From NCBI GenBank assembly GCA_000004985.1, contig GG738845.1: a DNA stretch of 64,000 nucleotides; one strand, written 5' to 3'. The notes under the pieces were generated by a model. The model had not been told where the DNA came from. It did no database searches and was given only the letters and a program-made list of their open reading frames with translations. A program made the position numbers and the translations under genes. How positions within the stretch are numbered: position 1 is the stretch's first letter; the number at the start of each line of letters is the position of its first letter. The DNA comes from Naegleria gruberi. Lineage: Eukaryota. Shown one piece after another: positions 1-64,000 of this stretch.

Positions 1-3000
1 CAACTTCAAATTTAATCCATTTATTCAGATTTACTGATACCAAGAAACAAAAAGAGTTTATCAAAAAAACTGACGATGAAGTTAATGCAGAAAAGATATT
101 TGAAAGGTATTCTCAACTGAAAGAAAATATTGTCGATACTGTTGTTGGAATGCTAACAAAGGCAAAGGGAAATGTATTGATAGATTATGAAGTAAGAAAA
201 AAACTTTTGGATTTTGTTAAAGACGACACACAACAAAAACACAAATGGGAAAGACTGAAACTTATCTTACAAGCAAGTGGAAAAGTTGAATATTTTAAGG
301 CAATTTTTGAAAACAGACTTACCTATTGTGTTCGTCTTCTCAACCAAGATAACAATTTATCTTCCTCTAATCCTATTGCTACAAATAATGCAATAGAAGA
401 TGGATTACTAAATCCTGGATTTGATATGGAAAGGCCTCAACTCTATCAAATGTATGACTATATAGAAAAGTTTGGTGGTAAAAGTGGATTAAACCACATG
501 GACATTTATCAACATTTTGAAATGACATCCAAAGTGAGTGGCAACCTTTGCAACGATTTGAGGAAAGACTTTGGTGTAACTTCTGTAGCAGAAAAGGGAG
601 AAAAACAGGCTAAATCAACAAGTTATAGATTTTTCGTTCCTTACATTAAAGAAGTAGAAAATGATAAAGCTAATGAAGTCTCTAACAATGAACAGGAATC
701 TCCTCAAAAATCCAAGTCTAGGAAAAAAAAGAAATCTCAACCACCTAAACAATCAACAAATAATTCTCAAGAACAAGTACAACAAGAGGTCCAGTCTGTA
801 TTGCCATCAATTAATTTGGAAGATTCTAGTGATTCTCTTTATGATAGTGATACAGGAAGTGATGACGAAAGTGATGAAAATAAGCCAGCCCTTACTCCAA
901 GCCAATATTTGAGGACAGAAGGAAAGAGAAAAGAAGAAGGATCCAGAAAAGAGGTAATAACTAAAAATTTCTCAGAAAGATGCAAATTGGCTCTTTCCTT
1001 TTTGAAAGAAAAGAAGTGTATTGCCAGATTTCAGTTGAGAGAACATTTTAAACAAAATAATGTTAGTGTGGAAAGCAAAGCTATATCAAGATTGATTCAA
1101 TACTTGGAATCGAATAACCTTGCTAAAAAAATGACTATTGCTGTACCTAGTTTATTTGGAACAACCTCAAAAATGCACATATGTTTAATTGATTGTTCTT
1201 TGGATATGAAATCAAAGACTGTACAGGACTTTATTACAAGTTTATACTCTCATGAAGTACAAGTTAATTCAAAAGAAAAAGTTGATAGAACAATTTTAGA
1301 AAAAGTTGATAGTATCGATCACTTAGAGACTAAAAGGTCTCAAAAAAGATTTTCCTACTTGCCACTCTTTCATTCACTTCTTAATGGCTATATCAATGCA
1401 AAAATGTTGCGAGTTAGGGTATTCCATCAATATCTATGGAATAAGGTGAATGAGGGATCTGTTAATCCTGAGCGTATTTGCCTTTATGATATTTATAGTA
1501 ACATGTCTGTTTCTCTATTTTGTAAGCTTGTTGGTTGTATTGCAGAAATCAGACTTGGTTCAGATGATAAGGAGATTTTACAAACAGTAACAATTTCTAA
1601 TGCGCCAGAAAATATTAAAAAAGCTGTTGATGCATCGGTAGTGGGAAGAAGAGCAGTTGCTCTCTCAAGAGTTGAAACATTTATTGATATAATGGAGAAG
1701 TTGGGATTATTGGTTGTACAGGCTATACGTGATAAAGAGAGCAAATCAAAAGTTTTTTCATTATTGAAAACAGTAGAATTTCCTTTCCCACAACAATTCC
1801 CTGCAACAGAGTACAGACAAGTTACATTTAATTCAATTAATGATGTAGAAGAATATTGGGACGATTTGGAAATGTGTAGTGTAAATATGGAGACTATTAG
1901 ATGTGAGCCAATTGGTGATGATCAAGAAGATAGCCCACAAATTTTTTCAAAGATTCAAGATTTGGGAAAAAGACCTAGTTGGACTGAGTATAGACATTTT
2001 TCTTTGAGGCAACTTCGTATTTTAGAGGCTTCTTATAAGGAGAATCAAACACCAAATTTTGAGGAATGCGACAATATTTGCAAAAAATTGAGAATACCAA
2101 TGGAACAAGTTGTTCTCTATTTTTACAGATATAGAAACTCTATTCTTAGCAAGCGTATTTCAGATATTGGTACTATCCCAGAGGGTCAATCCAAGTCAAA
2201 TACTAAACGTAAAAAGGACGATGATTTTATAGTTGGTGATGACGAAATTGAGTATGAAAGCAATGATGAGAATGTAGAGGTTAGAGCAAAAAAAACAAAG
2301 CGTTTGCCATCTGTTTCATTGTTATTGATTGGAAATAGAAAAACAAGGAAAGGCTCTACCAGAAAGGGCAACAAAAAACAACCTACCGATACTAATGAAA
2401 ACACAGAAAAACAAAAAGAAAAAACGATACCAACAAGAGGGTACAAGTGGACTAATGAGCAAGATCTTTTGCTTTTAGAGGGACTCTCAAGGTTAAGGGA
2501 ATTGGATCCAAGTACTGGTACTTTCCTTACAAAGCCTATAAAATGGCAAGAAATAGCAGATTCTATTGGTGATGGTATAACAGCCAATCGGTGCAAATTG
2601 AGATGGAATAATGTTTTGAGAAAACTTCCATGGTGTAAGAGAGCACTTGAGCTTGCTATTGGTCACAGAGATTTAAATAAGAACAATCCAAATATTCCTC
2701 CCATAGAAATAAGAACGCTTGTACAAACCTGTAGAGATCAGTACAGAATCGGACCTTCTGATTCTAATAATCAATTAATGAGTGTAGATCTTCCTAGAGA
2801 TTTAATCAATATTGTAAAATACTTTAAAGTTATAAGGTTTGAACCACTAGTAGAGGATAATGCAGACGAAAATATCAATATCACTACAGAGAATAGATTG
2901 AGACTCAGTTCTTTGGAAACCCTTTTCAAAATTATTCTACTTACCCCTGATGAACACTATGATGTAAAATTAGCCAACAAACTTGTTAAAAGATTCAAAT

Positions 3001-4553
3001 CAAAGGAAATAGAGGAATGTTTTAACAGTTTAAGAAAGAGATCAATAATATCCAAGTCTAAAAGAGGTCTAAGAATGAAGGGTTACCATCTCAACATTAA
3101 TTTTACAACAAAAACCACCGTGAACTTTTATCCACCAGAAATTTTTGAAGATGCTCCAAAATTCAGAAAAAGAGCGTTAATGATTAATGAGGAGGATGAC
3201 TCTGATGAAGAAGATGATATGGAGGTTAAACCACTATTTAATAGACATGGAGCATGCTTTAATCCTCAAAGCTCTGGTGGTGTAGTAGCAGCTTTAATGA
3301 GTATGGTAATGTTGGAAGAAATTAGGTTAATACCAAGGGTTGCACCACTTTCCGAAGAAGAAAAAAATCAAGTAGGAAGAACTCGTAGTATCCAAGATAT
3401 GGAAGAGGATGACGGAACAGGCGTCAGTAATCATTTACTAAGGGTGGGAGCTGTGAGACCTGGTGAGAATGATCATATTCATGCAGAAGGTACAAACATT
3501 AAAAGTTCACACGGCTCACTACAATTACCAGATTGGACGATAGCTATAGAATCCATCACTGAAGTAAATTTATTTAGTGAGATGGGAGCTGAAAATGAAC
3601 ATCAAACCCACATTTCCAGAATAGTATCTGAGTACGGGCACAAACTCTCTAGTATTGAATTTTCTATTGAACTCCCAGATCAAGAGAATGAGAATAAGAG
3701 AGAAAGAGATGAATTTAACCAAGATAACACCTATGACCCACCTCAAAAGAAAAAGAAACAACACCACATTACTAACTCTGAAATTGAGGCATATTTCGAA
3801 ATGTATGCTGCAGAAAGTAGTTCTATAACAACATTCACCAATGATCAAATAGATTTTGTTGAAAATATTACATATCCAGAGATTAAACCTCTTGCACAAT
3901 ATATTATAGAATCTGGAGTTGAAGAATATTCATTTTGGATAGAAAGGATAATTTTGGTGTATTCATTTATTGGTAATACCAAGTTTGAAGGGGCAAACTT
4001 TGACACTATTTCTCAAAAATTTTCAGATTTTTCTACTGATTATGATCTTTCGATCAAAGAAATATTACAACAATTAGTTAACTTTAATTGTATTGTGGAG
4101 GTAAATTCTGAAAATGAAACAAGATTTTTGAGATTTGAAGAAGCCAAATTGCACACAATACCATACTCAGAAAATGGTGCAACACAATATAGACCAATTT
4201 CAGTCTTCAGACAATTATCAGGAGAGTTAAATGATAACCTTTTACAAAACTTTAAAAAATGTATCATCTCCAGAATTATGAGATATCCTGGTATTTTGGA
4301 AAAAAAGCTTATCAATAGTATTGGTGTTATTTCTGCCCAGGATATAAGAAAAGTATTAGGATTTTTGGAGGATGACCAAATCATTCAATCTAGCTATCAT
4401 AGAGCAACATCTAACGAGAAATTGAAGTGTAAAAATATATTATTCATGCATCAAGATGAGATGGATGACTTGGAAAACAGTGATTGTTACCCTACAGAAT
4501 TTCATAGATCTCTTTTTGTTACCCCAAAATATATTTTCTTCTCTACACAATAA
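1..4553 (+). CDS. Large nuclear protein (>1,500 aa) with one Myb/SANT-like domain; truncated at the 5' end by the window edge. Product unknown; a TFIIIC/SNAPc-like DNA-binding factor is only a guess.
   Basis: The frame of the 150..4553 ORF stays open, with no stop, back to nt 3, so the gene starts upstream of the window. It contains a Myb/SANT-like segment 'RGYKWTNEQDLLLLEGLSRL...WQEIADSIGDGITANRCKLRWNNVLRKL' and K/R-rich and acidic (D/E) low-complexity stretches. The stop is TAA at 4551-4553. Confidence 0.55.
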   Translation, partial: TSNLIHLFRFTDTKKQKEFIKKTDDEVNAEKIFERYSQLKENIVDTVVGMLTKAKGNVLIDYEVRKKLLDFVKDDTQQKHKWERLKLILQASGKVEYFKAIFENRLTYCVRLLNQDNNLSSSNPIATNNAIEDGLLNPGFDMERPQLYQMYDYIEKFGGKSGLNHMDIYQHFEMTSKVSGNLCNDLRKDFGVTSVAEKGEKQAKSTSYRFFVPYIKEVENDKANEVSNNEQESPQKSKSRKKKKSQPPKQSTNNSQEQVQQEVQSVLPSINLEDSSDSLYDSDTGSDDESDENKPALTPSQYLRTEGKRKEEGSRKEVITKNFSERCKLALSFLKEKKCIARFQLREHFKQNNVSVESKAISRLIQYLESNNLAKKMTIAVPSLFGTTSKMHICLIDCSLDMKSKTVQDFITSLYSHEVQVNSKEKVDRTILEKVDSIDHLETKRSQKRFSYLPLFHSLLNGYINAKMLRVRVFHQYLWNKVNEGSVNPERICLYDIYSNMSVSLFCKLVGCIAEIRLGSDDKEILQTVTISNAPENIKKAVDASVVGRRAVALSRVETFIDIMEKLGLLVVQAIRDKESKSKVFSLLKTVEFPFPQQFPATEYRQVTFNSINDVEEYWDDLEMCSVNMETIRCEPIGDDQEDSPQIFSKIQDLGKRPSWTEYRHFSLRQLRILEASYKENQTPNFEECDNICKKLRIPMEQVVLYFYRYRNSILSKRISDIGTIPEGQSKSNTKRKKDDDFIVGDDEIEYESNDENVEVRAKKTKRLPSVSLLLIGNRKTRKGSTRKGNKKQPTDTNENTEKQKEKTIPTRGYKWTNEQDLLLLEGLSRLRELDPSTGTFLTKPIKWQEIADSIGDGITANRCKLRWNNVLRKLPWCKRALELAIGHRDLNKNNPNIPPIEIRTLVQTCRDQYRIGPSDSNNQLMSVDLPRDLINIVKYFKVIRFEPLVEDNADENINITTENRLRLSSLETLFKIILLTPDEHYDVKLANKLVKRFKSKEIEECFNSLRKRSIISKSKRGLRMKGYHLNINFTTKTTVNFYPPEIFEDAPKFRKRALMINEEDDSDEEDDMEVKPLFNRHGACFNPQSSGGVVAALMSMVMLEEIRLIPRVAPLSEEEKNQVGRTRSIQDMEEDDGTGVSNHLLRVGAVRPGENDHIHAEGTNIKSSHGSLQLPDWTIAIESITEVNLFSEMGAENEHQTHISRIVSEYGHKLSSIEFSIELPDQENENKRERDEFNQDNTYDPPQKKKKQHHITNSEIEAYFEMYAAESSSITTFTNDQIDFVENITYPEIKPLAQYIIESGVEEYSFWIERIILVYSFIGNTKFEGANFDTISQKFSDFSTDYDLSIKEILQQLVNFNCIVEVNSENETRFLRFEEAKLHTIPYSENGATQYRPISVFRQLSGELNDNLLQNFKKCIISRIMRYPGILEKKLINSIGVISAQDIRKVLGFLEDDQIIQSSYHRATSNEKLKCKNILFMHQDEMDDLENSDCYPTEFHRSLFVTPKYIFFSTQ

Positions 4554-4566
4554 AGGTTAATAATGT

Positions 4567-6300
4567 TTATTCACTAATGACTATTGAATCAATACAAAAG
4601 AGAGCAGAATTAACATAGGAGGAAAGCAGGCATTGTACTTTAACAGGTATTGGGTCATCCTGATTGAGCTGGAGCAGAACATTTTCCTTGATAAAAGGAA
4701 TTTGGAATGGATCTAATAGCAATAGACGAGCACTTGCAGCATTGATGGATGTATTGATGGTAGTGTATTGTTTTGCATTTGAGTTTTCCATTCCTTCAGT
4801 GCTAAAATCAATAATTGGGTCAATTAAGTCTATGGATGTTGGAGAAAAGTTTACATGAATACGCATTGGAGGACATAAGTACAGCTTTAGGAACCCATTT
4901 TTTGTGTCATCTTGCAGTTTGGAATAAAGTGAAACTTCAATAACAAACTGCTTGGAATTTTCATTTTCTTGGAATGTATTTACATTTTGGAGATCGGTCA
5001 AGTTTGTGGCACACGACAGTTCAGATACAGAGCTCACTGACACAGGTGATGTGAGCTTGGATGGAATGCAAGAGCCATCTTCATCTATTTCATCATCTTG
5101 CTTAGCATTGGTACCTCGTGGAAAATGTCTAACATCTATTTCAAACTTTGACTTGGCATTTTTAAAAGCAATCAAAAACTTGGATTTGAGTTTTGTTGTA
5201 AGATGTTCTTGTAATGCATCATAAAAAGTCTGAGAGGAATTAAATGTTGATGCCAAAAGAACTTGTTTCATAAAATTTTTCATTGGAAATAGATCCTCCT
5301 CATATTTTCTTGATTTGTTTGGTTCCAATGACTGATAAATATCGGTAATTTTCCTCTTATTTGTTTGATTTGTTACGGAAATAAAATCATCAAAAGAAGG
5401 AAACCCAACTTCGGTATGTACAGTTTCACAGAATTGTTTCAGAACGTTCTCATTTTGAGATTTTCCTGAGAGATAGGTTTTTTCGAGATCATCTAGGATT
5501 TTAATATGTTCTAATTGCTTTGTTTTCAAAGTTACAGACAACTTTTCATATATGTGTGCAAGATTCTGTACAATCGTACTTAGTTGTTTTAAAACTTCAA
5601 TCTCTTCTTTAAATCTCCTAATAGGAGAAGTTTTAACTAAATTACTCATTGCTGCAGTTTCGTCCTTATTCTTTTCAAGAAATGCGTTATAATTATTTTG
5701 ATGATCAAAAAAATATTGTTTCAAGTTCTTTGTAATGATTTCTAATTGTTGTACTTTTTTATCCGCATCATTGTATCCTAAAACAGTGATAAACTTGTCT
5801 CTCTTTTCTTTGAATTTTTCCAATAATTGTTTAGCTGTCCCGTAGTCATGTCTTAATCTATCACATTCATGTTTGTTTTTAATTATTCCAATAAATGTGT
5901 CCCAAAATATTTGTGATTCATTAACTGGTTGTTGTGGTGTTTGTGTAGATTGTTGGCTATTTGATTGTTGTGTATTATTCTTCGGAGTCTGATTTGATTG
6001 TTGCTGTTGTATAGTGTGCTGATTTTGTTGAACAGTTGTTTCTTGTTGTGGAGGTTGCTGTGGACGATAGTGCTGCTCTGCATGATATGGAATATTTTGT
6101 AACTCTTGGATAAATACTTGTTTTGTTGGTGATGTGTTCCAAGCTTGAGTAACAAAATAAAGAGCAATCTGGTCCACAGTCTCCTTGGGAAATTTAGGAT
6201 TATTCTTGAAGAATTCGTGATTGGAGACAAGGGAAGTGGTGTAGGTAACAAATTTTTCTTGCTCTTCGGGGCGTACTTCACTGTGCCAAGGTTGAGACAT
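4567..6300 (-). CDS. KIX-like domain plus Q-rich protein; Mediator subunit Med15-like (tentative)
   Basis: The ORF-track start at 6306 is GTG; the first ATG is at 6300 ('MSQPWHSEV...'). The N-terminus 'PWHSEVRPEEQEKFVTYTTSLV...KETVDQIALYFVTQAW' resembles the three-helix KIX domain (compare CBP 'GWHEHVTQDLRSHLVHKLVQAI'). It is followed by a poly-Q/Q-rich tract, which is the Med15 architecture. Confidence 0.4.
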   Translation of the reverse strand: MSQPWHSEVRPEEQEKFVTYTTSLVSNHEFFKNNPKFPKETVDQIALYFVTQAWNTSPTKQVFIQELQNIPYHAEQHYRPQQPPQQETTVQQNQHTIQQQQSNQTPKNNTQQSNSQQSTQTPQQPVNESQIFWDTFIGIIKNKHECDRLRHDYGTAKQLLEKFKEKRDKFITVLGYNDADKKVQQLEIITKNLKQYFFDHQNNYNAFLEKNKDETAAMSNLVKTSPIRRFKEEIEVLKQLSTIVQNLAHIYEKLSVTLKTKQLEHIKILDDLEKTYLSGKSQNENVLKQFCETVHTEVGFPSFDDFISVTNQTNKRKITDIYQSLEPNKSRKYEEDLFPMKNFMKQVLLASTFNSSQTFYDALQEHLTTKLKSKFLIAFKNAKSKFEIDVRHFPRGTNAKQDDEIDEDGSCIPSKLTSPVSVSSVSELSCATNLTDLQNVNTFQENENSKQFVIEVSLYSKLQDDTKNGFLKLYLCPPMRIHVNFSPTSIDLIDPIIDFSTEGMENSNAKQYTTINTSINAASARLLLLDPFQIPFIKENVLLQLNQDDPIPVKVQCLLSSYVNSALFCIDSIVISE

Positions 6301-6402
6301 TTTCACAAGATGTCTTTTGAAGTATTTTTTTATTTTTGAAATTCTTTAAATAACCATTGTTCCCGCCAAATTCTACAATTAATAATTTTTAAAAAAAACA
6401 AC

Positions 6403-8770
6403 ATGAGCAACATTGGTGTGGCACGATCGTCTATAAATCTTGTTAGTCCTCTCACTCTATCTTCCCCTATCAATATTGGTGGTCCACAACTGGAAAGAGA
6501 TCAAAAACACTTCCCATTTTCAAGGAGTACCATGGATTTAAAAGAAGTGGAACGAAATAATAAGGATTTAGTTGTACCCTCAAACCGAACAGATGACCCT
6601 TTCAAGGATTTTCCTGCAACTACCGATGTATTATCATGCAAAACCAAAGTGAATGAATTAGAAGTACAAATAGAATATCTTAAAGACATAGGTATGTTTT
6701 ATTTAGTATTAAAACTGTTAATCAAAATTAAATAGTTCAAAGGTTGAGTGACGAAATGGCTAGGTATCAGGTAAAATATCCGCCAATTGTTTCAAGTGAT
6801 TCCGAAGGAGCTTGTTCTACGTTAATTGCTCCATGGTTTTACAACTCCCAACACATGAACCCTCTTCTTGTATCATACGATCACAGAATCATGGAATTAA
6901 CAAACGAAATTAAACTCTATAAGGAAAAAATTGAAACAATGACAATTGAAGTAAAAGCAGTGTCATCAGAAAATGAAGATCTTCAACATAGTTTGAAAAA
7001 TATGATTGAAAAACATCTGTCAAAACCCAATGAGCCAGGGTCTTCGATTCCTTTCAACATTCCTACTGAAGAATGGGACGAACTTCAACAGAGAGTTGAA
7101 CTATTAGACAGAGAAAACAAGTTGTTATTGGAGGAGCAAAGAGAGCTTCAAAATGAAATTGATCGATTGAGAAACGAAAATAGAAGACCATATGTTGAGT
7201 CATCATTATCTTCGACAGATTCTGATAGAACTCGTTTAATGCTGGAAAGTGCAAAAAAAAAAATTTCATCCTTGCAAAGAGAAAAAGAAGATTACCAAAG
7301 AGAGATTAAAAGGGCTAGGCATTTGGAATCTGTTGTTGGTGATTTAGAAAGAGCACTAAGTTCCAGTAATCAGAGATGTAAATTGTTGGATGAAGAATTA
7401 GAAAAACATAAATGCTTGATAGACGACTTGAATCATGAAAGAAAGCGATTTTTCCAAACAGAAAAAACCATCAATTACAAGGATATAGAGATGACAGGTT
7501 TGTTATTTACTTTCTTAATATTAGTTACAATTTGAAAGAACTTCGTGACAAGTTGACAATAGCACTCAGGGAAGGAGATGAAATAAGGGAAGAAAAAAAT
7601 AAGATTTTACATGAAATAAGCCAAATGGAGCAGAGAATAGTTGCTTACCAACAGAGTGAATTTGAAGCTTTACAAAAAGTGAAGGAAACTATGGAGTTAC
7701 TTGAAACAACAAAACTAGAAAGAGATACTGCTAGAACAGCTATAAAGAACAAAGAACAGGAAATTGAAAGGTTAGAAGAAAAGAATAAGAAGCTTTCTAA
7801 TGACTATTCTGAAAGGTTTAAAAAATTGTCTTCACATTTTCAAGAAAAACACAAGGAATCACTCCAAGCTTTGGAAGATCAACTAAAAATATTACAAATA
7901 GAGAATGGCCATTTAAAATCAGATGTAGACAGGTTAAAAAGAGAGAAAAAGTTAGTATTATTTTAAATATTATTCAAACACAATATTAGAACAACTGAGA
8001 ATGAGTTGACCAAGGTAATTAAGGCTGCCGAGACTGAGCAATTAAATTCACCATTTGTTGTTAATGATTTAAACCAACAGATTAACCATTTAACTAATGA
8101 GAGAGATGAATCAGAGAGGATGTACGAAAGATTAAGAAACTCTCATAGAAGAGCTCAACAACAATGGGAGCAGGAGCGAGAACAATTGAATGCAAGATAT
8201 CTTGAGTTACAAAAAAGAGTTTCATCAATTGAATCAGAATCCGAGGAACAAAGACAAAACAACATAAGATTAAACGAACAAATCAATAGACTTGAGCAAC
8301 AATGCCAAAATGTTAAGTTTGAAAAAGAAGAGGTTGAAAGATCATTGAAAGACTCGATACGAACCCAACAAGAACTTTCATCTCATGATACAAGAGATCT
8401 AAGGAAAAAGCTTGCTCTAACTTTAGAGGAATATAACAGAGCAGAAAACTCATTACACCAACTCAATATGAGACATCAAAAAGAACAATTGCAGTGGAGA
8501 GAAGAGTTTAGTAAGTTTAAGGAAAAAAAGGATAAGGAAGTACACGATTTGACATCAATTGTTGAGCAATTAACAAGAAGAAACCAAGAAATGGAGGGTA
8601 AAATCAAACTCCTTTTAAAGAAAGAAGAAGAACTTCTTAATCAAAAGAAAGACCTTCATATCAGAGCTGACAAGTTAACAATATATCTGGAGAGAATGAA
8701 AAGAGAAAGAGATATGCTCGCAAAACACATGGAAGGGAAGATTACAGATATTAGTTTTGGTTTTGAGTAG
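6403..8770 (+). CDS. Coiled-coil protein of about 700 aa, four exons, function unknown
   Basis: Exons are 6403..6691, 6736..7497, 7539..7950 and 7990..8770, joined by 39-45 nt GT-AG introns (donors gtatgt, gtttgt, gttagt). The joins keep the frames of the four ORF-track segments. The protein is heptad-rich and E/K/R/L/Q-rich ('ELQNEIDRLRNENRR', 'LERDTARTAIKNKEQEIERLEEKNKKL'). No specific family was recognised. Confidence 0.5.
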
Positions 8771-8833
8771 CTGGCAATAAAATTAATTGTTTAATGTTTG
8801 GAATTTTAATTTAAATTATAATTAAAAAAAGAA

Positions 8834-9255
8834 ATGTCTGTTGATGAGAAAATCTATGCGGAAAAAATTAAAACTTTTGGACATGGTTTTATACGATATT
8901 TGAATACAATTGATGATGCTTTCGGAAAATACTTCGACAAAGTGTAGGTAGTTAATTACATTGAATTTGTATTTATGCCCACAAACTTAAAAGAGAAAAA
9001 TCTCTGGATGATCCTTTGAGCAAGGAGGAAGCAATAAACGATTTAGCAGCAATACAAAAATTAATTAACCAAGTTTCTAATGTTACCGACGCAAATAATT
9101 TGTATAGTTTTCTTCTTCCACCAAAAGAAGATGCATTGGAACAACTGGAAATTAGAGAAAAAGAAAAAGAAATCAAAAAACAACATCTTATTCAAATATC
9201 AAAAAACTCTACACTGGTACAGGAGCTTGTATCAAAGTTTGATATTGTCGAATGA
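8834..9255 (+). CDS. Small (about 124 aa) helical/coiled-coil protein, two exons, unknown function
   Basis: ATG at 8834. Exon 1 is 8834..8943, the intron is 8944..8993 (gtaggt...aaaag) and exon 2 is 8994..9255. The product is 'MSVDEKIYAEKIKTFGHGFIRYLNTIDDAFGKYFDKVEKSLDDPLSKEEAINDLAAIQKLINQ...'. Confidence 0.4.
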
Positions 9256-9369
9256 AAATGTTATTGTAAATAATAATAATGCGGTATTTAAGTAAAGTTC
9301 CCAAATCATCATAATCATCATTTCATAACCCACCGTCAACTGTCCCATCAAAGATTTTCTTCAAAAAAA

Positions 9370-12300
9370 ATGTCTTCCCAAACCTTGAACGTGCAGGCTC
9401 TGTCAGAACAAACGAAGGAGGAAAGCCCTATGAAATCCTTTCCAAGGTTTAGACCATTTCTCAAAAGTGAAGTAGAGAGTTCAGGAGACGATAAGCCAAA
9501 ATGTTGTGCTGCATTTCATAAGGTAGGTTGAGATTGTTTGAGTGTTGTTTAAAAATCCGAAAGAATGGAAAAAATATTTTGATAAAACATGGTGTTTCGT
9601 CGAATGTTGAATTTACTTTTGACAAAGTGTTGAAAACAACCAATACACAAGAAGATGTATATAATAGTTGTGGAGATGATATTATGAAACATATATTAAA
9701 GGGCCATAACTGTACATTATTTGCACTTGGGGCCCACCAATCCGGTACGTATCATTCATTTTAAAACTTAACTTTCTAATACACATACGAAACAGGTAAA
9801 ACATATACCCTTTTTGGTAACGTAGCAAAATCAGCTAATTGGGCAACTGAACTGGAAAATCAAAAATTTGATGGTATTGCTCCTCGTTTTATAAGAGCTG
9901 TTTTTGATTTTATTATGAATCAAAGCCCAGAAAATATAGAATTCTCAGTTTCTCTTAATGCATTCGAAATTTGTGGATTGGAAAATGGCAATGACGCCTT
10001 AATGAATGATTTATTAGCTAATACCTCGACACCTCCAAAATTAGACGTACTCGTTGAGGAGGAAACTAATGCTGTGGAAATTGTTGGACTTCAGGAGGTT
10101 TTTGTTACAAGTGATAGTGAATTGTTTGAAAATATTTCTGGTGCACTAATGAAAAGATCTAAAAGTAAGTATTTAAAACTTCATTATATTATATATTTGT
10201 ATAGAATTTAGCACAGCATTCTTTGAAATTAAATTTGTACAACATGACACTTCAACTAACTTGACAAAGGAAGGAAGATTGTGCATTATTGATTTGGATT
10301 CTGAACGCTCCAGTGATCAATATAGGAATACCAGAAAGACTGGATGTAAAGTTTTTCAAGAGGTAGCAGAATCTCTCTACACGGAAGTTGAGGATTATGA
10401 CTATTTCAGTACAACTCTAAAATGCCTTGTATTTTCTAGAGTTTTTGTGAATACAGCCACATTTTCCTTTGTGACTTTATCTCCAATGATATCGGTAGTA
10501 GAAGACCAAACCATTCCATATTTACAACTGGCATCCAAGATTTGTGAACTCTCTAGTGATGTCATGGTAAATTATGTACAAGATCCTATTGTTGAAACTC
10601 CACAAGAAGAAGAAAAATCAATCCCTACTCCGCATCCAGTAGCTTCTGTGCAAGCTAATGCCAAGGTAGAGGCTGTACAACAGGAAGAACTAGCCAAACC
10701 AATTGGCAACCCTACTTCCCTGCCTACCACAAATGAAAAAAAAGAAATTCCAACAATCCTTGACATTCCACCGAAACCAACTCAATCAATCACTGATGTA
10801 ACGAAATCTGAGGAATATATGCAAATTTTGAAGGAAAAAATTAACATTGAAGAGGATATATTACTCCTACGCACACAATTCAATTCGCTTAAGGATCAAC
10901 TTGAACGTGAAGAAGAAAAAGCTAGTAAGTTTGAAAAAGAAGCCTCTTTAAAAGATAGTGCCACTAAAGAGCTTGCAAAACAATTGAAAGAAAGCTTTGC
11001 ACTCACAGAACAACTTCAAAAAGAAAGAGACCGCTACGAAGAGCAAGTCAAAGCATCTCAAAATGACATTCAACAGTTGAAAGAGAAATTGATTCATGAA
11101 GAATCTATTAGGGATGAACTAAATGAAAAGGCTCACGAACAAGAAAAAACACTAGCAAATTATAGGTCATCAGAGGAGCAAATGACTATTCAGATTACTC
11201 AACTTAAAAAAGAGTTACAAGAATTTAAACAATCTTCCAACACTAATCATGGAAGTATCCCGACTCCTCTAAAAAACAAAGGAGAAGAACTAGAAAAGGA
11301 AGTAGTATTGCTCATAAAAAGCCAACATGAAGAATTGAAAAATGCATATAACGAACTCTCAATCAAAATTGTTGAACTTGAAAAGAAGAACATTTATCTG
11401 GAAGAAGAACTTGTAGATGCTGAAAAGAAAGCACTTGAAGCTGATGACCCATCCCACCAATTAATTGAAAAGCTAAAATCAAAGAACAAACTGTTATTAG
11501 AACAGTTGAACCTGTCAAAGAGAGAAAATTTAAAATCTCGTGAGAAATCAGTAGAAATTAACATGAAACTTATTGAACAAAAAATTCAAGAATATCAGCA
11601 GTTAGTAAATCAATCATCAACAGTGTTACCAACTCCACTTAACGATACAACAGTCACTGTAAATAATGAAGATTTGGAACCAATATCTCCACAAGAAAAA
11701 CTCAATGTTCAAAAGTTGAAAGAAAAGGTTACAGATCTTACCAACAAACTTACTACAGCTCGTAAGAAAGCAACAGAAACTGAAATTGCAAGAATGAAAT
11801 GGCAAGAAGGTGAAAAGGCGACACGACAAAAAATCTCTGATTTGGAAAATGAGATTGAAGAGCTCAAACAAAAAATGACGGCAAAAGAATCATCCTTAAA
11901 AGAAGAAATTGATCAATTACAAAAAGAAATCAATAGCTGGAGAGAAACTGACCAAAAGATCAAGTCTGAATTGAAAAAAATTGAAAAGGAAAAACAAAGC
12001 TTGGAACAAGTTATCAAAAAGGAAAATGTTAACAGAAAAAAGAGTGTAATGGTTATGCATCAAGTACAACAAGTTCAAGAAAGTAATAATTTGATTTTGA
12101 GAAATGAGTTAGCTCAAGCTAGAGAGAGAATTGAATATTTGGAGCGTGAACTAAAAAAAATCGGTGGACCAGGTATGAAAATATCATCCAGATCTCAAAC
12201 AATCTCCCCATCATCACGCAGTCCTATGACTCCAACTAGTGAATCTTCCTCACAAAGTCTCCCAACAACAGCTCCTAAAAAACTGGATGACAATTCCCAG

Positions 12301-12858
12301 AAAGACCTTAGACAAAAAGAGATTCAATCCAAGAGACAATCTGTTCTAATTAATAAGAATGCAATGCAGGCACTTCGAGTAAACATTCAAACAGAAAAAC
12401 CAAAACAAGAGATCTCCTCCCCAACAGAAGATATTCATGATGATGCAGATGAAGAAGAGTACGGAAAACAATTCGCATCCAATACATATGATCCACACCA
12501 AGCAAACGAAACGACCATGTCGGAAAATGTGAACCCCAAAATAGACAAATCAGGATATCTCTTTAAGAAAGGTCCGAAAATCAATATTTTCAAAAAGAGA
12601 TTCTTTAAGATTGAAGGTCATAATCTAATATATCAAACGGATAGTAAGGATTCCAAAGCTCTTGGTTCAATTGATTTGAGAACAGCTCTCACTGATATTG
12701 CTCCTGAAAAATCGAGTAATAAGAGAAAATATGTTTTCAGAGTAGAAATTCCAGGAAGAACCTACTTTATGTCAGCACCATCCAAAGAAGATAGAGATGA
12801 ATGGGTTATTTCTTTGAGACATGTCATTCAAAAACTGAGCAATGAAAATAGTTTTTAA
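9370..12858 (+). CDS. Kinesin-like protein with an N-terminal divergent motor domain, a long coiled-coil stalk and a C-terminal PH domain
   Basis: Exons are 9370..9522, 9564..9744, 9796..10165 and 10212..12858, with introns of 41, 51 and 46 nt (donors gtaggt, gtacgt, gtaagt). The spliced motor contains 'VEFTFDKVL..TNTQEDVY', 'HNCTLFALGAHQSGKTYTLFG' (P-loop), 'FSVSLNAFEICGLENGNDALMNDLL', 'MKRSKSTAFFEIKF' (switch I position), 'RLCIIDLDSERSSDQ' (switch II position) and 'KVFQEVAESLY'. The C-terminus has the PH-domain pattern 'GYLFKKGPKINIFKKRFFKIEGHNLIYQ...EWVISLRHVIQKL'. Confidence 0.8.
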
Positions 12859-12990
12859 TAAAAACGAAAACTTCACTACTGTATTCCAAAAAGCAACATG
12901 ACGCTGTTATTACCTTTGGCAAGCATGTCTGTGTCCTGTAAGGGATTTCATAATGTGCGTCTTTAGTTTTAAAAAAAATTGGACTCTTGA

Positions 12991-14693
12991 ATGATCATTC
13001 CTCTCACTCATTTTGACAATGTGATTGTTTGTGGTTCTAACAAACATTCACAACTTGCCCTATTTCCATCACAAATGCAGGAACTTGAACAATTTTCAGA
13101 CCAAACAAAATCATATTTTGATTACATTCCGATTGACGTTAGCAAATTAATGAAGTCCGGTAGTGAAGAAGAAATTATTCAAGTTTGCATTGGTTTAACG
13201 TTTACATTATATTTGTCCTGTAGGTTAATAAGTCATTTAGACAATTTTGTGACAAATGTTTTCCTGTAGCATACTCACGTGTTTATTGTTGTTGTGGAGA
13301 TGAAGAAGTTCATTCCCTATTTGATAGGTCAACCTTTACAATTATTTGTGCCCAAGTGCCTAATTTTAGATGGATACACTTTTTTGAACTATTGAAAAGA
13401 GATGGCATTTTTGTATCAGAGATATCATGTGGAGCAAGACATTGTCTATTTTTCATGTCCAATCATGAATTATATGTATGTGGATCCAATGAGTTTGGGC
13501 AATGTGCACAACCTAAACCACTCGAAAGAATTGTAATTCCTCTCAAAATAACAATGAAATCATTTCCTTATTCACCATTTCATTCTGAGGATCCACTTAA
13601 TTCAAGGAAGAGGAAAAGAACAGAAGAAAATGAGAGTCTTTTATCAATGATGGAAGACAATATCTCTTCGAATATTATCAAAGTTAAATGTTCATATGAT
13701 TATTCTGTTATCCAAACTACGGACGGAAGGGTTTTTGCAACTGGAGATAATGGTGAGTACAATAACTATCACAATGACTGACAAACCAAGAGTACAAACA
13801 AATAACTAATCGCGATATGACTGACAAACTCTTTGGATTTACACCTGTGTATTTTAGAAATTTAAAACAAGAGGAATATTTAAACATTAAGGATATTATT
13901 ACAATGGACAGCTACATTTTAGCATTAACTCATTCAGGATATTTGTATATTAATGAAGGAGGTACAACATTTACAGATATGGGGTTGAATGTTGACTATT
14001 TCAGTAATCCAAGTAATTTAATTGTAAATATTTTTGCAACCTCCTACTCATTCTTTATACGGACGAGGTCTGGTGAGGTTTATTATGTAGAGCAAGGACT
14101 CTCAAAAATGGTAAAATCGAGTTTATTATCATTTAAAAGTTTTAATCCAAGTGCTGGGAGATATCATTTGGCTTCTATATCGACGAATACTCATGATTAT
14201 GGATTATTTGAGGTTATTGGGTATAATAAGGTTAGTTGTATGAGGTAGTGAATAACATTAACATTATTTACAAAAGTTAGGAAATTTGGGAATTAAAACC
14301 AGCACAGAAACTGTTAAGGAAACAATATCAGTACCCAAAGTATCTAAATGGATCCAATGCAAGGATATGAGAACATTCGATTATAGGATTGCCGCTAACT
14401 TTTTCAATACCATAGTTTATCGAGTCAAAAAACCTGAATTAGTTTCAGTCGAGAGATTTAAAAGGTTACTCTTCTCCTCTCTCATTAATGATCAATATGT
14501 GAAAGAAACTCAAAATATTCATAATCCATTCTTGGAAATGTTTAATGAATATTCAAAAAGAATTATTTCAACAAGAAACTTTCACGATATTTCAATTCTT
14601 ACCACAGATGGATTTTTAACTACTAGTACCTTCCACAATAGTGAATACAAACTTGTACAGCCAACCAATAATGCAAATTTTCAGCTTGCCTAA
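12991..14693 (+). CDS. RCC1-repeat (regulator of chromosome condensation-like) protein; multi-exon, exon boundaries not fully resolved
   Basis: ATG at 12991. Repeated RCC1 motifs appear in successive ORF segments: 'VIVCGSNKHSQLA', 'LYVCGSNEFGQCAQP', 'VFATGDNGE' and 'CIGLTFTLYLS'. The segments 12991..13269, 13356..13781, 13817..14248 and 14286..14693 are in different frames with GT-AG candidates between them, so several short introns are implied. Confidence 0.5.
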
Positions 14694-14851
14694 CTGTGAC
14701 TAACTATCAAAATATTTTCGATAAAATTGAGAAGAATGTTGAAAAAGTAAGTTGATCATTTACCTGATATTGAAAAATAAGTATTGTATGCAAGATTAAT
14801 TCTACAAACAAATAATTCAATCTGACACTTAGTAAACTTGTTATAATTTAT

Positions 14852-17452
14852 TTAACTTGTCCATAATCTGATTGTTTTATCTGACCCAGCCGTGAACAGC
14901 CAAGGTTGAATTGGGTGGAACTTACAATCCAAAACACCCAAATGCGATCTCTTCTTGTGTCCTCTCAAAATTTTAACTGGAACAATTTGAGTTTCTTTTG
15001 TCCAATCGTCTGTATAGACTTGTCCATGGAAAACATTTGCTGTGGTATCATCCGAGCAAGTAGCAAATAATGGATATCTTTTGTGGAAGTCTACATTTCT
15101 AATAGCTCGAGTGTGGAATCTCATTGTCTTGTAAGGGTGAGATGAGATAGCCAAGTCAAACCATTCCATTCTTTCATCAAAACCACCAATCAATACATGT
15201 TCTCCTGAAGGATGGATAGCAATGGATGAAACATAATTACACTTTTGTCCCTTCAACTTCTTTGAAAGTCTTTGTGTTTGTAAATTATAAATTCTCACCA
15301 TAGATGTGGAAACAACGTAAAAATGTGGTTTCTTTGGGTGGAATTGAACCTTGATGAACTTTTGGGATGCATTCCTAACTTTAACATTCTCCTTGAAAAC
15401 CTTTTGTGTGGAACGGTGAGACAATTGATGAACAAGAACACCTTGAGAGTAAGAATTTGGAGCTAAAGAAGAAAAATAGTCACCCTTTTGATGCCAAGTA
15501 ACTTGTGTAACACGAGATTTGTGAATAATTTGACACATTATACCATCTCTTCTTTTCACTGTTTCCATATCTTGATTATTGCCACGATAGAATTTCCAAG
15601 TTACTAATTTGACTCTTCTTCCTTTTCTTGATTTTCCTTCGATATCACGTTTGTCTTCTTCGTCCTTCTCTTCTTCATCTTTCTCAGTTTGATCTTCTTC
15701 TCCTTGTTCTTCCTCATCGTCTGAAATGTCATACTCGTCACCATTTTCATTTTGGAAACCTCTATCAGGGAAAAGCTCTTCAGTAAGTTCATTTGTAATT
15801 TCATTACCTGACTCTTCTGGCTTGATTAAAAATACTGAGCTACCAACAGCCACAGCAAATAAATTGAGTTTGGCATTTGGGTTCCACTCAACCCATTTTG
15901 GTACGTTTTCAATATTGCCATCAATACCTACACGTTGAGGCTTCTTATCATTTTCTTCCTCATTGTTGGACTTGCTATCGGTTGTTATGCCCAAATTGTA
16001 ATGTAAAAAGTTCCAAACTCTTCTGCAACGTCCAGTATCAACCTCCCACAATCTGACAGTACCATCTTCATCAGAACATGAAACTAACCATTTTCCGGAC
16101 GGATCAACGCTGATTGATCTTACCATTCCTTCGTGACCTTCATAAATTAGAGATTGAATTTCAGGATAAGGTCTCAACTCTTCTGGCTTTGGTAGTTGTG
16201 GTAGTAATGTATCAGGATCTTCAACAAAGTTCTTCTTTTTCATTGGTTGTACACGAGGTGCAAGATATAAATCCATACATCTTTCAAAACGTTCTTGAAT
16301 GAATTTGTCATAAACTGGTACGCTTCTCAAAGAATCATAAATCTTGTATTTGAATTCCTTTCCCTCTTTAGCTTTTTCAGGAATATATTCTGGTGGTGGG
16401 TTATAACTCAAATTGTGACCAGGTAATTTCTCCTTTGGTGGTGGTAAAATACCAATACGTGAAATCTTCTCTCCTAGAATTTGTCCATCTTCTCCCCACA
16501 TTAAATATACCTTATCCTTCTTTGGTTTCACTGTTTCTTGGTTCATTAATGCTGGATTTCTCTTATATCTCAAAGCAATCTTTGAAATCATTTTCATTTC
16601 AGATTTGTTTGGCAAAAACTTTGACTTAGCTACTGGGTTACCATACATAGGGAAACGAGAATCAATCTTGACATATTCCTCATAATCCTTGTATGGATTG
16701 TATCCTGGTGGGAATTGTCCTTTCACTCCAATATTGATAATAGTTTCTAAATCTTCATTGGAAAGAACATGTTCCTTATCATTGTATTCATCGTAGACTG
16801 TACGTAAATAATTAGGATCATCATGTTTAGCAATTAAATTATCCAAAGCATCCTTTTGTTTCTTTTTTAATATTTTGTTTCCACTACGGTCGTATCCAAT
16901 ATGGTCATACTCTTCGTACCATTCTAATGGAACATTACCAATAGTATTTATCATTCCTTCATCTTCACTACTATCATCACTGTCATGAACATCAGCAAAT
17001 AATGATTTTTCTTTGGTTTCTCTTGTTTGATTTTTAGACTTTTTTTGCAATGACTTCTCGTACCAAGAATCCTCAAGTTCATCATTAATGGAGGTCAAGT
17101 TTGTAAAGCTTTCAAAAACTTTAACGTCTTCTTCGTCGGAAGACTCTTCCTCTCTTTCAATGTCTTCTTCTTCTTCTTGATCAATTTCTATTTCTTCATC
17201 ACTAATATATACATCATCATCGTCATCAGCACTGAGTGTGGTTGCTGTATTTGGATTGCTGGAATCTTCTTCATCAGAAGAATCATCTTCCTTCATTGTT
17301 ATTTTAGGCAATTCCTTGACAGAAGAAGCTGTTTTAGTGAATCCGTATCTTTCTGGATTTTCTTCTGCCTTGTTCTTTTTTTCGTTCTCTTCATCATTTG
17401 TTGAAGAATTTTTAGACACCAATTGTCTCTTTTTCATTTTTTTCGGAATCAT
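14852..17452 (-). CDS. BOP1: Ribosome biogenesis protein BOP1/Erb1 (WD-repeat)
   Basis: Single 866-aa ORF with ATG at 17452. It has an acidic N-terminus, then a BOP1NT-like region ('YDEYNDKEHVLSNEDLETIINIGVKGQFPPGYNPYKDYEEY...RFPMYGNP...ALRYKRNPALM'), then C-terminal WD repeats ('GHEGMVRSISVDPSGKWLVSCSDEDGTVRLWEV' and a terminal 'FTAGSDKTIRLWTS'). Confidence 0.85.
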   Translation of the reverse strand: MIPKKMKKRQLVSKNSSTNDEENEKKNKAEENPERYGFTKTASSVKELPKITMKEDDSSDEEDSSNPNTATTLSADDDDDVYISDEEIEIDQEEEEDIEREEESSDEEDVKVFESFTNLTSINDELEDSWYEKSLQKKSKNQTRETKEKSLFADVHDSDDSSEDEGMINTIGNVPLEWYEEYDHIGYDRSGNKILKKKQKDALDNLIAKHDDPNYLRTVYDEYNDKEHVLSNEDLETIINIGVKGQFPPGYNPYKDYEEYVKIDSRFPMYGNPVAKSKFLPNKSEMKMISKIALRYKRNPALMNQETVKPKKDKVYLMWGEDGQILGEKISRIGILPPPKEKLPGHNLSYNPPPEYIPEKAKEGKEFKYKIYDSLRSVPVYDKFIQERFERCMDLYLAPRVQPMKKKNFVEDPDTLLPQLPKPEELRPYPEIQSLIYEGHEGMVRSISVDPSGKWLVSCSDEDGTVRLWEVDTGRCRRVWNFLHYNLGITTDSKSNNEEENDKKPQRVGIDGNIENVPKWVEWNPNAKLNLFAVAVGSSVFLIKPEESGNEITNELTEELFPDRGFQNENGDEYDISDDEEEQGEEDQTEKDEEEKDEEDKRDIEGKSRKGRRVKLVTWKFYRGNNQDMETVKRRDGIMCQIIHKSRVTQVTWHQKGDYFSSLAPNSYSQGVLVHQLSHRSTQKVFKENVKVRNASQKFIKVQFHPKKPHFYVVSTSMVRIYNLQTQRLSKKLKGQKCNYVSSIAIHPSGEHVLIGGFDERMEWFDLAISSHPYKTMRFHTRAIRNVDFHKRYPLFATCSDDTTANVFHGQVYTDDWTKETQIVPVKILRGHKKRSHLGVLDCKFHPIQPWLFTAGSDKTIRLWTS

Positions 17453-17527
17453 AAAAAATTTAATTTTAAAACGACTTCAACAATTTATTGAAGCAGTGAA
17501 ACAAAATATTCTTGAAGAACATGTTAT

Positions 17528-18730
17528 TTATTTACAAAATTCTTCGGATGGAGGAACCTCTGGTATTTTTCCAATGTGAAAAGTTGAGGCACCAAAAGCA
17601 TGTTTGTCATCATTTGTTAATTGCCCAAAGTAATTATTAATTAGCTTTTCGTTCACTAAATTGTCATTTGTAATGTGGAATAAATCATTGAACTTGTCTG
17701 TGAGTTGCTCAATCAATGTTTTATCCTTAACAACGGTCATTGTTTCTTTGGCATCTAGGGCTGCAGACATTGGAGCTGCAGATTTTTGTACAGTAACTTT
17801 GGTGAATGTATTCGAATATTTGTCACTTTTTATGGAAGGATCAAATTTAGGGGCTGTATTGGGTTGTGGAATGATTTGACTGACAAATCCACCAGTTCCA
17901 GTTACATTACTTTTTAATGTTGAAGTAGTGGCTGTTGATGTTTTTGTAAATGTGCTCGAATTTAATGAATTATTAGTAGGATTCAAAGATGGTTGATTAA
18001 ATCCTACAGTAGATTTTGGGAGTGAAGGATTTGATTGAGGAAGACTCATTGTAGCTACTTGAGTAAAGCCTCCTGTACCCGCAACTGAGTTATTGGTGCC
18101 AACAATACTATTTGCAAATGATCCAAATCCTGAAGAAGTGGATGGATTGCCAAATTGTGATCCTGATGAAAAAGATCCGAATCCGCCTCCAGAAGATGAA
18201 TTAAAAACTCCTCCATTATTATTGTTTGTTCCAAATCCACTATTTGTAGAAGAGGCTCCAATACTAGCAAAAGATGATTGACCAAAGCCACTTGTGGTTG
18301 ACTGTTTAGTCAATGATGCAAATGAACTCGATCCAAAACCCCCACTTCCAGGCACTGAAGTTGAAGAATTTGTTGTAGAATTGCCAAACCCTGAACCACT
18401 CCTACTACTGTTGAAGGAGGAAGAACCAAATGTACTACTACCAAATCCTCCTATATTATTATTTGATGGTGCAAAGGATGTTGTACCGAAAGAGGATGCA
18501 CCGAAGGAAGTAGCTGGCTTATTGCTTGTTGTACCGAAAACTGAAGAAGATGTTCCAAAAGTATTGTTAGACCCAAACGAGGAATTGGCTATTGTATTTT
18601 GTTGTGCTTGTAGAGTATAATTTTTTGGTTTTTGAGCATCGTAGTAACCTGATGAATTATTGTTGGTGTTTGTGTTGTTCTTATTATTGTTGGGGGTGTA
18701 TCCCTTGTTGTGGCTCTTCTTGTTGGCCAT
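17528..18730 (-). CDS. FG-repeat nucleoporin-like protein
   Basis: 400-aa ORF with ATG at 18730. It carries dozens of GFG/SFG/TFG motifs separated by S/T/N-rich spacers ('FGSSTFGSSSFNSS..GFGNST..GGFGSSSFASL..GFGQSSFASIG'). The C-terminal roughly 90 aa are non-repetitive. The subtype (Nup62/Nsp1, Nup42 and so on) was not determinable. Confidence 0.6.
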   Translation of the reverse strand: MANKKSHNKGYTPNNNKNNTNTNNNSSGYYDAQKPKNYTLQAQQNTIANSSFGSNNTFGTSSSVFGTTSNKPATSFGASSFGTTSFAPSNNNIGGFGSSTFGSSSFNSSRSGSGFGNSTTNSSTSVPGSGGFGSSSFASLTKQSTTSGFGQSSFASIGASSTNSGFGTNNNNGGVFNSSSGGGFGSFSSGSQFGNPSTSSGFGSFANSIVGTNNSVAGTGGFTQVATMSLPQSNPSLPKSTVGFNQPSLNPTNNSLNSSTFTKTSTATTSTLKSNVTGTGGFVSQIIPQPNTAPKFDPSIKSDKYSNTFTKVTVQKSAAPMSAALDAKETMTVVKDKTLIEQLTDKFNDLFHITNDNLVNEKLINNYFGQLTNDDKHAFGASTFHIGKIPEVPPSEEFCK

Positions 18731-18850
18731 TTTTTTCTATTTTTATATGGTTGAACGATATTAATAATTCCACATTGTTGTTTACTCATAAAATAAAAAC
18801 GTTGGGAAGGTGCAATAAACAAGAGGTCATTAAATATATGGCATCATTCT

Positions 18851-20359
18851 TTATTCCATTCCTAGGGAGCTCCAAAATTTTCTTGCTACAGTACTATCTG
18901 TGTGTCTCTTTGAATCTAATCTACTAATATACAGTTTTTCGACATTCCAGTTTTGAGTATTTTGAGGCAAAGCTTCTCCTTCATAGGCAAGTGTAAAGCC
19001 TTTCTTTTTGGAGAAGATAATAGAAGGGTCTGTAGAAAACCAATTATTGCTATCTTTAAATTGCCAGAGTTGACCAATTGTGAAAATGGCTACTACTCTC
19101 TCCCAATCATTCTTATGAAGGTTCTTAGTGGTGTCCAATACAAGATATTGAGTTCCTGTCTTGGCGTGTTTGATAATAACTTCCTTAGGTTTTGGTGTGG
19201 TTGGATCAATATTTTTCTTCTTTTCGTCTGTCGAAACAAAAGCTCCTCTTTGAAGGAAATCCTTAATGTTATAGAGTGTCAAAAGAGAGGATCTGCCAGG
19301 AGGAAGTAAAATTATTGGAAGAGGCTTTTTAACTTGTTTAGAAGTACTTGGAACTGACTTTTTGATTGTTTCATCAATATTTGTGGAGAATGTATTATTT
19401 GTGGTGGAAGGTGGGGCTGAAGTATTGTTACCTGATGAAAGTGGCTCAAGGACCGGATCAGATTTCATCATCATTGACCCTGTAGTATCAATTTGAATTT
19501 CATTCATAATGTCTTCATTACCAAATTCGGAATTCCACAAATTTCTTTCGTTAAATGTACCCTTAATTTTCAAATTGAGCTTGGCATTTTCCTGAGAATA
19601 TCCTTGTTGTTTTGCTAATTGTTCTCTCTCGATTCTCTTTTGTTTTTCATCCTTCTTGTGTTGTGTGAAATGAGTTTTACATCTTTTAATATTCTCCAAA
19701 TAGCTTGTAAAATAGGATAATTGTTTAGTATTTTCCCCTTTCTTGTCAACAAATTCTCTTTCAATTTGAGTTTGTGTAATTCTGGTACTAAATGGAATTT
19801 CCTTGTTATTAATATAATTTAAAACTTGTGGTCTATCAAACTCTAAATATGGTAAAAAAGGCTCTGTGTTTACATTACTAATATCATCCGTCAATGAATT
19901 AGATAAAAACTTGATAAATTCTAGCTTTGACTCTTGTTCTTTTTCTCCAAATTCTTTTTCAGGAATTGTAATTTTGGTATAATCAAAGGGTTTCAACCTT
20001 TTCTTGTCATCGTCATTTGTTGATTCTCTCTTTCTCTTTGTTTGTTTAACTTCTCCGGTTGTTGAAGTTTTGAATAGGCTTGTGTCTTGAACATTGAAGT
20101 AACTTTTCAATAAGTTTTTAATACCAATGTTTACAGGGTTTAGGTTGGCTTCCTTACACTGCTTCAAATATACGGAATAGTCGTCATTAATACACTTCAA
20201 ACAAATCCAGACTTGGCCAAGTGTTAGAGTAGAACTTTGGAATTTTACCTGGCCATTAATTGGATATTGTTTTTCACCAAATATGATATTGGTATTGTCA
20301 TTAATTATTGGAGTGTTACTTTTGATAGTGTTGTTCAATTGCTCAAGAATATCATCCAT
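18851..20359 (-). CDS. CDC73: Parafibromin/Cdc73 (Paf1 complex subunit)
   Basis: 502-aa ORF with ATG at 20359. The C-terminal domain 'WERVVAIFTIGQLWQFKDSNNWFSTDPSIIFSKKKGFTLAYEGEALPQNTQNWNVEKLYISRLDSKRHTDSTVARKFW' matches the conserved Cdc73 C-domain (human '[20 protein letters not shown]...KIKAFHLKYDE...[28 protein letters not shown]'). Confidence 0.8.
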   Translation of the reverse strand: MDDILEQLNNTIKSNTPIINDNTNIIFGEKQYPINGQVKFQSSTLTLGQVWICLKCINDDYSVYLKQCKEANLNPVNIGIKNLLKSYFNVQDTSLFKTSTTGEVKQTKRKRESTNDDDKKRLKPFDYTKITIPEKEFGEKEQESKLEFIKFLSNSLTDDISNVNTEPFLPYLEFDRPQVLNYINNKEIPFSTRITQTQIEREFVDKKGENTKQLSYFTSYLENIKRCKTHFTQHKKDEKQKRIEREQLAKQQGYSQENAKLNLKIKGTFNERNLWNSEFGNEDIMNEIQIDTTGSMMMKSDPVLEPLSSGNNTSAPPSTTNNTFSTNIDETIKKSVPSTSKQVKKPLPIILLPPGRSSLLTLYNIKDFLQRGAFVSTDEKKKNIDPTTPKPKEVIIKHAKTGTQYLVLDTTKNLHKNDWERVVAIFTIGQLWQFKDSNNWFSTDPSIIFSKKKGFTLAYEGEALPQNTQNWNVEKLYISRLDSKRHTDSTVARKFWSSLGME

Positions 20360-20622
20360 TTTGTCTTTAGTATTTGTTGATCAACAATAATAATAATTGA
20401 TGACTGGGAAGAAGAATACAAAAAGTAAATTTTTTTTTAAAATATTATTAATAATTTAATTAGATGTTTTTAATAGAACCAAATCTTCATCCAACATTAA
20501 TAATGAAAGCAAGACACAAGGAAGAAAATTAATAATTTATTTCTCAGTTTTGTAGGAAGAATATTAAATGTAAAAATCCCTTAATCATTGAAGAAGGAGG
20601 AAGCTAACAAACAATCAAAAAA

Positions 20623-20961
20623 ATGTCCATCAGACACCACGCAGACCTAATCCTTTGCCGCAAACAACCTGGTATTGCCATAGGCAAACTTTGCAAAAAT
20701 TGTGATGGAAAATGTGTCATTTGTGATTCCACTGTAAGACCACAAACAAAAGTACACATTTGTGAGGAATGTAACTATGGAAGTTTACAAGGAAAATGTA
20801 TTATTTGTGGAGGAAAGGGGGTTTCCGATGCCTATTACTGCAAATCTTGTGTTTTACAAGAGAAGGACAGGGATGGATGCCCAAGAGTAATTAATGTCAG
20901 TCAAGCTAGAACAGATTTACATTTTGAAAAGAAGAAATATGTACAAGGGTCTAATCTATAG
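20623..20961 (+). CDS. PHF5A: PHF5A/Rds3 (SF3b complex 14 kDa zinc-finger subunit)
   Basis: 112-aa product '[80 protein letters not shown]'. It is near-identical in its cysteine pattern and overall sequence to human PHF5A. Confidence 0.92.
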
Positions 20962-20962
20962 A

Positions 20963-21718
20963 TTAATCGAATCTTCTTGACATTTTAGATTGTGGTGTTG
21001 ACAGTGTATTATTGGAAGGAGGAATAGTCACCGAAGGAGCATTATTACCAACTACTGTATTTTGTTGTAAAGTGGGTGGATTTGAATTAGTTGCTCCCAT
21101 TTTCAATGAGTTTATCATTTCTGGAGGAATAAAATCCATTAGTCTTGAATTATTTACCAAATTATAAGCAGCATCATCTTGTAAATCTCTTTCCTGTTGA
21201 ATAGTATTTCCCATTTTTGCAAGAGTTTCTTTCAACATATTACTAAATTCAACAACCATACTTTGCATTTTCTGTTTTTGTTCTTCAATTTCTCTTTGTT
21301 TTAATTCAATAATTTGATCTTTTTCCTTCTTAACTTCATGAAGAGCAACTTTAGCAAGATGTAACTGATCTGCTAAAGAGGTATTCTTTTGCTCACTCGT
21401 ATTTAATTTTTCAATTAAAGTTTTTTGCAGAGCTTTGTATTGTCTAATCATGTCCGAGGCAATATGAAATCTTTCCATCTTTTCCTTTTCAAAATCTTCA
21501 TCCAATTGAGATAATTTTGACTTCATTTCCATCTCGGAGGCTCTTGCCTTTTGCGTTTGTTCAGATCTTAATACCATATACCTTTCTAACGTTTCAATGC
21601 GTAGTTTTAATTTTTTAATTTCCTCCTTTTGTTCCTGTATTAAGTCAGCATCTGTTTTCTCTCCAGGTTTGCTGTTTTTGTTTCCCTTTTGATTTTTGCT
21701 AGGTGTTTTAGAAGACAT
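20963..21718 (-). CDS. Coiled-coil protein resembling CCDC153/DRC12 (axonemal dynein regulatory complex); tentative
   Basis: 251 aa with ATG at 21718. It has a K/N-rich N-terminus followed by a coiled coil. Segments 'QKARASEMEMKSKLSQLDEDFE' and 'IASDMIRQYKALQ' parallel human CCDC153 '[22 protein letters not shown]' and 'IYAEMSRQCQALQ'. Its stop codon lies 1 nt from the PHF5A stop, in convergent orientation. Confidence 0.4.
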   Translation of the reverse strand: MSSKTPSKNQKGNKNSKPGEKTDADLIQEQKEEIKKLKLRIETLERYMVLRSEQTQKARASEMEMKSKLSQLDEDFEKEKMERFHIASDMIRQYKALQKTLIEKLNTSEQKNTSLADQLHLAKVALHEVKKEKDQIIELKQREIEEQKQKMQSMVVEFSNMLKETLAKMGNTIQQERDLQDDAAYNLVNNSRLMDFIPPEMINSLKMGATNSNPPTLQQNTVVGNNAPSVTIPPSNNTLSTPQSKMSRRFD

Positions 21719-21858
21719 TGTTTGAAATCAATTTTTTTGAAAGAAGTGATTGAACAATAAAAATAAAGGCGGGAGAGATACCAGGACAGTTTGTAGAGTC
21801 AGTTTAAAATTCTGTTACATTTTTGGCGGGAACATAACTACAACAACAAAGAAAAAAA

Positions 21859-23385
21859 ATGACGGAAATACAATCAAAGGGTTCTGAACAGTCTTCAAAG
21901 ACAATAATGTTCAATGTTTGTAAGAATGAGTACGGAACACCTAAAAACAACTTACAAAAGCTCTATAAAAAACTAAGGATGGAATATAAAACGATAATGT
22001 AAGTGATGATGACAATACAATTTCTAAAGAGTCCTGCAAATAGCAATGAAGAGGATTTTAACCTTGAAAAATTAAAACAAGCGGATTTGGTAATATTTTG
22101 TGGCCCTAGGTTGAAGTTTACAGAGCAAGAGGTACGTAAATTAATTTGGAATTTTCATACCCAACAATTGTAGTTTGCTGCCATAGGACAATATATTAAA
22201 GAGGGAGGAAGCGTGCTATTCCAATTAGGAGAGGGAGGTGAACCAAGATTTGAAACTAATATTAACTATCTTTTAGAAGAATGGGGTGTTTTCATTAATT
22301 CCGATACTGTGATCAGAACATCCTTCTTTAAATATTACCATCCAAAGGAAGTTTGTGTACAAAAGGGTGTGCTTAACAGATCAATTAATAGAGAGGCTGG
22401 TAAAGGAAACGATCTTGGTAGTGATTTATCAGATCCAAACTCTCACCTTACATTCGTTTATCCATATGGAGCCACTTTAAATGTTGAAAGTCCATCAACT
22501 GCCATTCTTGCTTCTGGGCATATTTCATATCCTGTTAATAGACCTGTATGTGCCTTTTATTCCTCCAAAAATGACAAAGGGAGAGTAGCTGTTATTGGAA
22601 GTGTTCATTTATTTGATGATAAGTGGCTGGAAAAAGAGGAAAACTCAGTTCTTCAAGATGTAATTTTCAAATGGCTGTTGTTTGGATTTGATTTGAATCA
22701 GATTGATGCAACTTCACCAGAAGTTAATGATTATCAATTCCTTCCTGATTCCAAATCACTTTCTGAAAAGGTTAAACCATGTCTACAGGAGAGCGAGGAG
22801 CTGCCCATTGATTTTACAGAATTGTTTGTGGACAAGATGTTTAAATTTGATACTGATTTGATACCTGAGGCTGTTAATTTATATGCTCAACTTGGTGTGA
22901 AACATTCACCTCTTACTTTGATTCCACCTGCTTTTGAAACTCCATTGCCGAGTTTAAGACCTGCAGTTTATCCTCCTTCACTTCGAGAATTTGCCCCTCC
23001 AGAAATTGACCTTTTTGATTTGGATGAACAATTTGCCTCTGAAGATGTTCGTTTGGCTCAACTCACTAACAGATGTACAGATGAGGATGCTGATTATTTT
23101 ATTCAGAAGGCTGGAGAAATTGTTGGTGTTACCAAATTATTGAAATCTGAATATTCTTTCAGTGCAAAACATATTCTTGAATTAATGTTTAGACAGATAG
23201 TGCAATTCAAGAAGGTTAATCCAAGTAATGAAGACATTTTGCCATCACATTTGAGGCACAATAAGGTTCTTCCAAAGTTGGCAAAAAATATTGAAACCAT
23301 ATCAAACCCTGTAACAAATCCTCCAACACCAATTTCTTCTCCACTCAGAGGAGGAAATTTGAGTGATGATGAATATGTAGATTAA
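21859..23385 (+). CDS. IFT52: Intraflagellar transport protein 52 (IFT-B core)
   Basis: Exons are 21859..21998, 22044..22131 and 22174..23385, with introns of 45 and 42 nt (donors gtaagt, gtacgt). The product 'TIMFNVCKNEYGTP...LVIFCGPRLKFTEQEFAAIGQYIKEGGSVLFQLGEGGEPRFETNINYLLEEWGVFINSDTVIRTSFFKYYHPKEVCVQKGVLNRSINREAGK' is collinear with human IFT52 ('...LWITAGPREKFTAAEF..VFVMLGEGGESRFDTNINFLLEEYGIMVNNDAVVRNVYHKYFHPKEALVSSGVLNREISRAAGK') and with the later 'PAVYPPSLREFAPPEIDLFDLDEQFASE' block. Confidence 0.9.
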
Positions 23386-23536
23386 AGATGTTAAAACTGT
23401 TTTAATATTACACTTATCCAACTTTGTATCTTTATTAATAATTATTGCTATTTTGCTATTTTCGTTTCAAAGCAGAAAAAATTCTTTTTTGGTCTTGTTG
23501 GTTATTAATATTTTGGCTTAAGACTCTTTAAAAAAA

Positions 23537-24295
23537 ATGCGTACACCATACATTGGAGGAAACTGGAAGTGCAACGGAACTGTTGAATCAATCAAACAAC
23601 TTGTCCAAGATTTAAATCAAGGACCTTCAACTGAAGGAAAAGTTGAAGTTATTGTTGCTCCATCATCTATCCACATTGGTCTTGTTCAATCACTTAACTT
23701 GAGAAAAGATTGGAAGATCAGTGCTCAAAATATTGTTCAAGAAAAGAACGGTGGAGCCTTTACTGGTGAAATCAGTGCTTCAATGTTGAAGGATTTAGGT
23801 ATCGATAGTACTCTTCTTGGTCATAGTGAACGTCGACATGTTTTTGGTGAGTCAAACACTGTTATTGCCAAGAAGGTAAAGGTTTCAGAGGAAGTTGGCT
23901 TGACAATTATTGGATGTGTTGGTGAAACTTTAGAAGAAAGGGAAAGAGGAGAAACCAATCAAGTCATTACCTCACAATTGAAGGATTTCAATGTTACTAA
24001 TTGGGACAAGTTTGTTATTGCTTATGAACCTGTATGGGCCATCGGAACTGGTAAAACAGCCTCTCCTCAACAAGCACAAGAAGCTCACAAGGTTTTGAGA
24101 GATTGGTTGGCTGATAATGTAAATTCCGAAGTTGCTCAAAAAGTCAGAATTATCTATGGTGGTAGTGTAAATAGTGCCAACTCTGATGAACTTATTAAGC
24201 AACCAGATATTGATGGATTCCTTGTTGGTGGTGCATCCCTCAAGAGCAAGGACTTCTTGTCAATTGTTAATTCTGGTTTGAAAAGTGTCGAATGA
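23537..24295 (+). CDS. TPI1: Triosephosphate isomerase
   Basis: Single-exon 252-aa ORF with a TGA stop. It contains 'GGNWKCNG', 'LGHSERR', 'IAYEPVWAIGTGKTASPQQAQE' and 'IIYGGSV'. Confidence 0.95.
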   Translation: MRTPYIGGNWKCNGTVESIKQLVQDLNQGPSTEGKVEVIVAPSSIHIGLVQSLNLRKDWKISAQNIVQEKNGGAFTGEISASMLKDLGIDSTLLGHSERRHVFGESNTVIAKKVKVSEEVGLTIIGCVGETLEERERGETNQVITSQLKDFNVTNWDKFVIAYEPVWAIGTGKTASPQQAQEAHKVLRDWLADNVNSEVAQKVRIIYGGSVNSANSDELIKQPDIDGFLVGGASLKSKDFLSIVNSGLKSVE

Positions 24296-24412
24296 CTCAA
24301 TTTAAGACAAAGTAAATTGTAATTTAAATTTTATTTACAATAGCTTCACATAATTTTTCATATTCAGAGCTGGTAGTTAAGGTTATTAGAATAATAACAA
24401 ATAATGCTCTAC

Positions 24413-27400
24413 TTACTTATTTTTGTGTTTAAACATGTTGAGGAAATTGAATCTGTAATCTTTGTTTTCCTTTAGGATAGTACTTAGTACACCAACATCA
24501 CAAAGGAGGGTTGCAATAAGGAGAGCATAGCCAATTGTTTCTCCTTCAACAAAACATTCTAATAAATGCTCTAGATCATTTTTCAAATCTGTTGTAATAT
24601 ATAATAGGTTTTGAGTGGTTGTAAAATATTCATGATTCAATAAGTGTTCGTTTTGTTTGGTATCTAACATATTGTTGACGGCTGACTTGTTGGCTCTTGG
24701 AATGTTGAAGGATTTGTGAATTTTGGAGAACATTTCCTCCCATGAGGGAGAATCTTCAATAAGTGTGGATGGGAATTTACCAGACTTGAGTTTCTCTCCA
24801 TCTTGTAACCATTTCTTCAAAGATACAGTCTTTATGGATCTCTCCAATTGGAGTAAGGCAAATAGATCACAACTTGTCATTAGTTCTCTCATCTGTATGG
24901 AAATGATACTTTCTACAATTGGATTATCTTCTTTCTCGGACATTTCAGTATTATCTTCAGCCTTTTTCTCCTCTTCTATTAAATTAATGAAACGCAAAAT
25001 GTCATTTGCTAATTCAAACTCTAATTGTGAGAGAGTAATGGTCAAGACTTGATATGAAAACTTCAAAACTTGATCAATACCTTCGGTGTGTTGTAATATT
25101 TTCAACATGTTAGCAGCTGAGTGTACGGATTTTTTATGGATGAAACTCTCAAACATAGCTAGAGGAGACTGTGGCAAACATTTGAAAATCTTGTCCCAAT
25201 GTACAATATCTGTTTTTCTCAAACAATTAACAACAATATCTAAAAGTGTTATTAATAATTTGTAATAAAGCTTACCATTAAATTGTGAAAAGTGGTGCAA
25301 GAAATTTACAACTTTCTGGAGGGAATCCCTCATATCTACTTTTACAAATTTGTGGTCCTCTTGTAATTTTTCAATTGATAAATAACTAGAGCTATCTGTA
25401 CTTCCCAAAGCACAATGTAGCATCCATTCCAAATTAGCAGTGAAGGAGGCCATTGGAGAATTTTGAAAGGCAGGTAAATTCTTGGTAAATGAAACCAACT
25501 TTTCATGATCCTCTTCCGAAGACTCAATCAAAAATCCTAATAAGAGGCCATGTATATAGGGGTACATTTTTGGTTGCATTTCATAATGAGGAAACCCCAG
25601 AGGATTTTCAAGAAACAAAATTTCACGACCACTAAATCTATGAGGAGAAAGATCTGAAATTTTGGTGGAAGACTTCTTCTTTTCTATAGGAGCACAAATT
25701 CTTTGTTTAACACTTTCTGATATTTGTAAAAAAACTCCAAACTCTTTTAACATTCCAATTGGCACACCCTCTGTATCGAAAGGGATTATATTTTTGACCT
25801 TGACATGGTTTAATTTTGGTAATTGTGAAAGATCTACAATTGATAAATCAGTTCCTCCTCTGCTCATTTTTCCATTAAAGGTAAAATAAACCATATTATC
25901 ACCAAACGATTTTTCTGTGTCAATCCAAATACCGTCAACTCCCCTCTCTAAGATGAGTTCCATTCTTGAACCATGTAATCTGAAGGCGCCAATATCTCCA
26001 TTCGTGTGTAAAAATATTAATCTGGTTGATGAGAGTAATTTAGTATTTTCAGAGGAATTGATACTACACCTAGAATGGCAAGAAACACTAATCATAGACT
26101 TTGGAGGTATTGAATGAAATTTAGACATGTCTATCACTTCAAGCTTTGTTAATGATACAGAAATACTATTATTATTACCATAGTCAATTGGGCATGTATA
26201 AATGTGTAGTGTCATTGATTCATCGTACATAAAAATCAAATGTACTAATTTCATTTGATTTTCTGTAATTCTTAACAATACAGATGTAGTATCAATAAAA
26301 AGAATATTTGAATTTGTAATTATACGCTTCTCTAATCTTGTTGTATCACTCAAGTGATGTTTTGGGTAGAGAAGTAATTCACTTTCACCAAGGTCATTTC
26401 TAGAAACAATTGCCAATACAATATTATCAATCCAAACCATTCCAATACAATTAATACAATACTCTTGTTCAAGATTTCCAAACATTCTCCACTTTTTAAC
26501 ATTTCCAGAATAAATTATACATCCTTTTCTTCCAGATAATGCTAAAGAATTACCATCAGGACTTGTAGCAACATTTTCTATAGGATAATTGAAACCAAGA
26601 TAGGAACGAGGTATTTCAAGAGGTTCCCAGTCAGCATTTACAAAATCAGTTCCAGAAGACATGTGAAATCTCAGTAATTTTTCGCTTGTTTGAAGTACAA
26701 CCTTAGAATTTTTACTTTGTGCAAAATTATTGGATAGAATACTCTTACAAAAAGTAAAATCAGCAAGGGTACTAGTACCATTAGAAACAGCAACGAGATG
26801 GCACCCGTCACTATTCCAAACAAGTGATCTGACACCAGATCCGAACGGTTCAATAAGCTTGTTTTTAGAAACATGTGTCTGATTGGTTTGAGACAGAATA
26901 CTACATGGTTCAATTCAATTGGTAAAAAAGTACTCACCTTTGCATTTCCTTTTCTGAAAATTGGGGTAAAGTTGTCATTATACAAATACCTGAAATGTGA
27001 AAAACAGCAAATCCCCTCTTACTGAATCCCACAGCTACCACTAAGCCATCATGGGGGCTGAAACATATGGATGCAACTGATCCAAGTTCTTTTCGTGTAG
27101 AAAAATACAGTTGTTAACATGATAGATTCATTACTAACCTTCATAGGTGAATCCTCTGTAGGCTAAAGAGAGACGAGATCTTTCAGTCAATTGATTGTTT
27201 TTTGCAATTTCAAAGAGAATAACCTGACTATTTTTACATCCAACAGCCAATAGATTATTTGCCTTATTAAATTGAACGCATACAGCCTCAAGATTTTCAA
27301 TAACTCGAAGAGTTCTAAGATTTTGTAAATCCATTGTCTTTTCTGAAATAATTATTAAAACTGCACCCAATTCTAACACAATAGCAAAAATATTATTATT

Positions 27401-28132
27401 GGTATTATAACTAAGGCTTTTGATAGACTTGATGAGAGAAATTCAACTCAAAATGTTATGAGAAACCTACAAGTAATCTGTCATCTTGCTCCACTAGTTT
27501 TTTTGATGTTGATGATAATTGTTGTAAAATAAAATCCGAGCCAATGTATTGGGAAAAGTTTTTTGATTTGCTCTTTTCAAATTCAGTTTTTGTAAAAAGT
27601 AAACCTCCAGTATTTGTTCCAATTATAATTCCAGTTTTTTTGTCTGATGCACATATCCCACCAATATTTCCATATTCACATTCCAACTCGGCATACTCGG
27701 AAATGTTTAATTTCTCATGAAAAGATGATGTATTATTTGTTCTTTGTTTGATATATTCTTGTTCATAGGAAGATCCAGATTGAACGGAATGTAGTTGATA
27801 TCCACTTATTTTAAAAACAAGTACTGAATTATTTGAAAGAGATACGATGAGTAGGGAATAGGAAGGGAATATCTTCCACAAAATATCGGCTTTTGGTAAA
27901 TATTTTACCTTTGCTCTATATTCTAAATGGTAACCATCCTATTTTCATTAAAATTGAATCACCATTTGCAAATAATTACCTGTTCAATTGTCCAAATAGA
28001 AATGTGTTTAGATGTTGCTACTGCCAACAAGGGTAAATTTTCGTTAAAAGCAACCCCACATATTTCCTCGTTTTCATCTATCCTGTCCACACATTTGATT
28101 GTGTTAACCCAACCAACAGGAAAGTGTACCAT
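24413..28132 (-). CDS. RIC1-like protein (Rab6 GEF complex partner; beta-propeller N-terminus); multi-exon
   Basis: ATG at 28132. Exon 1 encodes 'MVHFPVGWVNTIKCVDRIDENEEICGVAFNENLPLLAVATSKHISIWTIEQ', which parallels the human RIC1 N-terminus 'MYFLSGWPKRLLCPL...FAVLAAARLSIWY'. Several short exons between 27881 and 26671 (the ORF segments 27456..27881, 27134..27379 and 26671..26985 are in different frames) lead into a 749-aa terminal exon 24413..26662. Internal exon borders were not resolved exactly. Confidence 0.5.
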
Positions 28133-28213
28133 TTTTTTGATGATTTTTCATCACTTTCAAGAATGGTCCAAAAAACTGTGAGCTCATCCTACCTATAATT
28201 GATTTAAAAAATT

Positions 28214-28294
28214 CGCGGTCTACAGGATTCGAACCTGTGCGGGTCGCCCCAATTGATTTCTAGTCAATCACCTTAACCACTCGGTCAAGACCGC
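28214..28294 (-). tRNA. tRNA-Ser (anticodon AGA), class II tRNA with a long variable arm
   Basis: The minus-strand sequence GCGGTCT-TG-ACC-GAGTGGTTAAG-GT-G-ATTGA-CTAGAAA-TCAAT-TGGGGCGACCCGC-ACAGG-TTCGAAT-CCTGT-AGACCGC-G folds as a full cloverleaf. The acceptor stem (7 bp), D-stem (3 bp), anticodon stem (5 bp), variable stem and T-stem (5 bp) are all Watson-Crick. The T-loop is TTCGAAT and the anticodon loop CTAGAAA gives anticodon AGA. It is near-identical to metazoan tRNA-Ser(AGA). CCA is not encoded. Confidence 0.95.
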
Positions 28295-28348
28295 TTCATG
28301 ATGGCAAACAAACTAAAATTAATTGGTGAAAGGTATGAATTTTTACTT

Positions 28349-30715
28349 TTAATCGATTGACAGATTCAAGTCCCTTCTCCAGTGTAGGGGAAGTTTGCAT
28401 TGTGTAATGAGTGCTAAATATTTGATTTTCTCTTTGCCTGAAATCATATTCTGTGAAAAACAATAATCAATAAATGAAACCAGTTTGGTGTTGATGAGTT
28501 GGTGAACAATTTGATGGGCCAGTTTTTCAGAGCCATTTAGTGGTGGGTAAATTTCAAACCAAGGAAGTACGGATTCTGATATAATTGAAATACATTGTCT
28601 TACATATTCATCCACTAGACCAATGTCTTGTACTATTGAAGGGAATTTGAAATTATGTACAGTATTACATAATCTCTCAGTGATGGTCTCCATTATTTTT
28701 TTGTCTTCATTTGTGTTGGTAGGACTGGATAGTAAATACACTTTGTACTCTTTTACTATTTCTATAGCATTTCTGGTTTGAGTAAAGTCCATAGGATTGT
28801 AAATTTTAGATAAAGTATGCTGTATAAAAGGAAAGATGGTTTTTCTAATAATTTCTGGTAAAATTGTTTCCTCATCAATCTCATTGTTTTCACCGTAGTT
28901 AAAGAGCGTTTTCCAAAATTCAAATACTGAAAATGATGTACATAGTAATGGGCTAACAGACCAGGAAGGTAATTGGCCCTCAATATTTTTCATTTCACCA
29001 AAACTGATAGGGGAACCAGTAGTAAACAATTCATATCTTGAAAAGATTGAAAACATTTTTTGTAAACAAAGGCTGCAATATGTATCCCTATATAGGGAAG
29101 GATATTTGGATTTCCAACCCTCAAACCGAGTTTTCAGTAAAGTTAAACTATAATAATCCTCATCCACATCGTTGAAAACAGTTTTCATTTTTTCAACTAG
29201 TATTGCCACTTCCTGTAAAAATCTATCGTAGGTTATTTCTACTGTTCCATCTCCGCCAAAAGAAGCTGCACGCTCATATTGATCTTCTCTGTAAGCTGTT
29301 ATGAAAGAAGCATGTCCATGAAACGACTTTTCAAATAACTGTCTGTAATATCGCTCTTGTATGTCCAATATTTGAGATTCTATTATTTCAATCTCAGGAA
29401 GTTTTGTATCTAAAAGGTCCGATAAGTTGTCGGTAAATCTTCCCATTTCTTGGAAGTACTCATATTGTTCCTTGTATTGGTCTATATCTTCATTTAATTG
29501 AGAAAGATTCTTGGCGCAATGTTCGATATCGGTATTGGTATCTAAAACAACCTTCATACAGCCAGAATGAGAAATTTCAAGTTCTTTCATTCGTTCCAAT
29601 AATTGCTTTTCTACAATTTCAAAAGATTCTATAAGCTTGGTATCATTCTTTGAATCAAATCTATTAATGGATTCCTCTAACATTCTACTTTCTTCAATCT
29701 TTAGCATTGCTTCTTTTTCTACTTCTTCACTCGATTTGAATAAATTATTTTGTGTAAAAATTGTGGAAGAGTTTTCTGGAAGATACAAGCCTGCATTTCT
29801 CATTTGTTTCATTTCAAAATCAGTGATTTCTTTGTTTTTTTCTTCATCTTCAATAGATTCGGTATCATCCATCTCAATTTCTCCATATGATTCTTTTTGA
29901 TCTCCCTTATTCCTATCATCGTTAGGTTTTCCAAACATAATTTTTGATTCCTTCCAAGATTCGAACACTTCTTCATCCCTGTTAATAATTTCATCTATAT
30001 TATCTTCAAAATCATCATCTCTCACCAATCTTCCCTCATCTAGATTTTTATGTAAAACAATGTCTCCATTTTTCATAACTATTGAATAATTACTGTTGTT
30101 GGAAAATCCTAAACCGGGTTTATCCGGCATGTATTCAAGAGGTATGTATTCCTCAGATTCTGAAACTGTACTATTTTCTTGATTATTTCCTTCCCTAATT
30201 TTTTTTCTTTTCATCTTGATAGCCTGAATTGTAATATCGTCTGGTATTTCTGTTTGATCTTGATTAGTCATGACATCGTCGACAGTTAAATCCTCATCAT
30301 TAACATGTACCACTACTGTGGTAACTGTTGGCTCATGAATTATAGGGGTTTCCTGTACATTTCGTTTCCTTTTTTTAAGATCTGAAGTTGAAAATGTTGC
30401 ATTTTGTTTAGTATTCCTCTTTTCTCTCGGTTGAAATTTCAAAGTTGAGTCTTCTTGCTGTTTATAATTTTCTTGAAGTATTTGCTCATTGTGCATTGAT
30501 CCATACAATTCAAGAAAATCTATGGTAGTAGTATTGGATTTTTTCGTACTAGATGAAGTAACAGAAACTATTGCTTGCTTCTCCGATAATAAATCGCTAA
30601 TAGCCCGTTGGTCATTTTCATTTATAACGACACTGCTTTCATCCAACACTGTATTATTGGCACCTTCTTTGCCCCGTTGATTGGAGGAACTCTTCGCAAC
30701 CCTTTTTTTAATCAT
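28349..30715 (-). CDS. GCFC-domain-like protein (PAXBP1/TFIP11 family) with an acidic N-terminal half; tentative
   Basis: 788-aa ORF with ATG at 30715. It has a K/E/D-rich N-terminus with a coiled-coil, then a C-terminal region of about 350 aa rich in aromatic and helical residues ('FWKTLFNYGE...IIRKTIFPFIQHTL...LPWFEIYPPL') that resembles the GCFC domain of splicing/transcription factors. No G-patch was seen. Confidence 0.35.
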   Translation of the reverse strand: MIKKRVAKSSSNQRGKEGANNTVLDESSVVINENDQRAISDLLSEKQAIVSVTSSSTKKSNTTTIDFLELYGSMHNEQILQENYKQQEDSTLKFQPREKRNTKQNATFSTSDLKKRKRNVQETPIIHEPTVTTVVVHVNDEDLTVDDVMTNQDQTEIPDDITIQAIKMKRKKIREGNNQENSTVSESEEYIPLEYMPDKPGLGFSNNSNYSIVMKNGDIVLHKNLDEGRLVRDDDFEDNIDEIINRDEEVFESWKESKIMFGKPNDDRNKGDQKESYGEIEMDDTESIEDEEKNKEITDFEMKQMRNAGLYLPENSSTIFTQNNLFKSSEEVEKEAMLKIEESRMLEESINRFDSKNDTKLIESFEIVEKQLLERMKELEISHSGCMKVVLDTNTDIEHCAKNLSQLNEDIDQYKEQYEYFQEMGRFTDNLSDLLDTKLPEIEIIESQILDIQERYYRQLFEKSFHGHASFITAYREDQYERAASFGGDGTVEITYDRFLQEVAILVEKMKTVFNDVDEDYYSLTLLKTRFEGWKSKYPSLYRDTYCSLCLQKMFSIFSRYELFTTGSPISFGEMKNIEGQLPSWSVSPLLCTSFSVFEFWKTLFNYGENNEIDEETILPEIIRKTIFPFIQHTLSKIYNPMDFTQTRNAIEIVKEYKVYLLSSPTNTNEDKKIMETITERLCNTVHNFKFPSIVQDIGLVDEYVRQCISIISESVLPWFEIYPPLNGSEKLAHQIVHQLINTKLVSFIDYCFSQNMISGKEKIKYLALITQCKLPLHWRRDLNLSID

Positions 30716-30802
30716 TTTTTTTGTTGGTTGAACGTGTTTTTACTTAAAAAATTATATTCATCAAGTTTTATTGGACACTACTTGATAATTATCACAACTA
30801 GG

Positions 30803-32296
30803 ATGGATACAACAGTACAACAAGATGTTGCTTCCATAATAGCAGCTTCAAATTGTAGTGGTGTTGGAGGTAATGTACAACAAGTAGGATCATCCTCAAA
30901 CAAACCCAAGACCAGAAGAGGAAGACCACCAAAGGCACAACAGAAAACAGCTTCCGTTGTATCCTCAAGTCACCTACACAATGTTTTAGAATTTAAACAA
31001 ACATATTCAAGATTGCTCCGAAAACAACAAGAAATTATGGAACAAAAAAGACCAAAATCTCTATTGGATACCAGTTTAATGTCGATCAATGATTTAATGA
31101 ATGACCTCAGTGATGACGAAGAAGATATTAGCAGTGGAACAAATCAACAACCTGTTGCAGGTAGTGAAAATTTTAATAATTTAATGGAAGAGGATGAATT
31201 GGAAGATATGATGTCAACAACAGCCACACGAACAAATAATAATAATTTATTGATAATACCTCCAGAAAAACAATCACTTAGGGATTTGCTTCAATTCAAA
31301 GATTTAGCTATCAAAAAACCAGAGCAAATAATAGAGGAAGCAATACGAAAAGAATTAAAACGAACCAGAGGAATGGAGGATGAAATAGATATGGATGTAC
31401 CAAATGATGTAAGAAAAGTAATTGATTTTTCTAGAATACCCAAATTTACAACAATTCTGGAAGAGATGGGAGAAAGTACCGAAGGAACTAGCCAACAATG
31501 TGTCTATAGTATTACAGAAGAAGCTAAAGTAGAGAATGGGTATTTTTTACCAAAGAGGAACGAAAACTTTATTGCACCTACAGAAGAAGCTAATTATTTT
31601 GGAAAATACCACAAAGAGAAGAATGAAAAAGTACCATTGGATGAAGTAGTTCTACAAGTGGCCATTTATCACCCTATTAGAAATACTAAAGTTCAAGAGT
31701 TTATGGTTCTGGGAAGCCAAAAACTTACAGAACTAAGGGATTGTATAGATTGTATATCTAATACTGTTTTTGGAGATGTCAATAATTATTTCACATCATC
31801 AGCCTATTTATTTATTGAGAATATATTTTACAATGATAGAAGAATTGCAAATAATATTGATTACAGTGAAAATATTATTGAGTGGATGAAAACTTTTGAA
31901 GATGGCTCCACATCAAAAGCACATGTATTTTCCTCATTGAAAATGGAGGATGTTTCTTTTTATGATTTATCAATAAGGTTAAACGAGCCTTATATTTATT
32001 GTCATCATGGAAACTGTATGCATTATATTGTTTTTACAGAGATGAGAATATTTAACGAGAAGAAAGATGTTAATAACCTATATGCCTACCCTGTCAGATG
32101 TTTCCAGGCAAAGCCAAAGAGAAGGAAATGTGGTGTATGTGAAATTTATCAAGCCAAATGGGTAACATTTAGAGACAAGTTCACATCAGATGATCCCTCA
32201 TTCTTTTGTGATTCATGTTACAGACAATTTCACTATGACCATGATGGTACACTATTATATAATGATTTTAATGTATTTAAATATTATTGCGAGTAA
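30803..32296 (+). CDS. snRNA-activating protein complex subunit 3 (SNAPC3/SNAP50)-like
   Basis: The first ATG in the 30608 ORF frame is at 30803 ('MDTTVQQDV...'). The N-terminus has an AT-hook ('KTRRGRPPK'). The C-terminal zinc-finger region 'RKCGVCEIYQAKWVTFRDKFTSDDPSFFCDSCYRQFHYDHDG' matches the SNAP50 signature (human 'C.VC..Y.A.WVT.ND.F..EDP.FFCDVCFRMLHYD'). Confidence 0.65.
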   Translation: MDTTVQQDVASIIAASNCSGVGGNVQQVGSSSNKPKTRRGRPPKAQQKTASVVSSSHLHNVLEFKQTYSRLLRKQQEIMEQKRPKSLLDTSLMSINDLMNDLSDDEEDISSGTNQQPVAGSENFNNLMEEDELEDMMSTTATRTNNNNLLIIPPEKQSLRDLLQFKDLAIKKPEQIIEEAIRKELKRTRGMEDEIDMDVPNDVRKVIDFSRIPKFTTILEEMGESTEGTSQQCVYSITEEAKVENGYFLPKRNENFIAPTEEANYFGKYHKEKNEKVPLDEVVLQVAIYHPIRNTKVQEFMVLGSQKLTELRDCIDCISNTVFGDVNNYFTSSAYLFIENIFYNDRRIANNIDYSENIIEWMKTFEDGSTSKAHVFSSLKMEDVSFYDLSIRLNEPYIYCHHGNCMHYIVFTEMRIFNEKKDVNNLYAYPVRCFQAKPKRRKCGVCEIYQAKWVTFRDKFTSDDPSFFCDSCYRQFHYDHDGTLLYNDFNVFKYYCE

Positions 32297-32325
32297 AATT
32301 TATTAAATAATTTCTTAATTAAAAA

Positions 32326-33621
32326 ATGAAGCAACAAGATGAAACAAACATCACACCACCACGAGAAACTAGAGAAATCACTACTCGGATAGAACAATTA
32401 TCTAATCAAATATTGAAAGAGAAAAAAATATGTAATTTTGAAGACTTGAAAAAACAATATCAGTCCCTTCCTAGACTTTCTAAAAAACAGTTTGAACAAT
32501 TACCAAAAGAACAACGACAAGAATATATTAAAGTGTTGGAAACCATTACTAGCAAACTTTCTGCTAACATTTTATCTATTAATCAAGACATTGAATTTTT
32601 ATTAAAGGAGAGTCAACATTCAAATCAAGATTTATCATTTATCACATTACAAGCCATGCAAATTGCGATTGATAAGAGAAAATTGATTGAAAGGGAAAGA
32701 TTTGATAAAATTAGATCAGAATTGGAGCTGAAAAAACCTTTGGATGTGCTTTTTAAACGAATTAATTTCAAATTGAAATGCTATAAAATGGAGAAAGATT
32801 TTTTATTAATGGAGATGGAAAAGAAACATTTCAAAGAAAATCAAATGAAAAAATTTGAAGTAATTCCTTTCATATCGAATAATTTTTCTACTTATGTGTG
32901 GATTAAAATGATTGTTTTTTTGAAATATTATGACGATGATTGGTTAGACCTTTGTGATACTCGAATTTTATTAGAAAATGGGAATTACTTGAGTGAGGCA
33001 AATTGCGTTTTCATAAATTACAAACTCGAGGAATGTCTACTATTCTTAATATGCAATGGAAATGAAAAGGAATATGGAAATATTAAAAGAAGCGAATATG
33101 GAATAGATATGGAAATGGAAGGTTTGAGAAAAAAAACAGCAGAACAAGAAAATAGAATCTCTCTATTTAATAAGAATTTACAAGATAATTGGAGCAGTTT
33201 AACTGACTTGGAAAAAATTAAATTATACTTAAGAGAGAACGCTAGACAAGATTATGCTGAAATTTTAAAGAAAGCCAAAATTCTGGGATTGGAAGATGAG
33301 GAAATAATTGAGCTATTCATTGAAAAAGGGTACGAGCTTTTTTTACCCTCATTCAAGCCTGAAACATTCAGATCAAATATTCCTTTTGCTACTCTGGATC
33401 CCATTCTTGAAAATGGATTCCACAATCAAAGTTTGAAATTAGCAAAGAAATGGAACGTTCCAGAGGTAATTATTACTGAGCTGTACAAAAATAAGGCAGA
33501 CATGGAAAAGAGTATTGTGCATTTATTAGATATATCACACTTTAAGGTTATGTTCTATTCTGAATTGAATATTGAAAGAAGCATGGGATCAACAATTCTA
33601 ACCCCACTACCAAAATTGTAA
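32326..33621 (+). CDS. Hypothetical protein (431 aa), K/E-rich, no recognised domain
   Basis: Long ORF with ATG at 32326. The composition is coding-like. Its stop lies 3 nt from the stop of the convergent downstream gene. Confidence 0.45.
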   Translation: MKQQDETNITPPRETREITTRIEQLSNQILKEKKICNFEDLKKQYQSLPRLSKKQFEQLPKEQRQEYIKVLETITSKLSANILSINQDIEFLLKESQHSNQDLSFITLQAMQIAIDKRKLIERERFDKIRSELELKKPLDVLFKRINFKLKCYKMEKDFLLMEMEKKHFKENQMKKFEVIPFISNNFSTYVWIKMIVFLKYYDDDWLDLCDTRILLENGNYLSEANCVFINYKLEECLLFLICNGNEKEYGNIKRSEYGIDMEMEGLRKKTAEQENRISLFNKNLQDNWSSLTDLEKIKLYLRENARQDYAEILKKAKILGLEDEEIIELFIEKGYELFLPSFKPETFRSNIPFATLDPILENGFHNQSLKLAKKWNVPEVIITELYKNKADMEKSIVHLLDISHFKVMFYSELNIERSMGSTILTPLPKL

Positions 33622-33624
33622 AGT

Positions 33625-34551
33625 CTAAATAGTCATAGAAATGGAGCATTTTGAACAATTCAAACCAGAGAGTGTCTTACTCAACTCTTGAGTCTTTTCA
33701 GCAGTTTTTTCGAACTTTACCTCCAAAGCGCTTGCCATTCCATCCTCCTCTGCCAGTCTCTCTCGTATTACCAACAATTTGGATTTTTCCTCCAAGAAGG
33801 ATGAGACCACATTTTGTGATACTTGATCTGAAAAGTTTGCTTCTACCAACAAGGAATAGTCAATATTCATATCTTGCTCAGTGCGAGCAGCCACTTTTTC
33901 TGCACATTGTCTTAACTCTCCTGATAGCAGATCTAATTCCATCTTTTTTTGCTCAATCAGGTCAGCCTTGGAAGAAAGCACAACATCAAAGTCTGCCTCT
34001 TCTTTTTCCATGCAAGAGATAGAGCTGGATAACCTTTCTAATTCCTCAATTGGTTCAAATTTCTTTTTCAATTCTTCCCTTCTTTTCAATTCTGTGAACT
34101 TCTTCTTTAAAGTTTCTACTTGCTTGATGACATTTCCCAAAGAATTCTCCTTGATCTTTGCTGCAAACCTAATATTGATTTCATAAATTTTTGTTGCCAC
34201 TTCTCCTCTAATACCCTCTACTTCTCCTTTTCTTTGCTCTAGTTGATTTTGCATATGTCTGAGTCTCTTTTCCGAGTTATCTACAAATACAGAATTACTT
34301 ACCAGCTTTGATTCCTTCAATAAGAGTTTGACATCATTATTTTGTTGTCTTGTTCCATCCAAATTTACATCAAATTGGAAGATTGATTCACACAAGGCTT
34401 GATTCCTTTTCTCCAATTCGTCCATCTCTATCAATACTCTCTCTTTAGCTCTTGAGGATTCATGATGATTACATCTTTCTTGTTCTATCTTTTCCTCTTC
34501 TCTTTTATTTAGGCTTTCCAGCTCTTGTATTTGTTGTATGATATGTTCCAT
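33625..34551 (-). CDS. Coiled-coil protein (308 aa), unknown function
   Basis: ORF with ATG at 34551. It has heptad-rich E/K/L content ('IEQERCNHHESSRAKERVLIEMDELEKRNQAL'). Confidence 0.45.
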   Translation of the reverse strand: MEHIIQQIQELESLNKREEEKIEQERCNHHESSRAKERVLIEMDELEKRNQALCESIFQFDVNLDGTRQQNNDVKLLLKESKLVSNSVFVDNSEKRLRHMQNQLEQRKGEVEGIRGEVATKIYEINIRFAAKIKENSLGNVIKQVETLKKKFTELKRREELKKKFEPIEELERLSSSISCMEKEEADFDVVLSSKADLIEQKKMELDLLSGELRQCAEKVAARTEQDMNIDYSLLVEANFSDQVSQNVVSSFLEEKSKLLVIRERLAEEDGMASALEVKFEKTAEKTQELSKTLSGLNCSKCSISMTI

Positions 34552-34630
34552 TTTGATGTTATTGAGGTTGACTAAAGTTGTTTTTTTTTGATTTATTTTT
34601 AAATTGTTTGAGGCAATTTATTCGAAGGCT

Positions 34631-37600
34631 TTAAATGATGATTATATTTTGAATTTCATATTTGATAAATTTGGTTACGGAAAGAGCAATTTCTGAATAC
34701 ACATAGCTTGGATAAACCTTTTCGAAATTTACAACTATTAGAGTTTCATTATTTTCCCTCTTCAACTCAATATTGAATCCTACTGTACTAGCACTCAAGG
34801 TTGATTGCACTAAATCTACATACTTGATGAGAGATTGAGCAAGATTTTGGTTACTGATATCAAGTACTTCGAAATTCATTGGAATTATCAACTTTTTAGT
34901 GAACGGATTATAGTTATAATTATTAGTTGATTTTTCTTGTGGAGATTGTTGGTATTGTTCATTCTTTAGTGTGACTGGATTAAAGGAGGCCAGCAAAGAC
35001 ATCAATGAACCGGCGCTATTAGTATTTGTTTTTGTCATGTTTGTGATGGCTGCTGCAGAACTAGCAACACTTTTACCAATTTCTAGTCCAACATGAACAA
35101 GTAAACTAGGAAGCCAAAAGAATGGCAAATTCTTGTCCTTGAATCGTAATACTTGGGCTTCAATAGCTAATTCTAAAGAATTGGAAAGAGCTGATTTAGA
35201 AATAAATTGACCATTGTGCATTAGATCAATATCTTCGACCCATAAAAGAAATCCTTCAAAAAATCTAATTATATGGCTTACTGGATCAAAATTGACTTGC
35301 TCTGATTTCCAATCATTCACATAATTGAAAGTGGCTGTAAAATTATCCAAATTACATTTACAGAAAATATAACTATAAACAGTAGTGACATCATCAGCAC
35401 CAACTTGGAAATCTTCACATTTCTTTTCCAATTCAGGAGTCCACCATGCTTCCTTTGAAAGGTTTTGCAACTTATCCAAATCAAAAACTTCATTTGTAGC
35501 TGTATAGTTGATATATGCTTCTCTTCTTTTGTGAGCTCTTCTGTATTTTTTAATTGTTTTGATTGTACTAGATCTAACTTTGGATAATGTTTCTATTTTA
35601 GCTATTACAGACTTGGCATGTTTGATTTGATCCAATATTTTGATGGTTTGTTCGTAGGGAACATCACTAAAATTACCTTCATAAAATAATGGATTCATAT
35701 CGGATGGAGGAAGTGGCACATATTCTGGAGGTATTCCAAACATTTCAGTGGTGCTACCTTGGAGAGATCTTATTCTTTGATTCATTAATAAATCTCTATC
35801 ACGATAGTGATAATTATATAATTCAAAAACTGTTGAAAACTTTACCATGATTATAAAAAAAATTAAAATAATAAAACATACTAGTTTCTCATGAACAATA
35901 TTGGACGTGAGGTTTTTGCAAAGTGGATAAAATTCCTTTTCAATCTCTATGAGTAATTGTTCATTTTGATTGTCACTTGCCGATCCTAAAGCAGGAGAAA
36001 AAACATCTCTCATGAAAAAATCCCATATAATCTTATCGCTTAAAAACATAATAAAGCTCTTAATATCATCAATAGCATGATAAATCAGTGTAGCTTGATA
36101 TTTTCTAATTGATGCCTTTGCTGAGCTTGAATTATTTGCAAAGTAGTAGGTTCCACAAAAAATGCTAATGAAAAATGAAATAAAATTAGATATGAATTTG
36201 AAGTTTGGGTCTGAGGTTGAGGAAGAAATATCAGAAAAAGTACCAGTTAACAATTGACCGACTATTGCAGTAAAATTATTTCTGACTATATCAAATTGTT
36301 TCCTTGGGTTTGAGGAACCCAATAATTCCAGTTTTGAAGATGATTTGCTCATAAACTTCTTGGCCAGAGCATGTCTTTCTTTTCTCCAATCCTCTTTGTA
36401 CATTACAATATATTGAGTCCATTTCAAGTCAGAAGCAGGCTTTACACACTCGGGATCATACATACTCATGGCTAATTCGTCCATATGACCCATATTTTCA
36501 TATAATTTGATAGATTCTTGTATTTGTGATTCTAACATGTGCAAATTGGTGAGATGTACGTTTTTACATGTTCCCTTGTAATATGTACAACCTTCTACTT
36601 TACTATCCCCATACCAAAATCCTTCTAGGATATCTCCATTAGGTAAGTATAGTTTGCCCTTTCCTTTTCTTTGACCTTTTTTATACATTCCTTGGAAATA
36701 AGTACCATCCTTATAGTGATAGGTACCAAAGTAATGATACATATCATGTTTCCAACCGCCACAATATCTTTCTCCTATACTAGGGTAAATTTCAACTCCA
36801 AATCCATACTTTTGATTATGTTTAAACGATCCAAAATATTTTGTGTTTGTCACACTACAATACAATTCTCCTTCTTGGGTTCTTTCAAAATCTATTTTAA
36901 TAGTCAATAAATAAATGAAATATGTAACATACCATCCAATGTCAGCATAGTTTTTCCTACACTTTTTGTTTTAAGTCTGACGTATCCCCAATATTCCATT
37001 TCTTCACCATCATATGAAATTTTCCATGGAATCTCTCCGGATGGTACATCATTTTTCCACTGTCCAATTGCAATAGTGTCAGGTTTTTTTAGTGTTGAAG
37101 ATGGGAAAATCATTTTGCCAAAGCCATGTTTTTTTCCTCTATCAAAATCACCTTCATAAATTGTCTTGTTAGGATAAAGTAATTCACCTCTACCATGTAA
37201 TTCATTAGTGGAAGGCAAGACTGTTCCGACATAACGAAACTCTTTTCCTTCTTCATCTGTAAACTTGAATGATTTGTAAATTGGAACTTCATTATCAACA
37301 ATGTTTGTTATCGAGTTCAAAATCTTAGACTTGCTGATAGACTTAGTAAGAGGTGGCTTTTTTACTTCAGTCTTGTCAGAGTTTGAATCAACACTAACAG
37401 TTCGTTTGTGTCTTACAGGTGTTTTTACAGTTTCTATGGCTTTAGCTGGCTCGTTATAGGCAGATCCATGTATTTTTGTTGTCATACCAGTGTTTGTTTC
37501 AATATTGTAAACAGTTTCATCTAAACTCATTCTTCTATCAACTTCAGAGTTTGATGCTGGAATTATTACTGATGATGTCGGTTCAATGAATTGATCCAAC

Positions 37601-38361
37601 ATTGAAGCTAAACTTCTTGCGCTCATAGGAGTTCCTGGCGTAGGTTTTGGAATAATTTGATGAAGATTAATGGTCAAATCGCCATTTGCTCTAATAGATT
37701 TCCTAAAAGGAGGAATACGAAGAGAGGAAGGAGAATCGTCTTGTTGATCCTCTTGTTCACCAAAATTTGTTGTAGCAAGTTTCATTGCATGTTTTGTAGC
37801 TGTTGTAGAAGTTAGGGAATCTCTTCTATTTGTTCGTGGAGTGGTTACTTCCTCTTCTTCATCACTTTCCGAATCAAAATAATTAATAGATTCCAAAGTA
37901 CTAATTGTGTTTGTTGTATCATTCAAGTTTTGCTCATTCGGTATTGAATCAATAAGAGAAGAAAGAGAATTATGTCTATGATGATGTGATGATAAGTGTA
38001 ACATAGTAGATCCTCTTTCTGTTAGTAGAATATGAGAAGCTGCTGATGGAGAATCCTTGTTGAGTGCAAGTGAAATTCTTCGTTTTAGATCGTTTGGTGT
38101 TGGTGAATCCAAATTGGGTCCAATAATTGGGCTAATAATTCCTGTCGGAGAAGCTAACCGTGAAGGTGTTGTTGTGGAAGTGAGTGCCGAAGAGTCAATA
38201 TCATTATGTGATGTGTTATTATACAACCTTGTAGAAGGAGAGGTAGATGCTATTGTATTGAGTGGGGTAGGTGTATTAGGAACAGAGCTGGATGAGTCAT
38301 TTAAATTAAAACTCTGTTCTTTTTTAGCATCGGAAGAAGAGCTAAAAAACCGTTTAAACAT
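34631..38361 (-). CDS. MORN-repeat protein with a possible VPS9-like region (ALS2/alsin-like architecture); two exons
   Basis: Exon 1 is 38361..36933 and exon 2 is 36891..34631 on the minus strand. The intron is 36932..36892 (gtatgt...aaatag). The join 'TMLTLD|DFERTQEGELY' is in frame. The product has an S/T/N-rich N-terminus and then at least 6 MORN repeats ('YEGDFDRGKKHGFGKMIF', 'YFGSFKHNQKYGFGVEIY', 'YCGGWKHDMYHYFGTYHY', 'YFQGMYKKGQRKGKGKLYL'). After these comes a roughly 600-aa helical region with 'LLGSSNP...' segments that could be VPS9-like. Confidence 0.55.
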
Positions 38362-38671
38362 TTTTTTAATTATTTAATCTATTATTATTATTAATACTTG
38401 GCGAGAGAATGATTGAGTGTTATTTCACTTTCAAATAAAATAATTCATTACAAAGATTGGTTAAATTCTCTCCATTGTCAAAATCTTTGAAATCTTTAAT
38501 AACGTCCAACACATTCCAAACATTATGATAAACAAAGTCACAATATTCTGGTATTAAAAACCAATTTTCCGTTTTCAACCTTGTCTGATTGATAATTAAC
38601 AGTGTTTGATGTTCTCCTTTGCGCCAAAAATTTCCCTCCCTTTTTCTATTTAAAAATAATTTCTAAATAAA

Positions 38672-39477
38672 ATGCCAAAACCTAAAAGCTCAACTGCCCT
38701 TACTCAACTTAACGTTCTTGATGAAGTTAAGGAAGAGAAGGCCATCGATCGGATTTTAAAAATTATTGATAATGCACCTAGTTTAGGATACATAAACAAA
38801 ACGCAATTCTATACAATGGTTCACTTTTTGGAAAAGGAAGCTTCTGTAAAGGATAAGCAGCTAAAACTAAAAGTGGAGGAAACAAAAGCATGCAGAGAAA
38901 TAATACAAAAATTAAAGAACAATTTAAAACAAAATGAAACTGACATTAAAATGATTAATAATAACAGATCGAGGATTCAAATTGCGATAGAAATGTTAAA
39001 AGTAAAAACAGAAGAAATACGGAGGGAAAGCGACGTTGTCATGGAATCAATTCTTGATTATCGTAGAGTAAGTGTTTGAATATCAAACAGTATGACAAAA
39101 GCAAATATTAGAATATTTTGGATTTGGAAAACTATTCAAAACAACAAGCAGAATTTATCAAGGAAACTCAAAAAGAGACTAAAAATTATATTAAAACCAA
39201 TCAAGAACTTGATCAAATTAAGAATACAGCACTAAAGGAACGATTCATCAAGGCAGTAAGTTGAATTATTTTCTCTAACCTAATTGTTTCAAAGAATGAA
39301 AAGGAAAAGTCCCTCAACAGATTTCTAAGACATATCACAATAGTGAGAAAGAACCTAACGCATGACCCTTATCAATTCTTTGGCTCCGATCAATCGGAAA
39401 GAGATGACATTGTTTTTGGTAATAATTTTGGAGCTAATGCAAAGGAAAAATTCAAGAGAAGGAATTCTGTCTATTGA
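38672..39477 (+). CDS. Small coiled-coil protein (about 241 aa), three exons, unknown function
   Basis: Exons are 38672..39067, 39112..39255 and 39295..39477, with 44-nt and 39-nt GT-AG introns (both gtaagt). The spliced product continues in frame: '...ESILDYRR|NILDLENYSKQQAEFIKE...RFIKA|NEKEKSLNRF...KRRNSVY*'. Confidence 0.45.
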
Positions 39478-39974
39478 TCAATATTATATTCTTCAAATTA
39501 TAGACCAACTTCACTCTTCAATGTGATTTGTAATTGAAATTAAAGAACGAGATACTCTACAACTCAGGTTTTAATTTTTCATAAGGTTGGAATACGAAGA
39601 AAAGCAATTCTTTTTTCAGAACTTGTAAAGTCAGGCAATTCCCGCCAGTTCTTGTTTATTAATTCTAAAAAAAAATTTCCAACAACACAATTTGCACCTG
39701 CCTGGCTGGTAAACTATCAACCAATTTGTTATTAAACAAGAGGAGGAAAATTCATCAACAATACACCAATTAAAAAAACAATAGTTGTGTGGTCCATCAA
39801 TAATTTAACATCATCCAAAGGCCACTAAACAGCAGGATACTTTTTCAAAAATTCTACCATAGTATTCATCATTATTATTTGGTGTAAAATTTTCTTGCAA
39901 AAAAACAGATCGGATCTTGCACGCTAATTTTACATAGTAAAAATATAACAAGTTTTATCAGTAAATATTAGAAA

Positions 39975-42900
39975 ATGATGTCCCAAGAAGATCTTGCTCG
40001 TTTTGAAACACTTTGTCAATCTATTTACGGACAAAAGGAGGAAGCAAGAAAGGATGCTGAAAGACAACTTTTCATGTTCCAAAAATTAGAAAGCTATCCT
40101 AAGTTGGTGCTAATCTTTGATAAGAGCAAAGACCCACATGCTTTATTCTTTGCATCCCAACAAATAACCAAGCTATTGACAAGTCATTGGAATAGTTTTT
40201 CTAATGATAAAAAGACAGATCTTCGTAAGTTAACATTTTATTCTAAAATTATTAACTGGTTTAAAGGAAATTATCTTTTGAATTATTTAGCTAGTTGTGG
40301 GTTTGAACTTCCAAAGTTTGTATCTTCTGATTTATTTAAACTTGTTGGTAGATTGACCAAATTAGGATGGTTGGAAGACCAACAGAATCGTGATCTACCA
40401 GAATTAATTAAGAAGTACTTTATTACTGTTGCAAACCCTCAACTTTCTGTTGTTGGTATTAGGATTCTCGGAAATATTATTGAAGAAATGAATACACTCA
40501 CTACAAGAAAAAGCTTGACACAACATCGTAAAATTGCTGTTTCATTCAGAGATTTAGCTTTGAGAGGAATTTTTGAAACTGCCATTTTTACTTTGAAAGA
40601 CGTTTTAAGAGCTCTTGGAGGTGGAGGTTTAAATATTGGGGTTATGAATAATAATAAGGCAGCAAACGAAGCACTTTGTCAAGAGGCTTTAGAACTTTCA
40701 TTAAGTTGTTTAAAGTTTGATTTTGTTGGTATATTCCCTGATGAATCTTCAGAAGACATAGGCACTATTCAAATACCTGCTGCTTGGAGACCTCTGTTCG
40801 AAGAATCTGACACCTTAGAATTATTTTGGAATTTATATACTACATTAACAAATGCCAAGTTAAGGAAGGACGTTCTGCAAATTCTTGTTTTATTGTGCAG
40901 TGTAAGGCGATCACTCTTTACAGGAGATGATGAACGAAAACAATTTTTATCCAAGTTTTTTGAGGGAATGTGTACTATCTTACAATCACGATATGGTCTT
41001 GACGATCAAGATACCTACCATGAGTTTTGTAGACTTTTAGCGCGTATCAAGTCAAATTTCCAACTTAATGAATTTGTTGCATGCAAAGGTTATGTACAGT
41101 GGCTAGATTTATGTGCCAATTTTTCAATTGAAAGTTTCACCTCTCTTGAGTGGTCGAATCAATCAGTTTATTATATTTTAAATTTATGGTCAAGACTTGT
41201 TGCTTCAAAGCCTTACTTAAAGTCTGAAAATGAAAGTTATCTAGAAAAATACGTACCAGAAATATGTAAAAAGTATACAATTTCCAGATTAGAATATGCT
41301 AGACTTTGTGCACATGATGAATGTGATGACAACCCATTAGACCACAAAGAAAATTTAGATGAGCAATTAGATGCTATACCCCAACTTGTTCATTTTGATT
41401 ACAAAACAGCTGGACAACATTTAACCGATCTTTTCGACCCTGTTTTGCAGTTATACTTGGAATCTGTTAACAATAAGGTACATATGAAAAATTTGAACGA
41501 ACTAGAACAAAAATTGACATGGCTCACTTACATAGTTGGTTCTGTTATTGGTAAAAGATATGTTAGCTCGCTATCTGTTGATGAAGCTGAACTATTGGAC
41601 GGCACATTATCTGCCAGAATTTTGAGATTAATTCCTTTAATAGATATTAGAATTAAGAATTATTCATTTTCTAACCATCTTAAAGATGAATCATTACAAC
41701 ATCTGGAATATGCTTTGTTATATTTTATGAAAAATTTTAAGAAATCATACCTTGGTGATTCATCAACCTCTGTTGGTAATGGTAACAATCCAAAGATTTT
41801 TGTACGACTAGCCGAACTTTTAAATATTGGTGAACAACTTCAGGTATTGAATATTTTTATTGGAAAGATAGCAAGTAATTTGAAAGTATGGGCTAAAGTT
41901 GATAATATAGTTACTGAAACTATGGGACTCTTTGATGAAATAGCTTCAGGCTACAATAGTGCTAAACTGGCATCAAAGCTTGAAACAACTCAATATCTTT
42001 TGTTGAATCATGGTCCTGAAAATTTCCCATTTTTGAATGAAATTACAAATCTTAGACAAAGAACAGCTTTTTACAAGACGCTATGTAAACTCCTTTTTTT
42101 ACAAAATTATACAGAAGATGATTTTACATCATTTATCAAACCATTGGAATCAGTTAGTGACAGATTAAACTCTATAGATAATCCAGAAATTTTCAAACAG
42201 GAAGGTGTTAAAAACGCTCTAATAGGATGGTGTCGTGACCTTCGAGGAATAGTATTTGGTTGTAATAATAAGAGAACTTATACATTCTTTTTTGAATGGT
42301 TTTTTGACAAGTACAGTGGAATTTTGGAAAAGGCTGCTCAAGTCTGGTATGCTGATCAATTTGTTATGAATTCATTGTTGAAATTTTTAGCAGATTTTGT
42401 ATTGAACAAGAATCAAAGAATTGCTTTTAGTTATAGCTCACCTCATGGTATTTTAATATTCAAAAAGACAAGCTCTATTTTGACAAACTATGGTCAAAGA
42501 CTCCATAACGTGCCAATCAAAAAGGAAGCGTACGCTGAAAAATATAAGGGTATTTGCACTAGTATGAATATTTTATCCAGATGTTTGGCTGGTAAATATT
42601 GTAACTTTGGCGTTTTTGATTTGTACAAAGATCCTGCCCTCAATGAAGTTTTGAATACTGTTATTCGTCTTGCACTTAGTATTCCATACTCGGATATAAT
42701 GGCATATCCAAAATTATGCAGAGCATACTATGGATTGATGGAAACCCTTTTCCAAGAACATACCCATACAATTATTAGATTTGAAACATCCATTTTCTTA
42801 CAAATATTGAGCTCTCTTGAAGAAGGTGTTTCCATTGAAGAATTGAGCTTATCTTCTCAAGTTTGTGCTGCTTTGGATAACCTTTTTACTTTTTATTATA

Positions 42901-43265
42901 CTCAAGCTAAGAAAAATACTCCAGATGCTCAAGTTTTAGCAAATCACTTAAAACAGAACGATAATTTGATTCCAAATATGTTAACTCAATTCTTTAGAAT
43001 AATTATTTTGGAAGAATGTGGCAATCAGTGGAGTCTATCAAGGACCATGTTGGTATTGATAGTACTTAACCCTTCATTCTATGAAAATTTGAAACAAGTA
43101 ATTATCAATTCTGTTGCTGGAGATGATGTTGAACGAGCATCCAAAGTGAGGGAGGCTTTCGATAAGCTAATGGATGGTGTTGAAATTAATTTAGAACCAA
43201 AGAATCGTGACAAATTTACTGGGAATCTAATAACGTTCAGACAAGATGTACGAAATGTAATTTAA
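39975..43265 (+). CDS. XPO7: Exportin-7 (RanBP16)
   Basis: Single 1096-aa ORF. It is collinear with human XPO7 over its whole length. Examples: 'TQHRKIAVSFRDLAL' vs human 'TKHRKIASSFRDSSL'; 'CLKFDFVGIFPDESSEDIGTIQIPAAWRPLFEESDTLELFWNLY' vs human '[44 protein letters not shown]'; 'YHEFCRLLARIKSNFQL' is identical; C-terminal 'KNRDKFTGNLITFRQDV' vs human 'KNRDRFTQNLSAFRREV'. Confidence 0.92.
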   Translation: MMSQEDLARFETLCQSIYGQKEEARKDAERQLFMFQKLESYPKLVLIFDKSKDPHALFFASQQITKLLTSHWNSFSNDKKTDLRKLTFYSKIINWFKGNYLLNYLASCGFELPKFVSSDLFKLVGRLTKLGWLEDQQNRDLPELIKKYFITVANPQLSVVGIRILGNIIEEMNTLTTRKSLTQHRKIAVSFRDLALRGIFETAIFTLKDVLRALGGGGLNIGVMNNNKAANEALCQEALELSLSCLKFDFVGIFPDESSEDIGTIQIPAAWRPLFEESDTLELFWNLYTTLTNAKLRKDVLQILVLLCSVRRSLFTGDDERKQFLSKFFEGMCTILQSRYGLDDQDTYHEFCRLLARIKSNFQLNEFVACKGYVQWLDLCANFSIESFTSLEWSNQSVYYILNLWSRLVASKPYLKSENESYLEKYVPEICKKYTISRLEYARLCAHDECDDNPLDHKENLDEQLDAIPQLVHFDYKTAGQHLTDLFDPVLQLYLESVNNKVHMKNLNELEQKLTWLTYIVGSVIGKRYVSSLSVDEAELLDGTLSARILRLIPLIDIRIKNYSFSNHLKDESLQHLEYALLYFMKNFKKSYLGDSSTSVGNGNNPKIFVRLAELLNIGEQLQVLNIFIGKIASNLKVWAKVDNIVTETMGLFDEIASGYNSAKLASKLETTQYLLLNHGPENFPFLNEITNLRQRTAFYKTLCKLLFLQNYTEDDFTSFIKPLESVSDRLNSIDNPEIFKQEGVKNALIGWCRDLRGIVFGCNNKRTYTFFFEWFFDKYSGILEKAAQVWYADQFVMNSLLKFLADFVLNKNQRIAFSYSSPHGILIFKKTSSILTNYGQRLHNVPIKKEAYAEKYKGICTSMNILSRCLAGKYCNFGVFDLYKDPALNEVLNTVIRLALSIPYSDIMAYPKLCRAYYGLMETLFQEHTHTIIRFETSIFLQILSSLEEGVSIEELSLSSQVCAALDNLFTFYYTQAKKNTPDAQVLANHLKQNDNLIPNMLTQFFRIIILEECGNQWSLSRTMLVLIVLNPSFYENLKQVIINSVAGDDVERASKVREAFDKLMDGVEINLEPKNRDKFTGNLITFRQDVRNVI

Positions 43266-43320
43266 ATTGGCTGTAATTAAAATTATTTAATTAAATTTCA
43301 AATTTTAAAAAGAATAAAAA

Positions 43321-44175
43321 ATGCACAAACAATACTCAACAGACAATCTGCATGGAATTATTGAGAATTTCAACAATAACACAGAAAAAATAATTTCTAA
43401 ATTCGGAATATTTGATTTATTGTGGAATAAAGTTAAGAATCAAATATCGGAGCCATCAGAATCGTTTGAACAATTTTATAATAATTCGTTTAACATTATG
43501 GATAATCATCCCGAGAAGAGTAGAAATATTGAAGATTTAAGAAGCGTATTCACTGAAAAAAACACCAACCCAATTGATTCTAATGATGGAGACTTTGATT
43601 TACTGAATAATTTAACCTCTCTGCTATCTCACTCATCTCTAAAAAGAGAAGAAATTATTAGAAAAGAATTACATTTGCTATTGGAAGAAAATAGTAAATT
43701 CATGAAAGAGTTGATGAAAATTTATTCTGTTTGTTCTATGACTTTATCCTTGGATGAATTTATAGAAAATGTTTTGGAAAAGCTTTATGACAACGGACTT
43801 GAAAGGGAGAAATTGAGATTAAAACAACTCAATAGACTACAAATCCAAAGTCTAAACAGACAAATTGACACTCCACGCCCAACCACTCTTGAAATATCTA
43901 ATAACTCTTCACAATCATTTTCTTATAATATGGAGAGAAAGTATGAGTTCTCTAAACAAGTGATGAAAGTTTTTGATTCTAATGAAAGAAAAATATTTAA
44001 TGATAACCCTATGGGTTTACATTATTTGGATCCTTCCATTGAGCCATATCATCCTTTGTCATTTAACAACATTATATTTAATAATGATAAAACTAAGAAG
44101 AAAGCAGATTCAAATCAATCAGAAATACCATTGATTCCAAAGAAGAGAAGAACCAATAGAAGAAGAAAATCCTAA
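43321..44175 (+). CDS. Hypothetical protein (284 aa) with a basic C-terminus
   Basis: ORF with ATG at 43321, only 55 bp after the XPO7 stop. No recognisable domain. The C-terminal 'KKRRTNRRRKS' looks NLS-like. Confidence 0.4.
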   Translation: MHKQYSTDNLHGIIENFNNNTEKIISKFGIFDLLWNKVKNQISEPSESFEQFYNNSFNIMDNHPEKSRNIEDLRSVFTEKNTNPIDSNDGDFDLLNNLTSLLSHSSLKREEIIRKELHLLLEENSKFMKELMKIYSVCSMTLSLDEFIENVLEKLYDNGLEREKLRLKQLNRLQIQSLNRQIDTPRPTTLEISNNSSQSFSYNMERKYEFSKQVMKVFDSNERKIFNDNPMGLHYLDPSIEPYHPLSFNNIIFNNDKTKKKADSNQSEIPLIPKKRRTNRRRKS

Positions 44176-44260
44176 TTTAAGAAGGTGCTTTTTTTGTTGC
44201 TGTCCAAGAGTAAGGTTTGATGGAGATAAGAGTTCCTTTTAAAAAATACCTCAACCAACA

Positions 44261-46150
44261 ATGATTAGCAATACCTCGACTGGTTTTCAACTTGATACTA
44301 GTACATTTAGTTTTGATGAGGATGAGGGACCATCATTGTTCCAAAATTGTGGAACACTATTGCGGGATAGACAGTTGTATGATCCTATTGGTTTACCTTC
44401 ATTTAATGTTAGCGGAATGGAAGAAAATGCTTCTTGTTTTAGGACCTATGGTTCTTCTTCAAACTCTCCCAATGCAAAAAAGAGGCCATTTTCCATGAAC
44501 TTATCCACCCCTTCTACTATGCCTTTATTGCCTGCCTTTTTTTATAAGAATAATTCTTCAGTACTTACTCTGGATTGCTCAAAGTTGTCATTGGAAAGAA
44601 ATGACAAGTTGAATACCAAATATTTATTGGAATGGCTGAATACATTTCCATGTTTTAGATCACATATTGAGATTGACACTAATTCTCTTCTCTTAAACGA
44701 TTTTTCATTGTGGAAAATGTTATGTGAGATAGACGAGAATCATTATTCCTCTCTTGGAAATTATATTAACATGGATACTTGTGGTAAAAATACCAAGCTT
44801 TTATCTATTACATTTTTGTACAGATCAATTCAGTATTTGATTCTTTTCTTCCAAATGAAATATGAAATGAGAATCGATTTAATAGATATTATCAAAAACC
44901 CTCTTGCAATACTAGAGGATAGTCAATCTCAAACAGATTTGAAAGAGCAATTCTTTCTCTTTTTAAAATATTTACTAGCAACAATATTTACTTCTCAAAA
45001 CTCTCAAAATCTAGTTCAAAGATTACTAATATTAGAACCTTTATCACAAAATACTTTAGCCTCCATAGTCAAAGAAATTATGGATCAACACTCAAAATCA
45101 TCAGCGTGTGTTTTCCATTCTGAGGAGGATTTACACTTCTTATTTGAAATGACAATTCATTTTCTAAATATGGGTTCATCACTTCAACAAAAAATATCCT
45201 ATCTGGATAAGCATGTTATTGAGGAGCAAAGAAATGATTCAAGAAAACTCTATTTGGAAAATGGCACTTTGAAAACAAAAAACCAAGAGTTAGCTACACA
45301 AATAGATGACATGGTAGTAATACATTGTTCAGAAAGATGTCAATTGTATGAACAAATTAACAAGCTGGAAATTGAGTTATCAGAACTTAACACACACAAA
45401 AAGAAGATTGAAAAACAAGAATTATTAATAGAGGAAAATGTAAATTTAAGAGAAAAACTTCTAATACTTGAAAATGTTTCACAATCATTGAGAGATGAAA
45501 ATATTCATCTACAACAAACAATTCATAACCATTGCAACACGAATGTGCTTCAAAATATGAATGACACTTTAAATTGTGACGAAGTCTCAAATCGAGTTAA
45601 TGAATACGTTGCTGAACGAGAGTTATTACTAGAAGAAATTCAACACTTAAATTTGGAAATTGGTTTAAGAAATAGGAAAATTGATTCATTACTAAATGAA
45701 AACTCAATCTTAAGACAAGGAAAGCAACTAGAACAAGCATCTTTGGAAAAATCAATGAATCTGTACGAAGATTTGAAGAATAGCGTAAGAGTACAAACTT
45801 TATCAAAACATCCTACAGAAATCCAGAAATCGCCATCATTCTCAATCCAAACTCAAACTCCAAATACAGTGTCAAATGATGTGAGTTGTGAAACTGAAAG
45901 ACAACAAACAATCTCAACAAGTACTCAGACAGATCTGTTCCCAAACAAACAAGTCGAACAAGAAAAACCAAAACTCTCCCTAACCCCCTCAAAAACCAAC
46001 ATATCTCCAAAAATATTTAGTCCAAAACAATCACCCAAACTCCTCAAACTTGAAAAGACTTCGGCCAGCAAATCAAGAAATAAGAAAGAAGGAGCCTCCA
46101 CAGAGAAGAGTCCATATCGATTTTTCTTGCAAGGACACGATTTTAAGTAA
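44261..46150 (+). CDS. Hook-domain coiled-coil protein (HOOK/CCDC88 dynein-adaptor family-like)
   Basis: 629-aa ORF with ATG at 44261. The N-terminal region 'YLLEWLNTFPCFRSHIEI...' matches the Hook/Girdin N-terminal domain signature 'L(I/V)xWLQTF'. It is followed by a long coiled coil ('NQELATQIDDMVVIH...KLEIELSELNTHKKKIEKQELLIEENVNLREKLLILEN'). Confidence 0.5.
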   Translation: MISNTSTGFQLDTSTFSFDEDEGPSLFQNCGTLLRDRQLYDPIGLPSFNVSGMEENASCFRTYGSSSNSPNAKKRPFSMNLSTPSTMPLLPAFFYKNNSSVLTLDCSKLSLERNDKLNTKYLLEWLNTFPCFRSHIEIDTNSLLLNDFSLWKMLCEIDENHYSSLGNYINMDTCGKNTKLLSITFLYRSIQYLILFFQMKYEMRIDLIDIIKNPLAILEDSQSQTDLKEQFFLFLKYLLATIFTSQNSQNLVQRLLILEPLSQNTLASIVKEIMDQHSKSSACVFHSEEDLHFLFEMTIHFLNMGSSLQQKISYLDKHVIEEQRNDSRKLYLENGTLKTKNQELATQIDDMVVIHCSERCQLYEQINKLEIELSELNTHKKKIEKQELLIEENVNLREKLLILENVSQSLRDENIHLQQTIHNHCNTNVLQNMNDTLNCDEVSNRVNEYVAERELLLEEIQHLNLEIGLRNRKIDSLLNENSILRQGKQLEQASLEKSMNLYEDLKNSVRVQTLSKHPTEIQKSPSFSIQTQTPNTVSNDVSCETERQQTISTSTQTDLFPNKQVEQEKPKLSLTPSKTNISPKIFSPKQSPKLLKLEKTSASKSRNKKEGASTEKSPYRFFLQGHDFK

Positions 46151-46157
46151 TAAAAAA

Positions 46158-47336
46158 ATGGGAAAATTGTTTGCAAAGAGGAAAAAAGAGGAAGTAATTT
46201 CATCGTCTTCTGAATCAACATCATCGGACAGTGATAGTAGTAAAATAGTATCAAAGGCATATCTAATCACAACCTCCGATGAGGAAGAGATATCAAAGTT
46301 GAAATCTTCTCCAAACCCAATCAACATTGAAATAGTTTTCGACTTGAGAAATTCAAAAAGGCTGATACGGTGTATTCAAGATATTGATGATCATAGGAAT
46401 TTGGGACAGGATCATTTTATTGAAATGCTAAAAGATAAATTAATTTTAATTATTTTGGGCCACGTGAAGGAACTAATGAGTAACGATTTTGATGAAGAAT
46501 TATTTGACAAGTTTTTTAGTTTTTTAAATAGACGGTTAATTTATAGATCCATGAATAGTGTATCTCAGTTTTATATTACCAAGAGTGACAAATCAACTGA
46601 TGATGTTGACCCAACCGATTTTCTATTTTTTGAGTGTTTGGAAGAGATTATAATAACCAAGAAATGGTCACGATATGGTTTGGAAGGTGTTATGAATGAA
46701 CCCATTCAATGTATTTTAATTAACAATAAGGGAGATCGTTCTTGTGAATTCGAATCAGCCTTCATAATAATTTATGCCAGGGAGCAACCACGTGGTGAAT
46801 TCAAATTCTTGATTTGTAAAGTTGAAAATGATGTTTGGAGTTTTCCTGGTGGTAAGAAAATGTTTCCTTCCGAATCTTTTGAAAACTGTATCACTAGAGA
46901 AGTGAGAGAAGAGCTGTACGGTTTTTCCATCAGCTCTATAGAATCTAGTATAGGACTGGGACCACTATTCTCTTTTGGGGGAAGCTCTGTTTTTGTGCAC
47001 GAAGTGGAATGGGGTAAAACTGGAGAAATTGTTAATAATTTAATTAAGAATTATCAGTCTCTTAAAAAGGAAAATCAATTATTTGATTTTGATACTGAAA
47101 AAACATCCAAATTTATCAAGGAGGATGAGGAATATTTGGATAATTTACTAGAAATCTCTAAAAAATTTAAGTTTGTAGAAGAAATTGTGGATTACCAGTT
47201 TATTTCAGCAGACGAAATAGAGAAAATGCAGGGTGGAAGATCTTTCTTTTTGAAACAACTACATAATTCATTTCAAAAAAATATTGTACGACGATCCATG
47301 CAAACAAGTAAAAGAAGTAAAAAATTTAAACAATAA
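46158..47336 (+). CDS. Nudix hydrolase domain protein
   Basis: The first ATG in frame is at 46158, 7 bp after the Hook-like stop. The Nudix box 'FPGGKKMFPSESFENCITREVREELYGF' fits GX5EX7REUXEEXGU. The N-terminus is S/D-rich. Confidence 0.55.
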   Translation: MGKLFAKRKKEEVISSSSESTSSDSDSSKIVSKAYLITTSDEEEISKLKSSPNPINIEIVFDLRNSKRLIRCIQDIDDHRNLGQDHFIEMLKDKLILIILGHVKELMSNDFDEELFDKFFSFLNRRLIYRSMNSVSQFYITKSDKSTDDVDPTDFLFFECLEEIIITKKWSRYGLEGVMNEPIQCILINNKGDRSCEFESAFIIIYAREQPRGEFKFLICKVENDVWSFPGGKKMFPSESFENCITREVREELYGFSISSIESSIGLGPLFSFGGSSVFVHEVEWGKTGEIVNNLIKNYQSLKKENQLFDFDTEKTSKFIKEDEEYLDNLLEISKKFKFVEEIVDYQFISADEIEKMQGGRSFFLKQLHNSFQKNIVRRSMQTSKRSKKFKQ

Positions 47337-47373
47337 ATATTCTAATTTAATTTCTATTTTGGGAAATAATGTG

Positions 47374-50011
47374 TTATTGTTGAGCAGCAACAATTTCCTT
47401 CATAACCTCTTTCTTGTAATCATAGAAATCGCCTGGATATTTGGAAATTGATTTACCAGTACAAACCCAAATTTCGTCACAAACAGAAGTGATTAAGTAT
47501 TCGTCGTGACTGACCATCAAAATACCTCCATTGTATTCGTTGAGGGCAGCAATCAGTGCATCTACTGTATCAATATCCAAGTGATTGCTAGGTTCGTCCA
47601 AAAGAAGCAAGTGAGGCTTTCTGAATGTGATTTCTGCAAAAACAACTCTTGACTTTTGACCACCAGATAAAGTATAAATTGGTTGGAGTGCCAAATCACC
47701 TGTAATACCCAATTTTGCAAGTTGGGCTCTTAATCCAGGTTCTTTTTCATTGGTAAAGATGCTTGCCATGTGTTCAAGAGGAGTCATTTGTGCATTCAAG
47801 TGTTCCATATGGTGCTGACTGAACTTGGCAATTCTGATCTTTCTATTAATATTGACATGACCTTCAAGTGTTTTTAATTCTTCTGCCAAAATATTCAAAA
47901 ATGTTGATTTACCTGTTCCGTTCTAATGAATGTTAAAAATAAATCGTAAATATTAAAGTACATACTGGACCAACAAGAGCAATACGGGAATCCATGTCAA
48001 GATTGAAGTTCAACTTTTTGAAAAGGATCTTTTCTCTTGAATACCCAAAAGTGACGTCTACAGCTTGGAGATATGGTGGATTCTCAGCATCAGGTGAATC
48101 GAATGTAAAGCTAAATGTTGGATCTTCAACAACTGCAGGAGTAAAATCCATTTTTTCCAAAACCTTAATACGGGATTGAGCCATTTTGGCTGTAGCTGCC
48201 TTATATCTGAATCTGTCGATAAACTTTTGAATGTGTTCTCTTTGCTTCTTTTGAGCATCGTGTGTTTTTTGTTGTTGTACCAATTGTTCCTTTCTGGTCT
48301 TTTCAAAAGTATCAAAATCACCCTTGTAATAGTGAAGCTTTTGATCTTTAGCAAGAATAATATCTGTAACTACAGCATTCAAGAATCTCTTGGCGTGAGA
48401 AACAACTACCAATGTCTTGTCATACTTCTTCAAATATTCTTCCAACCAAATGACAGCAAACAAGTCAAGATGGCTAATAATTGAAGATGAATGTTAGCAT
48501 TATTAAATACTTGTAATGAAAACTTACTTTGTAGGTTCGTCCAAAAGTAAAATATCAGGTTCAACAAACAAAGCTCTTGCCAAAGCAACTCTCATTCTCC
48601 AACCTCCAGACAAGGACTTGGTCTTCATGTGCATCATTTCAGGAGTGAATTGCAAACCCGAGAGGATAGCAGCAGCTCTTGCTTCTGCGCTGTGAGCATC
48701 AATTTCATCCAATCTTTCATAAATTTCTGATAATTTTTGACCTGAATCCTCTGATCCATCTTCTAATAATCTCTTTTCTTCCTTCAATAAAGATAATCTT
48801 TCTACATCTGTATTGAGAACAGTATCAATGGCAGAAATGTCATCACCAACAATTTCTTGTTCAATATGTAAAATTTGCAAATATGGAGGAATGCCCTTAA
48901 AGTCTCTCTCTGCAATATGTCTCAACAACGTAGTTTTACCAATACCGTTTCTACCAATCATACCATAACGACGACCATTCAAAAGTGTTACATCAGTACC
49001 AACCAAAAGAGTCTTACTTCCCACAGAAACCGTAACATCAGAGACACGAATTTCTCTTGGACCCTTAAAGTCATGAGCCGTATGGACCTTGATAACACCT
49101 CTTTGATTTGTCAAACCTCTCTTCTTTAAGAACTCTTCATACTCTTTTTGTTTTTGTTTGATGATGGCTTCTTCTTTTTCCTTCTTCTTTTTTTCTTTAT
49201 CCTTGATTGCTTTTTGTTTCCAATCCAAGTCATCATTCCAATTAGATTCGGAAAGTTGTTGATGTACTGAAGCCATACCAGTTTGAGAAATCATAGATTC
49301 TTGCTCGGCAACATCCTTTTCGAAACGTTTACCCAAGCTGATAGCTTCTTCCAATAAAACAACATGTTCCTCTTCCTTGATATCAGTTCTCAAAATACCT
49401 CTTTCCTTTAATGTTTGAATCATTACATTTACCACTGCCTTGGCGTCTTCAAGGTTATTGGATGTTTTGGTTTTAACAAGATAAGAAGATATTACATCTA
49501 CAACATCTGTTTCTTTTCTTCTTGTTACAACATCATTTTGAGATGATAAAATACTGGAAAAGTAGTTCAAAATAGGAGTATTCAAGTGTTTAGATGATGT
49601 TTCCTTTCCAATAACATCATTAGTAATAATTTCAATAATATCGGAACATTCTTTGTTGGCTTGGAAGTAAATTTTAGATGAACCAGTTGGAATTTCTTTA
49701 AAAACTGCAGATATGTTGGAGGTTGTTGAAGTTGTTGATAGTGTTGGTGAAGAAATGTCTTTTTCTGGTTGTTTTGTATTGGAGGTTGTTGCTGGGGCTT
49801 GAGTTGCAGGCTTTTGTGCTGAAGGTTTGTTTTTGTTAGTGTTATTACTTGGCTTCTTTTTTTGTTGTGCTTCCTTCTCTTTTTTTTGTTGTTCAGCTAA
49901 AGCCTTTTTTTCTGCAAGTTGTCTTTCAAGTTCTTCTTGTTTTTTCTTCTTTTCTGCCTGCATCATTTCCTCGAGGCTTACACCACGAGCAGCAGCTTTC
50001 TTTGGAGGCAT
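47374..50011 (-). CDS. ABC-F family ATPase (ABCF1/GCN20-like translation factor; two ABC cassettes, no transmembrane domain)
   Basis: Exons are 50011..48528, 48473..47966 and 47922..47374 on the minus strand, with introns of 54 nt (gtaagt...ttattag) and 43 nt (gtatgt...cattag). The spliced protein runs continuously: a K/E-rich N-terminus, 'GRRYGMIGRNGIGKTT', 'LSGGWRMRVALARALF..ILLLDEPTNHLDL' and the second cassette 'GPNGTGKSTFLN...LSGGQKSRVVFAEI...LLLLDEPSNHLD'. Confidence 0.9.
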
Positions 50012-50126
50012 TTTTTTTAAAGAGGTTCAAATTCGAAATAAATATTCTTTTGTAATAATTATTAAATTAATTAATTGTGTTTTCATTATTTTACTAAAAT
50101 TATTATGTACATAAACTAGATTTAAA

Positions 50127-50396
50127 TTATTTTTGTCTAAAGTAAACTGGATCTAAACATTCCATCATTTCAATTGAATTTCCTCTAACAACAACTGTTC
50201 CTAGATGTGTTTTTTCGTTGGTGTTTGCCTCACCCTTCGAAAAACCTGTCAAGTCATAAGCATTCTCTAATGTAATATTCATAAATGGATCAAATCCGAT
50301 CATTGTCCCTTCAACATGTCTTTTTCCATTCATCTTGACAGATAATCTTTTATTCATGTAGACTTTAAGCTCTGGATATTGATTACTTTGTACCAT
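50127..50396 (-). CDS. SNRPG: Small nuclear ribonucleoprotein G (SmG)
   Basis: The first ATG is at 50396 ('MVQSNQYPELKVYMNKRLSVKMNGKRHVEGTMIGFDPFMNITLENA...GTVVVRGNSIEMMECL'). Compare human SNRPG '[40 protein letters not shown]...MVVIRGNSIIMLEAL'. Confidence 0.85.
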   Translation of the reverse strand: MVQSNQYPELKVYMNKRLSVKMNGKRHVEGTMIGFDPFMNITLENAYDLTGFSKGEANTNEKTHLGTVVVRGNSIEMMECLDPVYFRQK

Positions 50397-50603
50397 TTTT
50401 TTTAATACTTGTTCAAACAATTATTTATTTTATTGTCCTTTTGTATTGGAACTTAGCAAAATTATTATTTTAACAAAATTAATGTATGATGATTAATACA
50501 CTTGTTAAATATTTTAATTTCATCTCGTTTTAATTAAACCATGACGATGAAGTCCTTATTCGTATTGTCATAATTGAGTTTTCATCAAAACAGGCCCAAA
50601 AAA

Positions 50604-52904
50604 ATGAAGCGTTTCATTCAAACTTCTGCTTGTGCAAGCCACAAATTAAATGTGCAAGCACAATTGGTCTCTCTCCGATCATCTGGTGCTAAATTAATGT
50701 ACTCACAAAAGAGATCTGATGAAATTAAAGAAATTTTCGAAACTAAATTACCAAAGGACTGGAAGGAAACAGCATCTCGTGAATTGAAGGATCAAGCAGT
50801 TGAGAGTCTCATCAGAACCACTCCCGAAGGAATTAACATTTTACCAATTTATGTCTCTCCAGCAACAATTGATGGAAAGGAACCAACCGGTGCAGGTAAT
50901 AAACCATACACTCGTGGTCCTCATGCAACCATGTATACTTCCAAGCCATGGACCATCAGACAATATGCTGGATTTTCCACTGCTAAAGAATCCAATGAAT
51001 TTTACAAACAAAATTTGGCTCAAGGACAAATGGGTCTTTCTGTTGCATTCGATTTGGCTACCCACAGAGGTTATGATTCTGATCATGACAGAGTTGTTGG
51101 TGATGTTGGTATGGCAGGTGTCGCAATTGACTCAGTTGAAGATATGAAGATTTTATTTGCAGGCATTCCATTGGATAAAATGTCAGTCAGTATGACAATG
51201 AACGGAGCTGTACTTCCAATTATGGCCATGTATATTGTTGCTGCCCAAGAACAAGGTATCACTGATTTGAATTTGCTTAGTGGTACAATTCAAAATGATA
51301 TTTTGAAAGAATTCATGGTCAGAAACACTTACATTTATCCTCCAGAACCAAGTATGAAAATTATTGGAGATATTATGCAATTTACTTCTCAAAATATGAA
51401 GAAGTTCAACTCTATCAGTATCAGTGGTTACCACATGCAAGAAGCTGGTGCTGATACTGCATTAGAATTGGCTTACACTTTAGCTGATGGTCTTGAATAT
51501 GTTAGATGTGGTACCGAATTGGGTGGATGTAAGGTTGATGAGGTTGCTCCTCGTTTTTCATTCTTCTTCGGTATTGGTATGAATTTCTATCTTGAAATTG
51601 CCAAGTTGAGAGCTGCTCGTAAATTGTGGGCTGAACTAGTTGAAGAAAAGTTCAAGCCAAAGAGTTCTAAATCACTCTTGTTGCGTACTCACTGTCAAAC
51701 AAGTGGTTATTCTTTGACTGAACAACAACCATACAATAACATTATTAGAACAACTATTGAAGCAATGGCAGCTGTCATGGGTGGTACTCAATCATTGCAC
51801 ACCAATTCATTTGATGAAGCTGTTGGTTTGCCAACCAAGTTTAGTGCTCAACTTGCTCGTAATACTCAATTAATTATTGCTAATGAGACTGGCATTACTA
51901 ATGTTGTTGATCCATGGGGAGGTAGTTACATGATGGAAGAATTGACCAATCAACTTTATACTAAAGCTAAGGAACTCATCAAGGAAGTTGAAGAATGTGG
52001 AGGTATGACTAAAGCTATTGTTACTGGTTTACCAAAGAGAAGAATCGAAGAATGTGCAACAAAGAAACAAGCTAGAATTGATTCTAAACAAGAAATTATT
52101 GTTGGTGTTAACAAATTTGCAACAAAGAATGAAGAAGCAAACTATGAAGTTCTCAAGATTGATAACACAAAGGTTAGAAAGGAACAAATTGACAGACTTA
52201 ACCAGATTAAATCTGAAAGAGATTCCAATCTTGTTTCAAACTTGTTGGCTCGTCTTGAAGATGCTGCCAAGACTGGTAAGGAAAATCTTTTGGCTGTTGC
52301 TGTTGAATGTGCCAAGGCACGTGCAACTGTTGGTGAAATTTCATCTGCACTTGAAAATGTTTGGGGCAGATATGAAGCTAAACCAGAAATTGTTAGTGGT
52401 GCTTATACTAGTACTTGGAAACAAGCTTCCCTTGAAAAATTAGATACTGAACGTGTTGAAATGAAGGTTAAGGAATTTGCTACCAAGAATGGTAGAAATC
52501 CAAGAATTCTTGTTGCCAAGATGGGTCAAGATGGTCATGATAGAGGTGCTAAGGTTATCAGTTCTGGTTTTGCTGATTTAGGATTTGATGTTGATGTTGG
52601 TCCATTGTTCCAAACTCCAAAGGAAGTTGTACGTGAAGCTATTGATAACGATGTTCACATTATTGGTGTTAGCTCTCAAGCCGCAGGACACAGAACCCTT
52701 GTTCCTGCTTTGGTTAGTGAATTGGAACAAGCTGGATTGAAAGGATCTGATAGACCAGTAATTGTTGTTGGTGGCGTCATTCCTCGTGAAGATTATCAAG
52801 AATTGTACGATGCAGGTGTTGATTTGATCTTTGGTCCTGGTACTAAAGTTACTGATGCTGCTGAATCATGTGTTGATTTGTTGATGAAAAAATCCAATCA
52901 TTAG
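50604..52904 (+). CDS. MUT: Methylmalonyl-CoA mutase, mitochondrial (B12-dependent)
   Basis: The first ATG is at 50604 ('[14 protein letters not shown]...', a basic presequence-like N-terminus). It has the full mutase catalytic barrel ('[21 protein letters not shown]...[17 protein letters not shown]') and a C-terminal B12-binding domain with '[12 protein letters not shown]...[11 protein letters not shown]'. Confidence 0.95.
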
Positions 52905-53121
52905 TTTGGGTGTCTTAATAAACTCAAAAAAATTAAAAACACCATTTTAGGGTTAGTGAAACAATTCCTTCATAATAATACAATAAAAGGGTTTGATTTT
53001 TAACTCTATCACAAAGGTAATTGCTGATAAGGGACAACAATTTTCACTCTCTTATGCACTGTAAAATTGTTGCGTAAGTCAAATATCAAGCCAAAATAGA
53101 ATGATATTTTTAAAATAAAAA

Positions 53122-53626
53122 ATGAGTAATATTACTTTGGAAGAATCTGTGAGGAATGGGTTGGTTGAATACTGCAAGGAGAGAGAAATGATTGGAGCAA
53201 CTATTTTCGATGAAAATGGAAATATTATTTTGAATCAAGGTTTTGAACAAACCATTCCTGCTGAACAGTTAAAGTATGATCTTTTTTTTACGATCAATAG
53301 AATATTAATTTATTTATTACAATTTTATCAGGGCTTTTACTACTATTTTCAATTCGGAAGAGGATGCATTCTCTAGTGGTATTCTTCTTTTCGACACATT
53401 GTATGATGTACATAGATTTTATGCCAATGAATCACCATCTATGGTTTACGGCAGAAAGGACGGAGACAAATCAGATTCAAGAGCTGTTGGTGTTTTGCGT
53501 GTATCGGCCTCTGATTCTGTTGTTGGCCAACCACTTTTTATTGTCACCAATTTTAAATTGCCATGTCTTACCACAAGAGCCATCACCCATGCAAGAGATT
53601 TTGCAAGACAACATTGTAAGTTTTAA
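53122..53626 (+). CDS. Profilin-like small protein (two exons); tentative
   Basis: Exon 1 is 53122..53273, the intron is 53274..53331 (gtatga...tatcag) and exon 2 is 53332..53626. The product of about 148 aa is 'MSNITLEESVRNGLVEYCKEREMIGATIFDENGNIILNQGFEQTIPAEQLKAFTTIFNSEEDAFSSGILLFDTLYDVHRFYANESPSMVYGRKDGDKSDSRAVGVLRV...LPCLTTRAITHARDFARQHCKF'. It tracks the profilin pattern: 'AAIVGHDGSVWA' matches 'GATIFDENGNIIL'; 'F.EP..L...GL.LGG.KY' matches 'GILLFDTLYD'; 'RGKKG.GG' matches 'GRKDGDKS'; 'PGQCNMVVERLGDYL' matches 'LPCLTTRAITHARDF'. Confidence 0.4.
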
Positions 53627-53696
53627 ATCACAAAATTAATTTATAACATTATTAAGTGATGCAACCAAAACAATAAATTTAAATTATTATAATAAT

Positions 53697-53942
53697 TTAT
53701 TGGGTAATTTGTTTTTTAAATTGATCATATTGGATACGATTGATAACGCCTTTTTGCAGATAGTCATCTAATTGTTTAATCATTTGTTCAGTTGTACCTT
53801 TGAGCTCGATTGCTTGTTGTTTGGTGCTAGTTGAGGAGGTAGTTTTCTGGGAAGAACTCTTTCCATTGGTATCAATCCCAAACATTTCTCCCAATCCAGC
53901 ATCAACCTCTCTTGTCTTGTAAGCGTCAGAGTTGTAGCTCAT
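53697..53942 (-). CDS. Hypothetical 81-aa protein
   Basis: ORF with ATG at 53942 in the 460-bp gap between the profilin-like gene and VPS33. It has an S/T-rich middle and a helical C-terminus ('QMIKQLDDYLQKGVINRIQYDQFKKQI'). It could be a real microprotein or a chance ORF. Confidence 0.25.
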   Translation of the reverse strand: MSYNSDAYKTREVDAGLGEMFGIDTNGKSSSQKTTSSTSTKQQAIELKGTTEQMIKQLDDYLQKGVINRIQYDQFKKQITQ

Positions 53943-54086
53943 TGTTTAATTTTTTTAATTTAATTTGATGAGTTCTTACTATCACAATTCAACACTGATT
54001 GTACATCACAGTTGTCAAGAAAGATATTTGATCTTACTGATATTATTGTTTTACAATTCTGTACTATCGATTCTCTATCTAAAAAA

Positions 54087-56103
54087 ATGCCAGAACTGGA
54101 GGTTCTTAAGGAATCTGCAAAATCTGAATTGTGTGCCGTTTTAGACTCTGTAAGTACTCATTTTAGGTGAATATTAACTATCAAAGGTTCCCGGAGACAA
54201 AGTTCTTGTTGTGGATGATCAAATAATTGGTCCCCTTGGCCTAGTTGCTCCTTCTGCTCTTCTCAAGGAACACAATGTTAGGAAAATTTTCAAACTTTCC
54301 TTAGAAAAGACTTTTGAAACAAATTACAAGAATGTGATATACATTGTTAGACCAAGAATGGCCTTAATGAAATGTATTGCCACACAAATTAAATACTGGA
54401 CGCAGCAAAAGGAAACAATTGAAAAGGAAGGGAAAACAAAAAAGATAAAAACCGTCATTGATGAAAAGGTTATTGAAGAAGACTACTACCCTCCAGAAAA
54501 TTTCTCCATATTTATGGTCCCAAGAACAAATCTTATTTGTGAGAAAATACTTAAGGATTGTGGTGTGTATGCAGATGTAAAAATTGGAGAATTTGTTTTG
54601 GATCTAATAGTATTTGATCCTCATATTCTTTCAATGGAATTATCTTCATCATTTAAAGAATGCGAATTAGATGGTGATTTTTCCTCTCTTTACAATGTTG
54701 CTAGATCTATTATGAAGCTACAATCTTTTTATGGTTTAATACCAAATGTAAAATACATTGGATCTAACGCCAGTCATGTTTGCGACATGATAATGAGAAT
54801 GAAAAAGCAGGTTGGTTCTCAGGTGTTCAGTGCTGTTCCTGAAATCAATACTTTAATCTTGCTTGATCGTAATGTTGATCTTGTTTCACCACTTCTTACT
54901 CAACTCACTTATGAAGGATTGATAGATGAAATACTTGGGGGAATTACTAATACTCTCTTCACCACTGACTGTTGTCCAGACAGTAAAATGAGTAAGAAGA
55001 AAGTTCCTCTTAACTCTTCAGACACTGTGTTTGAACGTGTTAGACATTTAAATCAGCAAAGAGTTGCTGCAAAGCTGCAGGAAAAGGCTCGTGAAGTAGA
55101 TGAAAAAGTCAAGGAGAGGGATGAATTGAAACAATCTATTGAAAAAATCAAAACTTTTACAAAATTGTTACCTCAAATACAAGAAGACAAGAGAAATCTA
55201 GAAATGCGTAAGTTTTTATTATATTTATTTAACAAGCCTGTCAAATTAGATATCAATATTATGCAACAAATCAAATCAATTATTGGTAAAATGCCTTTTA
55301 GAAAATCGATTCAAACCCAAAATGCAATTTTAACGGGAGAAGATGAAAAATCCACTCTGGAATATATAGAGGAAAATATTGACAGACAACAGCCATTTGT
55401 ACAATTATTGAGAATGTTATGTTTATATTCCGTAATTAATGGAGGATTTAAACCAAAAGTCATGGAAAAATTGAGAAGAGACATTTCTCAGAGTTATGGT
55501 ATTCAAGCGTTACTTACATTAAATAATTTGGAAAAAGTTGGGCTATTGAGAAAACAAGAAGGAAAACCATCGTCATGGAATTACCTAAAGAAGAATCTTA
55601 ATCTTTATGATGACAATGTTATGGACAGAAATGATGAGGAGGCACACTTCGATCCACACGCTGTGTATAATGGTTACTGTCCGATTTCTGTAACTCTTGT
55701 TGAGAATGCAATGAATGAGGATAAAGGATGGAAAAAAATAGAGCCAGTTTTGAATTATATTTCCACAAAGAGAGGAGAAGAAACTCAAAAAGGATCTCAA
55801 GAAACACAATTAGGAAAGAAAGTTATTCTTGTTTTCTTTATTGGAGGTGTGACTTTTGCAGAAATAAGTGCAATAACTTATCTAAATGAAAAAAGTAGTG
55901 ATTGTGAATATATTGTAGCGACAACTAAGCTCATTAATGGTTGCACTTTCATTGACTCTTTTATTGAGGATGTTGGAGAAGATGATAAATCATTCAAAAA
56001 GAGAGCAATGGAATCCAATTCTGAAGGAATTTTTTCTGACTCTAAATCCTCTATGGTTGATGCAAATGCAGTTGTAATACCCGCTACACCTGAGAATAAA
56101 TAA
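54087..56103 (+). CDS. VPS33: Vacuolar protein sorting 33 (Sec1/Munc18 family)
   Basis: Exon 1 is 54087..54149 ('MPELEVLKESAKSELCAVLDS'), the intron is 54150..54186 (gtaagt...caaag) and exon 2 is 54187..56103. 'VLVVDDQIIGPLGLVAPSALLKEHNVRKIFKL...NVIYIVRPRMALM' parallels human VPS33A '[31 protein letters not shown]...NIIFFVRPRLELM'. The C-terminus '[20 protein letters not shown]...EYIVATTKLINGCTFI' parallels '[20 protein letters not shown]...EYVIATTKLMNGTSWI'. Confidence 0.9.
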
Positions 56104-56535
56104 AAGTAAATTTAATTTTTAAAGAATTAACAGTAATAAAAATTTAAAAAAATAAGAGGTTATGATGTTTGATTCATTGTTCTCTGTTGCTATTTTGGTT
56201 CCTCTTTCTACTCTCTGTGTTCGGCTTTTTATTGACTCCATGATGTTTCACACATCTATCACTTCCCGAATGCAGAAAATTCAAAATTTATTTAATATTA
56301 TTAACGAATTAAACTTTCGAAAAAGAGCTTTAACATTCAATAACCAAACTATATGTAGGTTGACAATGATAATTAATTTATTTTCTAACTCAAATAGATA
56401 TGATCGATGAAGAAAAAAGAACTGCCATACAATTGTGTAACAATATCCTTAGTTTTTTACAAAAAAAGAAATCCAATCTCAAATATTTACAAATCAAATT
56501 TGATGAGAAACCAACGTTAAACCTCTATTTCTAAA

Positions 56536-58632
56536 TTACATATCAAGAAACCTTTCAAAATCGTCCATAATATCTGATTCTGAAGGAGGAACAAAAGTTG
56601 ATAATGTGGGAGAACCCATCTCAGAAAATAGTGAATCACCATTTAAAATTGGAATCTCATCGAATATTTCTGATATTGTCGTTGGCTCAATCACCAATGT
56701 CTCAAAACCAGAACACTGTATTGTGGAAATACCAAGCTCATCAATAGAGTCGAGTTGTTTTTGAATTTTAAATGGGGAACCATTATAAATGATTCTTTCC
56801 TCCTCAGTGTTTTTGTCTTTGAGGGCAACTACAAACACTAATGGTTTATCATGATTAATATCTCTAAAGGAAATACTATACTCAACATGGAGAGAAACTA
56901 ACGATGCCTGAATATTAAAGTTGCAACAATTCACAACATTTGTATCAATCCACTTTTCTCCATTAAACGAGAGCTCTTGTTTGCTTTCTGCATCCAGTAT
57001 TTTAAAGCATATATCATGGTATTCTGATAATTGTGTTGGAACGTCGACATATAATAGGAAGGTTTCATTGAGGGAAAGTTCTTTTGGAAAAGCAAAGTTT
57101 GGAAATTTGGACAGATCTACATTGAGTGAATCATGAAATACTGTCACAATTATCCACTGTTTTAACAAATCAAAAGCAGATTCTTGATTGCTTTTGGTTA
57201 CATTAGACTTGGACCTCTTTCTTGTGGTGTCACTATCATCTTGTAAATCGGATTCTTGTTCATCGTCATTACCAAATAAAAGACTTTCTTTTTTTCTCTT
57301 CTTTTGAGAATGCAATTCCTCTGAGTGTTGAGCAAGATCTAACATTTCTTCATCATTACATAATGTAGGATCATTGGATTTTCCATTTTCGTTTAAATCT
57401 ATTGACATTTTCAACAACCTCTCCTGTTTACAATTTACATGAATATTGTATGATGAATCTGCCTTTGTTTTGGCTCTTTTTCTGTTGACCATAATTTCAA
57501 AAACTGCAATAGAATTGACATTGTTGTCACTATTTGAAGAGCTTGAGCAATTAGGGGATTGAATTGAATGTTTTAACTTGGTGCTGGTGGTGATATCCTT
57601 TCCTCGAATTTTAATTTCAATGGGAGGAGAAGTTGGAGAATTGGTTGTTTTCTTCTTCTTTTTCTTTCCCTCTGAGCAATCTTCTTCGAGTTGAAATTCT
57701 AAATCTGCCAAGGAATAAAGTTTACTTGGAAGAACTATTAAGAGATAATAGAAACAATCAGTACTAATCAAACACTTGTTTGTATGTACAATTTTTGTAT
57801 GGTGGTGTGAATTTGTAAACTTTGATTCCTCCTGGCCATTTGTTGTATTTGGAGAAAATTGATGTTGTATCAATAATCTATACCAATTTTGTTCAAATGT
57901 TGAACTTTTTCTTTTTGTGTTTCCCTTTTTTATAAAAATATGAGTGGAACAGCCATTATCAAAGAATTGAGGAGAGTTGACAAGTTGGTCAAAAGTTGGA
58001 CTCATTGAAGTTGTACTACAACTCAACTTTTTATCTGTATTTATAGAATTAGTTGTATTAGAAGAAATAGAATCTTGAACACTATTATTCAATAGAAAGT
58101 TAGAAAATATTTGATTCAATTGACTCATTGTAGAATTGTTCATAGTGTTATTCATTAACATGGTTAACATTTGAGTAGAATCTAAATTATCATTCACTTG
58201 ACTTAAATTTGTAGTACTGGTGGAATTGATGATAGGTTGTTGAGTATTATTTAGCAATGGATCATTTGACATCATCATTCTCATCATTTGCATGACAAGA
58301 TTTGAATCCATCACAACTCCATTATCACAAGTGTTCATTGTTGCTGATCTTTCACCAATACAATTATTCGAATTGATAGTGGTATTATTATTATTAGGCA
58401 ATGTTGTATTGATATTGTTGTTCATCATCATCGTTGTATTTTGTTGGGATGATGTCATTGGAGTGAAAGAGAAAGATTGGAGGGAGTTATTTGTAGGTAT
58501 CGGACTGTTGATGGAATTTGTATTGTGGTTGGAATGCATTTGTTTACTTGAGGAAGCTGCTTTCACTGCCTCTAATAGCATACTAGTTAGAGTTTGTTGA
58601 TGTTGTTGTTGCTGACAATTATTTTGATTCAT
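56536..58632 (-). CDS. N/Q/S/T-rich low-complexity protein with a conserved-looking C-terminal globular domain of about 250 aa; unknown function, possibly a transcription regulator
   Basis: The ORF-track start at 58644 is TTG; the first ATG is at 58632 ('MNQNNCQQQQHQQ...'). The N-terminal two-thirds is poly-Q/N/T/S/M. The C-terminal region ('FAFPKELSLNETFLLYVDVPTQL...LVSLHVEYSISFRDINHDKPLVFVVALKDKN...') looks beta-rich and non-repetitive. No family was assigned. Confidence 0.45.
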   Translation of the reverse strand: MNQNNCQQQQHQQTLTSMLLEAVKAASSSKQMHSNHNTNSINSPIPTNNSLQSFSFTPMTSSQQNTTMMMNNNINTTLPNNNNTTINSNNCIGERSATMNTCDNGVVMDSNLVMQMMRMMMSNDPLLNNTQQPIINSTSTTNLSQVNDNLDSTQMLTMLMNNTMNNSTMSQLNQIFSNFLLNNSVQDSISSNTTNSINTDKKLSCSTTSMSPTFDQLVNSPQFFDNGCSTHIFIKKGNTKRKSSTFEQNWYRLLIQHQFSPNTTNGQEESKFTNSHHHTKIVHTNKCLISTDCFYYLLIVLPSKLYSLADLEFQLEEDCSEGKKKKKKTTNSPTSPPIEIKIRGKDITTSTKLKHSIQSPNCSSSSNSDNNVNSIAVFEIMVNRKRAKTKADSSYNIHVNCKQERLLKMSIDLNENGKSNDPTLCNDEEMLDLAQHSEELHSQKKRKKESLLFGNDDEQESDLQDDSDTTRKRSKSNVTKSNQESAFDLLKQWIIVTVFHDSLNVDLSKFPNFAFPKELSLNETFLLYVDVPTQLSEYHDICFKILDAESKQELSFNGEKWIDTNVVNCCNFNIQASLVSLHVEYSISFRDINHDKPLVFVVALKDKNTEEERIIYNGSPFKIQKQLDSIDELGISTIQCSGFETLVIEPTTISEIFDEIPILNGDSLFSEMGSPTLSTFVPPSESDIMDDFERFLDM

Positions 58633-59134
58633 AATAGAACACAAAGAAGAATAAAGTTGTAAAATTGTTTTTTTTGTGTTTAATTTACTGTAGGTGGATC
58701 ATTTTGACTTGTGGCAGGTAATTCCAACATACAACAAATCTTAGAATCACATTTTGTATGTTGGTATGAACTGATAAGAATAAAAATTATTATGGAAACA
58801 AGAAAGCAAATTCAATCGGGTTGACTTAAATGATACTACCAAAGACCGATTAAGAATTGATTCAAACCTCAATAAACATCAAACAACAAGTCTAAATCGA
58901 ACAATTAATTGTGTGAGAGCAAACTGTTTGACAAGTAGAACAGCCAATCACTTTTCACAAAACCGATGAGCGTTGCGTGTGTGAAGAAGACTATCAACCA
59001 TCCGTAAAAAAACTCACAGTCTTAGCACCGCGCATAAAGTAATATCAAAAGCATCTGGTGCCCAAGAGACTTTGTCTTGCTTTTTAAACTATATATTAAT
59101 TTATTTATTTATTTTAATTGGATAATTGTACAAA

Positions 59135-62100
59135 ATGTTATTAGGTTGGATAGATGAATTGGGACTTATTCAATCAGACCCAACAAAGAATATCCTCAAA
59201 ACATTTCCTTTGGATGTTAAACGAGTAGTTATTTCATCTATTGTTGATTATTTTAATAATCAAAATAATACTGCAAAGAATGGACTTAGTACCACTGCCC
59301 ATGTTGAATGGGTTATGGAAGTTGTGGGACATGCTTTCCAATTACCAATTGCCGATCATCAAACTATAGATAGAGCTATCAATGTTTATAACAAGTGGCT
59401 TTTCGAAGAAAATCAAAGACCAATTCCTCTCCAAGAAAATTTGCAATACTTTGTCCAACAAATATTTAATCACTTCTCTTTACTTTTTGAAGAGAGAGGA
59501 CCGGAATCTGGAGCTACAGGAGGTCAAGAAGAAAGAAAACACCACATTCATCTTTGCAATAGAGTTTTAGACATTTTCCTTCAAATGGGTCTTAAGGGTG
59601 ACATGTTAGAGGAAGTAACTTGGAATCACATTTTAAAGATTATTCTTGGTATTACAGATTCTACATTGAGAGGTAAGAGGGGATTGCCTGAATTATCCTA
59701 CGGTCTGTTGAAGGTTCTTTTTGAGTTATGGTTGTGTTCTTTGTCAGATGACAAGGTCATGTGGCGTCACTTACAAGAACATGGTATTTTATGGTCTAAA
59801 AACAATGCCACTATTAATCAGTGGAATAGTGTTTGTATTGGGTTGACTAGTCGTGTAATTAACTTGTTATATGGTCCAAGTGAAGGTACAAGTGTTGTCA
59901 GAATTCAATGGGAAGGTCTTAATGCAAAGAATAATCCTAATCCTAATGTTGGAAATTCTACAACAGAGCTAGATTTACCTGATGAATATGTTTATTATGC
60001 TTGGAATCAGTTCCTGCACATTATTGGTAATCCTAATAAGCTTGTGGATCCAGAAATCCATCTCAAGGCATTCCAAGGCATTGAAGTTATTACACACAGT
60101 TTAGCCTATGTTGGTACTGATCCACCAATCAAGCAGTTGAAAGAACAGAAAGTTGATTTCCGTATTCCATATGCACCTGATGCCAATTCTATTCTTGACA
60201 TTTTCGGCCCATGGTATTTTGAAGCTGTATTTAGAGAAAATGCTAGTAATTTTAATCAAGGACGTGCTGTAGCCTATAGTGCTCTGTGTAAAATATTTTG
60301 TAGAAAGGGTGGTAGTCCAATTCATACCAGATATCTTTCACTTTTCTACAAGGCTCTATGTCAAGGTTTAGAAGATGAAGATCCAATCGTTGTCATTGCC
60401 ATCTTATTGGGAAGTAAGAAGATTTTCTGTTACGAGGAATTGGTTGGTTCTCACATTCTTATAAGATACTACACCAAAGTTTGTGATAAGATTTTGGGTG
60501 GAACTGGTAATTCTGTAAAAGATAGCAGTCAAAACTCCAAGTATAATATTGAAGTTAGACAGGCTTGTATAACAATAATTGGAAGCTTGATCTGTTTCCC
60601 AAATCACTTCTCTTCTCCAAATATTCAAAAAACAACCTCCGATCAAGAAATTATCAATCAATCTACTGTTTATCAAGAGCTTAAATTCCAAATTCAAACA
60701 ATTTTACAAAAAGCACTCAAATCAGAAAGAAATCCAAAGAATCTCCAATACGTAATTTGGGCAATTGTTGTTTTAATATATGAAGAGATTGACCACAATG
60801 CAGAAATTGCAATTGTCTTTATAAGAAATATGTTAGATATTGTGAAAACCTATGCTCCAAAACCATTGAAAGAATATCCACCAGAAGTATTTATCGCAAT
60901 TTATGAAGCTTTGAGCTCCTTGACAAATTTATATCCAAAACTTGCTGAAGCCGAACCTATGATTTCACGTGAAATTGTTTTCCAACTCAGTACAATAATT
61001 CCAATGCAAGTTGCCCTCCTCAAACAAAATCAAACGAGTGCTAAACTTATTGAAGAAACATTCTACAGCATGGCTGATTGGGTTATGTGTGGACCTTCTG
61101 TAATTATTTCTAATAAGGAAAGTATTACCAAGGTAATATTTGCCATCGATCAAGGTTTAAATATTGTTAAACATGTTGGTGTACCAGGTGGTGTTAGTGC
61201 AGGTGTTGAAAGTCCAACAGCAACAGTCAATCCAAGAGCTTCTACCACTGGTCAAGCCATTACAAGCAGTAGTACAAGCTTTTCTAAAGATGATATTGAA
61301 AATATCAAAATTTCTGCTGAGTTTGTTGTATCCCACTTGATGAATCATGTCTCCCATTTCCCAATAACCAATAATAATGCTGCTCTTACAGCCACACTCT
61401 CAGAAGAATCACAATGTCTTGACGATTTAGAACCTGAAAATTCTAATTATGTCAGATTCTACATTTATGACAACCAATTTATTATCAGTTTAATTGAACA
61501 ACCTAACGAAAAGGGTGGCCCAGGTGTGACCATGATTATGAGAGATTTAACTGGTAAATATTCTTGGGATTCTCGTGTATTGTACGGCGAAGTTCCTAAG
61601 CCATACAGTGAATTAGAAGAACGTGGATGTTACACTGGTAGTAATATTGAAAATTTGTTAGGCAAAACTCAAGAAGCTGAAACAAACTCAACTTTAATGC
61701 AATACAGTATTGAAAGACCTCTTAAGGATAGAGATACTGTTTCATTATTCTCTGATCTTATAGAAGAAGAAGAGGATAATGAAAATTTATTCCTGCAAAC
61801 AATTGATAACGAATATACAGTACTTGATGTTTCCTGTAGAGAACCAAACTTGAGATACAAATATGGTGGAGATTGTAAAGCAAGCATGTCTAGATTATTA
61901 CTTTCAACAATGGGGTTGGTACATATTGCACTCACAAGTAGATTTGTTCCTCTTCAAAGCAATAGCAAGTTACTTAGAAGTTTGCGTAACTTGGATGGTA
62001 CTCAACCTCGTGAAACTCACAAAGTTGGTGTTGTTTATGTTAAGGAAGGACAAGATGATCAACAGGATCTTTTCTTGAATGCCGAAGGAAGTGAACAATA

Positions 62101-62740
62101 TACAAGCTTTGTTAAATCTCTTGGTTGGAATGTACCTCTCCAAGAACATTTAGGCTTTATGGGAGGTTTAGATAAGAATGGTTCAACTGGTACCAATGCT
62201 CCTTATTATGCCGATTATAGAACTGAACTAATGTTCCACGTTCCAACAATGATGCCTAATAATTCTAAAGATCCTCAACAAATTCACAAAAAGAGACATG
62301 TTGGCAATGATCATGTTAACATTATATGGTCTGAACATACTCGTGATTATTACAGAAATACTATTATTTCACAATTTAACTTTGTTCACATTGTGTTATA
62401 TCCTTTGAATAGAAATCACAAGGGCTTGTTGAGAGTTGATGTCATGGTCAAAGAAAGAACATATCCTGTATTTGGACCTGTTCTTGATGGTATGATTTTA
62501 AGTGAAAAAGTAGCTGGAGCTCTAATCAGAATGACTGCATTGAATGGTTCTAGAATCAGTAGATCCAAGTCAACTGGTATCATGCGACCATATTTGCAAC
62601 GTAAAAGTCTTATTGCTGAATTGGCTCAACGTTACAAGGCAACAGTTGAAACTGATAAATATTATTGCTCTTTGTTTGTCAGTAAAGAAACAAGCAACGT
62701 AATACTTGACCCACCTTCACAAAAGAAGAATATTAAATAA
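59135..62740 (+). CDS. RapGAP-domain protein of the tuberin (TSC2)/RalGAP-alpha family
   Basis: The ORF-track start at 59126 is TTG; the first ATG is at 59135. The C-terminal GAP domain 'KVGVVYVKEGQDDQQDLFLNAEGSEQYTSFVKSLGW...GFMGGLDKNGSTG...ELMFHVPTMMP...KKRHVGNDHVNIIWSEH...ISQFNFVHIVLYPL' is collinear with the human TSC2 GAP domain ('[36 protein letters not shown]...YLGGLDVCGEDG...AVFHIATLMPT...KKRHLGNDFVSIVYNDS...KGQFNFVHVIVTPL'). It is preceded by a long helical/armadillo-like N-terminal region. Confidence 0.8.
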   Translation: MLLGWIDELGLIQSDPTKNILKTFPLDVKRVVISSIVDYFNNQNNTAKNGLSTTAHVEWVMEVVGHAFQLPIADHQTIDRAINVYNKWLFEENQRPIPLQENLQYFVQQIFNHFSLLFEERGPESGATGGQEERKHHIHLCNRVLDIFLQMGLKGDMLEEVTWNHILKIILGITDSTLRGKRGLPELSYGLLKVLFELWLCSLSDDKVMWRHLQEHGILWSKNNATINQWNSVCIGLTSRVINLLYGPSEGTSVVRIQWEGLNAKNNPNPNVGNSTTELDLPDEYVYYAWNQFLHIIGNPNKLVDPEIHLKAFQGIEVITHSLAYVGTDPPIKQLKEQKVDFRIPYAPDANSILDIFGPWYFEAVFRENASNFNQGRAVAYSALCKIFCRKGGSPIHTRYLSLFYKALCQGLEDEDPIVVIAILLGSKKIFCYEELVGSHILIRYYTKVCDKILGGTGNSVKDSSQNSKYNIEVRQACITIIGSLICFPNHFSSPNIQKTTSDQEIINQSTVYQELKFQIQTILQKALKSERNPKNLQYVIWAIVVLIYEEIDHNAEIAIVFIRNMLDIVKTYAPKPLKEYPPEVFIAIYEALSSLTNLYPKLAEAEPMISREIVFQLSTIIPMQVALLKQNQTSAKLIEETFYSMADWVMCGPSVIISNKESITKVIFAIDQGLNIVKHVGVPGGVSAGVESPTATVNPRASTTGQAITSSSTSFSKDDIENIKISAEFVVSHLMNHVSHFPITNNNAALTATLSEESQCLDDLEPENSNYVRFYIYDNQFIISLIEQPNEKGGPGVTMIMRDLTGKYSWDSRVLYGEVPKPYSELEERGCYTGSNIENLLGKTQEAETNSTLMQYSIERPLKDRDTVSLFSDLIEEEEDNENLFLQTIDNEYTVLDVSCREPNLRYKYGGDCKASMSRLLLSTMGLVHIALTSRFVPLQSNSKLLRSLRNLDGTQPRETHKVGVVYVKEGQDDQQDLFLNAEGSEQYTSFVKSLGWNVPLQEHLGFMGGLDKNGSTGTNAPYYADYRTELMFHVPTMMPNNSKDPQQIHKKRHVGNDHVNIIWSEHTRDYYRNTIISQFNFVHIVLYPLNRNHKGLLRVDVMVKERTYPVFGPVLDGMILSEKVAGALIRMTALNGSRISRSKSTGIMRPYLQRKSLIAELAQRYKATVETDKYYCSLFVSKETSNVILDPPSQKKNIK

Positions 62741-62878
62741 ATTAAATATTAGTAAAAATTTGTTGCATTTAAAAATAAATTAATATATTTAAACTTGATG
62801 GTTTTTTTTGATTTAATTTTGGCGGGGAGTTATTTGTTATTGTAAACAACCAATACGCACCAAAAAAAATATCGCAAC

Positions 62879-63319
62879 ATGAGTTCATATATTCGTGAGC
62901 AAAAGAAGGTTTTGAGACAAACCATCAAACAATCTATCACCGAACATTGCGAAAAAGTACACAATGGACAATACACTGGTGAAGATTTGGCCAAGGAATT
63001 GAGAGAATATCGTTCCACTGAAAAGCCAAGTAACTTTATGGTTTGGAAGAGACTCCACAAGGGTACCGGTGTTTATGCCAGTTGGAAGGATGATAATATT
63101 TTCAAGTGGACTTTCAAGGAATTGACAAGAGCCAGAACCTTCCCATGGTTGGTTGCTGCTGCTTCTTGGTGGGGATTTGTTTATCTTTTGCCAAAGCCAA
63201 CAGAAGAAGACATGAAGAAATCACCAAACTACTATCCACACGGTCACCCACCAGGATCTAACATGACTCCTCACTACCAACATCTCGTTCATGAAATCGA
63301 GGCTCCACCAAAATTCTAA
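62879..63319 (+). CDS. Small single-pass membrane protein; possibly an NDUFB8 (ASHI)-like complex I accessory subunit
   Basis: 146 aa with one predicted transmembrane helix ('FPWLVAAASWWGFVYLLP'). The segment after the helix, 'SPNYYPHGHPPG...HYQHLVHEIE', resembles the NDUFB8 C-terminal 'QYPYNNLYLERGGDP...VVHYEI'. This is weak. Confidence 0.3.
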   Translation: MSSYIREQKKVLRQTIKQSITEHCEKVHNGQYTGEDLAKELREYRSTEKPSNFMVWKRLHKGTGVYASWKDDNIFKWTFKELTRARTFPWLVAAASWWGFVYLLPKPTEEDMKKSPNYYPHGHPPGSNMTPHYQHLVHEIEAPPKF

Positions 63320-63538
63320 ATTATTTTTAACTTAATCATGGGTGTTTAATACAAAAACAATGTAACTATAATAGTTCTTTTGATCCGATTTTGTTGTTCA
63401 ATAAGAAAAACGACAAGATGATGAAATAAATTATCTATGTTATTTGAATAGCCAACAAGAAGTTAATATCAGATTATTATTAAAAAATTAATAAAACTTT
63501 GTAAAATTTAACTTTATTTTTTATTTTGAATTAAAAAA

Positions 63539-64000
63539 ATGCTCTTCAATTCATTTTTGCGTAGCGTCTCAAAGTCGGCATGTTTAAACAAATCGTCATC
63601 AATATATTTTAATAACATTGCCCGTTCATTCCATTCTTCCATAACACAATGTATTGAAACAAACTTTATTAGTGAAAAACCAACATTGATGAAAGAAGAT
63701 TTTAAATTATCAGACCTCGATAAAAAACCAAATGTTACTTCAAGAGAAAGAAGGAGAAGAAGAATTATTTCTATTGAAAAGAACAAGAGAGAACAAACCG
63801 GAGCTACCAGTCTCACTGATGAAATTTATAACAAGAGACCAATCATAGAATTTCCAAATCGTTACTTTGCTCTCTACATTCCTTCTGTAGTTAACAAGAC
63901 ATCAAAAGTTGTTTTCCATGTTCCTATGGATTATACAAAGCCCGAAATTAAGGAATATTTAGAAACATATTACGGTCTTAAAATTAAAGATGTAACTACA
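63539..64000 (+). CDS. Mitochondrial ribosomal protein uL23 (MRPL23-like); 3'-truncated by the window end
   Basis: ATG at 63539. The frame stays open through nt 64000, so it is absent from the ORF track, which lists only complete ORFs. The N-terminus looks like a targeting presequence ('MLFNSFLRSVSKSACLNKSSS'). Then 'FPNRYFALYIPS' and 'KVVFHVPMDYTKPEIKEYLETYYGLKIKDVTT' match the uL23 core (human MRPL23 'FRTNFFIQLVRP', '[32 protein letters not shown]'). Confidence 0.6.
   Translation, partial: MLFNSFLRSVSKSACLNKSSSIYFNNIARSFHSSITQCIETNFISEKPTLMKEDFKLSDLDKKPNVTSRERRRRRIISIEKNKREQTGATSLTDEIYNKRPIIEFPNRYFALYIPSVVNKTSKVVFHVPMDYTKPEIKEYLETYYGLKIKDVTT

What the first reader, a model, noticed from the sequence alone, without database searches (positions are those of the whole stretch)
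9370..12858. Kinesin-like protein with non-canonical switch I/II motifs and a C-terminal PH domain
Splicing three short GT-AG introns gives a complete N-terminal kinesin motor, but the catalytic signatures are altered. The P-loop is GAHQSGKT rather than GQTGSGKT; it still fits the Walker-A pattern GxxxxGKT. At the switch I position the sequence is RSKST rather than SSRSH, and the region is two residues shorter. At the switch II position it is DLDSER rather than DLAGSE: the invariant glycine is replaced and the glutamate is shifted. In canonical kinesins the switch I arginine, the switch II glycine and the switch II glutamate are needed for ATP hydrolysis and for the salt bridge between the two switches. 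This motor may therefore bind nucleotide but hydrolyse it poorly or not at all, which would make it a pseudokinesin. It is fused to a stalk of about 550 residues of coiled coil and a C-terminal PH domain (predicted phosphoinositide/membrane binding). A C-terminal PH domain is otherwise a kinesin-3 hallmark, but this protein has no FHA domain and does not look like kinesin-3. It could be a membrane-microtubule tether rather than a transporter.
Basis: partly seen in the sequence, partly recalled or inferred. Interest (0 to 1): 0.6.

Follow-up and report, generated by a model that had tools for sequence, protein, structure and literature searches.

The report
Conserved Naegleria kinesin-like pseudomotor with PH tail
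This Naegleria gruberi gene encodes a kinesin-shaped protein that keeps its nucleotide pocket but has lost the loops a kinesin needs to burn ATP and sense microtubules, carries a lipid-binding PH domain at the other end, and is conserved under strong selection in related amoebae including N. fowleri, so it is probably a non-motile membrane adaptor rather than a transport motor.

Summary
The gene is real: NAEGRDRAFT_61244 of Naegleria gruberi, four exons at 9370-12858, 1118 aa. It has an N-terminal kinesin fold, about 450 aa of segmented coiled coil, and a C-terminal PH domain.

The switch I junction is wrong: it reads RSKKFST, not RSKST, and the loop is 9-11 residues short, not two.

RefSeq mis-splices intron 1 and drops 46 motor residues.

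Orthologs exist in N. fowleri, N. lovaniensis, Willaertia and Acrasis, with a second paralog. All keep the P-loop, RxRP and the switch II Asp. All lack SSRSH and DxxGxE, have a truncated L11, and have replaced the Y138/R203/E250/N255 coupling network and the basic microtubule-contact residues R278, K281 and R284. The head is nevertheless under strong purifying selection (dN/dS 0.08).

Published microarray data show no induction in flagellates, and amoebae lack cytoplasmic microtubules.

Best reading: a conserved heterolobosean pseudokinesin acting as a PH-anchored, non-motile adaptor. Microtubule tethering is possible but unsupported. It was already catalogued as a 'kinesin, unknown family', so this is a new variant of a known kind.

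The parts
9370..9522 (+). Exon 1 (residues 1-51). Contains the RFRPF adenine-pocket motif (N4) at 9445-9459 and the start of the family-specific KPKCCAAFHK insertion.
   Evidence: The exon end (after CAAFHK) is conserved in N. lovaniensis, N. fowleri and Willaertia.
9523..9563 (+). Intron 1, 41 nt, GTAGGT...AAAG. The RefSeq/JGI model instead uses the acceptor at 9701.
   Evidence: The orthologs encode NGKNILIKHGVS... directly after CAAFHK.
9564..9744 (+). Exon 2 (residues 52-112). The first 46 residues (9564-9701) are missing from XP_002683093.1. Ends inside the P-loop (GAHQSG|).
9745..9795 (+). Intron 2, 51 nt, GTACGT...ACAG. Specific to N. gruberi (absent from the orthologs).
9796..10164 (+). 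Exon 3 (residues 112-235). Covers the P-loop end (KT), a long L5, the beta-core, alpha3 and the start of the truncated switch I (KRSK).
10165..10204 (+). Intron 3, 40 nt, GTAAGT...ATAG, phase 1 inside a Lys codon. Position and phase are shared with N. lovaniensis and N. fowleri.
10205..12858 (+). Exon 4 (residues 235-1118 plus the stop codon). Covers the rest of the head, the neck, linker, stalk, linker and PH domain.
9729..9803 (+). P-loop GAHQSGKT (residues 107-114, spans intron 2). GxxxxGKT is invariant in every family member that covers it.
10152..10224 (+). Switch I remnant KRSKKFSTAFF (residues 231-241, spans intron 3). The loop is 9-11 residues shorter. SSR is lost and only S204 is kept.
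10285..10308 (+). Switch II remnant IIDLDSER (residues 262-269). D231 is kept and the Gly is absent. It is followed by an L11 that is 10 residues short.
10324..10452 (+). Remodelled alpha4-L12-alpha5 (residues 275-317: RNTRKTGCKVFQEVAESLY TEVEDYDYFSTTLKCLVFSRVFVN). L12 is acidic, and F and R are family-invariant at KIF5B positions 278 and 289.
10549..10584 (+). Neck-linker-like segment LSSDVMVNYVQD (residues 350-361) with the conserved Asn (KIF5B N332). It is modelled as a docked strand in the N. lovaniensis ortholog.
10585..10806 (+). Pro/Glu-rich linker (residues 362-435), poorly conserved (dN/dS 0.31).
10807..12168 (+). Segmented E/K/Q/L-rich, heptad-compatible stalk (residues 436-889). Presumed dimerising coiled coil.
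   Evidence: crude heptad score and composition; dN/dS 0.11
12169..12543 (+). Ser/Pro/Gln-rich linker (residues 890-1014).
12544..12828 (+). PH domain (residues 1015-1109) with the basic beta1-beta2 motif KKGPKINIFKKRFF at 12565-12606.

Best explanation
The gene encodes a member of a conserved, heterolobosean-centred family of kinesin-derived pseudomotors.

Shown computationally:
- The head has a kinesin-1-like fold. It keeps the nucleotide-binding elements: P-loop GxxxxGKT, RxRP, the aromatic residue after the P-loop, and the switch II Asp.
- The switch I loop is cut down to a 5-residue turn. Switch II lacks the Gly. L11 is 10 residues short.
- The residues that couple microtubule binding to the active site (Y138, R203, E250, N255) and the basic microtubule contacts (R278, K281, R284, K313) are replaced. 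A different surface, conserved within the family, takes their place: acidic L12, invariant F278 and invariant R289.
- The head, stalk and PH domain are all under purifying selection.

Inferred:
- The head binds nucleotide as a structural or locked cofactor, but it cannot run a microtubule-stimulated ATPase cycle or step.
- The roughly 450-aa stalk dimerises the protein.
- The PH domain, which is PLEKHA-like and carries the K-x-small-x6-K-x-R-F-F motif, recruits the protein to phosphoinositide-containing membranes.
- The molecule therefore works as a static, membrane-anchored adaptor. Its remodelled alpha4-L12-alpha5 face binds a partner that is not yet identified: either microtubules in a non-canonical mode or a non-tubulin partner.
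For: - Gene model and domains.
- Organism.
- Orthologs and paralogs (N. lovaniensis, N. fowleri FDP41_011697 and FDP41_010265, Willaertia, Acrasis, environmental sequences).
- Motif and residue maps against 136 canonical kinesins.
- Role of the Y138/R203/E236/E250/N255 network, and the 1000-fold defect of N255K: PMC4383081.
- dN/dS between N. lovaniensis and N. fowleri: head 0.084, PH 0.046, stalk 0.109, linkers 0.18-0.31.
- AlphaFold2 model of the N. lovaniensis head: pLDDT 93.7, pTM 0.92. Its best Foldseek matches are kinesin-1 structures, TM 0.78-0.88.
- The PH domain resembles the PLEKHA4-7, DAPP1, TAPP1 and Grp1 PH domains, and the basic motif is conserved.
- Expression: log2FC 0.001 between amoebae and flagellates, whereas flagellar kinesins show -3 to -9 (PMC9036621 Table S1). 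Amoebae lack cytoplasmic microtubules.
- No hidden exon restores the canonical motifs.
Against: - No biochemistry exists. Loss of ATPase and of microtubule binding is inferred from sequence alone.
- The P-loop, RxRP, D231 and the neck-linker Asn are invariant, and the head is very strongly constrained. That would also fit a still-working enzyme with an unconventional active site.
- A few basic residues remain at the start of alpha4 (R/K at KIF5B positions 252, 255 and 256 in Naegleria and Willaertia).
- The AF2 model is of the ortholog (73% identical), not of the N. gruberi protein, and its alignment is dominated by canonical kinesins.
- The microarray value of 0.001 could reflect a weak or uninformative probe rather than equal expression.
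- The coiled-coil call rests on a crude heptad score.
Confidence: 0.6

Rival explanations
1. Rigor-like membrane-microtubule tether. The nucleotide-locked head binds microtubules statically, and the PH domain binds membrane. The protein would link flagellate cortical or rootlet microtubules, or the intranuclear spindle, to a membrane.
For: - Kinesin fold, with the neck and P-loop retained.
- Some basic residues remain at the alpha4 N-terminus.
- In kinesin-1, switch II Gly mutations are classically described as giving tight-binding, non-hydrolysing heads (own knowledge; the search did not retrieve a statement to cite).
- Cos2 is cited as binding microtubules independently of ATP (PMC2867816).
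- The family's distribution (Naegleria, Acrasis) parallels that of the divergent mitotic tubulin clade. The paralog 71914 is amoeba-enriched, like the mitotic kinesins.
Against: - R278, K281, R284, Y274 and K313 are all replaced, L12 is acidic, L11 is truncated, and the net charge of the interface is reversed.
- N255, which contacts alpha-tubulin, is replaced.
- The gene is not induced during flagellate differentiation.
- Amoebae have no cytoplasmic microtubules, and their spindle is described as assembled only in mitosis.
Confidence: 0.22
2. It is still an active motor. The family evolved an unconventional active site and tubulin interface, and it transports PH-bound membranes.
For: - dN/dS of 0.084 in the head.
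- Invariant P-loop, RxRP, D231 and neck-linker Asn.
- In Naegleria and Willaertia a Glu aligns with E236 if one gap is allowed.
- Acrasis has DLDkfGQE, which contains GxE.
Against: - Switch I is a 5-residue turn lacking both Mg/gamma-phosphate serines and R203.
- Switch II is not conserved within the family (DLDSER, DLDAER, DFDSES, DLNTIH, DLQSHL, DYEKNE, DLEASQ). A catalytic loop would not be expected to vary like this.
- The whole coupling network is replaced.
- A 75-aa Pro-rich linker, rather than a neck coil, follows the neck linker.
Confidence: 0.12
3. It is a decaying pseudogene or a gene-prediction artefact. On this view the kinesin-like N-terminus is not part of a functional protein.
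For: The RefSeq model is mis-spliced. The motor-only word search initially found no close relatives. One N. lovaniensis paralog model has a frameshift region.
Against: - The reading frame is intact with consensus GTAxGT donors.
- The same architecture occurs in at least 5 species.
- Intron positions are conserved.
- Purifying selection acts on every domain.
- The independently annotated N. fowleri protein is 99.9% identical to my reconstruction built with the same exon logic.
Confidence: 0.02

Closest known systems
Kinesin-1 heavy chain motor domain (KIF5B; PDB 1MKJ, 3J8Y)
   Same: - N-terminal head with the same fold (Foldseek TM 0.78-0.88).
- It is the best sequence match among solved kinesins: 75.6 bits for the single sequence and 117 bits for the family profile.
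- P-loop, RxRP, D231, N293 and the neck-linker Asn N332 are conserved.
   Different: - SSRSH and DLAGSE are absent, L9 is 9-11 residues shorter and L11 is 10 residues shorter, and L5 is about 10 residues longer.
- The coupling network and the basic microtubule contacts are replaced.
- There is a 16-residue KPKCCAAFHKNGK insertion near the N-terminus.
- No neck coiled coil follows the neck linker directly.
- The tail is unrelated and ends in a PH domain.
Kinesin-3 (KIF1A/Unc104 type)
   Same: An N-terminal kinesin head plus a C-terminal PH domain predicted to bind phosphoinositides.
   Different: - No FHA domain.
- L12 is acidic instead of a lysine-rich K-loop (the K-loop is from own knowledge).
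- KIF1A is a weaker match than kinesin-1 or kinesin-5: 46 bits against 75 and 65.
- The switch motifs are degenerate.
- Wickstead et al. list N. gruberi's true kinesin-3s separately.
Plant KAC1/KAC2 (kinesin-like protein for actin-based chloroplast movement)
   Same: A kinesin-like head that is reported to lack microtubule-binding activity. It works in anchoring an organelle to a membrane (PMC3402901).
   Different: KAC is derived from kinesin-14 and is restricted to plants. It has no PH domain, and its function is tied to actin. For the Naegleria protein, loss of microtubule binding is only inferred.
Other degenerate kinesins: Smy1 (yeast), Costal2 (Drosophila), VAB-8 (C. elegans)
   Same: These are highly divergent kinesin-like heads that were treated as atypical or excluded in kinesin phylogenies. 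[quoted passage not shown]
   Different: They are unrelated lineages with different tails. I made no sequence comparison with them here. The Naegleria family keeps an intact P-loop and RxRP.
Paralogs in the same family: N. gruberi NAEGRDRAFT_71914 ('ND, divergent, KISc-PH' in Wickstead 2010), N. fowleri FDP41_010265, N. lovaniensis C9374_008802
   Same: - Same architecture and the same degenerate motifs: GAQ(D/H)TGKS, REPSTVF, DFDSES, DDFDYFATTLRCLLFSRIFVN, and the PH basic motif.
- 71914 is likewise classed as 'kinesin, Unknown'.
   Different: The paralogs are about 40% identical overall to this gene. 71914 is amoeba-enriched (log2FC +2.57), whereas this gene shows 0.001. I could not retrieve the 71914 sequence, so its assignment as the N. 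gruberi copy of this paralog is an inference.

Membership tests
Kinesin superfamily (motor-domain fold, Pfam PF00225) | Significant match to the kinesin motor profile | tested here: met
   PF00225 E 1.4e-32, 113 bits against a cut-off of 29.3. Only profile positions 1-256 of 327 are matched. A custom profile of 136 canonical motors gives 141 bits.
Kinesin superfamily (motor-domain fold, Pfam PF00225) | Kinesin three-layer alpha/beta fold including alpha4-L12-alpha5 and alpha6 | tested here: met
   AF2 model of the N. lovaniensis ortholog (73% identical head): pLDDT 93.7. Foldseek top hits are kinesin-1 and Eg5, TM 0.75-0.88. Not run on the N. gruberi sequence itself.
Kinesin superfamily (motor-domain fold, Pfam PF00225) | N1 P-loop GxxxxGK[ST] | tested here: met
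   GAHQSGKT. Invariant G85, G90, K91 and T92 in all family members that cover the region.
Kinesin superfamily (motor-domain fold, Pfam PF00225) | N4 RxRP adenine-binding motif | tested here: met
   RFRPF at residues 26-30. Invariant in all members that include the N-terminus.
Kinesin superfamily (catalytically competent motors) | N2 switch I NxxSSRSH | tested here: not met
   KRSKKFST. There is a 9-11 residue deletion. S201, S202, R203 and H205 (100% conserved in 136 canonical motors) are replaced.
Kinesin superfamily (catalytically competent motors) | N3 switch II DxxGxE | tested here: not met
   DLDSER. The Gly column is deleted or substituted (S/A/K/T). Glu is alignable only with a gap, and only in Naegleria and Willaertia. 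The loop is variable across the family.
Kinesin superfamily (catalytically competent motors) | [quoted passage not shown] | tested here: not met
   Y138 is replaced by C/S/T, R203 by F/H, E250 by Q/P/T and N255 by R/S. The network is defined in PMC4383081.
Kinesin superfamily (catalytically competent motors) | Conserved basic microtubule-contact residues in L11, L12, alpha5 and alpha6 | tested here: not met
   K237 and K240 are deleted. R278 is replaced by F, K281 by T/S, R284 by C/A and K313 by I/L. The net charge of L11-alpha5 is -1..-8 against +1/+2. Which residues contact tubulin is from own knowledge of kinesin-1 mutagenesis.
Kinesin superfamily (catalytically competent motors) | Microtubule-stimulated ATPase and motility | not testable with these tools
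   Needs purified protein.
Kinesin-3 | FHA domain after the neck | tested here: not met
   No FHA hit even at E up to 1.
Kinesin-3 | Lys-rich K-loop in L12 | tested here: not met
   L12 is TEVEDYDYF, net charge -4.
Kinesin-3 | C-terminal PH domain (KIF1A/Unc104 subgroup) | tested here: met
   PF00169 E 3.6e-17.
Kinesin-1 | Motor domain groups with kinesin-1 | tested here: inconclusive
   Kinesin-1 is the best-scoring solved family, but only 12-13 bits above kinesin-5. No phylogeny was run. Published surveys class the gene as 'Unknown'.
Kinesin-1 | Neck coiled coil immediately after the neck linker; conserved KHC stalk and tail | tested here: not met
   A 75-aa Pro/Glu-rich linker follows the neck. 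No kinesin-1 tail similarity appears in the Pfam or homology searches.
PH domain (PF00169), phosphoinositide-binding subclass | PH profile match | tested here: met
   E 3.6e-17. PLEKHA6 PH domain 1.3e-12.
PH domain (PF00169), phosphoinositide-binding subclass | Basic beta1-beta2 motif K-x-small-x(6-11)-[RK]-x-R-hyd-hyd | tested here: met
   KKGPKINIFKKRFF. The motif is present in all Naegleria and Willaertia members and in environmental P0169, but not in Acrasis. The motif definition is from own knowledge. Lipid binding itself cannot be tested here.

The most novel reading that the evidence does not exclude
In this lineage the kinesin fold may no longer be a microtubule protein at all. On this reading it is a nucleotide-locked, PH-anchored module whose rebuilt alpha4-L12-alpha5 surface binds a non-tubulin partner, for example cortical actin machinery, in crawling amoebae that have no cytoplasmic microtubules. 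That would be an independent parallel to plant KAC. A related variant is that the surface was re-tuned to the divergent mitotic tubulins shared by Naegleria and Acrasis, and that the protein ties the spindle to the nuclear envelope.
Probability: 0.3. Interest if true: 0.7.

Novelty: new variant of a known kind. Interest (0 to 1): 0.5.

Why it matters
Catalytically dead relatives of motors are rare and little studied. This family combines three features: an invariant nucleotide pocket, switch loops that are deleted rather than merely mutated, and a replaced but strongly conserved surface where tubulin normally binds.

It occurs in organisms whose amoeboid stage has no cytoplasmic microtubules, and these include the pathogen N. 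fowleri (two paralogs). That makes it a natural test of what a kinesin fold can do without its cycle.

There is also a practical point. The RefSeq model of the N. gruberi gene is mis-spliced, and this is a plausible reason why it is absent from Wickstead et al.'s (2010) Pfam-based kinesin list.

Tried and rejected
- The motor-only word-index search returned only five weak canonical kinesins and suggested an orphan. That was a sensitivity failure. The full-length search found the annotated gene and its orthologs.
Exact look-ups of the BOP1 ORF and of P0006 found nothing.
- My 1118-aa model is not in the protein collection, so I obtained no transcript-level confirmation of the intron 1 acceptor. 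The support for it is comparative only.
- The afdb50 fold library was unavailable.
- Searches of paper texts by accession found nothing. The gene appears only in a supplementary table. The supplements of the 2024 preprint are not held.
- Kinesin-3 membership was rejected: no FHA, no K-loop, and a weaker match.
- A pseudogene was rejected on dN/dS and conservation.
- A hidden exon restoring SSRSH or DLAGSE was rejected by a six-frame motif scan.
- The alternative intron 1 acceptor at 9542 (a 20-nt intron that would add CCLKIRK) was rejected because the orthologs lack those residues.
- My heptad score also flags parts of the globular head, so it is not specific.
- I did not model the PH domain or the stalk.
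Full report
**Organism and locus.** The window is Naegleria gruberi. A neighbouring 866-aa ORF (14852-17452, minus strand) is 100% identical to N. gruberi BOP1, with 72% identity to N. lovaniensis and 66% to Willaertia. The window is 33% GC and gene-dense, with long ORFs and short introns.

**Gene model.** Three-frame translation and splice-site inspection give exons 9370-9522, 9564-9744, 9796-10164 and 10205-12858. The introns are 41, 51 and 40 nt, all GTAxGT...AG, and the product is 1118 aa.

The public model is XP_002683093.1 / NAEGRDRAFT_61244 / D2UXU4, annotated 'predicted protein'. It agrees on introns 2 and 3 but uses an intron 1 acceptor at 9701, which removes 46 residues. Those residues (NGKNILIKHGVSS...MKHILK) are conserved in N. 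lovaniensis, N. fowleri and Willaertia and form part of the kinesin core, so the public model is mis-spliced.

Intron 3 lies in phase 1 inside a Lys codon, at the same site as in N. lovaniensis and N. fowleri. I rebuilt the N. fowleri gene from a Logan contig using the same exon logic. The result is 99.9% identical to the independently annotated FDP41_011697 and has the same length. I could not obtain transcript evidence for N. gruberi itself.

**Domains.** Pfam finds Kinesin (E 1.4e-32), but only profile positions 1-256 of 327 are matched. It also finds PH (E 3.6e-17, residues 1015-1109) and no FHA domain. Between them lie:
- a Pro/Glu-rich linker (residues 362-435);
- an E/K/Q/L-rich, heptad-compatible region broken by prolines (residues 436-889);
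- a Ser/Pro-rich linker (a crude score).

The PH domain is closest in sequence to the PLEKHA4-7, pleckstrin, DAPP1, centaurin, TAPP1 and Grp1 PH domains. It carries the basic beta1-beta2 motif KKGPKINIFKKRFF. That motif is conserved in all Naegleria and Willaertia members and in an environmental relative, but not in Acrasis.

**A conserved family.** The full-length search found several relatives:
- orthologs in N. lovaniensis (56% identical), N. fowleri and Willaertia magna, plus one in a JGI metagenome;
- a paralog in N. lovaniensis (40% identical);
- a homolog in Acrasis kona, annotated 'kinesin heavy chain'.

N. fowleri has both the ortholog (FDP41_011697) and the paralog (FDP41_010265).

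A family profile was searched against 1.84 billion representative proteins. Family members scored 150-590 bits and ordinary kinesins at most about 153 bits. The search added environmental members (P0137, P0140, P0141, P0169 with a PH tail) and two EF-hand-plus-head proteins (P0145, P0183).

**Motif and residue analysis.** I used three alignments, and all agree:
- MAFFT with canonical kinesins;
- hmmalign to a profile built from 136 canonical motors;
- L-INS-i with kinesin-1 references, plus the 136 canonical motors added.

It was checked against database kinesin-1 sequences P0133 and P0135 and against the PDB alignment.

Residues kept in every family member: R14, R16 and P17 (RxRP); G85, G90, K91 and T92 (P-loop); an aromatic residue in nearly every member at 93; S204; D231; N293; and the neck-linker Asn N332.

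Residues and elements lost:
- Switch I is 9-11 residues shorter, and S201, S202, R203 and H205 are gone.
- Switch II has no Gly. The profile alignment reads DLD-SER, so a Glu can be aligned in Naegleria and Willaertia. Across the family, however, the loop varies freely (DLDAER, DFDSES, DLDKFGQE, DLNTIH, DLQSHL, DYEKNE, DLEASQ).
- L11 is 10 residues shorter.
- The closed switch-loop network that Shang et al. describe as universally conserved is Y138, R203, E236, E250 and N255. In this family all but possibly E236 are replaced. N255K alone lowers microtubule-stimulated ADP release up to 1000-fold (PMC4383081).
- On the microtubule face, Y274, P276, R278, K281, R284 and K313 are replaced, L12 is acidic, and the net charge of L11-alpha5 falls from +1/+2 to -1..-8.

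Of the residues that are at least 80% conserved in canonical motors, 27 are kept and about 52 are changed. The changes cluster in switch I, switch II, alpha4, L12/alpha5 and alpha6. The replaced surface is itself conserved within the family: F at 278 in 8 of 9 members, and R at 289 in 9 of 9.

No frame of the + strand of the locus encodes canonical motifs.

**Fold.** The AlphaFold2 model of the N. lovaniensis head, built with an 81-sequence alignment, has pLDDT 93.7 and pTM 0.92. It shows alpha3 joined to beta6 by a 5-residue turn where switch I should be, a short alpha4, and a strand where the neck linker docks. The best Foldseek matches are kinesin-1 structures (1MKJ, 3J8Y, 8RHB; TM 0.78-0.88), followed by Eg5. 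By sequence, kinesin-1 is also the best solved match, then kinesin-5, KIF4, CENP-E and KIF15. KIF1A is weaker.

**Selection.** Nei-Gojobori dN/dS between N. lovaniensis and N. fowleri:

| Region | dN/dS |
|---|---|
| Head | 0.084 |
| PH domain | 0.046 |
| Stalk | 0.109 |
| Linkers | 0.18-0.31 |

The head is as conserved as the PH domain: 73% identity between N. gruberi and N. lovaniensis, and 57% between N. gruberi and Willaertia. This excludes a decaying domain.

**Literature.** No paper text in the library names the gene.
- Velle et al. 2022, Table S1, lists it as 'kinesin, Unknown family, JGI 61244, XP_002683093.1'. The log2 fold change between amoebae and flagellates is 0.001, and an alternative model 5496 is noted. 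Flagellar kinesins in that table are at -3 to -9, and 71914 is at +2.57. [quoted passage not shown]
- Wickstead et al. 2010 list Naegr_71914 as 'ND, divergent, KISc-PH' and excluded such sequences from their tree. Gene 61244 is not in their list, probably because of the truncated model.
- Naegleria amoebae lack cytoplasmic microtubules.

**Interpretation.** The data support a pseudokinesin. The nucleotide-binding pocket is preserved, but the machinery for hydrolysis and for microtubule-to-active-site coupling is deleted or replaced. The coiled-coil stalk and a phosphoinositide-type PH domain are under constraint as well.

I conclude it is a non-motile, membrane-anchored dimeric adaptor (confidence 0.6). 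The microtubule-tether half is possible, but the interface changes and the expression pattern weaken it (0.22). An unconventional active motor is less likely (0.12). A pseudogene or artefact is essentially excluded.

**Limits.** Everything about nucleotide, microtubule and lipid binding is inferred from sequence. The structure model is of the ortholog. The coiled-coil call is crude. The microarray value may be uninformative. I ran no phylogeny and could not retrieve the N. gruberi 71914 sequence.

Noticed in passing
window 9523-9701: RefSeq/JGI model XP_002683093.1 uses an intron 1 acceptor at 9701 and omits 46 conserved motor residues encoded at 9564-9701. The orthologs show that the 41-nt intron (9523-9563) is the coding-consistent choice.
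   Followed up: yes
L001 6191-6214; L002 5114-5137; L003 6313-6336; L005 6214-6237: A 24-nt microexon encoding NGKN(I/V/F)L(I/L)K is present in N. lovaniensis, N. fowleri, Willaertia and the paralog. In N. gruberi it is fused to the next exon. Conversely, the intron that splits the P-loop codons (window 9745-9795) is found only in N. gruberi.
   Followed up: partly
L005 about 7280-7350 (N. lovaniensis C9374_008802): The annotated paralog model splices out the switch II/alpha4 region. The DNA reads IIDFDSESPYDEQRKIHRDGCYTLRQ and then shifts frame by 1 nt. The N. fowleri paralog FDP41_010265 reads through in frame. This looks like an assembly indel or a lineage-specific frameshift that the gene model works around.
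   Followed up: partly
P0145, P0183 (JGI metagenome proteins): Environmental proteins carry an EF-hand-like N-terminus followed by the same kind of degenerate kinesin head (GQERCGKT, KRKIESTIFAE, FIDIAKQE) and have no stalk or PH domain. The degenerate-head clade may therefore extend beyond the PH-tailed family. Their source organisms are unknown.
   Followed up: partly
window 12991-14700 (+): The downstream neighbour is an RCC1-repeat gene with short introns (RCC1_2 E 3.6e-16 on the ORF at 13356-13781).
   Followed up: no
window 6744-9255 (+): The upstream neighbour appears to be a multi-exon coiled-coil protein. It comprises ORFs 6744-7535, 8006-8770 and 9016-9255, has only a sub-threshold bZIP hit, and ends 115 nt before the kinesin-like gene's ATG.
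   Followed up: no
window 28214-28294 (-): tRNA-Ser (anticodon AGA), lying between protein-coding genes.
   Followed up: no
window 150-4553, 14852-62740: The other genes in the window look like ordinary housekeeping genes: a TFIIIC-like/Myb protein (150-4553), BOP1, Cdc73, RIC1, VPS9/MORN proteins, exportin-7, methylmalonyl-CoA mutase (50574-52904), Sec1 and a RalGAP-like protein.
   Followed up: no
The word-index homology search with the 373-aa head alone missed the 96-100% identical N. gruberi entry and all orthologs. The full-length query found them. This is a caution for 'orphan' calls made from that tool.
   Followed up: yes

What the first reader, a model, noticed from the sequence alone, without database searches (positions are those of the whole stretch)
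20963..23385. Divergent pair of flagellar genes (IFT52 and a CCDC153/DRC12-like coiled-coil gene) with start codons 140 bp apart
The IFT52 start codon is at 21859 on the plus strand. The start codon of the DRC12-like axonemal coiled-coil gene is at 21718 on the minus strand. The two genes are head to head and the shared upstream region is only 140 bp and AT-rich. If the organism is a Naegleria-like amoeboflagellate, flagellar genes are induced together during differentiation, and a compact bidirectional promoter would be a simple way to co-regulate these two. Apart from the inferred organism biology, the observation is that two cilium-associated genes are paired this way.
Basis: partly seen in the sequence, partly recalled or inferred. 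Interest (0 to 1): 0.5.

Follow-up and report, generated by a model that had tools for sequence, protein, structure and literature searches.

The report
Naegleria IFT52–DRC12 head-to-head gene pair
Two flagellar genes of Naegleria gruberi do sit head to head 140 bp apart, but the pairing is a recent and ordinary accident of a compact genome; the more interesting point is that each gene, and a third basal-body gene nearby, has its own E2F-type DNA box just upstream, and that box is conserved in related amoebae.

Summary
The window is Naegleria gruberi. IFT52 (NAEGRDRAFT_77715) starts at 21859 (+). A genuine DRC12/CCDC153 orthologue (NAEGRDRAFT_45024) starts at 21718 (-). The spacer is exactly 140 bp.

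The idea of a bidirectional promoter selected for co-regulation is not supported:
- Seven head-to-head pairs in this window have spacers of 87-592 bp, so 140 bp is ordinary.
- In five other heteroloboseans the two genes are never neighbours.
- The spacer is the junction of two conserved blocks, CDC73-PHF5A-DRC12 and IFT52-TPI-RIC1. It therefore looks like a rearrangement in the N. gruberi lineage.

The spacer holds two of the window's four GGCGGGA boxes, which match the E2F consensus, one next to each gene.
- The IFT52 box (TTTGGCGGGAAC, -34) recurs at -30 to -38 upstream of IFT52 in three other species, where IFT52 has different neighbours.
- The identical 12-mer lies 36 bp upstream of a CEP89 homologue at 6403. 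E2F-type boxes are present upstream of CEP89 in all four species examined.
- The DRC12 box is conserved in only one other species.

Most likely these are two abutting promoters co-regulated in trans. E2F involvement is inferred, not shown. No gene-level expression data could be reached.

The parts
20963..21718 (-). DRC12 / CCDC153 orthologue (NAEGRDRAFT_45024). Single exon, 251 aa, coiled coil with a low-complexity C-terminal extension.
   Evidence: ORF. It is 100% identical to XP_002683437, which UniRef names DRC12. It hits Tetrahymena CCDC153 (8th8_S/8tid) at E 2e-16 alone and 3.5e-41 with a profile. No Pfam model matches.
21719..21858 (.). 140-bp spacer between the two start codons. It is the junction of two conserved synteny blocks.
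   Evidence: 31% G+C.
21765..21777 (+). E2F-consensus-like box A, AAAGGCGGGAGAG (core GGCGGGA at 21768-21774). It lies 50-56 bp from the DRC12 ATG and reads TCTCCCGCCTTT in DRC12 orientation.
   Evidence: A TCCCGCC box in the same orientation lies at -86 of DRC12 in the metagenomic Naegleria sp. (L009-L011). N. fowleri has only a near-consensus site at -160. There is none in N. lovaniensis, Willaertia or Acrasis.
21822..21833 (+). E2F-consensus box B, TTTGGCGGGAAC, 34 bp upstream of the IFT52 ATG.
   Evidence: It is conserved at -34 in N. fowleri (GTGGCGGGAAAT), at about -38 in Naegleria sp. (TTTGGCGGCAAAA) and at -30 in Acrasis (TTTTTGGCGCCAG). It is absent in Willaertia.
21859..23385 (+). 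IFT52 (NAEGRDRAFT_77715), 479 aa. Exons 21859-21998, 22044-22131 and 22174-23385; introns of 45 and 42 nt.
   Evidence: Pfam IFT52_GIFT 8e-94, IFT52_central 3e-34 and Itf52_C 2e-20. The annotated protein is P0029, and the orthologue alignment supports its model.
6359..6370 (-). A second copy of the identical 12-mer TTTGGCGGGAAC. It lies in a 102-bp head-to-head spacer, 36 bp upstream of the CEP89-homologue ATG (6403) and about 60 bp from the ATG (6300) of a Q-rich gene on the other strand.
6403..8770 (+). CEP89 homologue (centriole distal-appendage protein family). Coiled coil of about 750 aa; approximate exons 6403-6691, 6736-7501, 7525-7950 and 7990-8770.
   Evidence: Gene model. It is 74% identical to N. 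lovaniensis P0149 and 57% to Willaertia P0150. The N. lovaniensis (P0149), Willaertia (P0150) and N. fowleri (P0303) proteins all carry the precomputed Pfam PF28159:CEP89. E2F-type boxes are upstream in all four species.
38621..38628 (-). Canonical TTTGGCGC box about 45-51 bp upstream of NAEGRDRAFT_61256 (38672-39478, a 240-aa coiled-coil protein of unknown function).
   Evidence: There is no Pfam or PDB match for the protein.
39640..39646 (-). Fourth GGCGGGA of the window (CTGGCGGGAATTG on the minus strand). It lies between NAEGRDRAFT_61256 and the exportin-7 gene (39975+). No target gene is assigned.

Best explanation
The pair is real, but it is a lineage-specific juxtaposition and not a conserved regulatory unit. 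In the N. gruberi lineage a rearrangement joined two older synteny blocks, CDC73-PHF5A-DRC12 and IFT52-TPI-RIC1, head to head. The result was a spacer of a size that is normal for this compact genome. Each gene appears to have brought its own short proximal promoter. The 140 bp contain two E2F-consensus boxes 57 bp apart, one 34 bp from the IFT52 ATG and one 50-56 bp from the DRC12 ATG. The same kind of box sits 30-90 bp upstream of IFT52 and of the basal-body gene CEP89 in other heteroloboseans, whatever the neighbouring gene is.

The most likely mechanism is therefore co-regulation in trans. The two genes, CEP89 and probably other cilium genes would share a promoter-proximal element recognised by one factor, most plausibly a member of the E2F/DP family, which N. 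gruberi encodes. Adjacency would not be required.

Shown: gene identities, coordinates, ordinary spacing, lack of synteny conservation, and motif enrichment and conservation. Inferred: that the boxes are functional, that E2F/DP binds them, and that the two genes are co-induced. Co-induction is taken from the general literature on mass induction of flagellar genes, not from data on these genes.
For: Identity.

Ordinary spacing: head-to-head spacers in the window are 87-592 bp.

No conservation of the pairing:
- N. lovaniensis has HSP20-like | DRC12-PHF5-CDC73.
- N. fowleri has the same arrangement, with IFT52 on another contig behind TauE.
- Willaertia has tRNA-Arg and C2/syntaxin | DRC12-PHF5-CDC73, and elsewhere a 263-aa ORF > IFT52-TPI-RIC1.
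- The metagenomic Naegleria sp. has TauE-IFT52-TPI-RIC1, with DRC12-...-CDC73 on a separate contig.
- In Acrasis both genes have unrelated neighbours.

Motif:
- GGCGGGA occurs 4 times against 0.43 expected, two of them in the spacer. The exact 12-mer occurs twice against 0.11 expected.
- Strict E2F sites (TTTSSCGC or GGCGGGA) within 150 bp upstream of the ATG are found in 9 of 13 IFT52/DRC12/CEP89 promoters against 3 of 69 other genes (Fisher 4.6e-7). After adding N. fowleri DRC12 and CEP89 the counts are 10 of 15 against 3 of 77.
- 11 of the 22 sites in 191.6 kb fall in the 2.08 kb upstream of these genes.
- For CEP89 the conserved block AACAATT-TTSSCGCCAAA aligns between N. gruberi, N. fowleri and Willaertia, while the flanks have diverged.

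A trans factor exists: NgruE2F, NgruDEL and NgruRB sequences are in the supplement of Medina et al. 2016.

Context: RFX, FOXJ1 and XAP5 are absent from Naegleria and its cilium transcription factors are unknown (PMC12183034). Basal-body and flagellar genes are induced transcriptionally en masse during differentiation (PMC4819266).
Against: - The sample is small: three gene families in four to six related species.
- CEP89 was recognised because of the motif, so the N. gruberi copy is ascertainment-biased. Its three orthologous promoters are the independent test.
- Orthologous promoters are not statistically independent, and the motif set was fixed after the first hits had been seen.
- The DRC12 box is weakly conserved, with 2 of 6 species strict. 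Willaertia IFT52 has no box.
- Three IFT52 loci from unidentified metagenomic eukaryotes have no strict site.
- Some sites lie next to genes of unknown or non-ciliary function: NAEGRDRAFT_61256, a Willaertia 585-aa coiled-coil gene, and the Q-rich gene that shares the CEP89 spacer.
- No transcription start sites, binding data or expression data for these genes were available.
- In N. gruberi both boxes lie within 113 bp of both start codons, so real sharing of elements by the two genes is not excluded.
Confidence: 0.6

Rival explanations
1. One reading: the 140-bp spacer is one shared bidirectional promoter, and the head-to-head arrangement is maintained because it co-regulates the two flagellar genes.
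For: Both genes are cilium genes. The spacer is short, and both E2F-type boxes lie within 113 bp of both start codons, so each could act in both directions in N. gruberi.
Against: The arrangement is absent from five other heteroloboseans, and the spacer is exactly the breakpoint between two conserved blocks. The spacing is ordinary for the window. The IFT52 box keeps its distance to IFT52 in species with other neighbours. The same box serves CEP89 15 kb away.
Confidence: 0.15
2. Pure coincidence with no shared regulation. The adjacency is chance, and the G+C-rich boxes are either non-functional or a generic promoter element unrelated to cilia.
For: My own estimate is that a handful of adjacent cilium-gene pairs are expected by chance genome-wide. 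E2F-type sites also occur next to genes with no known ciliary role. DRC12 orthologues mostly lack the box.
Against: The boxes are strongly concentrated in 1.1% of the sequence examined. They are positionally conserved in diverged promoters of IFT52 and CEP89. Only 3 of 77 other promoters have one.
Confidence: 0.2
3. The boxes are functional cis-elements of a cilium/basal-body regulon, but a factor other than E2F/DP reads them. The match to the E2F consensus would then be coincidental.
For: Only sequence resemblance links the box to E2F, and no binding data exist. The Naegleria cilium transcription factors are unknown.
Against: The sites collectively reproduce the textbook E2F site TTTGGCGGGAAA / TTTGGCGCCAAA, including the palindromic forms. 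N. gruberi encodes E2F, DEL and RB.
Confidence: 0.2

Closest known systems
Vertebrate multiciliogenesis programme (E2F4/E2F5-DP1 with MCIDAS or GEMC1)
   Same: E2F-type sites close to the start of genes needed to build basal bodies and cilia, in a cell that makes basal bodies outside the normal centriole duplication cycle (review PMC12183034). Naegleria also builds basal bodies de novo (PMC4819266).
   Different: From my own knowledge, the known E2F4/5 targets in vertebrates are mainly centriole-amplification genes and downstream transcription factors (FOXJ1, RFX), not IFT or N-DRC genes. Also from my own knowledge, MCIDAS and GEMC1 are restricted to animals. Nothing here shows that E2F binds or regulates in Naegleria.
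RFX / X-box cilium regulon of animals and choanoflagellates
   Same: A short promoter-proximal motif shared by dispersed cilium genes, including IFT genes, makes them a regulon without any need for gene clustering.
   Different: The motif and transcription-factor family are different. RFX and FOXJ1 are absent from Naegleria.
Bidirectional (divergent) promoters of compact or CpG-island genomes
   Same: Two genes head to head with less than 1 kb, here 140 bp, between them. From my own knowledge, E2F-type sites are among the motifs enriched in mammalian bidirectional promoters.
   Different: Conserved bidirectional pairs keep their arrangement across species. This one does not, and each box tracks its own gene.
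DRC12/CCDC153 of the Tetrahymena nexin-dynein regulatory complex (PDB 8TH8/8TID; Ghanaeian et al. 2023, PMC10504270)
   Same: Full-length sequence similarity (profile E 3.5e-41) and a short coiled-coil protein.
   Different: The N. gruberi protein is 251 aa, against about 190-210 aa for most family members, because of a low-complexity C-terminal tail. Its location in the axoneme is untested.

Membership tests
IFT52 (IFT-B core subunit) | GIFT domain, central domain and C-terminal domain in that order | tested here: met
   Pfam PF23355 8e-94, PF23352 3e-34 and PF21178 2e-20, all above the curated cut-offs. The protein is 48-60% identical to proteins named IFT52 by their sources (cnidarians, molluscs, vertebrates, chytrid fungi).
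DRC12 / CCDC153 | Sequence homology over the full length to the CCDC153 placed in the N-DRC by cryo-EM and cross-linking | tested here: met
   phmmer E 2.1e-16 (residues 14-176 against 4-164 of 8th8_S). The family profile gives E 3.5e-41 over 1-188 against 1-181, and the next hit is at 4e-4. The definition of DRC12 is in PMC10504270.
DRC12 / CCDC153 | Present in ciliated lineages and absent from non-ciliated ones | tested here: inconclusive
   There are 632 representative clusters at E<=1e-10. Named hits and sampled members are Naegleria, Willaertia, Acrasis, Andalucia, Stygiella, Euglena longa and the chytrids Rhizoclosmatium and Polychytrium. Absence from non-ciliated taxa was not systematically tested. 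No direct comparison with human CCDC153 was possible.
DRC12 / CCDC153 | Localisation in the N-DRC linker of the axoneme | not testable with these tools
   This needs proteomics, tagging or cryo-ET of Naegleria flagella.
Conserved bidirectional promoter pair | Divergent genes with less than 1 kb between their starts | tested here: met
   140 bp between the ATGs.
Conserved bidirectional promoter pair | The arrangement is retained in related species | tested here: not met
   The genes are not adjacent in N. fowleri, N. lovaniensis, Naegleria sp., Willaertia or Acrasis.
Conserved bidirectional promoter pair | Correlated expression of the two genes | not tested
   The expression tables of Fritz-Laylin & Cande 2010 and Kennard et al. 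2025 are not held.
E2F-regulated promoter | A consensus E2F site (TTTSSCGC or GGCGGGAA) close to the gene start | tested here: met
   TTTGGCGGGAAC at -34 of IFT52, GGCGGGA at -50/-56 of DRC12, and TTTGGCGGGAAC at -36 of CEP89.
E2F-regulated promoter | The site is conserved in orthologous promoters | tested here: met
   IFT52 in 4 of 5 species, CEP89 in 4 of 4, and DRC12 in only 2 of 6. The feature is met for IFT52 and CEP89 and weak for DRC12.
E2F-regulated promoter | The organism encodes E2F/DP and a pocket protein | tested here: met
   NgruE2F, NgruDEL and NgruRB sequences are listed in the supplementary files of Medina et al. 2016. DP was not seen explicitly.
E2F-regulated promoter | E2F binding and E2F-dependent transcription | not testable with these tools
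   This needs EMSA or DAP-seq, CUT&RUN and reporter mutagenesis.
CEP89 (centriole distal appendage protein) | Match to the Pfam CEP89 model | tested here: inconclusive
   The orthologues P0149, P0150 and P0303 carry the precomputed PF28159:CEP89. The local Pfam copy has no such model and gives no significant hit. The window protein is 74% identical to P0149.

The most novel reading that the evidence does not exclude
An E2F/DP-type promoter-proximal box (consensus TTTGGCGGGAAA / TTTGGCGCCAAA) is the cis-element of the cilium and basal-body gene programme of Naegleria and other Heterolobosea. These lineages lack RFX, FOXJ1 and XAP5, and their cilium transcription factors are unknown. If so, the link between E2F and ciliogenesis seen in vertebrate multiciliated cells is either ancient or has arisen twice.
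Probability: 0.3. Interest if true: 0.75.

Novelty: new member of a known kind. Interest (0 to 1): 0.4.

Why it matters
The gene pair as reported is ordinary. Both genes are already annotated, and their adjacency is a recent rearrangement in a genome where genes are 100-600 bp apart. The spacer led to something more useful: a sharply defined, rare box of E2F type. It sits at a fixed short distance upstream of IFT52 and CEP89 in several heteroloboseans, and upstream of DRC12 in two Naegleria species. How Naegleria switches on hundreds of flagellar and basal-body genes within an hour is an open question, because the known cilium transcription factors are missing from its genome (PMC12183034). 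The box gives a concrete candidate that can be tested cheaply with the public genome and RNA-seq data alone.

Tried and rejected
- Pfam gives no family for the DRC12 protein or for 14 of its relatives. Identification rests on the PDB hit and on the names given by the sources.
- My first IFT52 model, with a 33-nt first intron, was wrong by four residues. The annotated 45-nt intron fits the orthologues.
- I first guessed that the 6403 gene was SCLT1-like. The orthologues' Pfam label says CEP89.
- Gene-level expression data could not be reached. Fritz-Laylin & Cande 2010 (PMC2987438) and Kennard 2025 (PMC11753955) are not held, and the preprint has no held supplements. A search for the gene id found nothing.
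- The literature searched reports no promoter motif for Naegleria flagellar genes and no E2F link in Naegleria.
- NAEGRDRAFT_61256 and the Willaertia 585-aa gene, both with E2F boxes, could not be identified by Pfam or PDB.
- A metagenome scan for further IFT52 loci gave three loci from unidentified eukaryotes without a strict E2F site upstream. The box is therefore not universal for IFT52.
- A CDE/CHR-type reading of the TTTGAA repeats near the DRC12 ATG was considered and dropped, because TTTGAA is too common in an AT-rich spacer.
- The bacterial promoter and terminator scan was not used because it does not apply to a eukaryote.
Full report
**What is there.** The window is Naegleria gruberi. 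The minus-strand ORF 20963..21718 is 100% identical to XP_002683437 (NAEGRDRAFT_45024). The neighbouring TPI and PHF5A ORFs are also exact N. gruberi proteins, and all lie on a 1.56-Mb scaffold. The plus-strand gene that starts at 21859 is IFT52. All three IFT52 Pfam domains match strongly. The annotated protein NAEGRDRAFT_77715 (479 aa) corresponds to exons 21859-21998, 22044-22131 and 22174-23385. My first model, with a 33-nt intron, was four residues too long; the orthologue alignment favours the annotated 45-nt intron. The two ATGs are at 21718 (-) and 21859 (+), and the spacer 21719..21858 is exactly 140 bp.

**Is the minus-strand gene DRC12/CCDC153?** Pfam has no model that matches it.
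- It hits the Tetrahymena 'coiled-coil domain-containing protein 153' chain of the N-DRC structures 8TH8/8TID at E 2e-16.
- A profile of 15 relatives hits that chain at 3.5e-41 over its full length. The next hit, at 4e-4, is generic coiled coil.
- That Tetrahymena protein is the one defined as DRC12 by cross-linking, BioID and cryo-EM density (PMC10504270).
- An exhaustive profile search finds 632 cluster representatives at E<=1e-10, mostly 190-210 aa.
- The named hits and sampled members come from Naegleria, Willaertia, Acrasis, Andalucia, Stygiella, Euglena longa and two chytrid fungi. This is consistent with a family of flagellated lineages.

**Is the arrangement special?** It is not special by spacing. 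With confident start codons, the seven head-to-head pairs in the window have 87, 102, 140, 263, 310, 502 and 592 bp between ATGs, and other intergenic gaps are 1-150 bp. At 31% G+C the spacer is one of the least AT-rich intergenic stretches measured; most of the others are 11-27% and one is 34%.

It is not special by conservation either.
- The block DRC12-PHF5A-CDC73 is kept in N. lovaniensis, N. fowleri, Willaertia magna and a metagenomic Naegleria sp..
- The block IFT52-TPI-RIC1 is kept in Willaertia and the metagenomic Naegleria sp.. It is partly rearranged in N. fowleri.
- In none of these species, nor in Acrasis kona, are DRC12 and IFT52 neighbours. In N. fowleri and N. lovaniensis they lie on different large contigs.
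- The upstream neighbour of IFT52 is TauE in N. fowleri and in Naegleria sp. The upstream neighbour of DRC12 is an HSP20-like gene in N. fowleri and N. lovaniensis.

The 140-bp spacer is therefore the junction of two older synteny blocks, created in the N. gruberi lineage. A genome-wide expectation of a few such pairs by chance is my own rough estimate, from about 400 cilium genes among about 16,000.

**What the spacer contains.** GGCGGGA occurs four times in the 64-kb window against 0.43 expected from shuffles, and two copies lie in this spacer, at 21768 and 21825.

*IFT52.*
- The IFT52-proximal copy is TTTGGCGGGAAC, a textbook E2F site, 34 bp from the ATG.
- N. fowleri has GTGGCGGGAAAT at -34, and it is the only GGCGGGA in 13.5 kb.
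- The metagenomic Naegleria sp. has TTTGGCGGCAAAA at about -38.
- Acrasis has TTTTTGGCGCCAG at -30.
- Willaertia has none.

In those species the upstream neighbour is different, so the box belongs to IFT52.

*DRC12.*
- The DRC12-proximal copy reads TCTCCCGCCTTT in gene orientation, 50-56 bp from the ATG.
- It has a counterpart in the same orientation in the metagenomic Naegleria sp., at -86.
- N. fowleri has only a near-consensus site, ATTGGCGCC, at -160.
- N. lovaniensis, Willaertia and Acrasis have nothing convincing.

*CEP89.* The third window copy is the identical 12-mer (expected 0.11 even with one mismatch). It lies in another 102-bp head-to-head spacer, 36 bp upstream of a multi-exon coiled-coil gene at 6403-8770. 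The orthologues of that gene in N. lovaniensis, N. fowleri and Willaertia carry the Pfam label CEP89, a centriole distal-appendage protein family. All four CEP89 promoters have E2F-type boxes:
- TTCCCGCCAAA in N. gruberi;
- TTTTCCCGCCAAA in N. fowleri, the only site in 8.4 kb;
- the perfect palindrome TTTGGCGCCAAA in N. lovaniensis;
- TTTCCCGC plus TTTGGCGCGCAAA in Willaertia.

A block AACAATT-TTSSCGCCAAA aligns across three of them, while the flanks have diverged.

*The remaining window sites.* One further canonical site (TTTGGCGC on the minus strand, 38621-38628) and the fourth GGCGGGA copy (39640-39646) flank NAEGRDRAFT_61256, an unidentified 240-aa coiled-coil gene.

**Counts.** The E2F definitions, taken from general knowledge, are TTTSSCGC or GGCGGGA on either strand.
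- 9 of 13 IFT52/DRC12/CEP89 promoters have a site within 150 bp of the ATG, against 3 of 69 other genes in the same loci (Fisher 4.6e-7).
- After adding two N. fowleri loci the counts are 10 of 15 against 3 of 77.
- 11 of the 22 sites in 191.6 kb lie in the 2.08 kb upstream of these three genes.

Caveats apply. The motif set was fixed after the first hits had been seen. The N. gruberi CEP89 gene was noticed because of the motif. Orthologous promoters are not independent. Only three gene families were examined. Three IFT52 loci from unidentified metagenomic eukaryotes have no strict site.

**How it most likely works.** The 140 bp are best read as two short gene-proximal promoters set back to back by a rearrangement, each with its own E2F-type box. 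Co-regulation would come from a common trans-acting factor acting on dispersed genes, as in a regulon, rather than from sharing a promoter.
- N. gruberi encodes E2F, an E2F7/8-like DEL protein and RB (supplement of Medina et al. 2016).
- RFX, FOXJ1 and XAP5 are absent from Naegleria, and its cilium transcription factors are unknown (PMC12183034).
- Basal-body and flagellar genes are induced transcriptionally en masse during the one-hour differentiation, and amoebae have no centrioles (PMC4819266).

Whether an E2F would act as an activator at differentiation, or as a repressor released when growth stops, cannot be said. Because both boxes are within 113 bp of both ATGs, some real sharing in N. 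gruberi is not excluded. Binding, function of the boxes and co-induction of these particular genes are all inferred. The expression tables could not be reached.

**Verdict.** The reading as a 'compact bidirectional promoter' is not supported as an evolved device. The finding as given is ordinary: annotated genes, normal spacing, a lineage-specific adjacency. The E2F-type box conserved upstream of cilium and basal-body genes in Heterolobosea is a modestly supported lead that can be tested directly, and it accounts for most of the interest score.

Noticed in passing
window 20959-20965: The stop codons of PHF5A (+, ends at 20961) and DRC12 (-, ends at 20963) are 1 bp apart, so their 3' UTRs must overlap. 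In N. lovaniensis, N. fowleri and Willaertia the gap is about 120-150 bp. N. gruberi DRC12 has about 25 extra low-complexity C-terminal residues that fill that gap, which suggests a lost stop codon.
   Followed up: partly
window 6403-8770: The protein search returned no N. gruberi entry for the CEP89 homologue, only N. lovaniensis, Willaertia and one transcriptome. The gene may be missing or split in the N. gruberi annotation, or it may have been lost in the 8000-candidate limit. My model needs introns of 44, 23 and 39 nt, and the 23-nt intron is doubtful.
   Followed up: partly
window 38621-38628 and 39640-39646: E2F-type boxes lie on both sides of NAEGRDRAFT_61256 (38672-39478), a 240-aa coiled-coil protein with no Pfam or PDB match. 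If the box marks cilium genes, this is a candidate new one.
   Followed up: partly
L002 3552, 4095 and 11882 (Willaertia magna): Two near-perfect TTGGCGGGAAA boxes lie in or next to a 1.2-kb stretch with no called gene (2820-4078). A TTTTTGGCGCCAA box lies 46 bp upstream of an unidentified 585-aa coiled-coil gene at 11928.
   Followed up: partly
L002 5780-5852: In Willaertia a tRNA-Arg(TCT) gene sits in the intergenic region just upstream of DRC12.
   Followed up: yes
window 21838-21846 and 6373-6379; L004 about 5985-5993; L009 about 75-95: A CTACAA/CTACGA element recurs between the E2F-type box and the ATG in several of these promoters: N. gruberi and N. fowleri IFT52, N. gruberi CEP89, and DRC12 of three Naegleria species. 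It may be an initiator-like element. It is short enough to be chance in AT-rich DNA.
   Followed up: no
window 21999-22043, 22132-22173, 6692-6735, 39068-39111: Introns in this window are very short (42-45 nt), with GTAAGT, GTACGT or GTATGT donors.
   Followed up: partly
L003 and L006 (Acrasis kona): Acrasis kona encodes both IFT52 and DRC12. As far as I recall it has no described flagellate stage.
   Followed up: no
L013 2766-2779: A run of N masks part of the N. fowleri region upstream of DRC12, about 225-235 bp from the ATG. Absence of a strict E2F site further upstream there is therefore not fully established.
   Followed up: no

What the first reader, a model, noticed from the sequence alone, without database searches (positions are those of the whole stretch)
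39975..47336. Head-to-tail array of four plus-strand genes with spacers of 55, 85 and 7 bp
Exportin-7 has its stop at 43265. The 284-aa hypothetical protein starts 55 bp later at 43321 and has its stop at 44175. The Hook-like gene starts 85 bp later at 44261 and has its stop at 46150. The Nudix gene's first in-frame ATG is at 46158, only 7 bp further on. These gaps are far too short for independent promoter-plus-terminator units, particularly the 7-bp Hook-to-Nudix junction. Possible explanations are polycistronic or read-through transcription, promoters embedded in the upstream coding sequence, a mis-placed Nudix start (the next in-frame Met codons are well downstream), or an unrecognised intron that fuses Hook and Nudix into one product.
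Basis: seen in the sequence. Interest (0 to 1): 0.5.

Follow-up and report, generated by a model that had tools for sequence, protein, structure and literature searches.

The report
Tightly packed Naegleria genes, overlapping units
Four neighbouring genes of the amoeba Naegleria gruberi really are only 55, 85 and 7 bases apart, but this is the normal packing of this compact genome, in which separate genes with very short untranslated ends overlap slightly, and it is not an operon or a fused gene.

Summary
The ORFs lie at 39975-43265, 43321-44175, 44261-46150 and 46158-47336, giving spacers of 55, 85 and 7 nt. The window is Naegleria gruberi, and the genes are EFC50356-EFC50359.

The 7-nt junction is real at the coding level. 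The C-terminus of the 'Hook-like' protein, up to its stop, is conserved in the N. lovaniensis orthologue. The Nudix N-terminus, upstream of the publicly annotated Met, is conserved in a distant homologue. ATG 46158 also has the genome's typical AAA start context.

The spacing is ordinary here. About 80% of the window is ORF. Tandem gaps run from 7 to about 160 nt and convergent gaps from 1 to 158 nt. The array is not syntenic in N. lovaniensis, Willaertia or an environmental Naegleria.

Sense AATAAA is almost absent from coding sequence and concentrated at gene ends. It sits on the Hook stop, on the Nudix stop, and 8 nt before the hyp284 ATG. Published direct RNA sequencing of N. gruberi shows AAUAAA-directed cleavage, a median 39-nt 3' UTR and 'dual-use' stop codons.

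Best reading: these are four separate transcription units with very short UTRs. Neighbouring promoters and 3' ends overlap, and the Nudix promoter lies inside the Hook coding sequence. A polycistron, a Hook-Nudix fusion and a misplaced Nudix start are all disfavoured. No transcript data could be examined. Interest is low.

The parts
39975..43265 (+). Exportin-7 gene (public model EFC50356.1 / XP_002683100.1). The coding sequence is interrupted by one real 42-nt intron.
   Evidence: Pfam TPR_XPO7 at 3.7e-69 plus IBN_N. 97% identical to the N. gruberi exportin-7 model, with orthologues at 85% in N. lovaniensis and 75% in Willaertia.
40225..40266 (+). 42-nt spliceosomal intron inside XPO7 (GTAAGT...ATTAAC...AG). 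It is in frame and free of stops, so it is invisible to ORF reading.
   Evidence: The 14 residues it would encode are absent from all annotated and transcriptome-derived orthologues, which read KTDLR|NYL.
43266..43320 (+). 55-nt XPO7-to-hyp284 spacer. It carries TGTA (43272), ATTAAA (43276 and 43290), a TTTAAA motif (43304), and AATAAA (43313-43318) fused to the A-run before ATG 43321.
   Evidence: N. gruberi uses AAUAAA with an upstream UGUA element, and cleavage falls about 15-20 nt downstream (PMC11529991). Use of these sites at this locus is inferred.
43321..44175 (+). 284-aa protein of unknown function with a basic C-terminal tail. It is a real coding ORF, and its start is probable but unverified.
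   Evidence: Codon-usage score is +76.8 in frame against -123 and -248 off frame. The first 177 nt score a weaker +8.4. The context is aaaaaATG directly after an in-frame stop. No Pfam family was found. The alternative start M60 at 43498 would widen the spacer to 232 nt.
44176..44260 (+). 85-nt hyp284-to-Hook spacer. It has a T-run (gcttttttt), an upstream ATG at about 44220, and TTTTAAAAAA at about 44238-44249. It has no AATAAA or ATTAAA.
   Evidence: The 38-nt ATG-free leader implies a 5' UTR of about 38 nt or less if upstream ATGs are avoided (inference).
44261..46150 (+). The public model NAEGRDRAFT_61259 covers only residues 304-629. Its stop codon is embedded in an AATAAA.
   Evidence: A full HMMER scan finds the 326-aa public model and a 714-aa N. 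lovaniensis orthologue that aligns end to end. The C-terminal YRFFLQGH matches YRVFIQEH, with 5 of 5000 shuffles scoring as high. There is no Pfam or PDB Hook match.
46149..46154 (+). AATAAA overlapping the Hook stop codon (TAATAAA), a 'dual-use' stop and poly(A) signal. Predicted cleavage is at about 46168-46175, which is 10-17 nt inside the Nudix coding sequence.
   Evidence: Position. PMC11529991 reports that 11-13% of N. gruberi stops overlap AAUAAA and that such mRNAs have a median 22-nt 3' UTR. The cleavage position here is inferred.
46151..46157 (+). 7-nt Hook-to-Nudix spacer (TAAAAAA). It is simultaneously part of the Hook poly(A) hexamer and the A-rich start context of Nudix.
   Evidence: In the window, positions -3 to -1 are A in 20, 17 and 18 of 23 genes.
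45882..46157 (+). The last 276 nt of the Hook coding sequence. This is the inferred location of the Nudix promoter and 5' UTR. It contains no ATG in any frame, has a weak coding signal, and carries a TTTTAA motif at 46141.
   Evidence: The ATG-free run is not significant once composition is controlled (P = 0.05-0.26), so it is only consistent with the inference and does not prove it.
46158..47336 (+). 392-aa Nudix-domain protein. The public model NAEGRDRAFT_61260 is 5'-truncated to 286 aa. Its stop codon also overlaps an AATAAA (47332-47337).
   Evidence: Pfam NUDIX scores 22.3 bits against a cutoff of 21.1. The homologue P0002 aligns from residue 19 onward, including SDEEEISKL and FDxRNSKR, which lie upstream of the annotated Met. 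P0002's best Pfam match is Nudt16-like at 23.4 bits, below its cutoff. AATAAA position.
47337..47373 (.). 37-nt convergent spacer between the Nudix stop and the stop of a minus-strand ABCF-type gene. It shows the same tight packing in an orientation where a polycistron cannot be the explanation.

Best explanation
These are four ordinary, independently transcribed protein-coding genes of the compact Naegleria gruberi nuclear genome. They are packed so tightly that adjacent transcription units overlap.

Each mRNA has very short untranslated regions. 3' ends are set by AAUAAA or AUUAAA hexamers placed on or just after the stop codon. Hook and Nudix have 'dual-use' stop/poly(A) signals. XPO7 has UGUA, two AUUAAA and one AAUAAA within its 55-nt spacer. 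Cleavage about 15-20 nt further on would place the Hook 3' end, and possibly the XPO7 3' end, inside the first few codons of the next gene.

Each downstream gene starts at an ATG in the genome-typical A-rich context, after a leader of at most a few tens of nucleotides. Its core promoter therefore lies in the upstream gene's 3' UTR or last codons. For Nudix it lies entirely within the 3' end of the Hook coding sequence.

What is shown: the coordinates, the real stop and start at the 7-nt junction, the genome-wide-like packing within the window, the lack of synteny, and the strong strand- and position-specific distribution of AATAAA. What is inferred: the actual transcription start sites, the cleavage sites, and the absence of functional read-through.
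For: 1. Organism and genes. The window is N. gruberi, and the genes are EFC50356, EFC50358 and EFC50359.

2. The junction is real.
- The Hook orthologue in N. lovaniensis is a stand-alone 714-aa protein that aligns to the very C-terminus. In the shuffle test, 5 of 5000 shuffles scored as high for the last 15 residues.
- Conserved Nudix N-terminal motifs lie upstream of M90 and M107.
- 46158 is the first ATG of the open frame. Its aaaaaaATG context matches the window consensus of A at -3 to -1 in 17-20 of 23 genes.

3. The packing is general.
- About 80% of the window is ORF, with tandem gaps of 7-161 nt and convergent gaps of 1-158 nt.
- Willaertia shows gaps of 17-96 nt and N. lovaniensis gaps of 124-253 nt.

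4. There is no conserved gene order. XPO7 is followed by prefoldin in N. lovaniensis and in a JGI Naegleria contig, and by a convergent Nudix in Willaertia. Hook is followed by a rhomboid gene. The Nudix homologue is preceded by an unrelated gene.

5. Poly(A) signals.
- Sense AATAAA occurs 3 times in 43.9 kb of window coding sequence against a Markov expectation of 67.5, while the antisense equivalent occurs 56 times.
- It occurs 14 times in 1.34 kb around stop codons.
- In the array it occurs only at 43313, 43426, 46149 and 47332.

6. Published nanopore direct RNA-seq of N. gruberi (PMC11529991). AAUAAA is the signal and lies about 15-20 nt before cleavage. The median 3' UTR is 39 nt. 11-13% of stops overlap AAUAAA, and those mRNAs have a median 22-nt UTR.

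7. A comparative study finds about 2 genes per same-strand run and no polycistron signature in Heterolobosea (bioRxiv 10.64898/2026.07.29.740908).
Against: - No transcript data for this locus could be examined, so transcription start sites and cleavage sites are predictions.
- hyp284 has no AATAAA or ATTAAA after its stop, so read-through into Hook is not excluded for that pair.
- No promoter motif could be established. TTTAAA-like motifs occur upstream of 10 of 23 genes and downstream of 3 of 23, which is only suggestive.
- The ATG-free 276 nt upstream of the Nudix ATG is not significant after composition control.
- If the Nudix mRNA starts upstream of 46149, it carries AAUAAA in its own 5' leader and must escape cleavage there. 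That is unexplained.
- The Nudix frame is open for 58 codons upstream of its ATG (P about 0.03 given composition). It shows weak similarity to the possible N-terminal extension of the L001 homologue, with 53 of 5000 shuffles scoring as high. This is also unexplained.
Confidence: 0.75

Rival explanations
1. Polycistronic or read-through expression. Two or more of the four genes are made from one primary transcript, and Nudix is translated from a Hook-Nudix bicistronic mRNA by reinitiation across the 7-nt gap. Alternatively hyp284 transcripts run through Hook to the AATAAA at 46149.
For: The spacers of 7-85 nt leave no room for separate, non-overlapping units. hyp284 lacks a canonical hexamer after its stop. 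Naegleria belongs to Discoba, the sister lineage of the polycistronic Euglenozoa.
Against: - Equally short gaps separate convergent genes, where a polycistron is impossible.
- Gene order is not conserved in any relative examined.
- Three of the four genes have AATAAA at their own 3' end, while the hexamer is purged from coding sequence.
- Heterolobosea show about 2 genes per same-strand run and no polycistron signature.
- The Rfam gathering-threshold scan of the window matched only a tRNA.
- From established knowledge rather than a test here: reinitiation after a 629-codon ORF, or leaky scanning past its many internal ATGs, is not expected in eukaryotes.
Confidence: 0.1
2. The Nudix start is misplaced. 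The protein begins at the publicly annotated Met (M107, 46476) or at M90 (46425), so the true Hook-Nudix gap is about 270-325 nt and contains an ordinary promoter.
For: The public model NAEGRDRAFT_61260 is 286 aa and starts at MSNDFDEE.
Against: - The homologue P0002 aligns from query residue 19. It shares SDEEEISKL and (I/V)FDxRNSKRxI upstream of M90.
- The codon-usage score for 46158-46475 is +23 in frame against -77 off frame.
- The start context at 46158 is aaaaaaATG, compared with gaaATG and ctaATG at the later Mets.
Confidence: 0.06
3. Hook and Nudix are one gene, joined by an unrecognised tiny intron or a frameshift that removes the Hook stop.
For: - The Nudix frame is open for 58 codons upstream of its ATG, overlapping the Hook tail.
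- Coding potential is ambiguous in 45900-46150.
- N. gruberi has very short introns, 42 and 54 nt in the two verified cases, and stop codons often sit inside GTAAGT donors.
- A formally in-frame GT..AG of 34 nt exists at 46147-46180.
Against: - The Hook orthologue in N. lovaniensis ends at the equivalent position with a conserved C-terminal motif and is followed by an unrelated gene.
- The Nudix homologue elsewhere is not preceded by a Hook-like gene.
- The 34-nt candidate has a GTAATA donor and no yTAAC branch motif, unlike every convincing intron in the window.
- The region 46140-46260 scores as coding in the Nudix frame.
- With 274 formal GT..AG combinations, in-frame candidates are expected by chance.
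Confidence: 0.03

Closest known systems
Ultrashort 3' UTRs and 'dual-use' stop codon / AAUAAA signals in Naegleria gruberi (Genome Res 2024, PMC11529991)
   Same: Same organism. The Hook stop (TAATAAA) and the Nudix stop (CAATAAA) overlap AATAAA exactly as described there. The strong depletion of sense AATAAA from coding sequence and its enrichment at gene ends are reproduced in this window.
   Different: That paper concerns 3' UTR length and signal recognition. In the passages I read, it does not discuss predicted cleavage falling inside the next gene's coding sequence, or the hexamer merging with the next gene's start context. No data for these four genes were accessible, because no supplements are held.
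Overlapping transcription in compacted eukaryotic genomes: microsporidia and nucleomorphs (Williams et al. 2005 PNAS, PMC1182411; Corradi et al. 2008; summarised in PMC3629993)
   Same: Same-strand neighbours are separated by tens of bases or fewer. Transcripts initiate within upstream genes or terminate within downstream genes. There are no operons in the functional sense.
   Different: Naegleria is a free-living amoeba with a 41-Mb genome (size from my own knowledge), not a reduced parasite or an endosymbiont remnant. Overlap here is inferred from sequence signals and was not observed. My literature search found no paper reporting overlapping transcripts in Naegleria.
Polycistronic transcription units with spliced-leader trans-splicing in Euglenozoa (kinetoplastids, euglenids, diplonemids)
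   Same: Head-to-tail arrays with short intergenic regions, in a related lineage (Discoba).
   Different: Euglenozoan directons are long, up to hundreds of genes. Heterolobosea average about 2 genes per same-strand run, with no heavy tail. The window alternates strands every 2 genes or so. Individual AATAAA signals sit at gene ends. No spliced leader is known in Heterolobosea (my own knowledge).
Giardia and Entamoeba-type minimal genes: AT-rich initiator promoters within about 50 bp and 5' UTRs of 0-20 nt (my own knowledge; the short UTRs of Giardia are mentioned in PMC11529991)
   Same: An A/T-rich stretch immediately upstream of the ATG, very short leaders implied by ATG-free zones of 38 nt or more, and tiny 3' UTRs.
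   Different: No Naegleria initiator element has been defined. The TTTAAA-like enrichment here is weak. Naegleria uses AAUAAA, not Giardia's WGURAA.

Membership tests
Eukaryotic operon / polycistronic transcription unit (Euglenozoa- or nematode-type) | A single primary transcript spans several genes | not testable with these tools
   No RNA data were available. Exact-protein look-ups in the assembly collections found nothing for the four ORFs.
Eukaryotic operon / polycistronic transcription unit (Euglenozoa- or nematode-type) | Long same-strand gene clusters in excess of random orientation | tested here: not met
   In the window, strand runs average about 2 genes, and the run of 5 that contains this array is within chance expectation (plus my own estimate). 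Heterolobosea average about 2 genes per same-strand run.
Eukaryotic operon / polycistronic transcription unit (Euglenozoa- or nematode-type) | Internal genes lack their own poly(A) and promoter signals, and units are resolved by spliced-leader trans-splicing | tested here: not met
   AATAAA lies at or after the stops of XPO7, Hook and Nudix. hyp284 is the exception. The Rfam scan matched only a tRNA.
Eukaryotic operon / polycistronic transcription unit (Euglenozoa- or nematode-type) | Gene order conserved among relatives (for functional operons) | tested here: not met
   None of the three junctions is conserved in N. lovaniensis, Willaertia, a JGI Naegleria contig, or the L001/L002 organism.
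Dual-use stop codon / poly(A) signal genes of N. gruberi (PMC11529991) | AAUAAA overlaps the stop codon (within 2 nt upstream to 5 nt downstream) | tested here: met
   For Hook, the stop is at 46148-46150 and AATAAA is at 46149-46154. For Nudix, the stop is at 47334-47336 and AATAAA is at 47332-47337.
Dual-use stop codon / poly(A) signal genes of N. gruberi (PMC11529991) | The mRNA 3' end lies about 22 nt after the stop | not testable with these tools
   This needs the direct RNA-seq reads, and the paper's supplements are not held.
Hook family of dynein adaptors (Pfam HOOK / HOOK_N) | Sequence match to the Hook N-terminal (CH-like) domain and coiled coil | tested here: not met
   Neither the N. 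gruberi protein nor its N. lovaniensis orthologue gives a HOOK hit in Pfam, even at E values up to 10. There is no Hook chain among the PDB sequence or profile hits. The 'WLxTF' resemblance is from memory only.
Hook family of dynein adaptors (Pfam HOOK / HOOK_N) | Hook-domain fold | tested here: inconclusive
   The AlphaFold2 model of residues 94-312, built from a 2-sequence alignment, has mean pLDDT 37.5. That is unusable, so no fold search was run.
Nudix hydrolase superfamily | Pfam NUDIX domain above the gathering score | tested here: met
   22.3 bits against a cutoff of 21.1, a borderline match covering residues 214-253 only.
Nudix hydrolase superfamily | Nudix box GX5EX7REUXEEXGU | tested here: inconclusive
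   The sequence GGKKMFPSESFENCITREVREELYGF keeps E-x7-RE and EE. It has one extra residue between G and E, and one extra before the final G. The same spacing is seen in P0002. Catalytic competence is unknown.
Exportin-7 / RanBP16 | TPR_XPO7 plus importin-beta N-terminal domain, with orthology across eukaryotes | tested here: met
   Pfam E-values of 3.7e-69 and 5.2e-06. 535 homologues at E <= 1e-30, named exportin-7 by their sources.

The most novel reading that the evidence does not exclude
In N. gruberi the tightest same-strand gene pairs may share a composite element, A(A/U)UAAA-A(n)-AUG. In this element the upstream gene's poly(A) hexamer is also the downstream gene's translation-start context. 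Upstream mRNAs would then routinely be cleaved within the first 5 or so codons of the next gene, and the downstream promoter would be coding sequence of the upstream gene. The three tightest tandem junctions in the window fit this: 7 nt (AATAAAAAAATG), 29 nt (ATTAAAAAATG) and 55 nt (AATAAAAAATG). A rarer and more radical version is that Nudix is translated from a Hook-Nudix bicistronic mRNA, which would make Naegleria a stepping stone toward euglenozoan polycistrony.
Probability: 0.3. Interest if true: 0.45.

Novelty: already known. Interest (0 to 1): 0.2.

Why it matters
The result is mainly useful for annotation and interpretation.

It shows that very small gene-to-gene distances in Naegleria should not be read as operons, fusions or mis-annotations.

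It corrects three public gene models. Hook is truncated by 303 residues at its 5' end. Nudix is truncated by 106 residues at its 5' end. One of the two 'introns' in the XPO7 model is probably spurious.

It warns that ORF-based reading both misses real in-frame mini-introns and mistakes GTAAGT donor sites for stop codons.

If the predicted sense-sense overlap is confirmed with the existing long-read RNA data, it would extend the overlapping-transcription phenomenon from reduced parasites to a free-living amoeba. It would also raise a modest mechanistic question: how does an AAUAAA a few bases from the cap of the downstream mRNA escape recognition?

Tried and rejected
- Exact-protein look-ups of all four ORFs in assembly and cluster collections found nothing, because the public models differ from the ORFs. 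A look-up of the public Nudix model also found nothing.
- The word-indexed homologue search with Hook found nothing. Only the full HMMER scan found two relatives.
- Hook-family tests: no Pfam hit and no PDB hit by sequence or profile. The AF2 model had pLDDT 37.5 and was unusable, so no fold search was run.
- Two metagenome scans, one with the Nudix alignment and one with the Hook alignment, found no relatives.
- No synteny was found in any of the six loci fetched.
- Codon-usage scoring could not decide between the Hook frame and the Nudix frame in 45984-46147 (+4.3 against +1.2).
- The 276-nt ATG-free stretch upstream of the Nudix ATG looked striking against the CDS background (P about 0.02). 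It was not significant after mono-nucleotide, dinucleotide or codon shuffling (P = 0.05-0.26).
- The upstream TTTAAA/TTTTAA motif (10 of 23 against 3 of 23) is too weak to call a promoter element.
- A DNA alignment of the Hook upstream regions of N. gruberi and N. lovaniensis showed no convincing conservation.
- Enumerating GT..AG pairs that would fuse Hook and Nudix gave 274 formal candidates, so the count itself is uninformative.
- A candidate 34-nt intron at 39068-39101 could not be validated.
- The true start of the L001 Nudix homologue (ATG 9641 or 10001) could not be resolved by codon usage.
- Literature searches found no paper on Naegleria overlapping or polycistronic transcripts, and none mentioning these locus tags. 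The Cell 2010 genome paper is not held.
- The bacterial promoter/terminator scanner was not used, because it is inappropriate for a eukaryote.

Full report
**Identity of the window.** The Nudix ORF is 100% identical to a 'predicted protein [Naegleria gruberi]' on a 1.56-Mb contig. The exportin ORF is 97% identical to N. gruberi exportin-7. The public accessions are EFC50356.1 (XPO7), EFC50358.1 / NAEGRDRAFT_61259 ('Hook') and EFC50359.1 / NAEGRDRAFT_61260 (Nudix). G+C content is about 33% throughout.

**Observation.** The ORF list and the raw sequence confirm every coordinate in the finding.
- XPO7 runs 39975-43265, hyp284 43321-44175, Hook 44261-46150 and Nudix 46158-47336 from its first ATG.
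- The spacers are 55, 85 and 7 nt.
- Pfam supports exportin-7 (TPR_XPO7, 3.7e-69) and a borderline NUDIX domain (22.3 bits against a cutoff of 21.1).
- Pfam finds nothing for the other two proteins.

**Are the stop and start at the 7-nt junction real?** A full HMMER scan of 1.84 billion representative proteins with the 629-aa ORF found two proteins. One is the public N. gruberi model: 326 aa, equal to ORF residues 304-629, with the same stop. The other is a 714-aa protein encoded as a single ORF in N. lovaniensis.
- The two orthologues align end to end, including the extreme C-terminus: YRFFLQGHDFK* against YRVFIQEHSYERFR*.
- For the last 15 residues, only 5 of 5000 composition-preserving shuffles scored as high.
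- So the Hook reading frame is coding right up to the stop at 46148-46150, and the public model is 5'-truncated.

For Nudix, the public model starts at Met107 (46476). The only detectable homologue is P0002 (36% identity, from an ENA/Logan environmental assembly). It aligns from residue 19 and shares SDEEEISKL and (I/V)FDxRNSKRxI, both upstream of the next in-frame Mets at residues 90 and 107.
- ATG 46158 is the first ATG of the open frame.
- The region 46158-46475 scores as coding: +23 in frame against -77 off frame.
- The context aaaaaaATG matches the window's strong consensus, with A at -3, -2 and -1 in 20, 17 and 18 of 23 genes.
- I conclude that the 7-nt distance between the two coding sequences is genuine.

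**Fusion by an intron.** N. gruberi has very short introns.
- The XPO7 'ORF' contains a real 42-nt intron at 40225-40266 (GTAAGT...ATTAAC...AG). It is in frame and free of stops, and its 14 codons are missing from all spliced orthologues.
- A 54-nt intron at 48474-48527 on the minus strand joins two ORFs across an ABC Walker B motif.
- Stop codons that end ORFs often lie inside GTAAGT donors.

I therefore enumerated GT..AG pairs that would join the Hook frame to the Nudix frame, and found 274 formal candidates. Only one keeps the conserved Hook C-terminus: 46147-46180, 34 nt long. It has a GTAATA donor and no yTAAC branch motif, unlike every convincing intron in the window.

In addition, the N. 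lovaniensis Hook orthologue stands alone and is followed, 252 nt later, by a rhomboid gene. The Nudix homologue in L001/L002 follows an unrelated gene. A fusion is therefore unlikely.

**Is the spacing unusual?** No.
- Taking first-ATG ORFs of at least 100 aa, about 80% of the window is ORF.
- Same-strand gaps include 7, 29, 55, 75, 79, 85, 120, 138, 151 and 161 nt.
- Convergent gaps include 1, 3, 13, 37, 117 and 158 nt.
- Divergent gaps are larger, at 87-592 nt.
- Some of these short gaps are introns of multi-exon genes, but those listed above lie between distinct genes as far as can be judged.
- Convergent genes 3-37 nt apart cannot be explained by polycistrony, so very short and overlapping 3' ends are a general property of this genome.
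- Relatives show the same packing: Willaertia has gaps of 17-96 nt and N. lovaniensis 124-253 nt around the loci fetched.
- Strand runs in the window average about two genes. That matches a comparative study reporting about 2 genes per same-strand run and no polycistron signature in Heterolobosea.

**Synteny.** XPO7 is followed by prefoldin in N. lovaniensis and in a JGI environmental Naegleria contig, and by a convergent, different Nudix gene 17 nt away in Willaertia. None of the three junctions of the array is conserved anywhere I could look. Each gene therefore functions in different neighbourhoods. That argues for compact, self-contained expression signals and against an operon.

**3'-end signals.** A direct RNA-sequencing study of N. 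gruberi reports the following (PMC11529991).
[quoted passage not shown] - UGUA acts as an upstream element and a U-rich sequence as a downstream element.
- 11-13% of stop codons overlap AAUAAA ('dual-use'), and those mRNAs have a median 22-nt 3' UTR.

The window reproduces the underlying sequence signature strongly.
- Sense-strand AATAAA occurs 3 times in 43.9 kb of coding sequence, against 67.5 expected from a first-order Markov model and 56 occurrences of its reverse complement.
- It occurs 14 times in 1.34 kb spanning -5 to +50 around stop codons.
- Within 39975-47400 it occurs only four times: 43313 (8 nt before the hyp284 ATG), 43426 (105 nt into hyp284), 46149 (overlapping the Hook stop, TAATAAA) and 47332 (overlapping the Nudix stop).
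- XPO7 additionally has TGTA at 43272 and ATTAAA at 43276 and 43290.
- hyp284 has no canonical hexamer after its stop. About half of the window's genes share this property.

Applying the published distances gives these predictions. The Hook mRNA should end at about 46168-46175, which is 10-17 nt inside the Nudix coding sequence. An XPO7 mRNA using the AATAAA at 43313 should end about 13-18 nt inside hyp284. These positions are inferences.

**5' ends.** Every gene in the window has at least 38 nt free of ATG upstream of its start codon (median about 70 nt). The median ATG-to-ATG spacing inside coding sequence is 26 nt. This is consistent with short leaders.
- For Hook, an upstream ATG 38 nt before the start limits an ATG-free leader to about 38 nt.
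- For Nudix, the ATG-free stretch is 276 nt, all within the Hook coding sequence. This is not significant once composition is controlled (P = 0.05-0.26).
- A TTTAAA/TTTTAA motif occurs within 60 nt upstream of 10 of 23 genes, including all three downstream genes of the array, against 3 of 23 downstream regions. This is suggestive only.
- Because only 7 nt separate Hook from Nudix, any Nudix promoter must lie in the Hook coding sequence. This follows from the geometry.

**Mechanism proposed.** The array is four monocistronic units with very short UTRs whose control regions overlap their neighbours. In the three tightest tandem junctions of the window (7, 29 and 55 nt), the upstream gene's poly(A) hexamer is fused to the A-run preceding the next ATG: AATAAAAAAATG, ATTAAAAAATG and AATAAAAAATG. 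The closest precedents are two.
- The N. gruberi dual-use stop codons (PMC11529991).
- The overlapping transcripts of microsporidia, where transcripts initiate in upstream genes or terminate in downstream genes (PMC3629993, citing Williams et al. 2005).

A bicistronic Hook-Nudix mRNA remains possible but would need an unusual translation mechanism. That statement rests on established knowledge of eukaryotic scanning, not on a test here.

**Unexplained.**
- The Nudix frame is open for 58 codons upstream of its ATG (P about 0.03 given composition). It shows weak similarity to a possible low-complexity N-terminal extension of the L001 homologue, with 53 of 5000 shuffles scoring as high. The start of that homologue is itself ambiguous.
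- If the Nudix mRNA begins upstream of 46149, it carries AAUAAA near its cap.
- All three coding-sequence-internal sense AATAAA in the window lie within 300 nt of an ATG.

**The 'Hook-like' label.** Neither the N. gruberi protein nor its N. lovaniensis orthologue matches Pfam HOOK models or any Hook chain in the PDB. A structure prediction was too poor to use, at pLDDT 37.5. The protein is best described as a Naegleria-lineage coiled-coil protein of unknown function.

**Verdict.** Interest is low. The useful by-products are the corrected gene models and a concrete, cheaply testable prediction of sense-sense transcript overlap.

Noticed in passing
window 40225-40266 (+): A real 42-nt spliceosomal intron in XPO7 (GTAAGTTAAC...ATTAACTGGTTTAAAG). 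It is in frame and contains no stop, so the 1096-aa 'ORF' over-reads the protein by 14 residues. All spliced orthologues lack these residues.
   Followed up: yes
window 40620-40670 (+): The public XPO7 model (1065 aa) removes a second, 51-nt segment (GGGLNIGVMNNNKAANE). The N. lovaniensis and Willaertia proteins keep the equivalent residues. This is probably a spurious intron in the public model.
   Followed up: partly
window 47374-50011 (-): Three ORFs (48524-50011, 47933-48463, 47374-47898) are exons of one ABCF-type ABC ATPase gene. The 54-nt intron 48474-48527 has its GTAAGT donor supplying the apparent stop codon, and the Walker B motif LLLDEPTNHLD is continuous across the splice. A second short intron ends near 47921, just before a Walker A motif.
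   Followed up: partly
window 24370-24416 (-): The apparent stop of ORF 24413-26662 lies in a GTAAGT donor of a 47-nt candidate intron with a CTTAAC branch site. Splicing would extend the protein by 14 residues. In general, GTAAGT donors create false ORF ends in this genome.
   Followed up: partly
window-wide; array positions 43313, 43426, 46149, 47332: Sense-strand AATAAA is almost absent from coding sequence: 3 in 43.9 kb against 67.5 expected and 56 antisense. It is about 150-fold denser around stop codons. The three internal copies all lie within 300 nt of a start codon.
   Followed up: yes
window 44261-45169 and 46158-46475: The public models NAEGRDRAFT_61259 (326 aa) and NAEGRDRAFT_61260 (286 aa) are 5'-truncated by 303 and 106 residues, relative to ORFs whose extra parts are conserved in N. 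lovaniensis and in P0002 respectively.
   Followed up: yes
window 45984-46157 (+), Nudix frame: The Nudix reading frame stays open for 58 codons upstream of its ATG, overlapping the Hook tail in another frame. It shows weak similarity (...EPPQRR against EPPRRR; 53 of 5000 shuffles scored as high) to the possible N-terminal extension of the L001 homologue. This may be chance in low-complexity sequence.
   Followed up: partly
L001 9585-10004 (and L002 equivalent): In the environmental relative, the Nudix homologue's frame is open upstream to an ATG at 9641 with an aaaaaaaaATG context, only 53 nt after the stop of an unrelated upstream gene (a DHC_N2 Pfam hit). The gene caller's start at 10001 may therefore be too far downstream.
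   Followed up: partly
window 28214-28294 (-): A tRNA-Ser (anticodon AGA) lies 54 nt downstream of the stop of the minus-strand gene 28349-30715. It was the only Rfam match in the window.
   Followed up: no
window 32296-32326 (+) and 33621-33625: There are other extreme junctions. One is a 29-nt tandem gap with ATTAAA fused to the next start (ATTAAAAAATG). The other is a 3-nt gap between convergent stop codons.
   Followed up: partly
L004 13274-13292: In Willaertia magna, XPO7 is followed 17 nt later by the stop of a convergent 253-aa NUDIX-domain gene. Its relationship to the N. gruberi Nudix gene was not examined, although tblastx showed no strong similarity.
   Followed up: no
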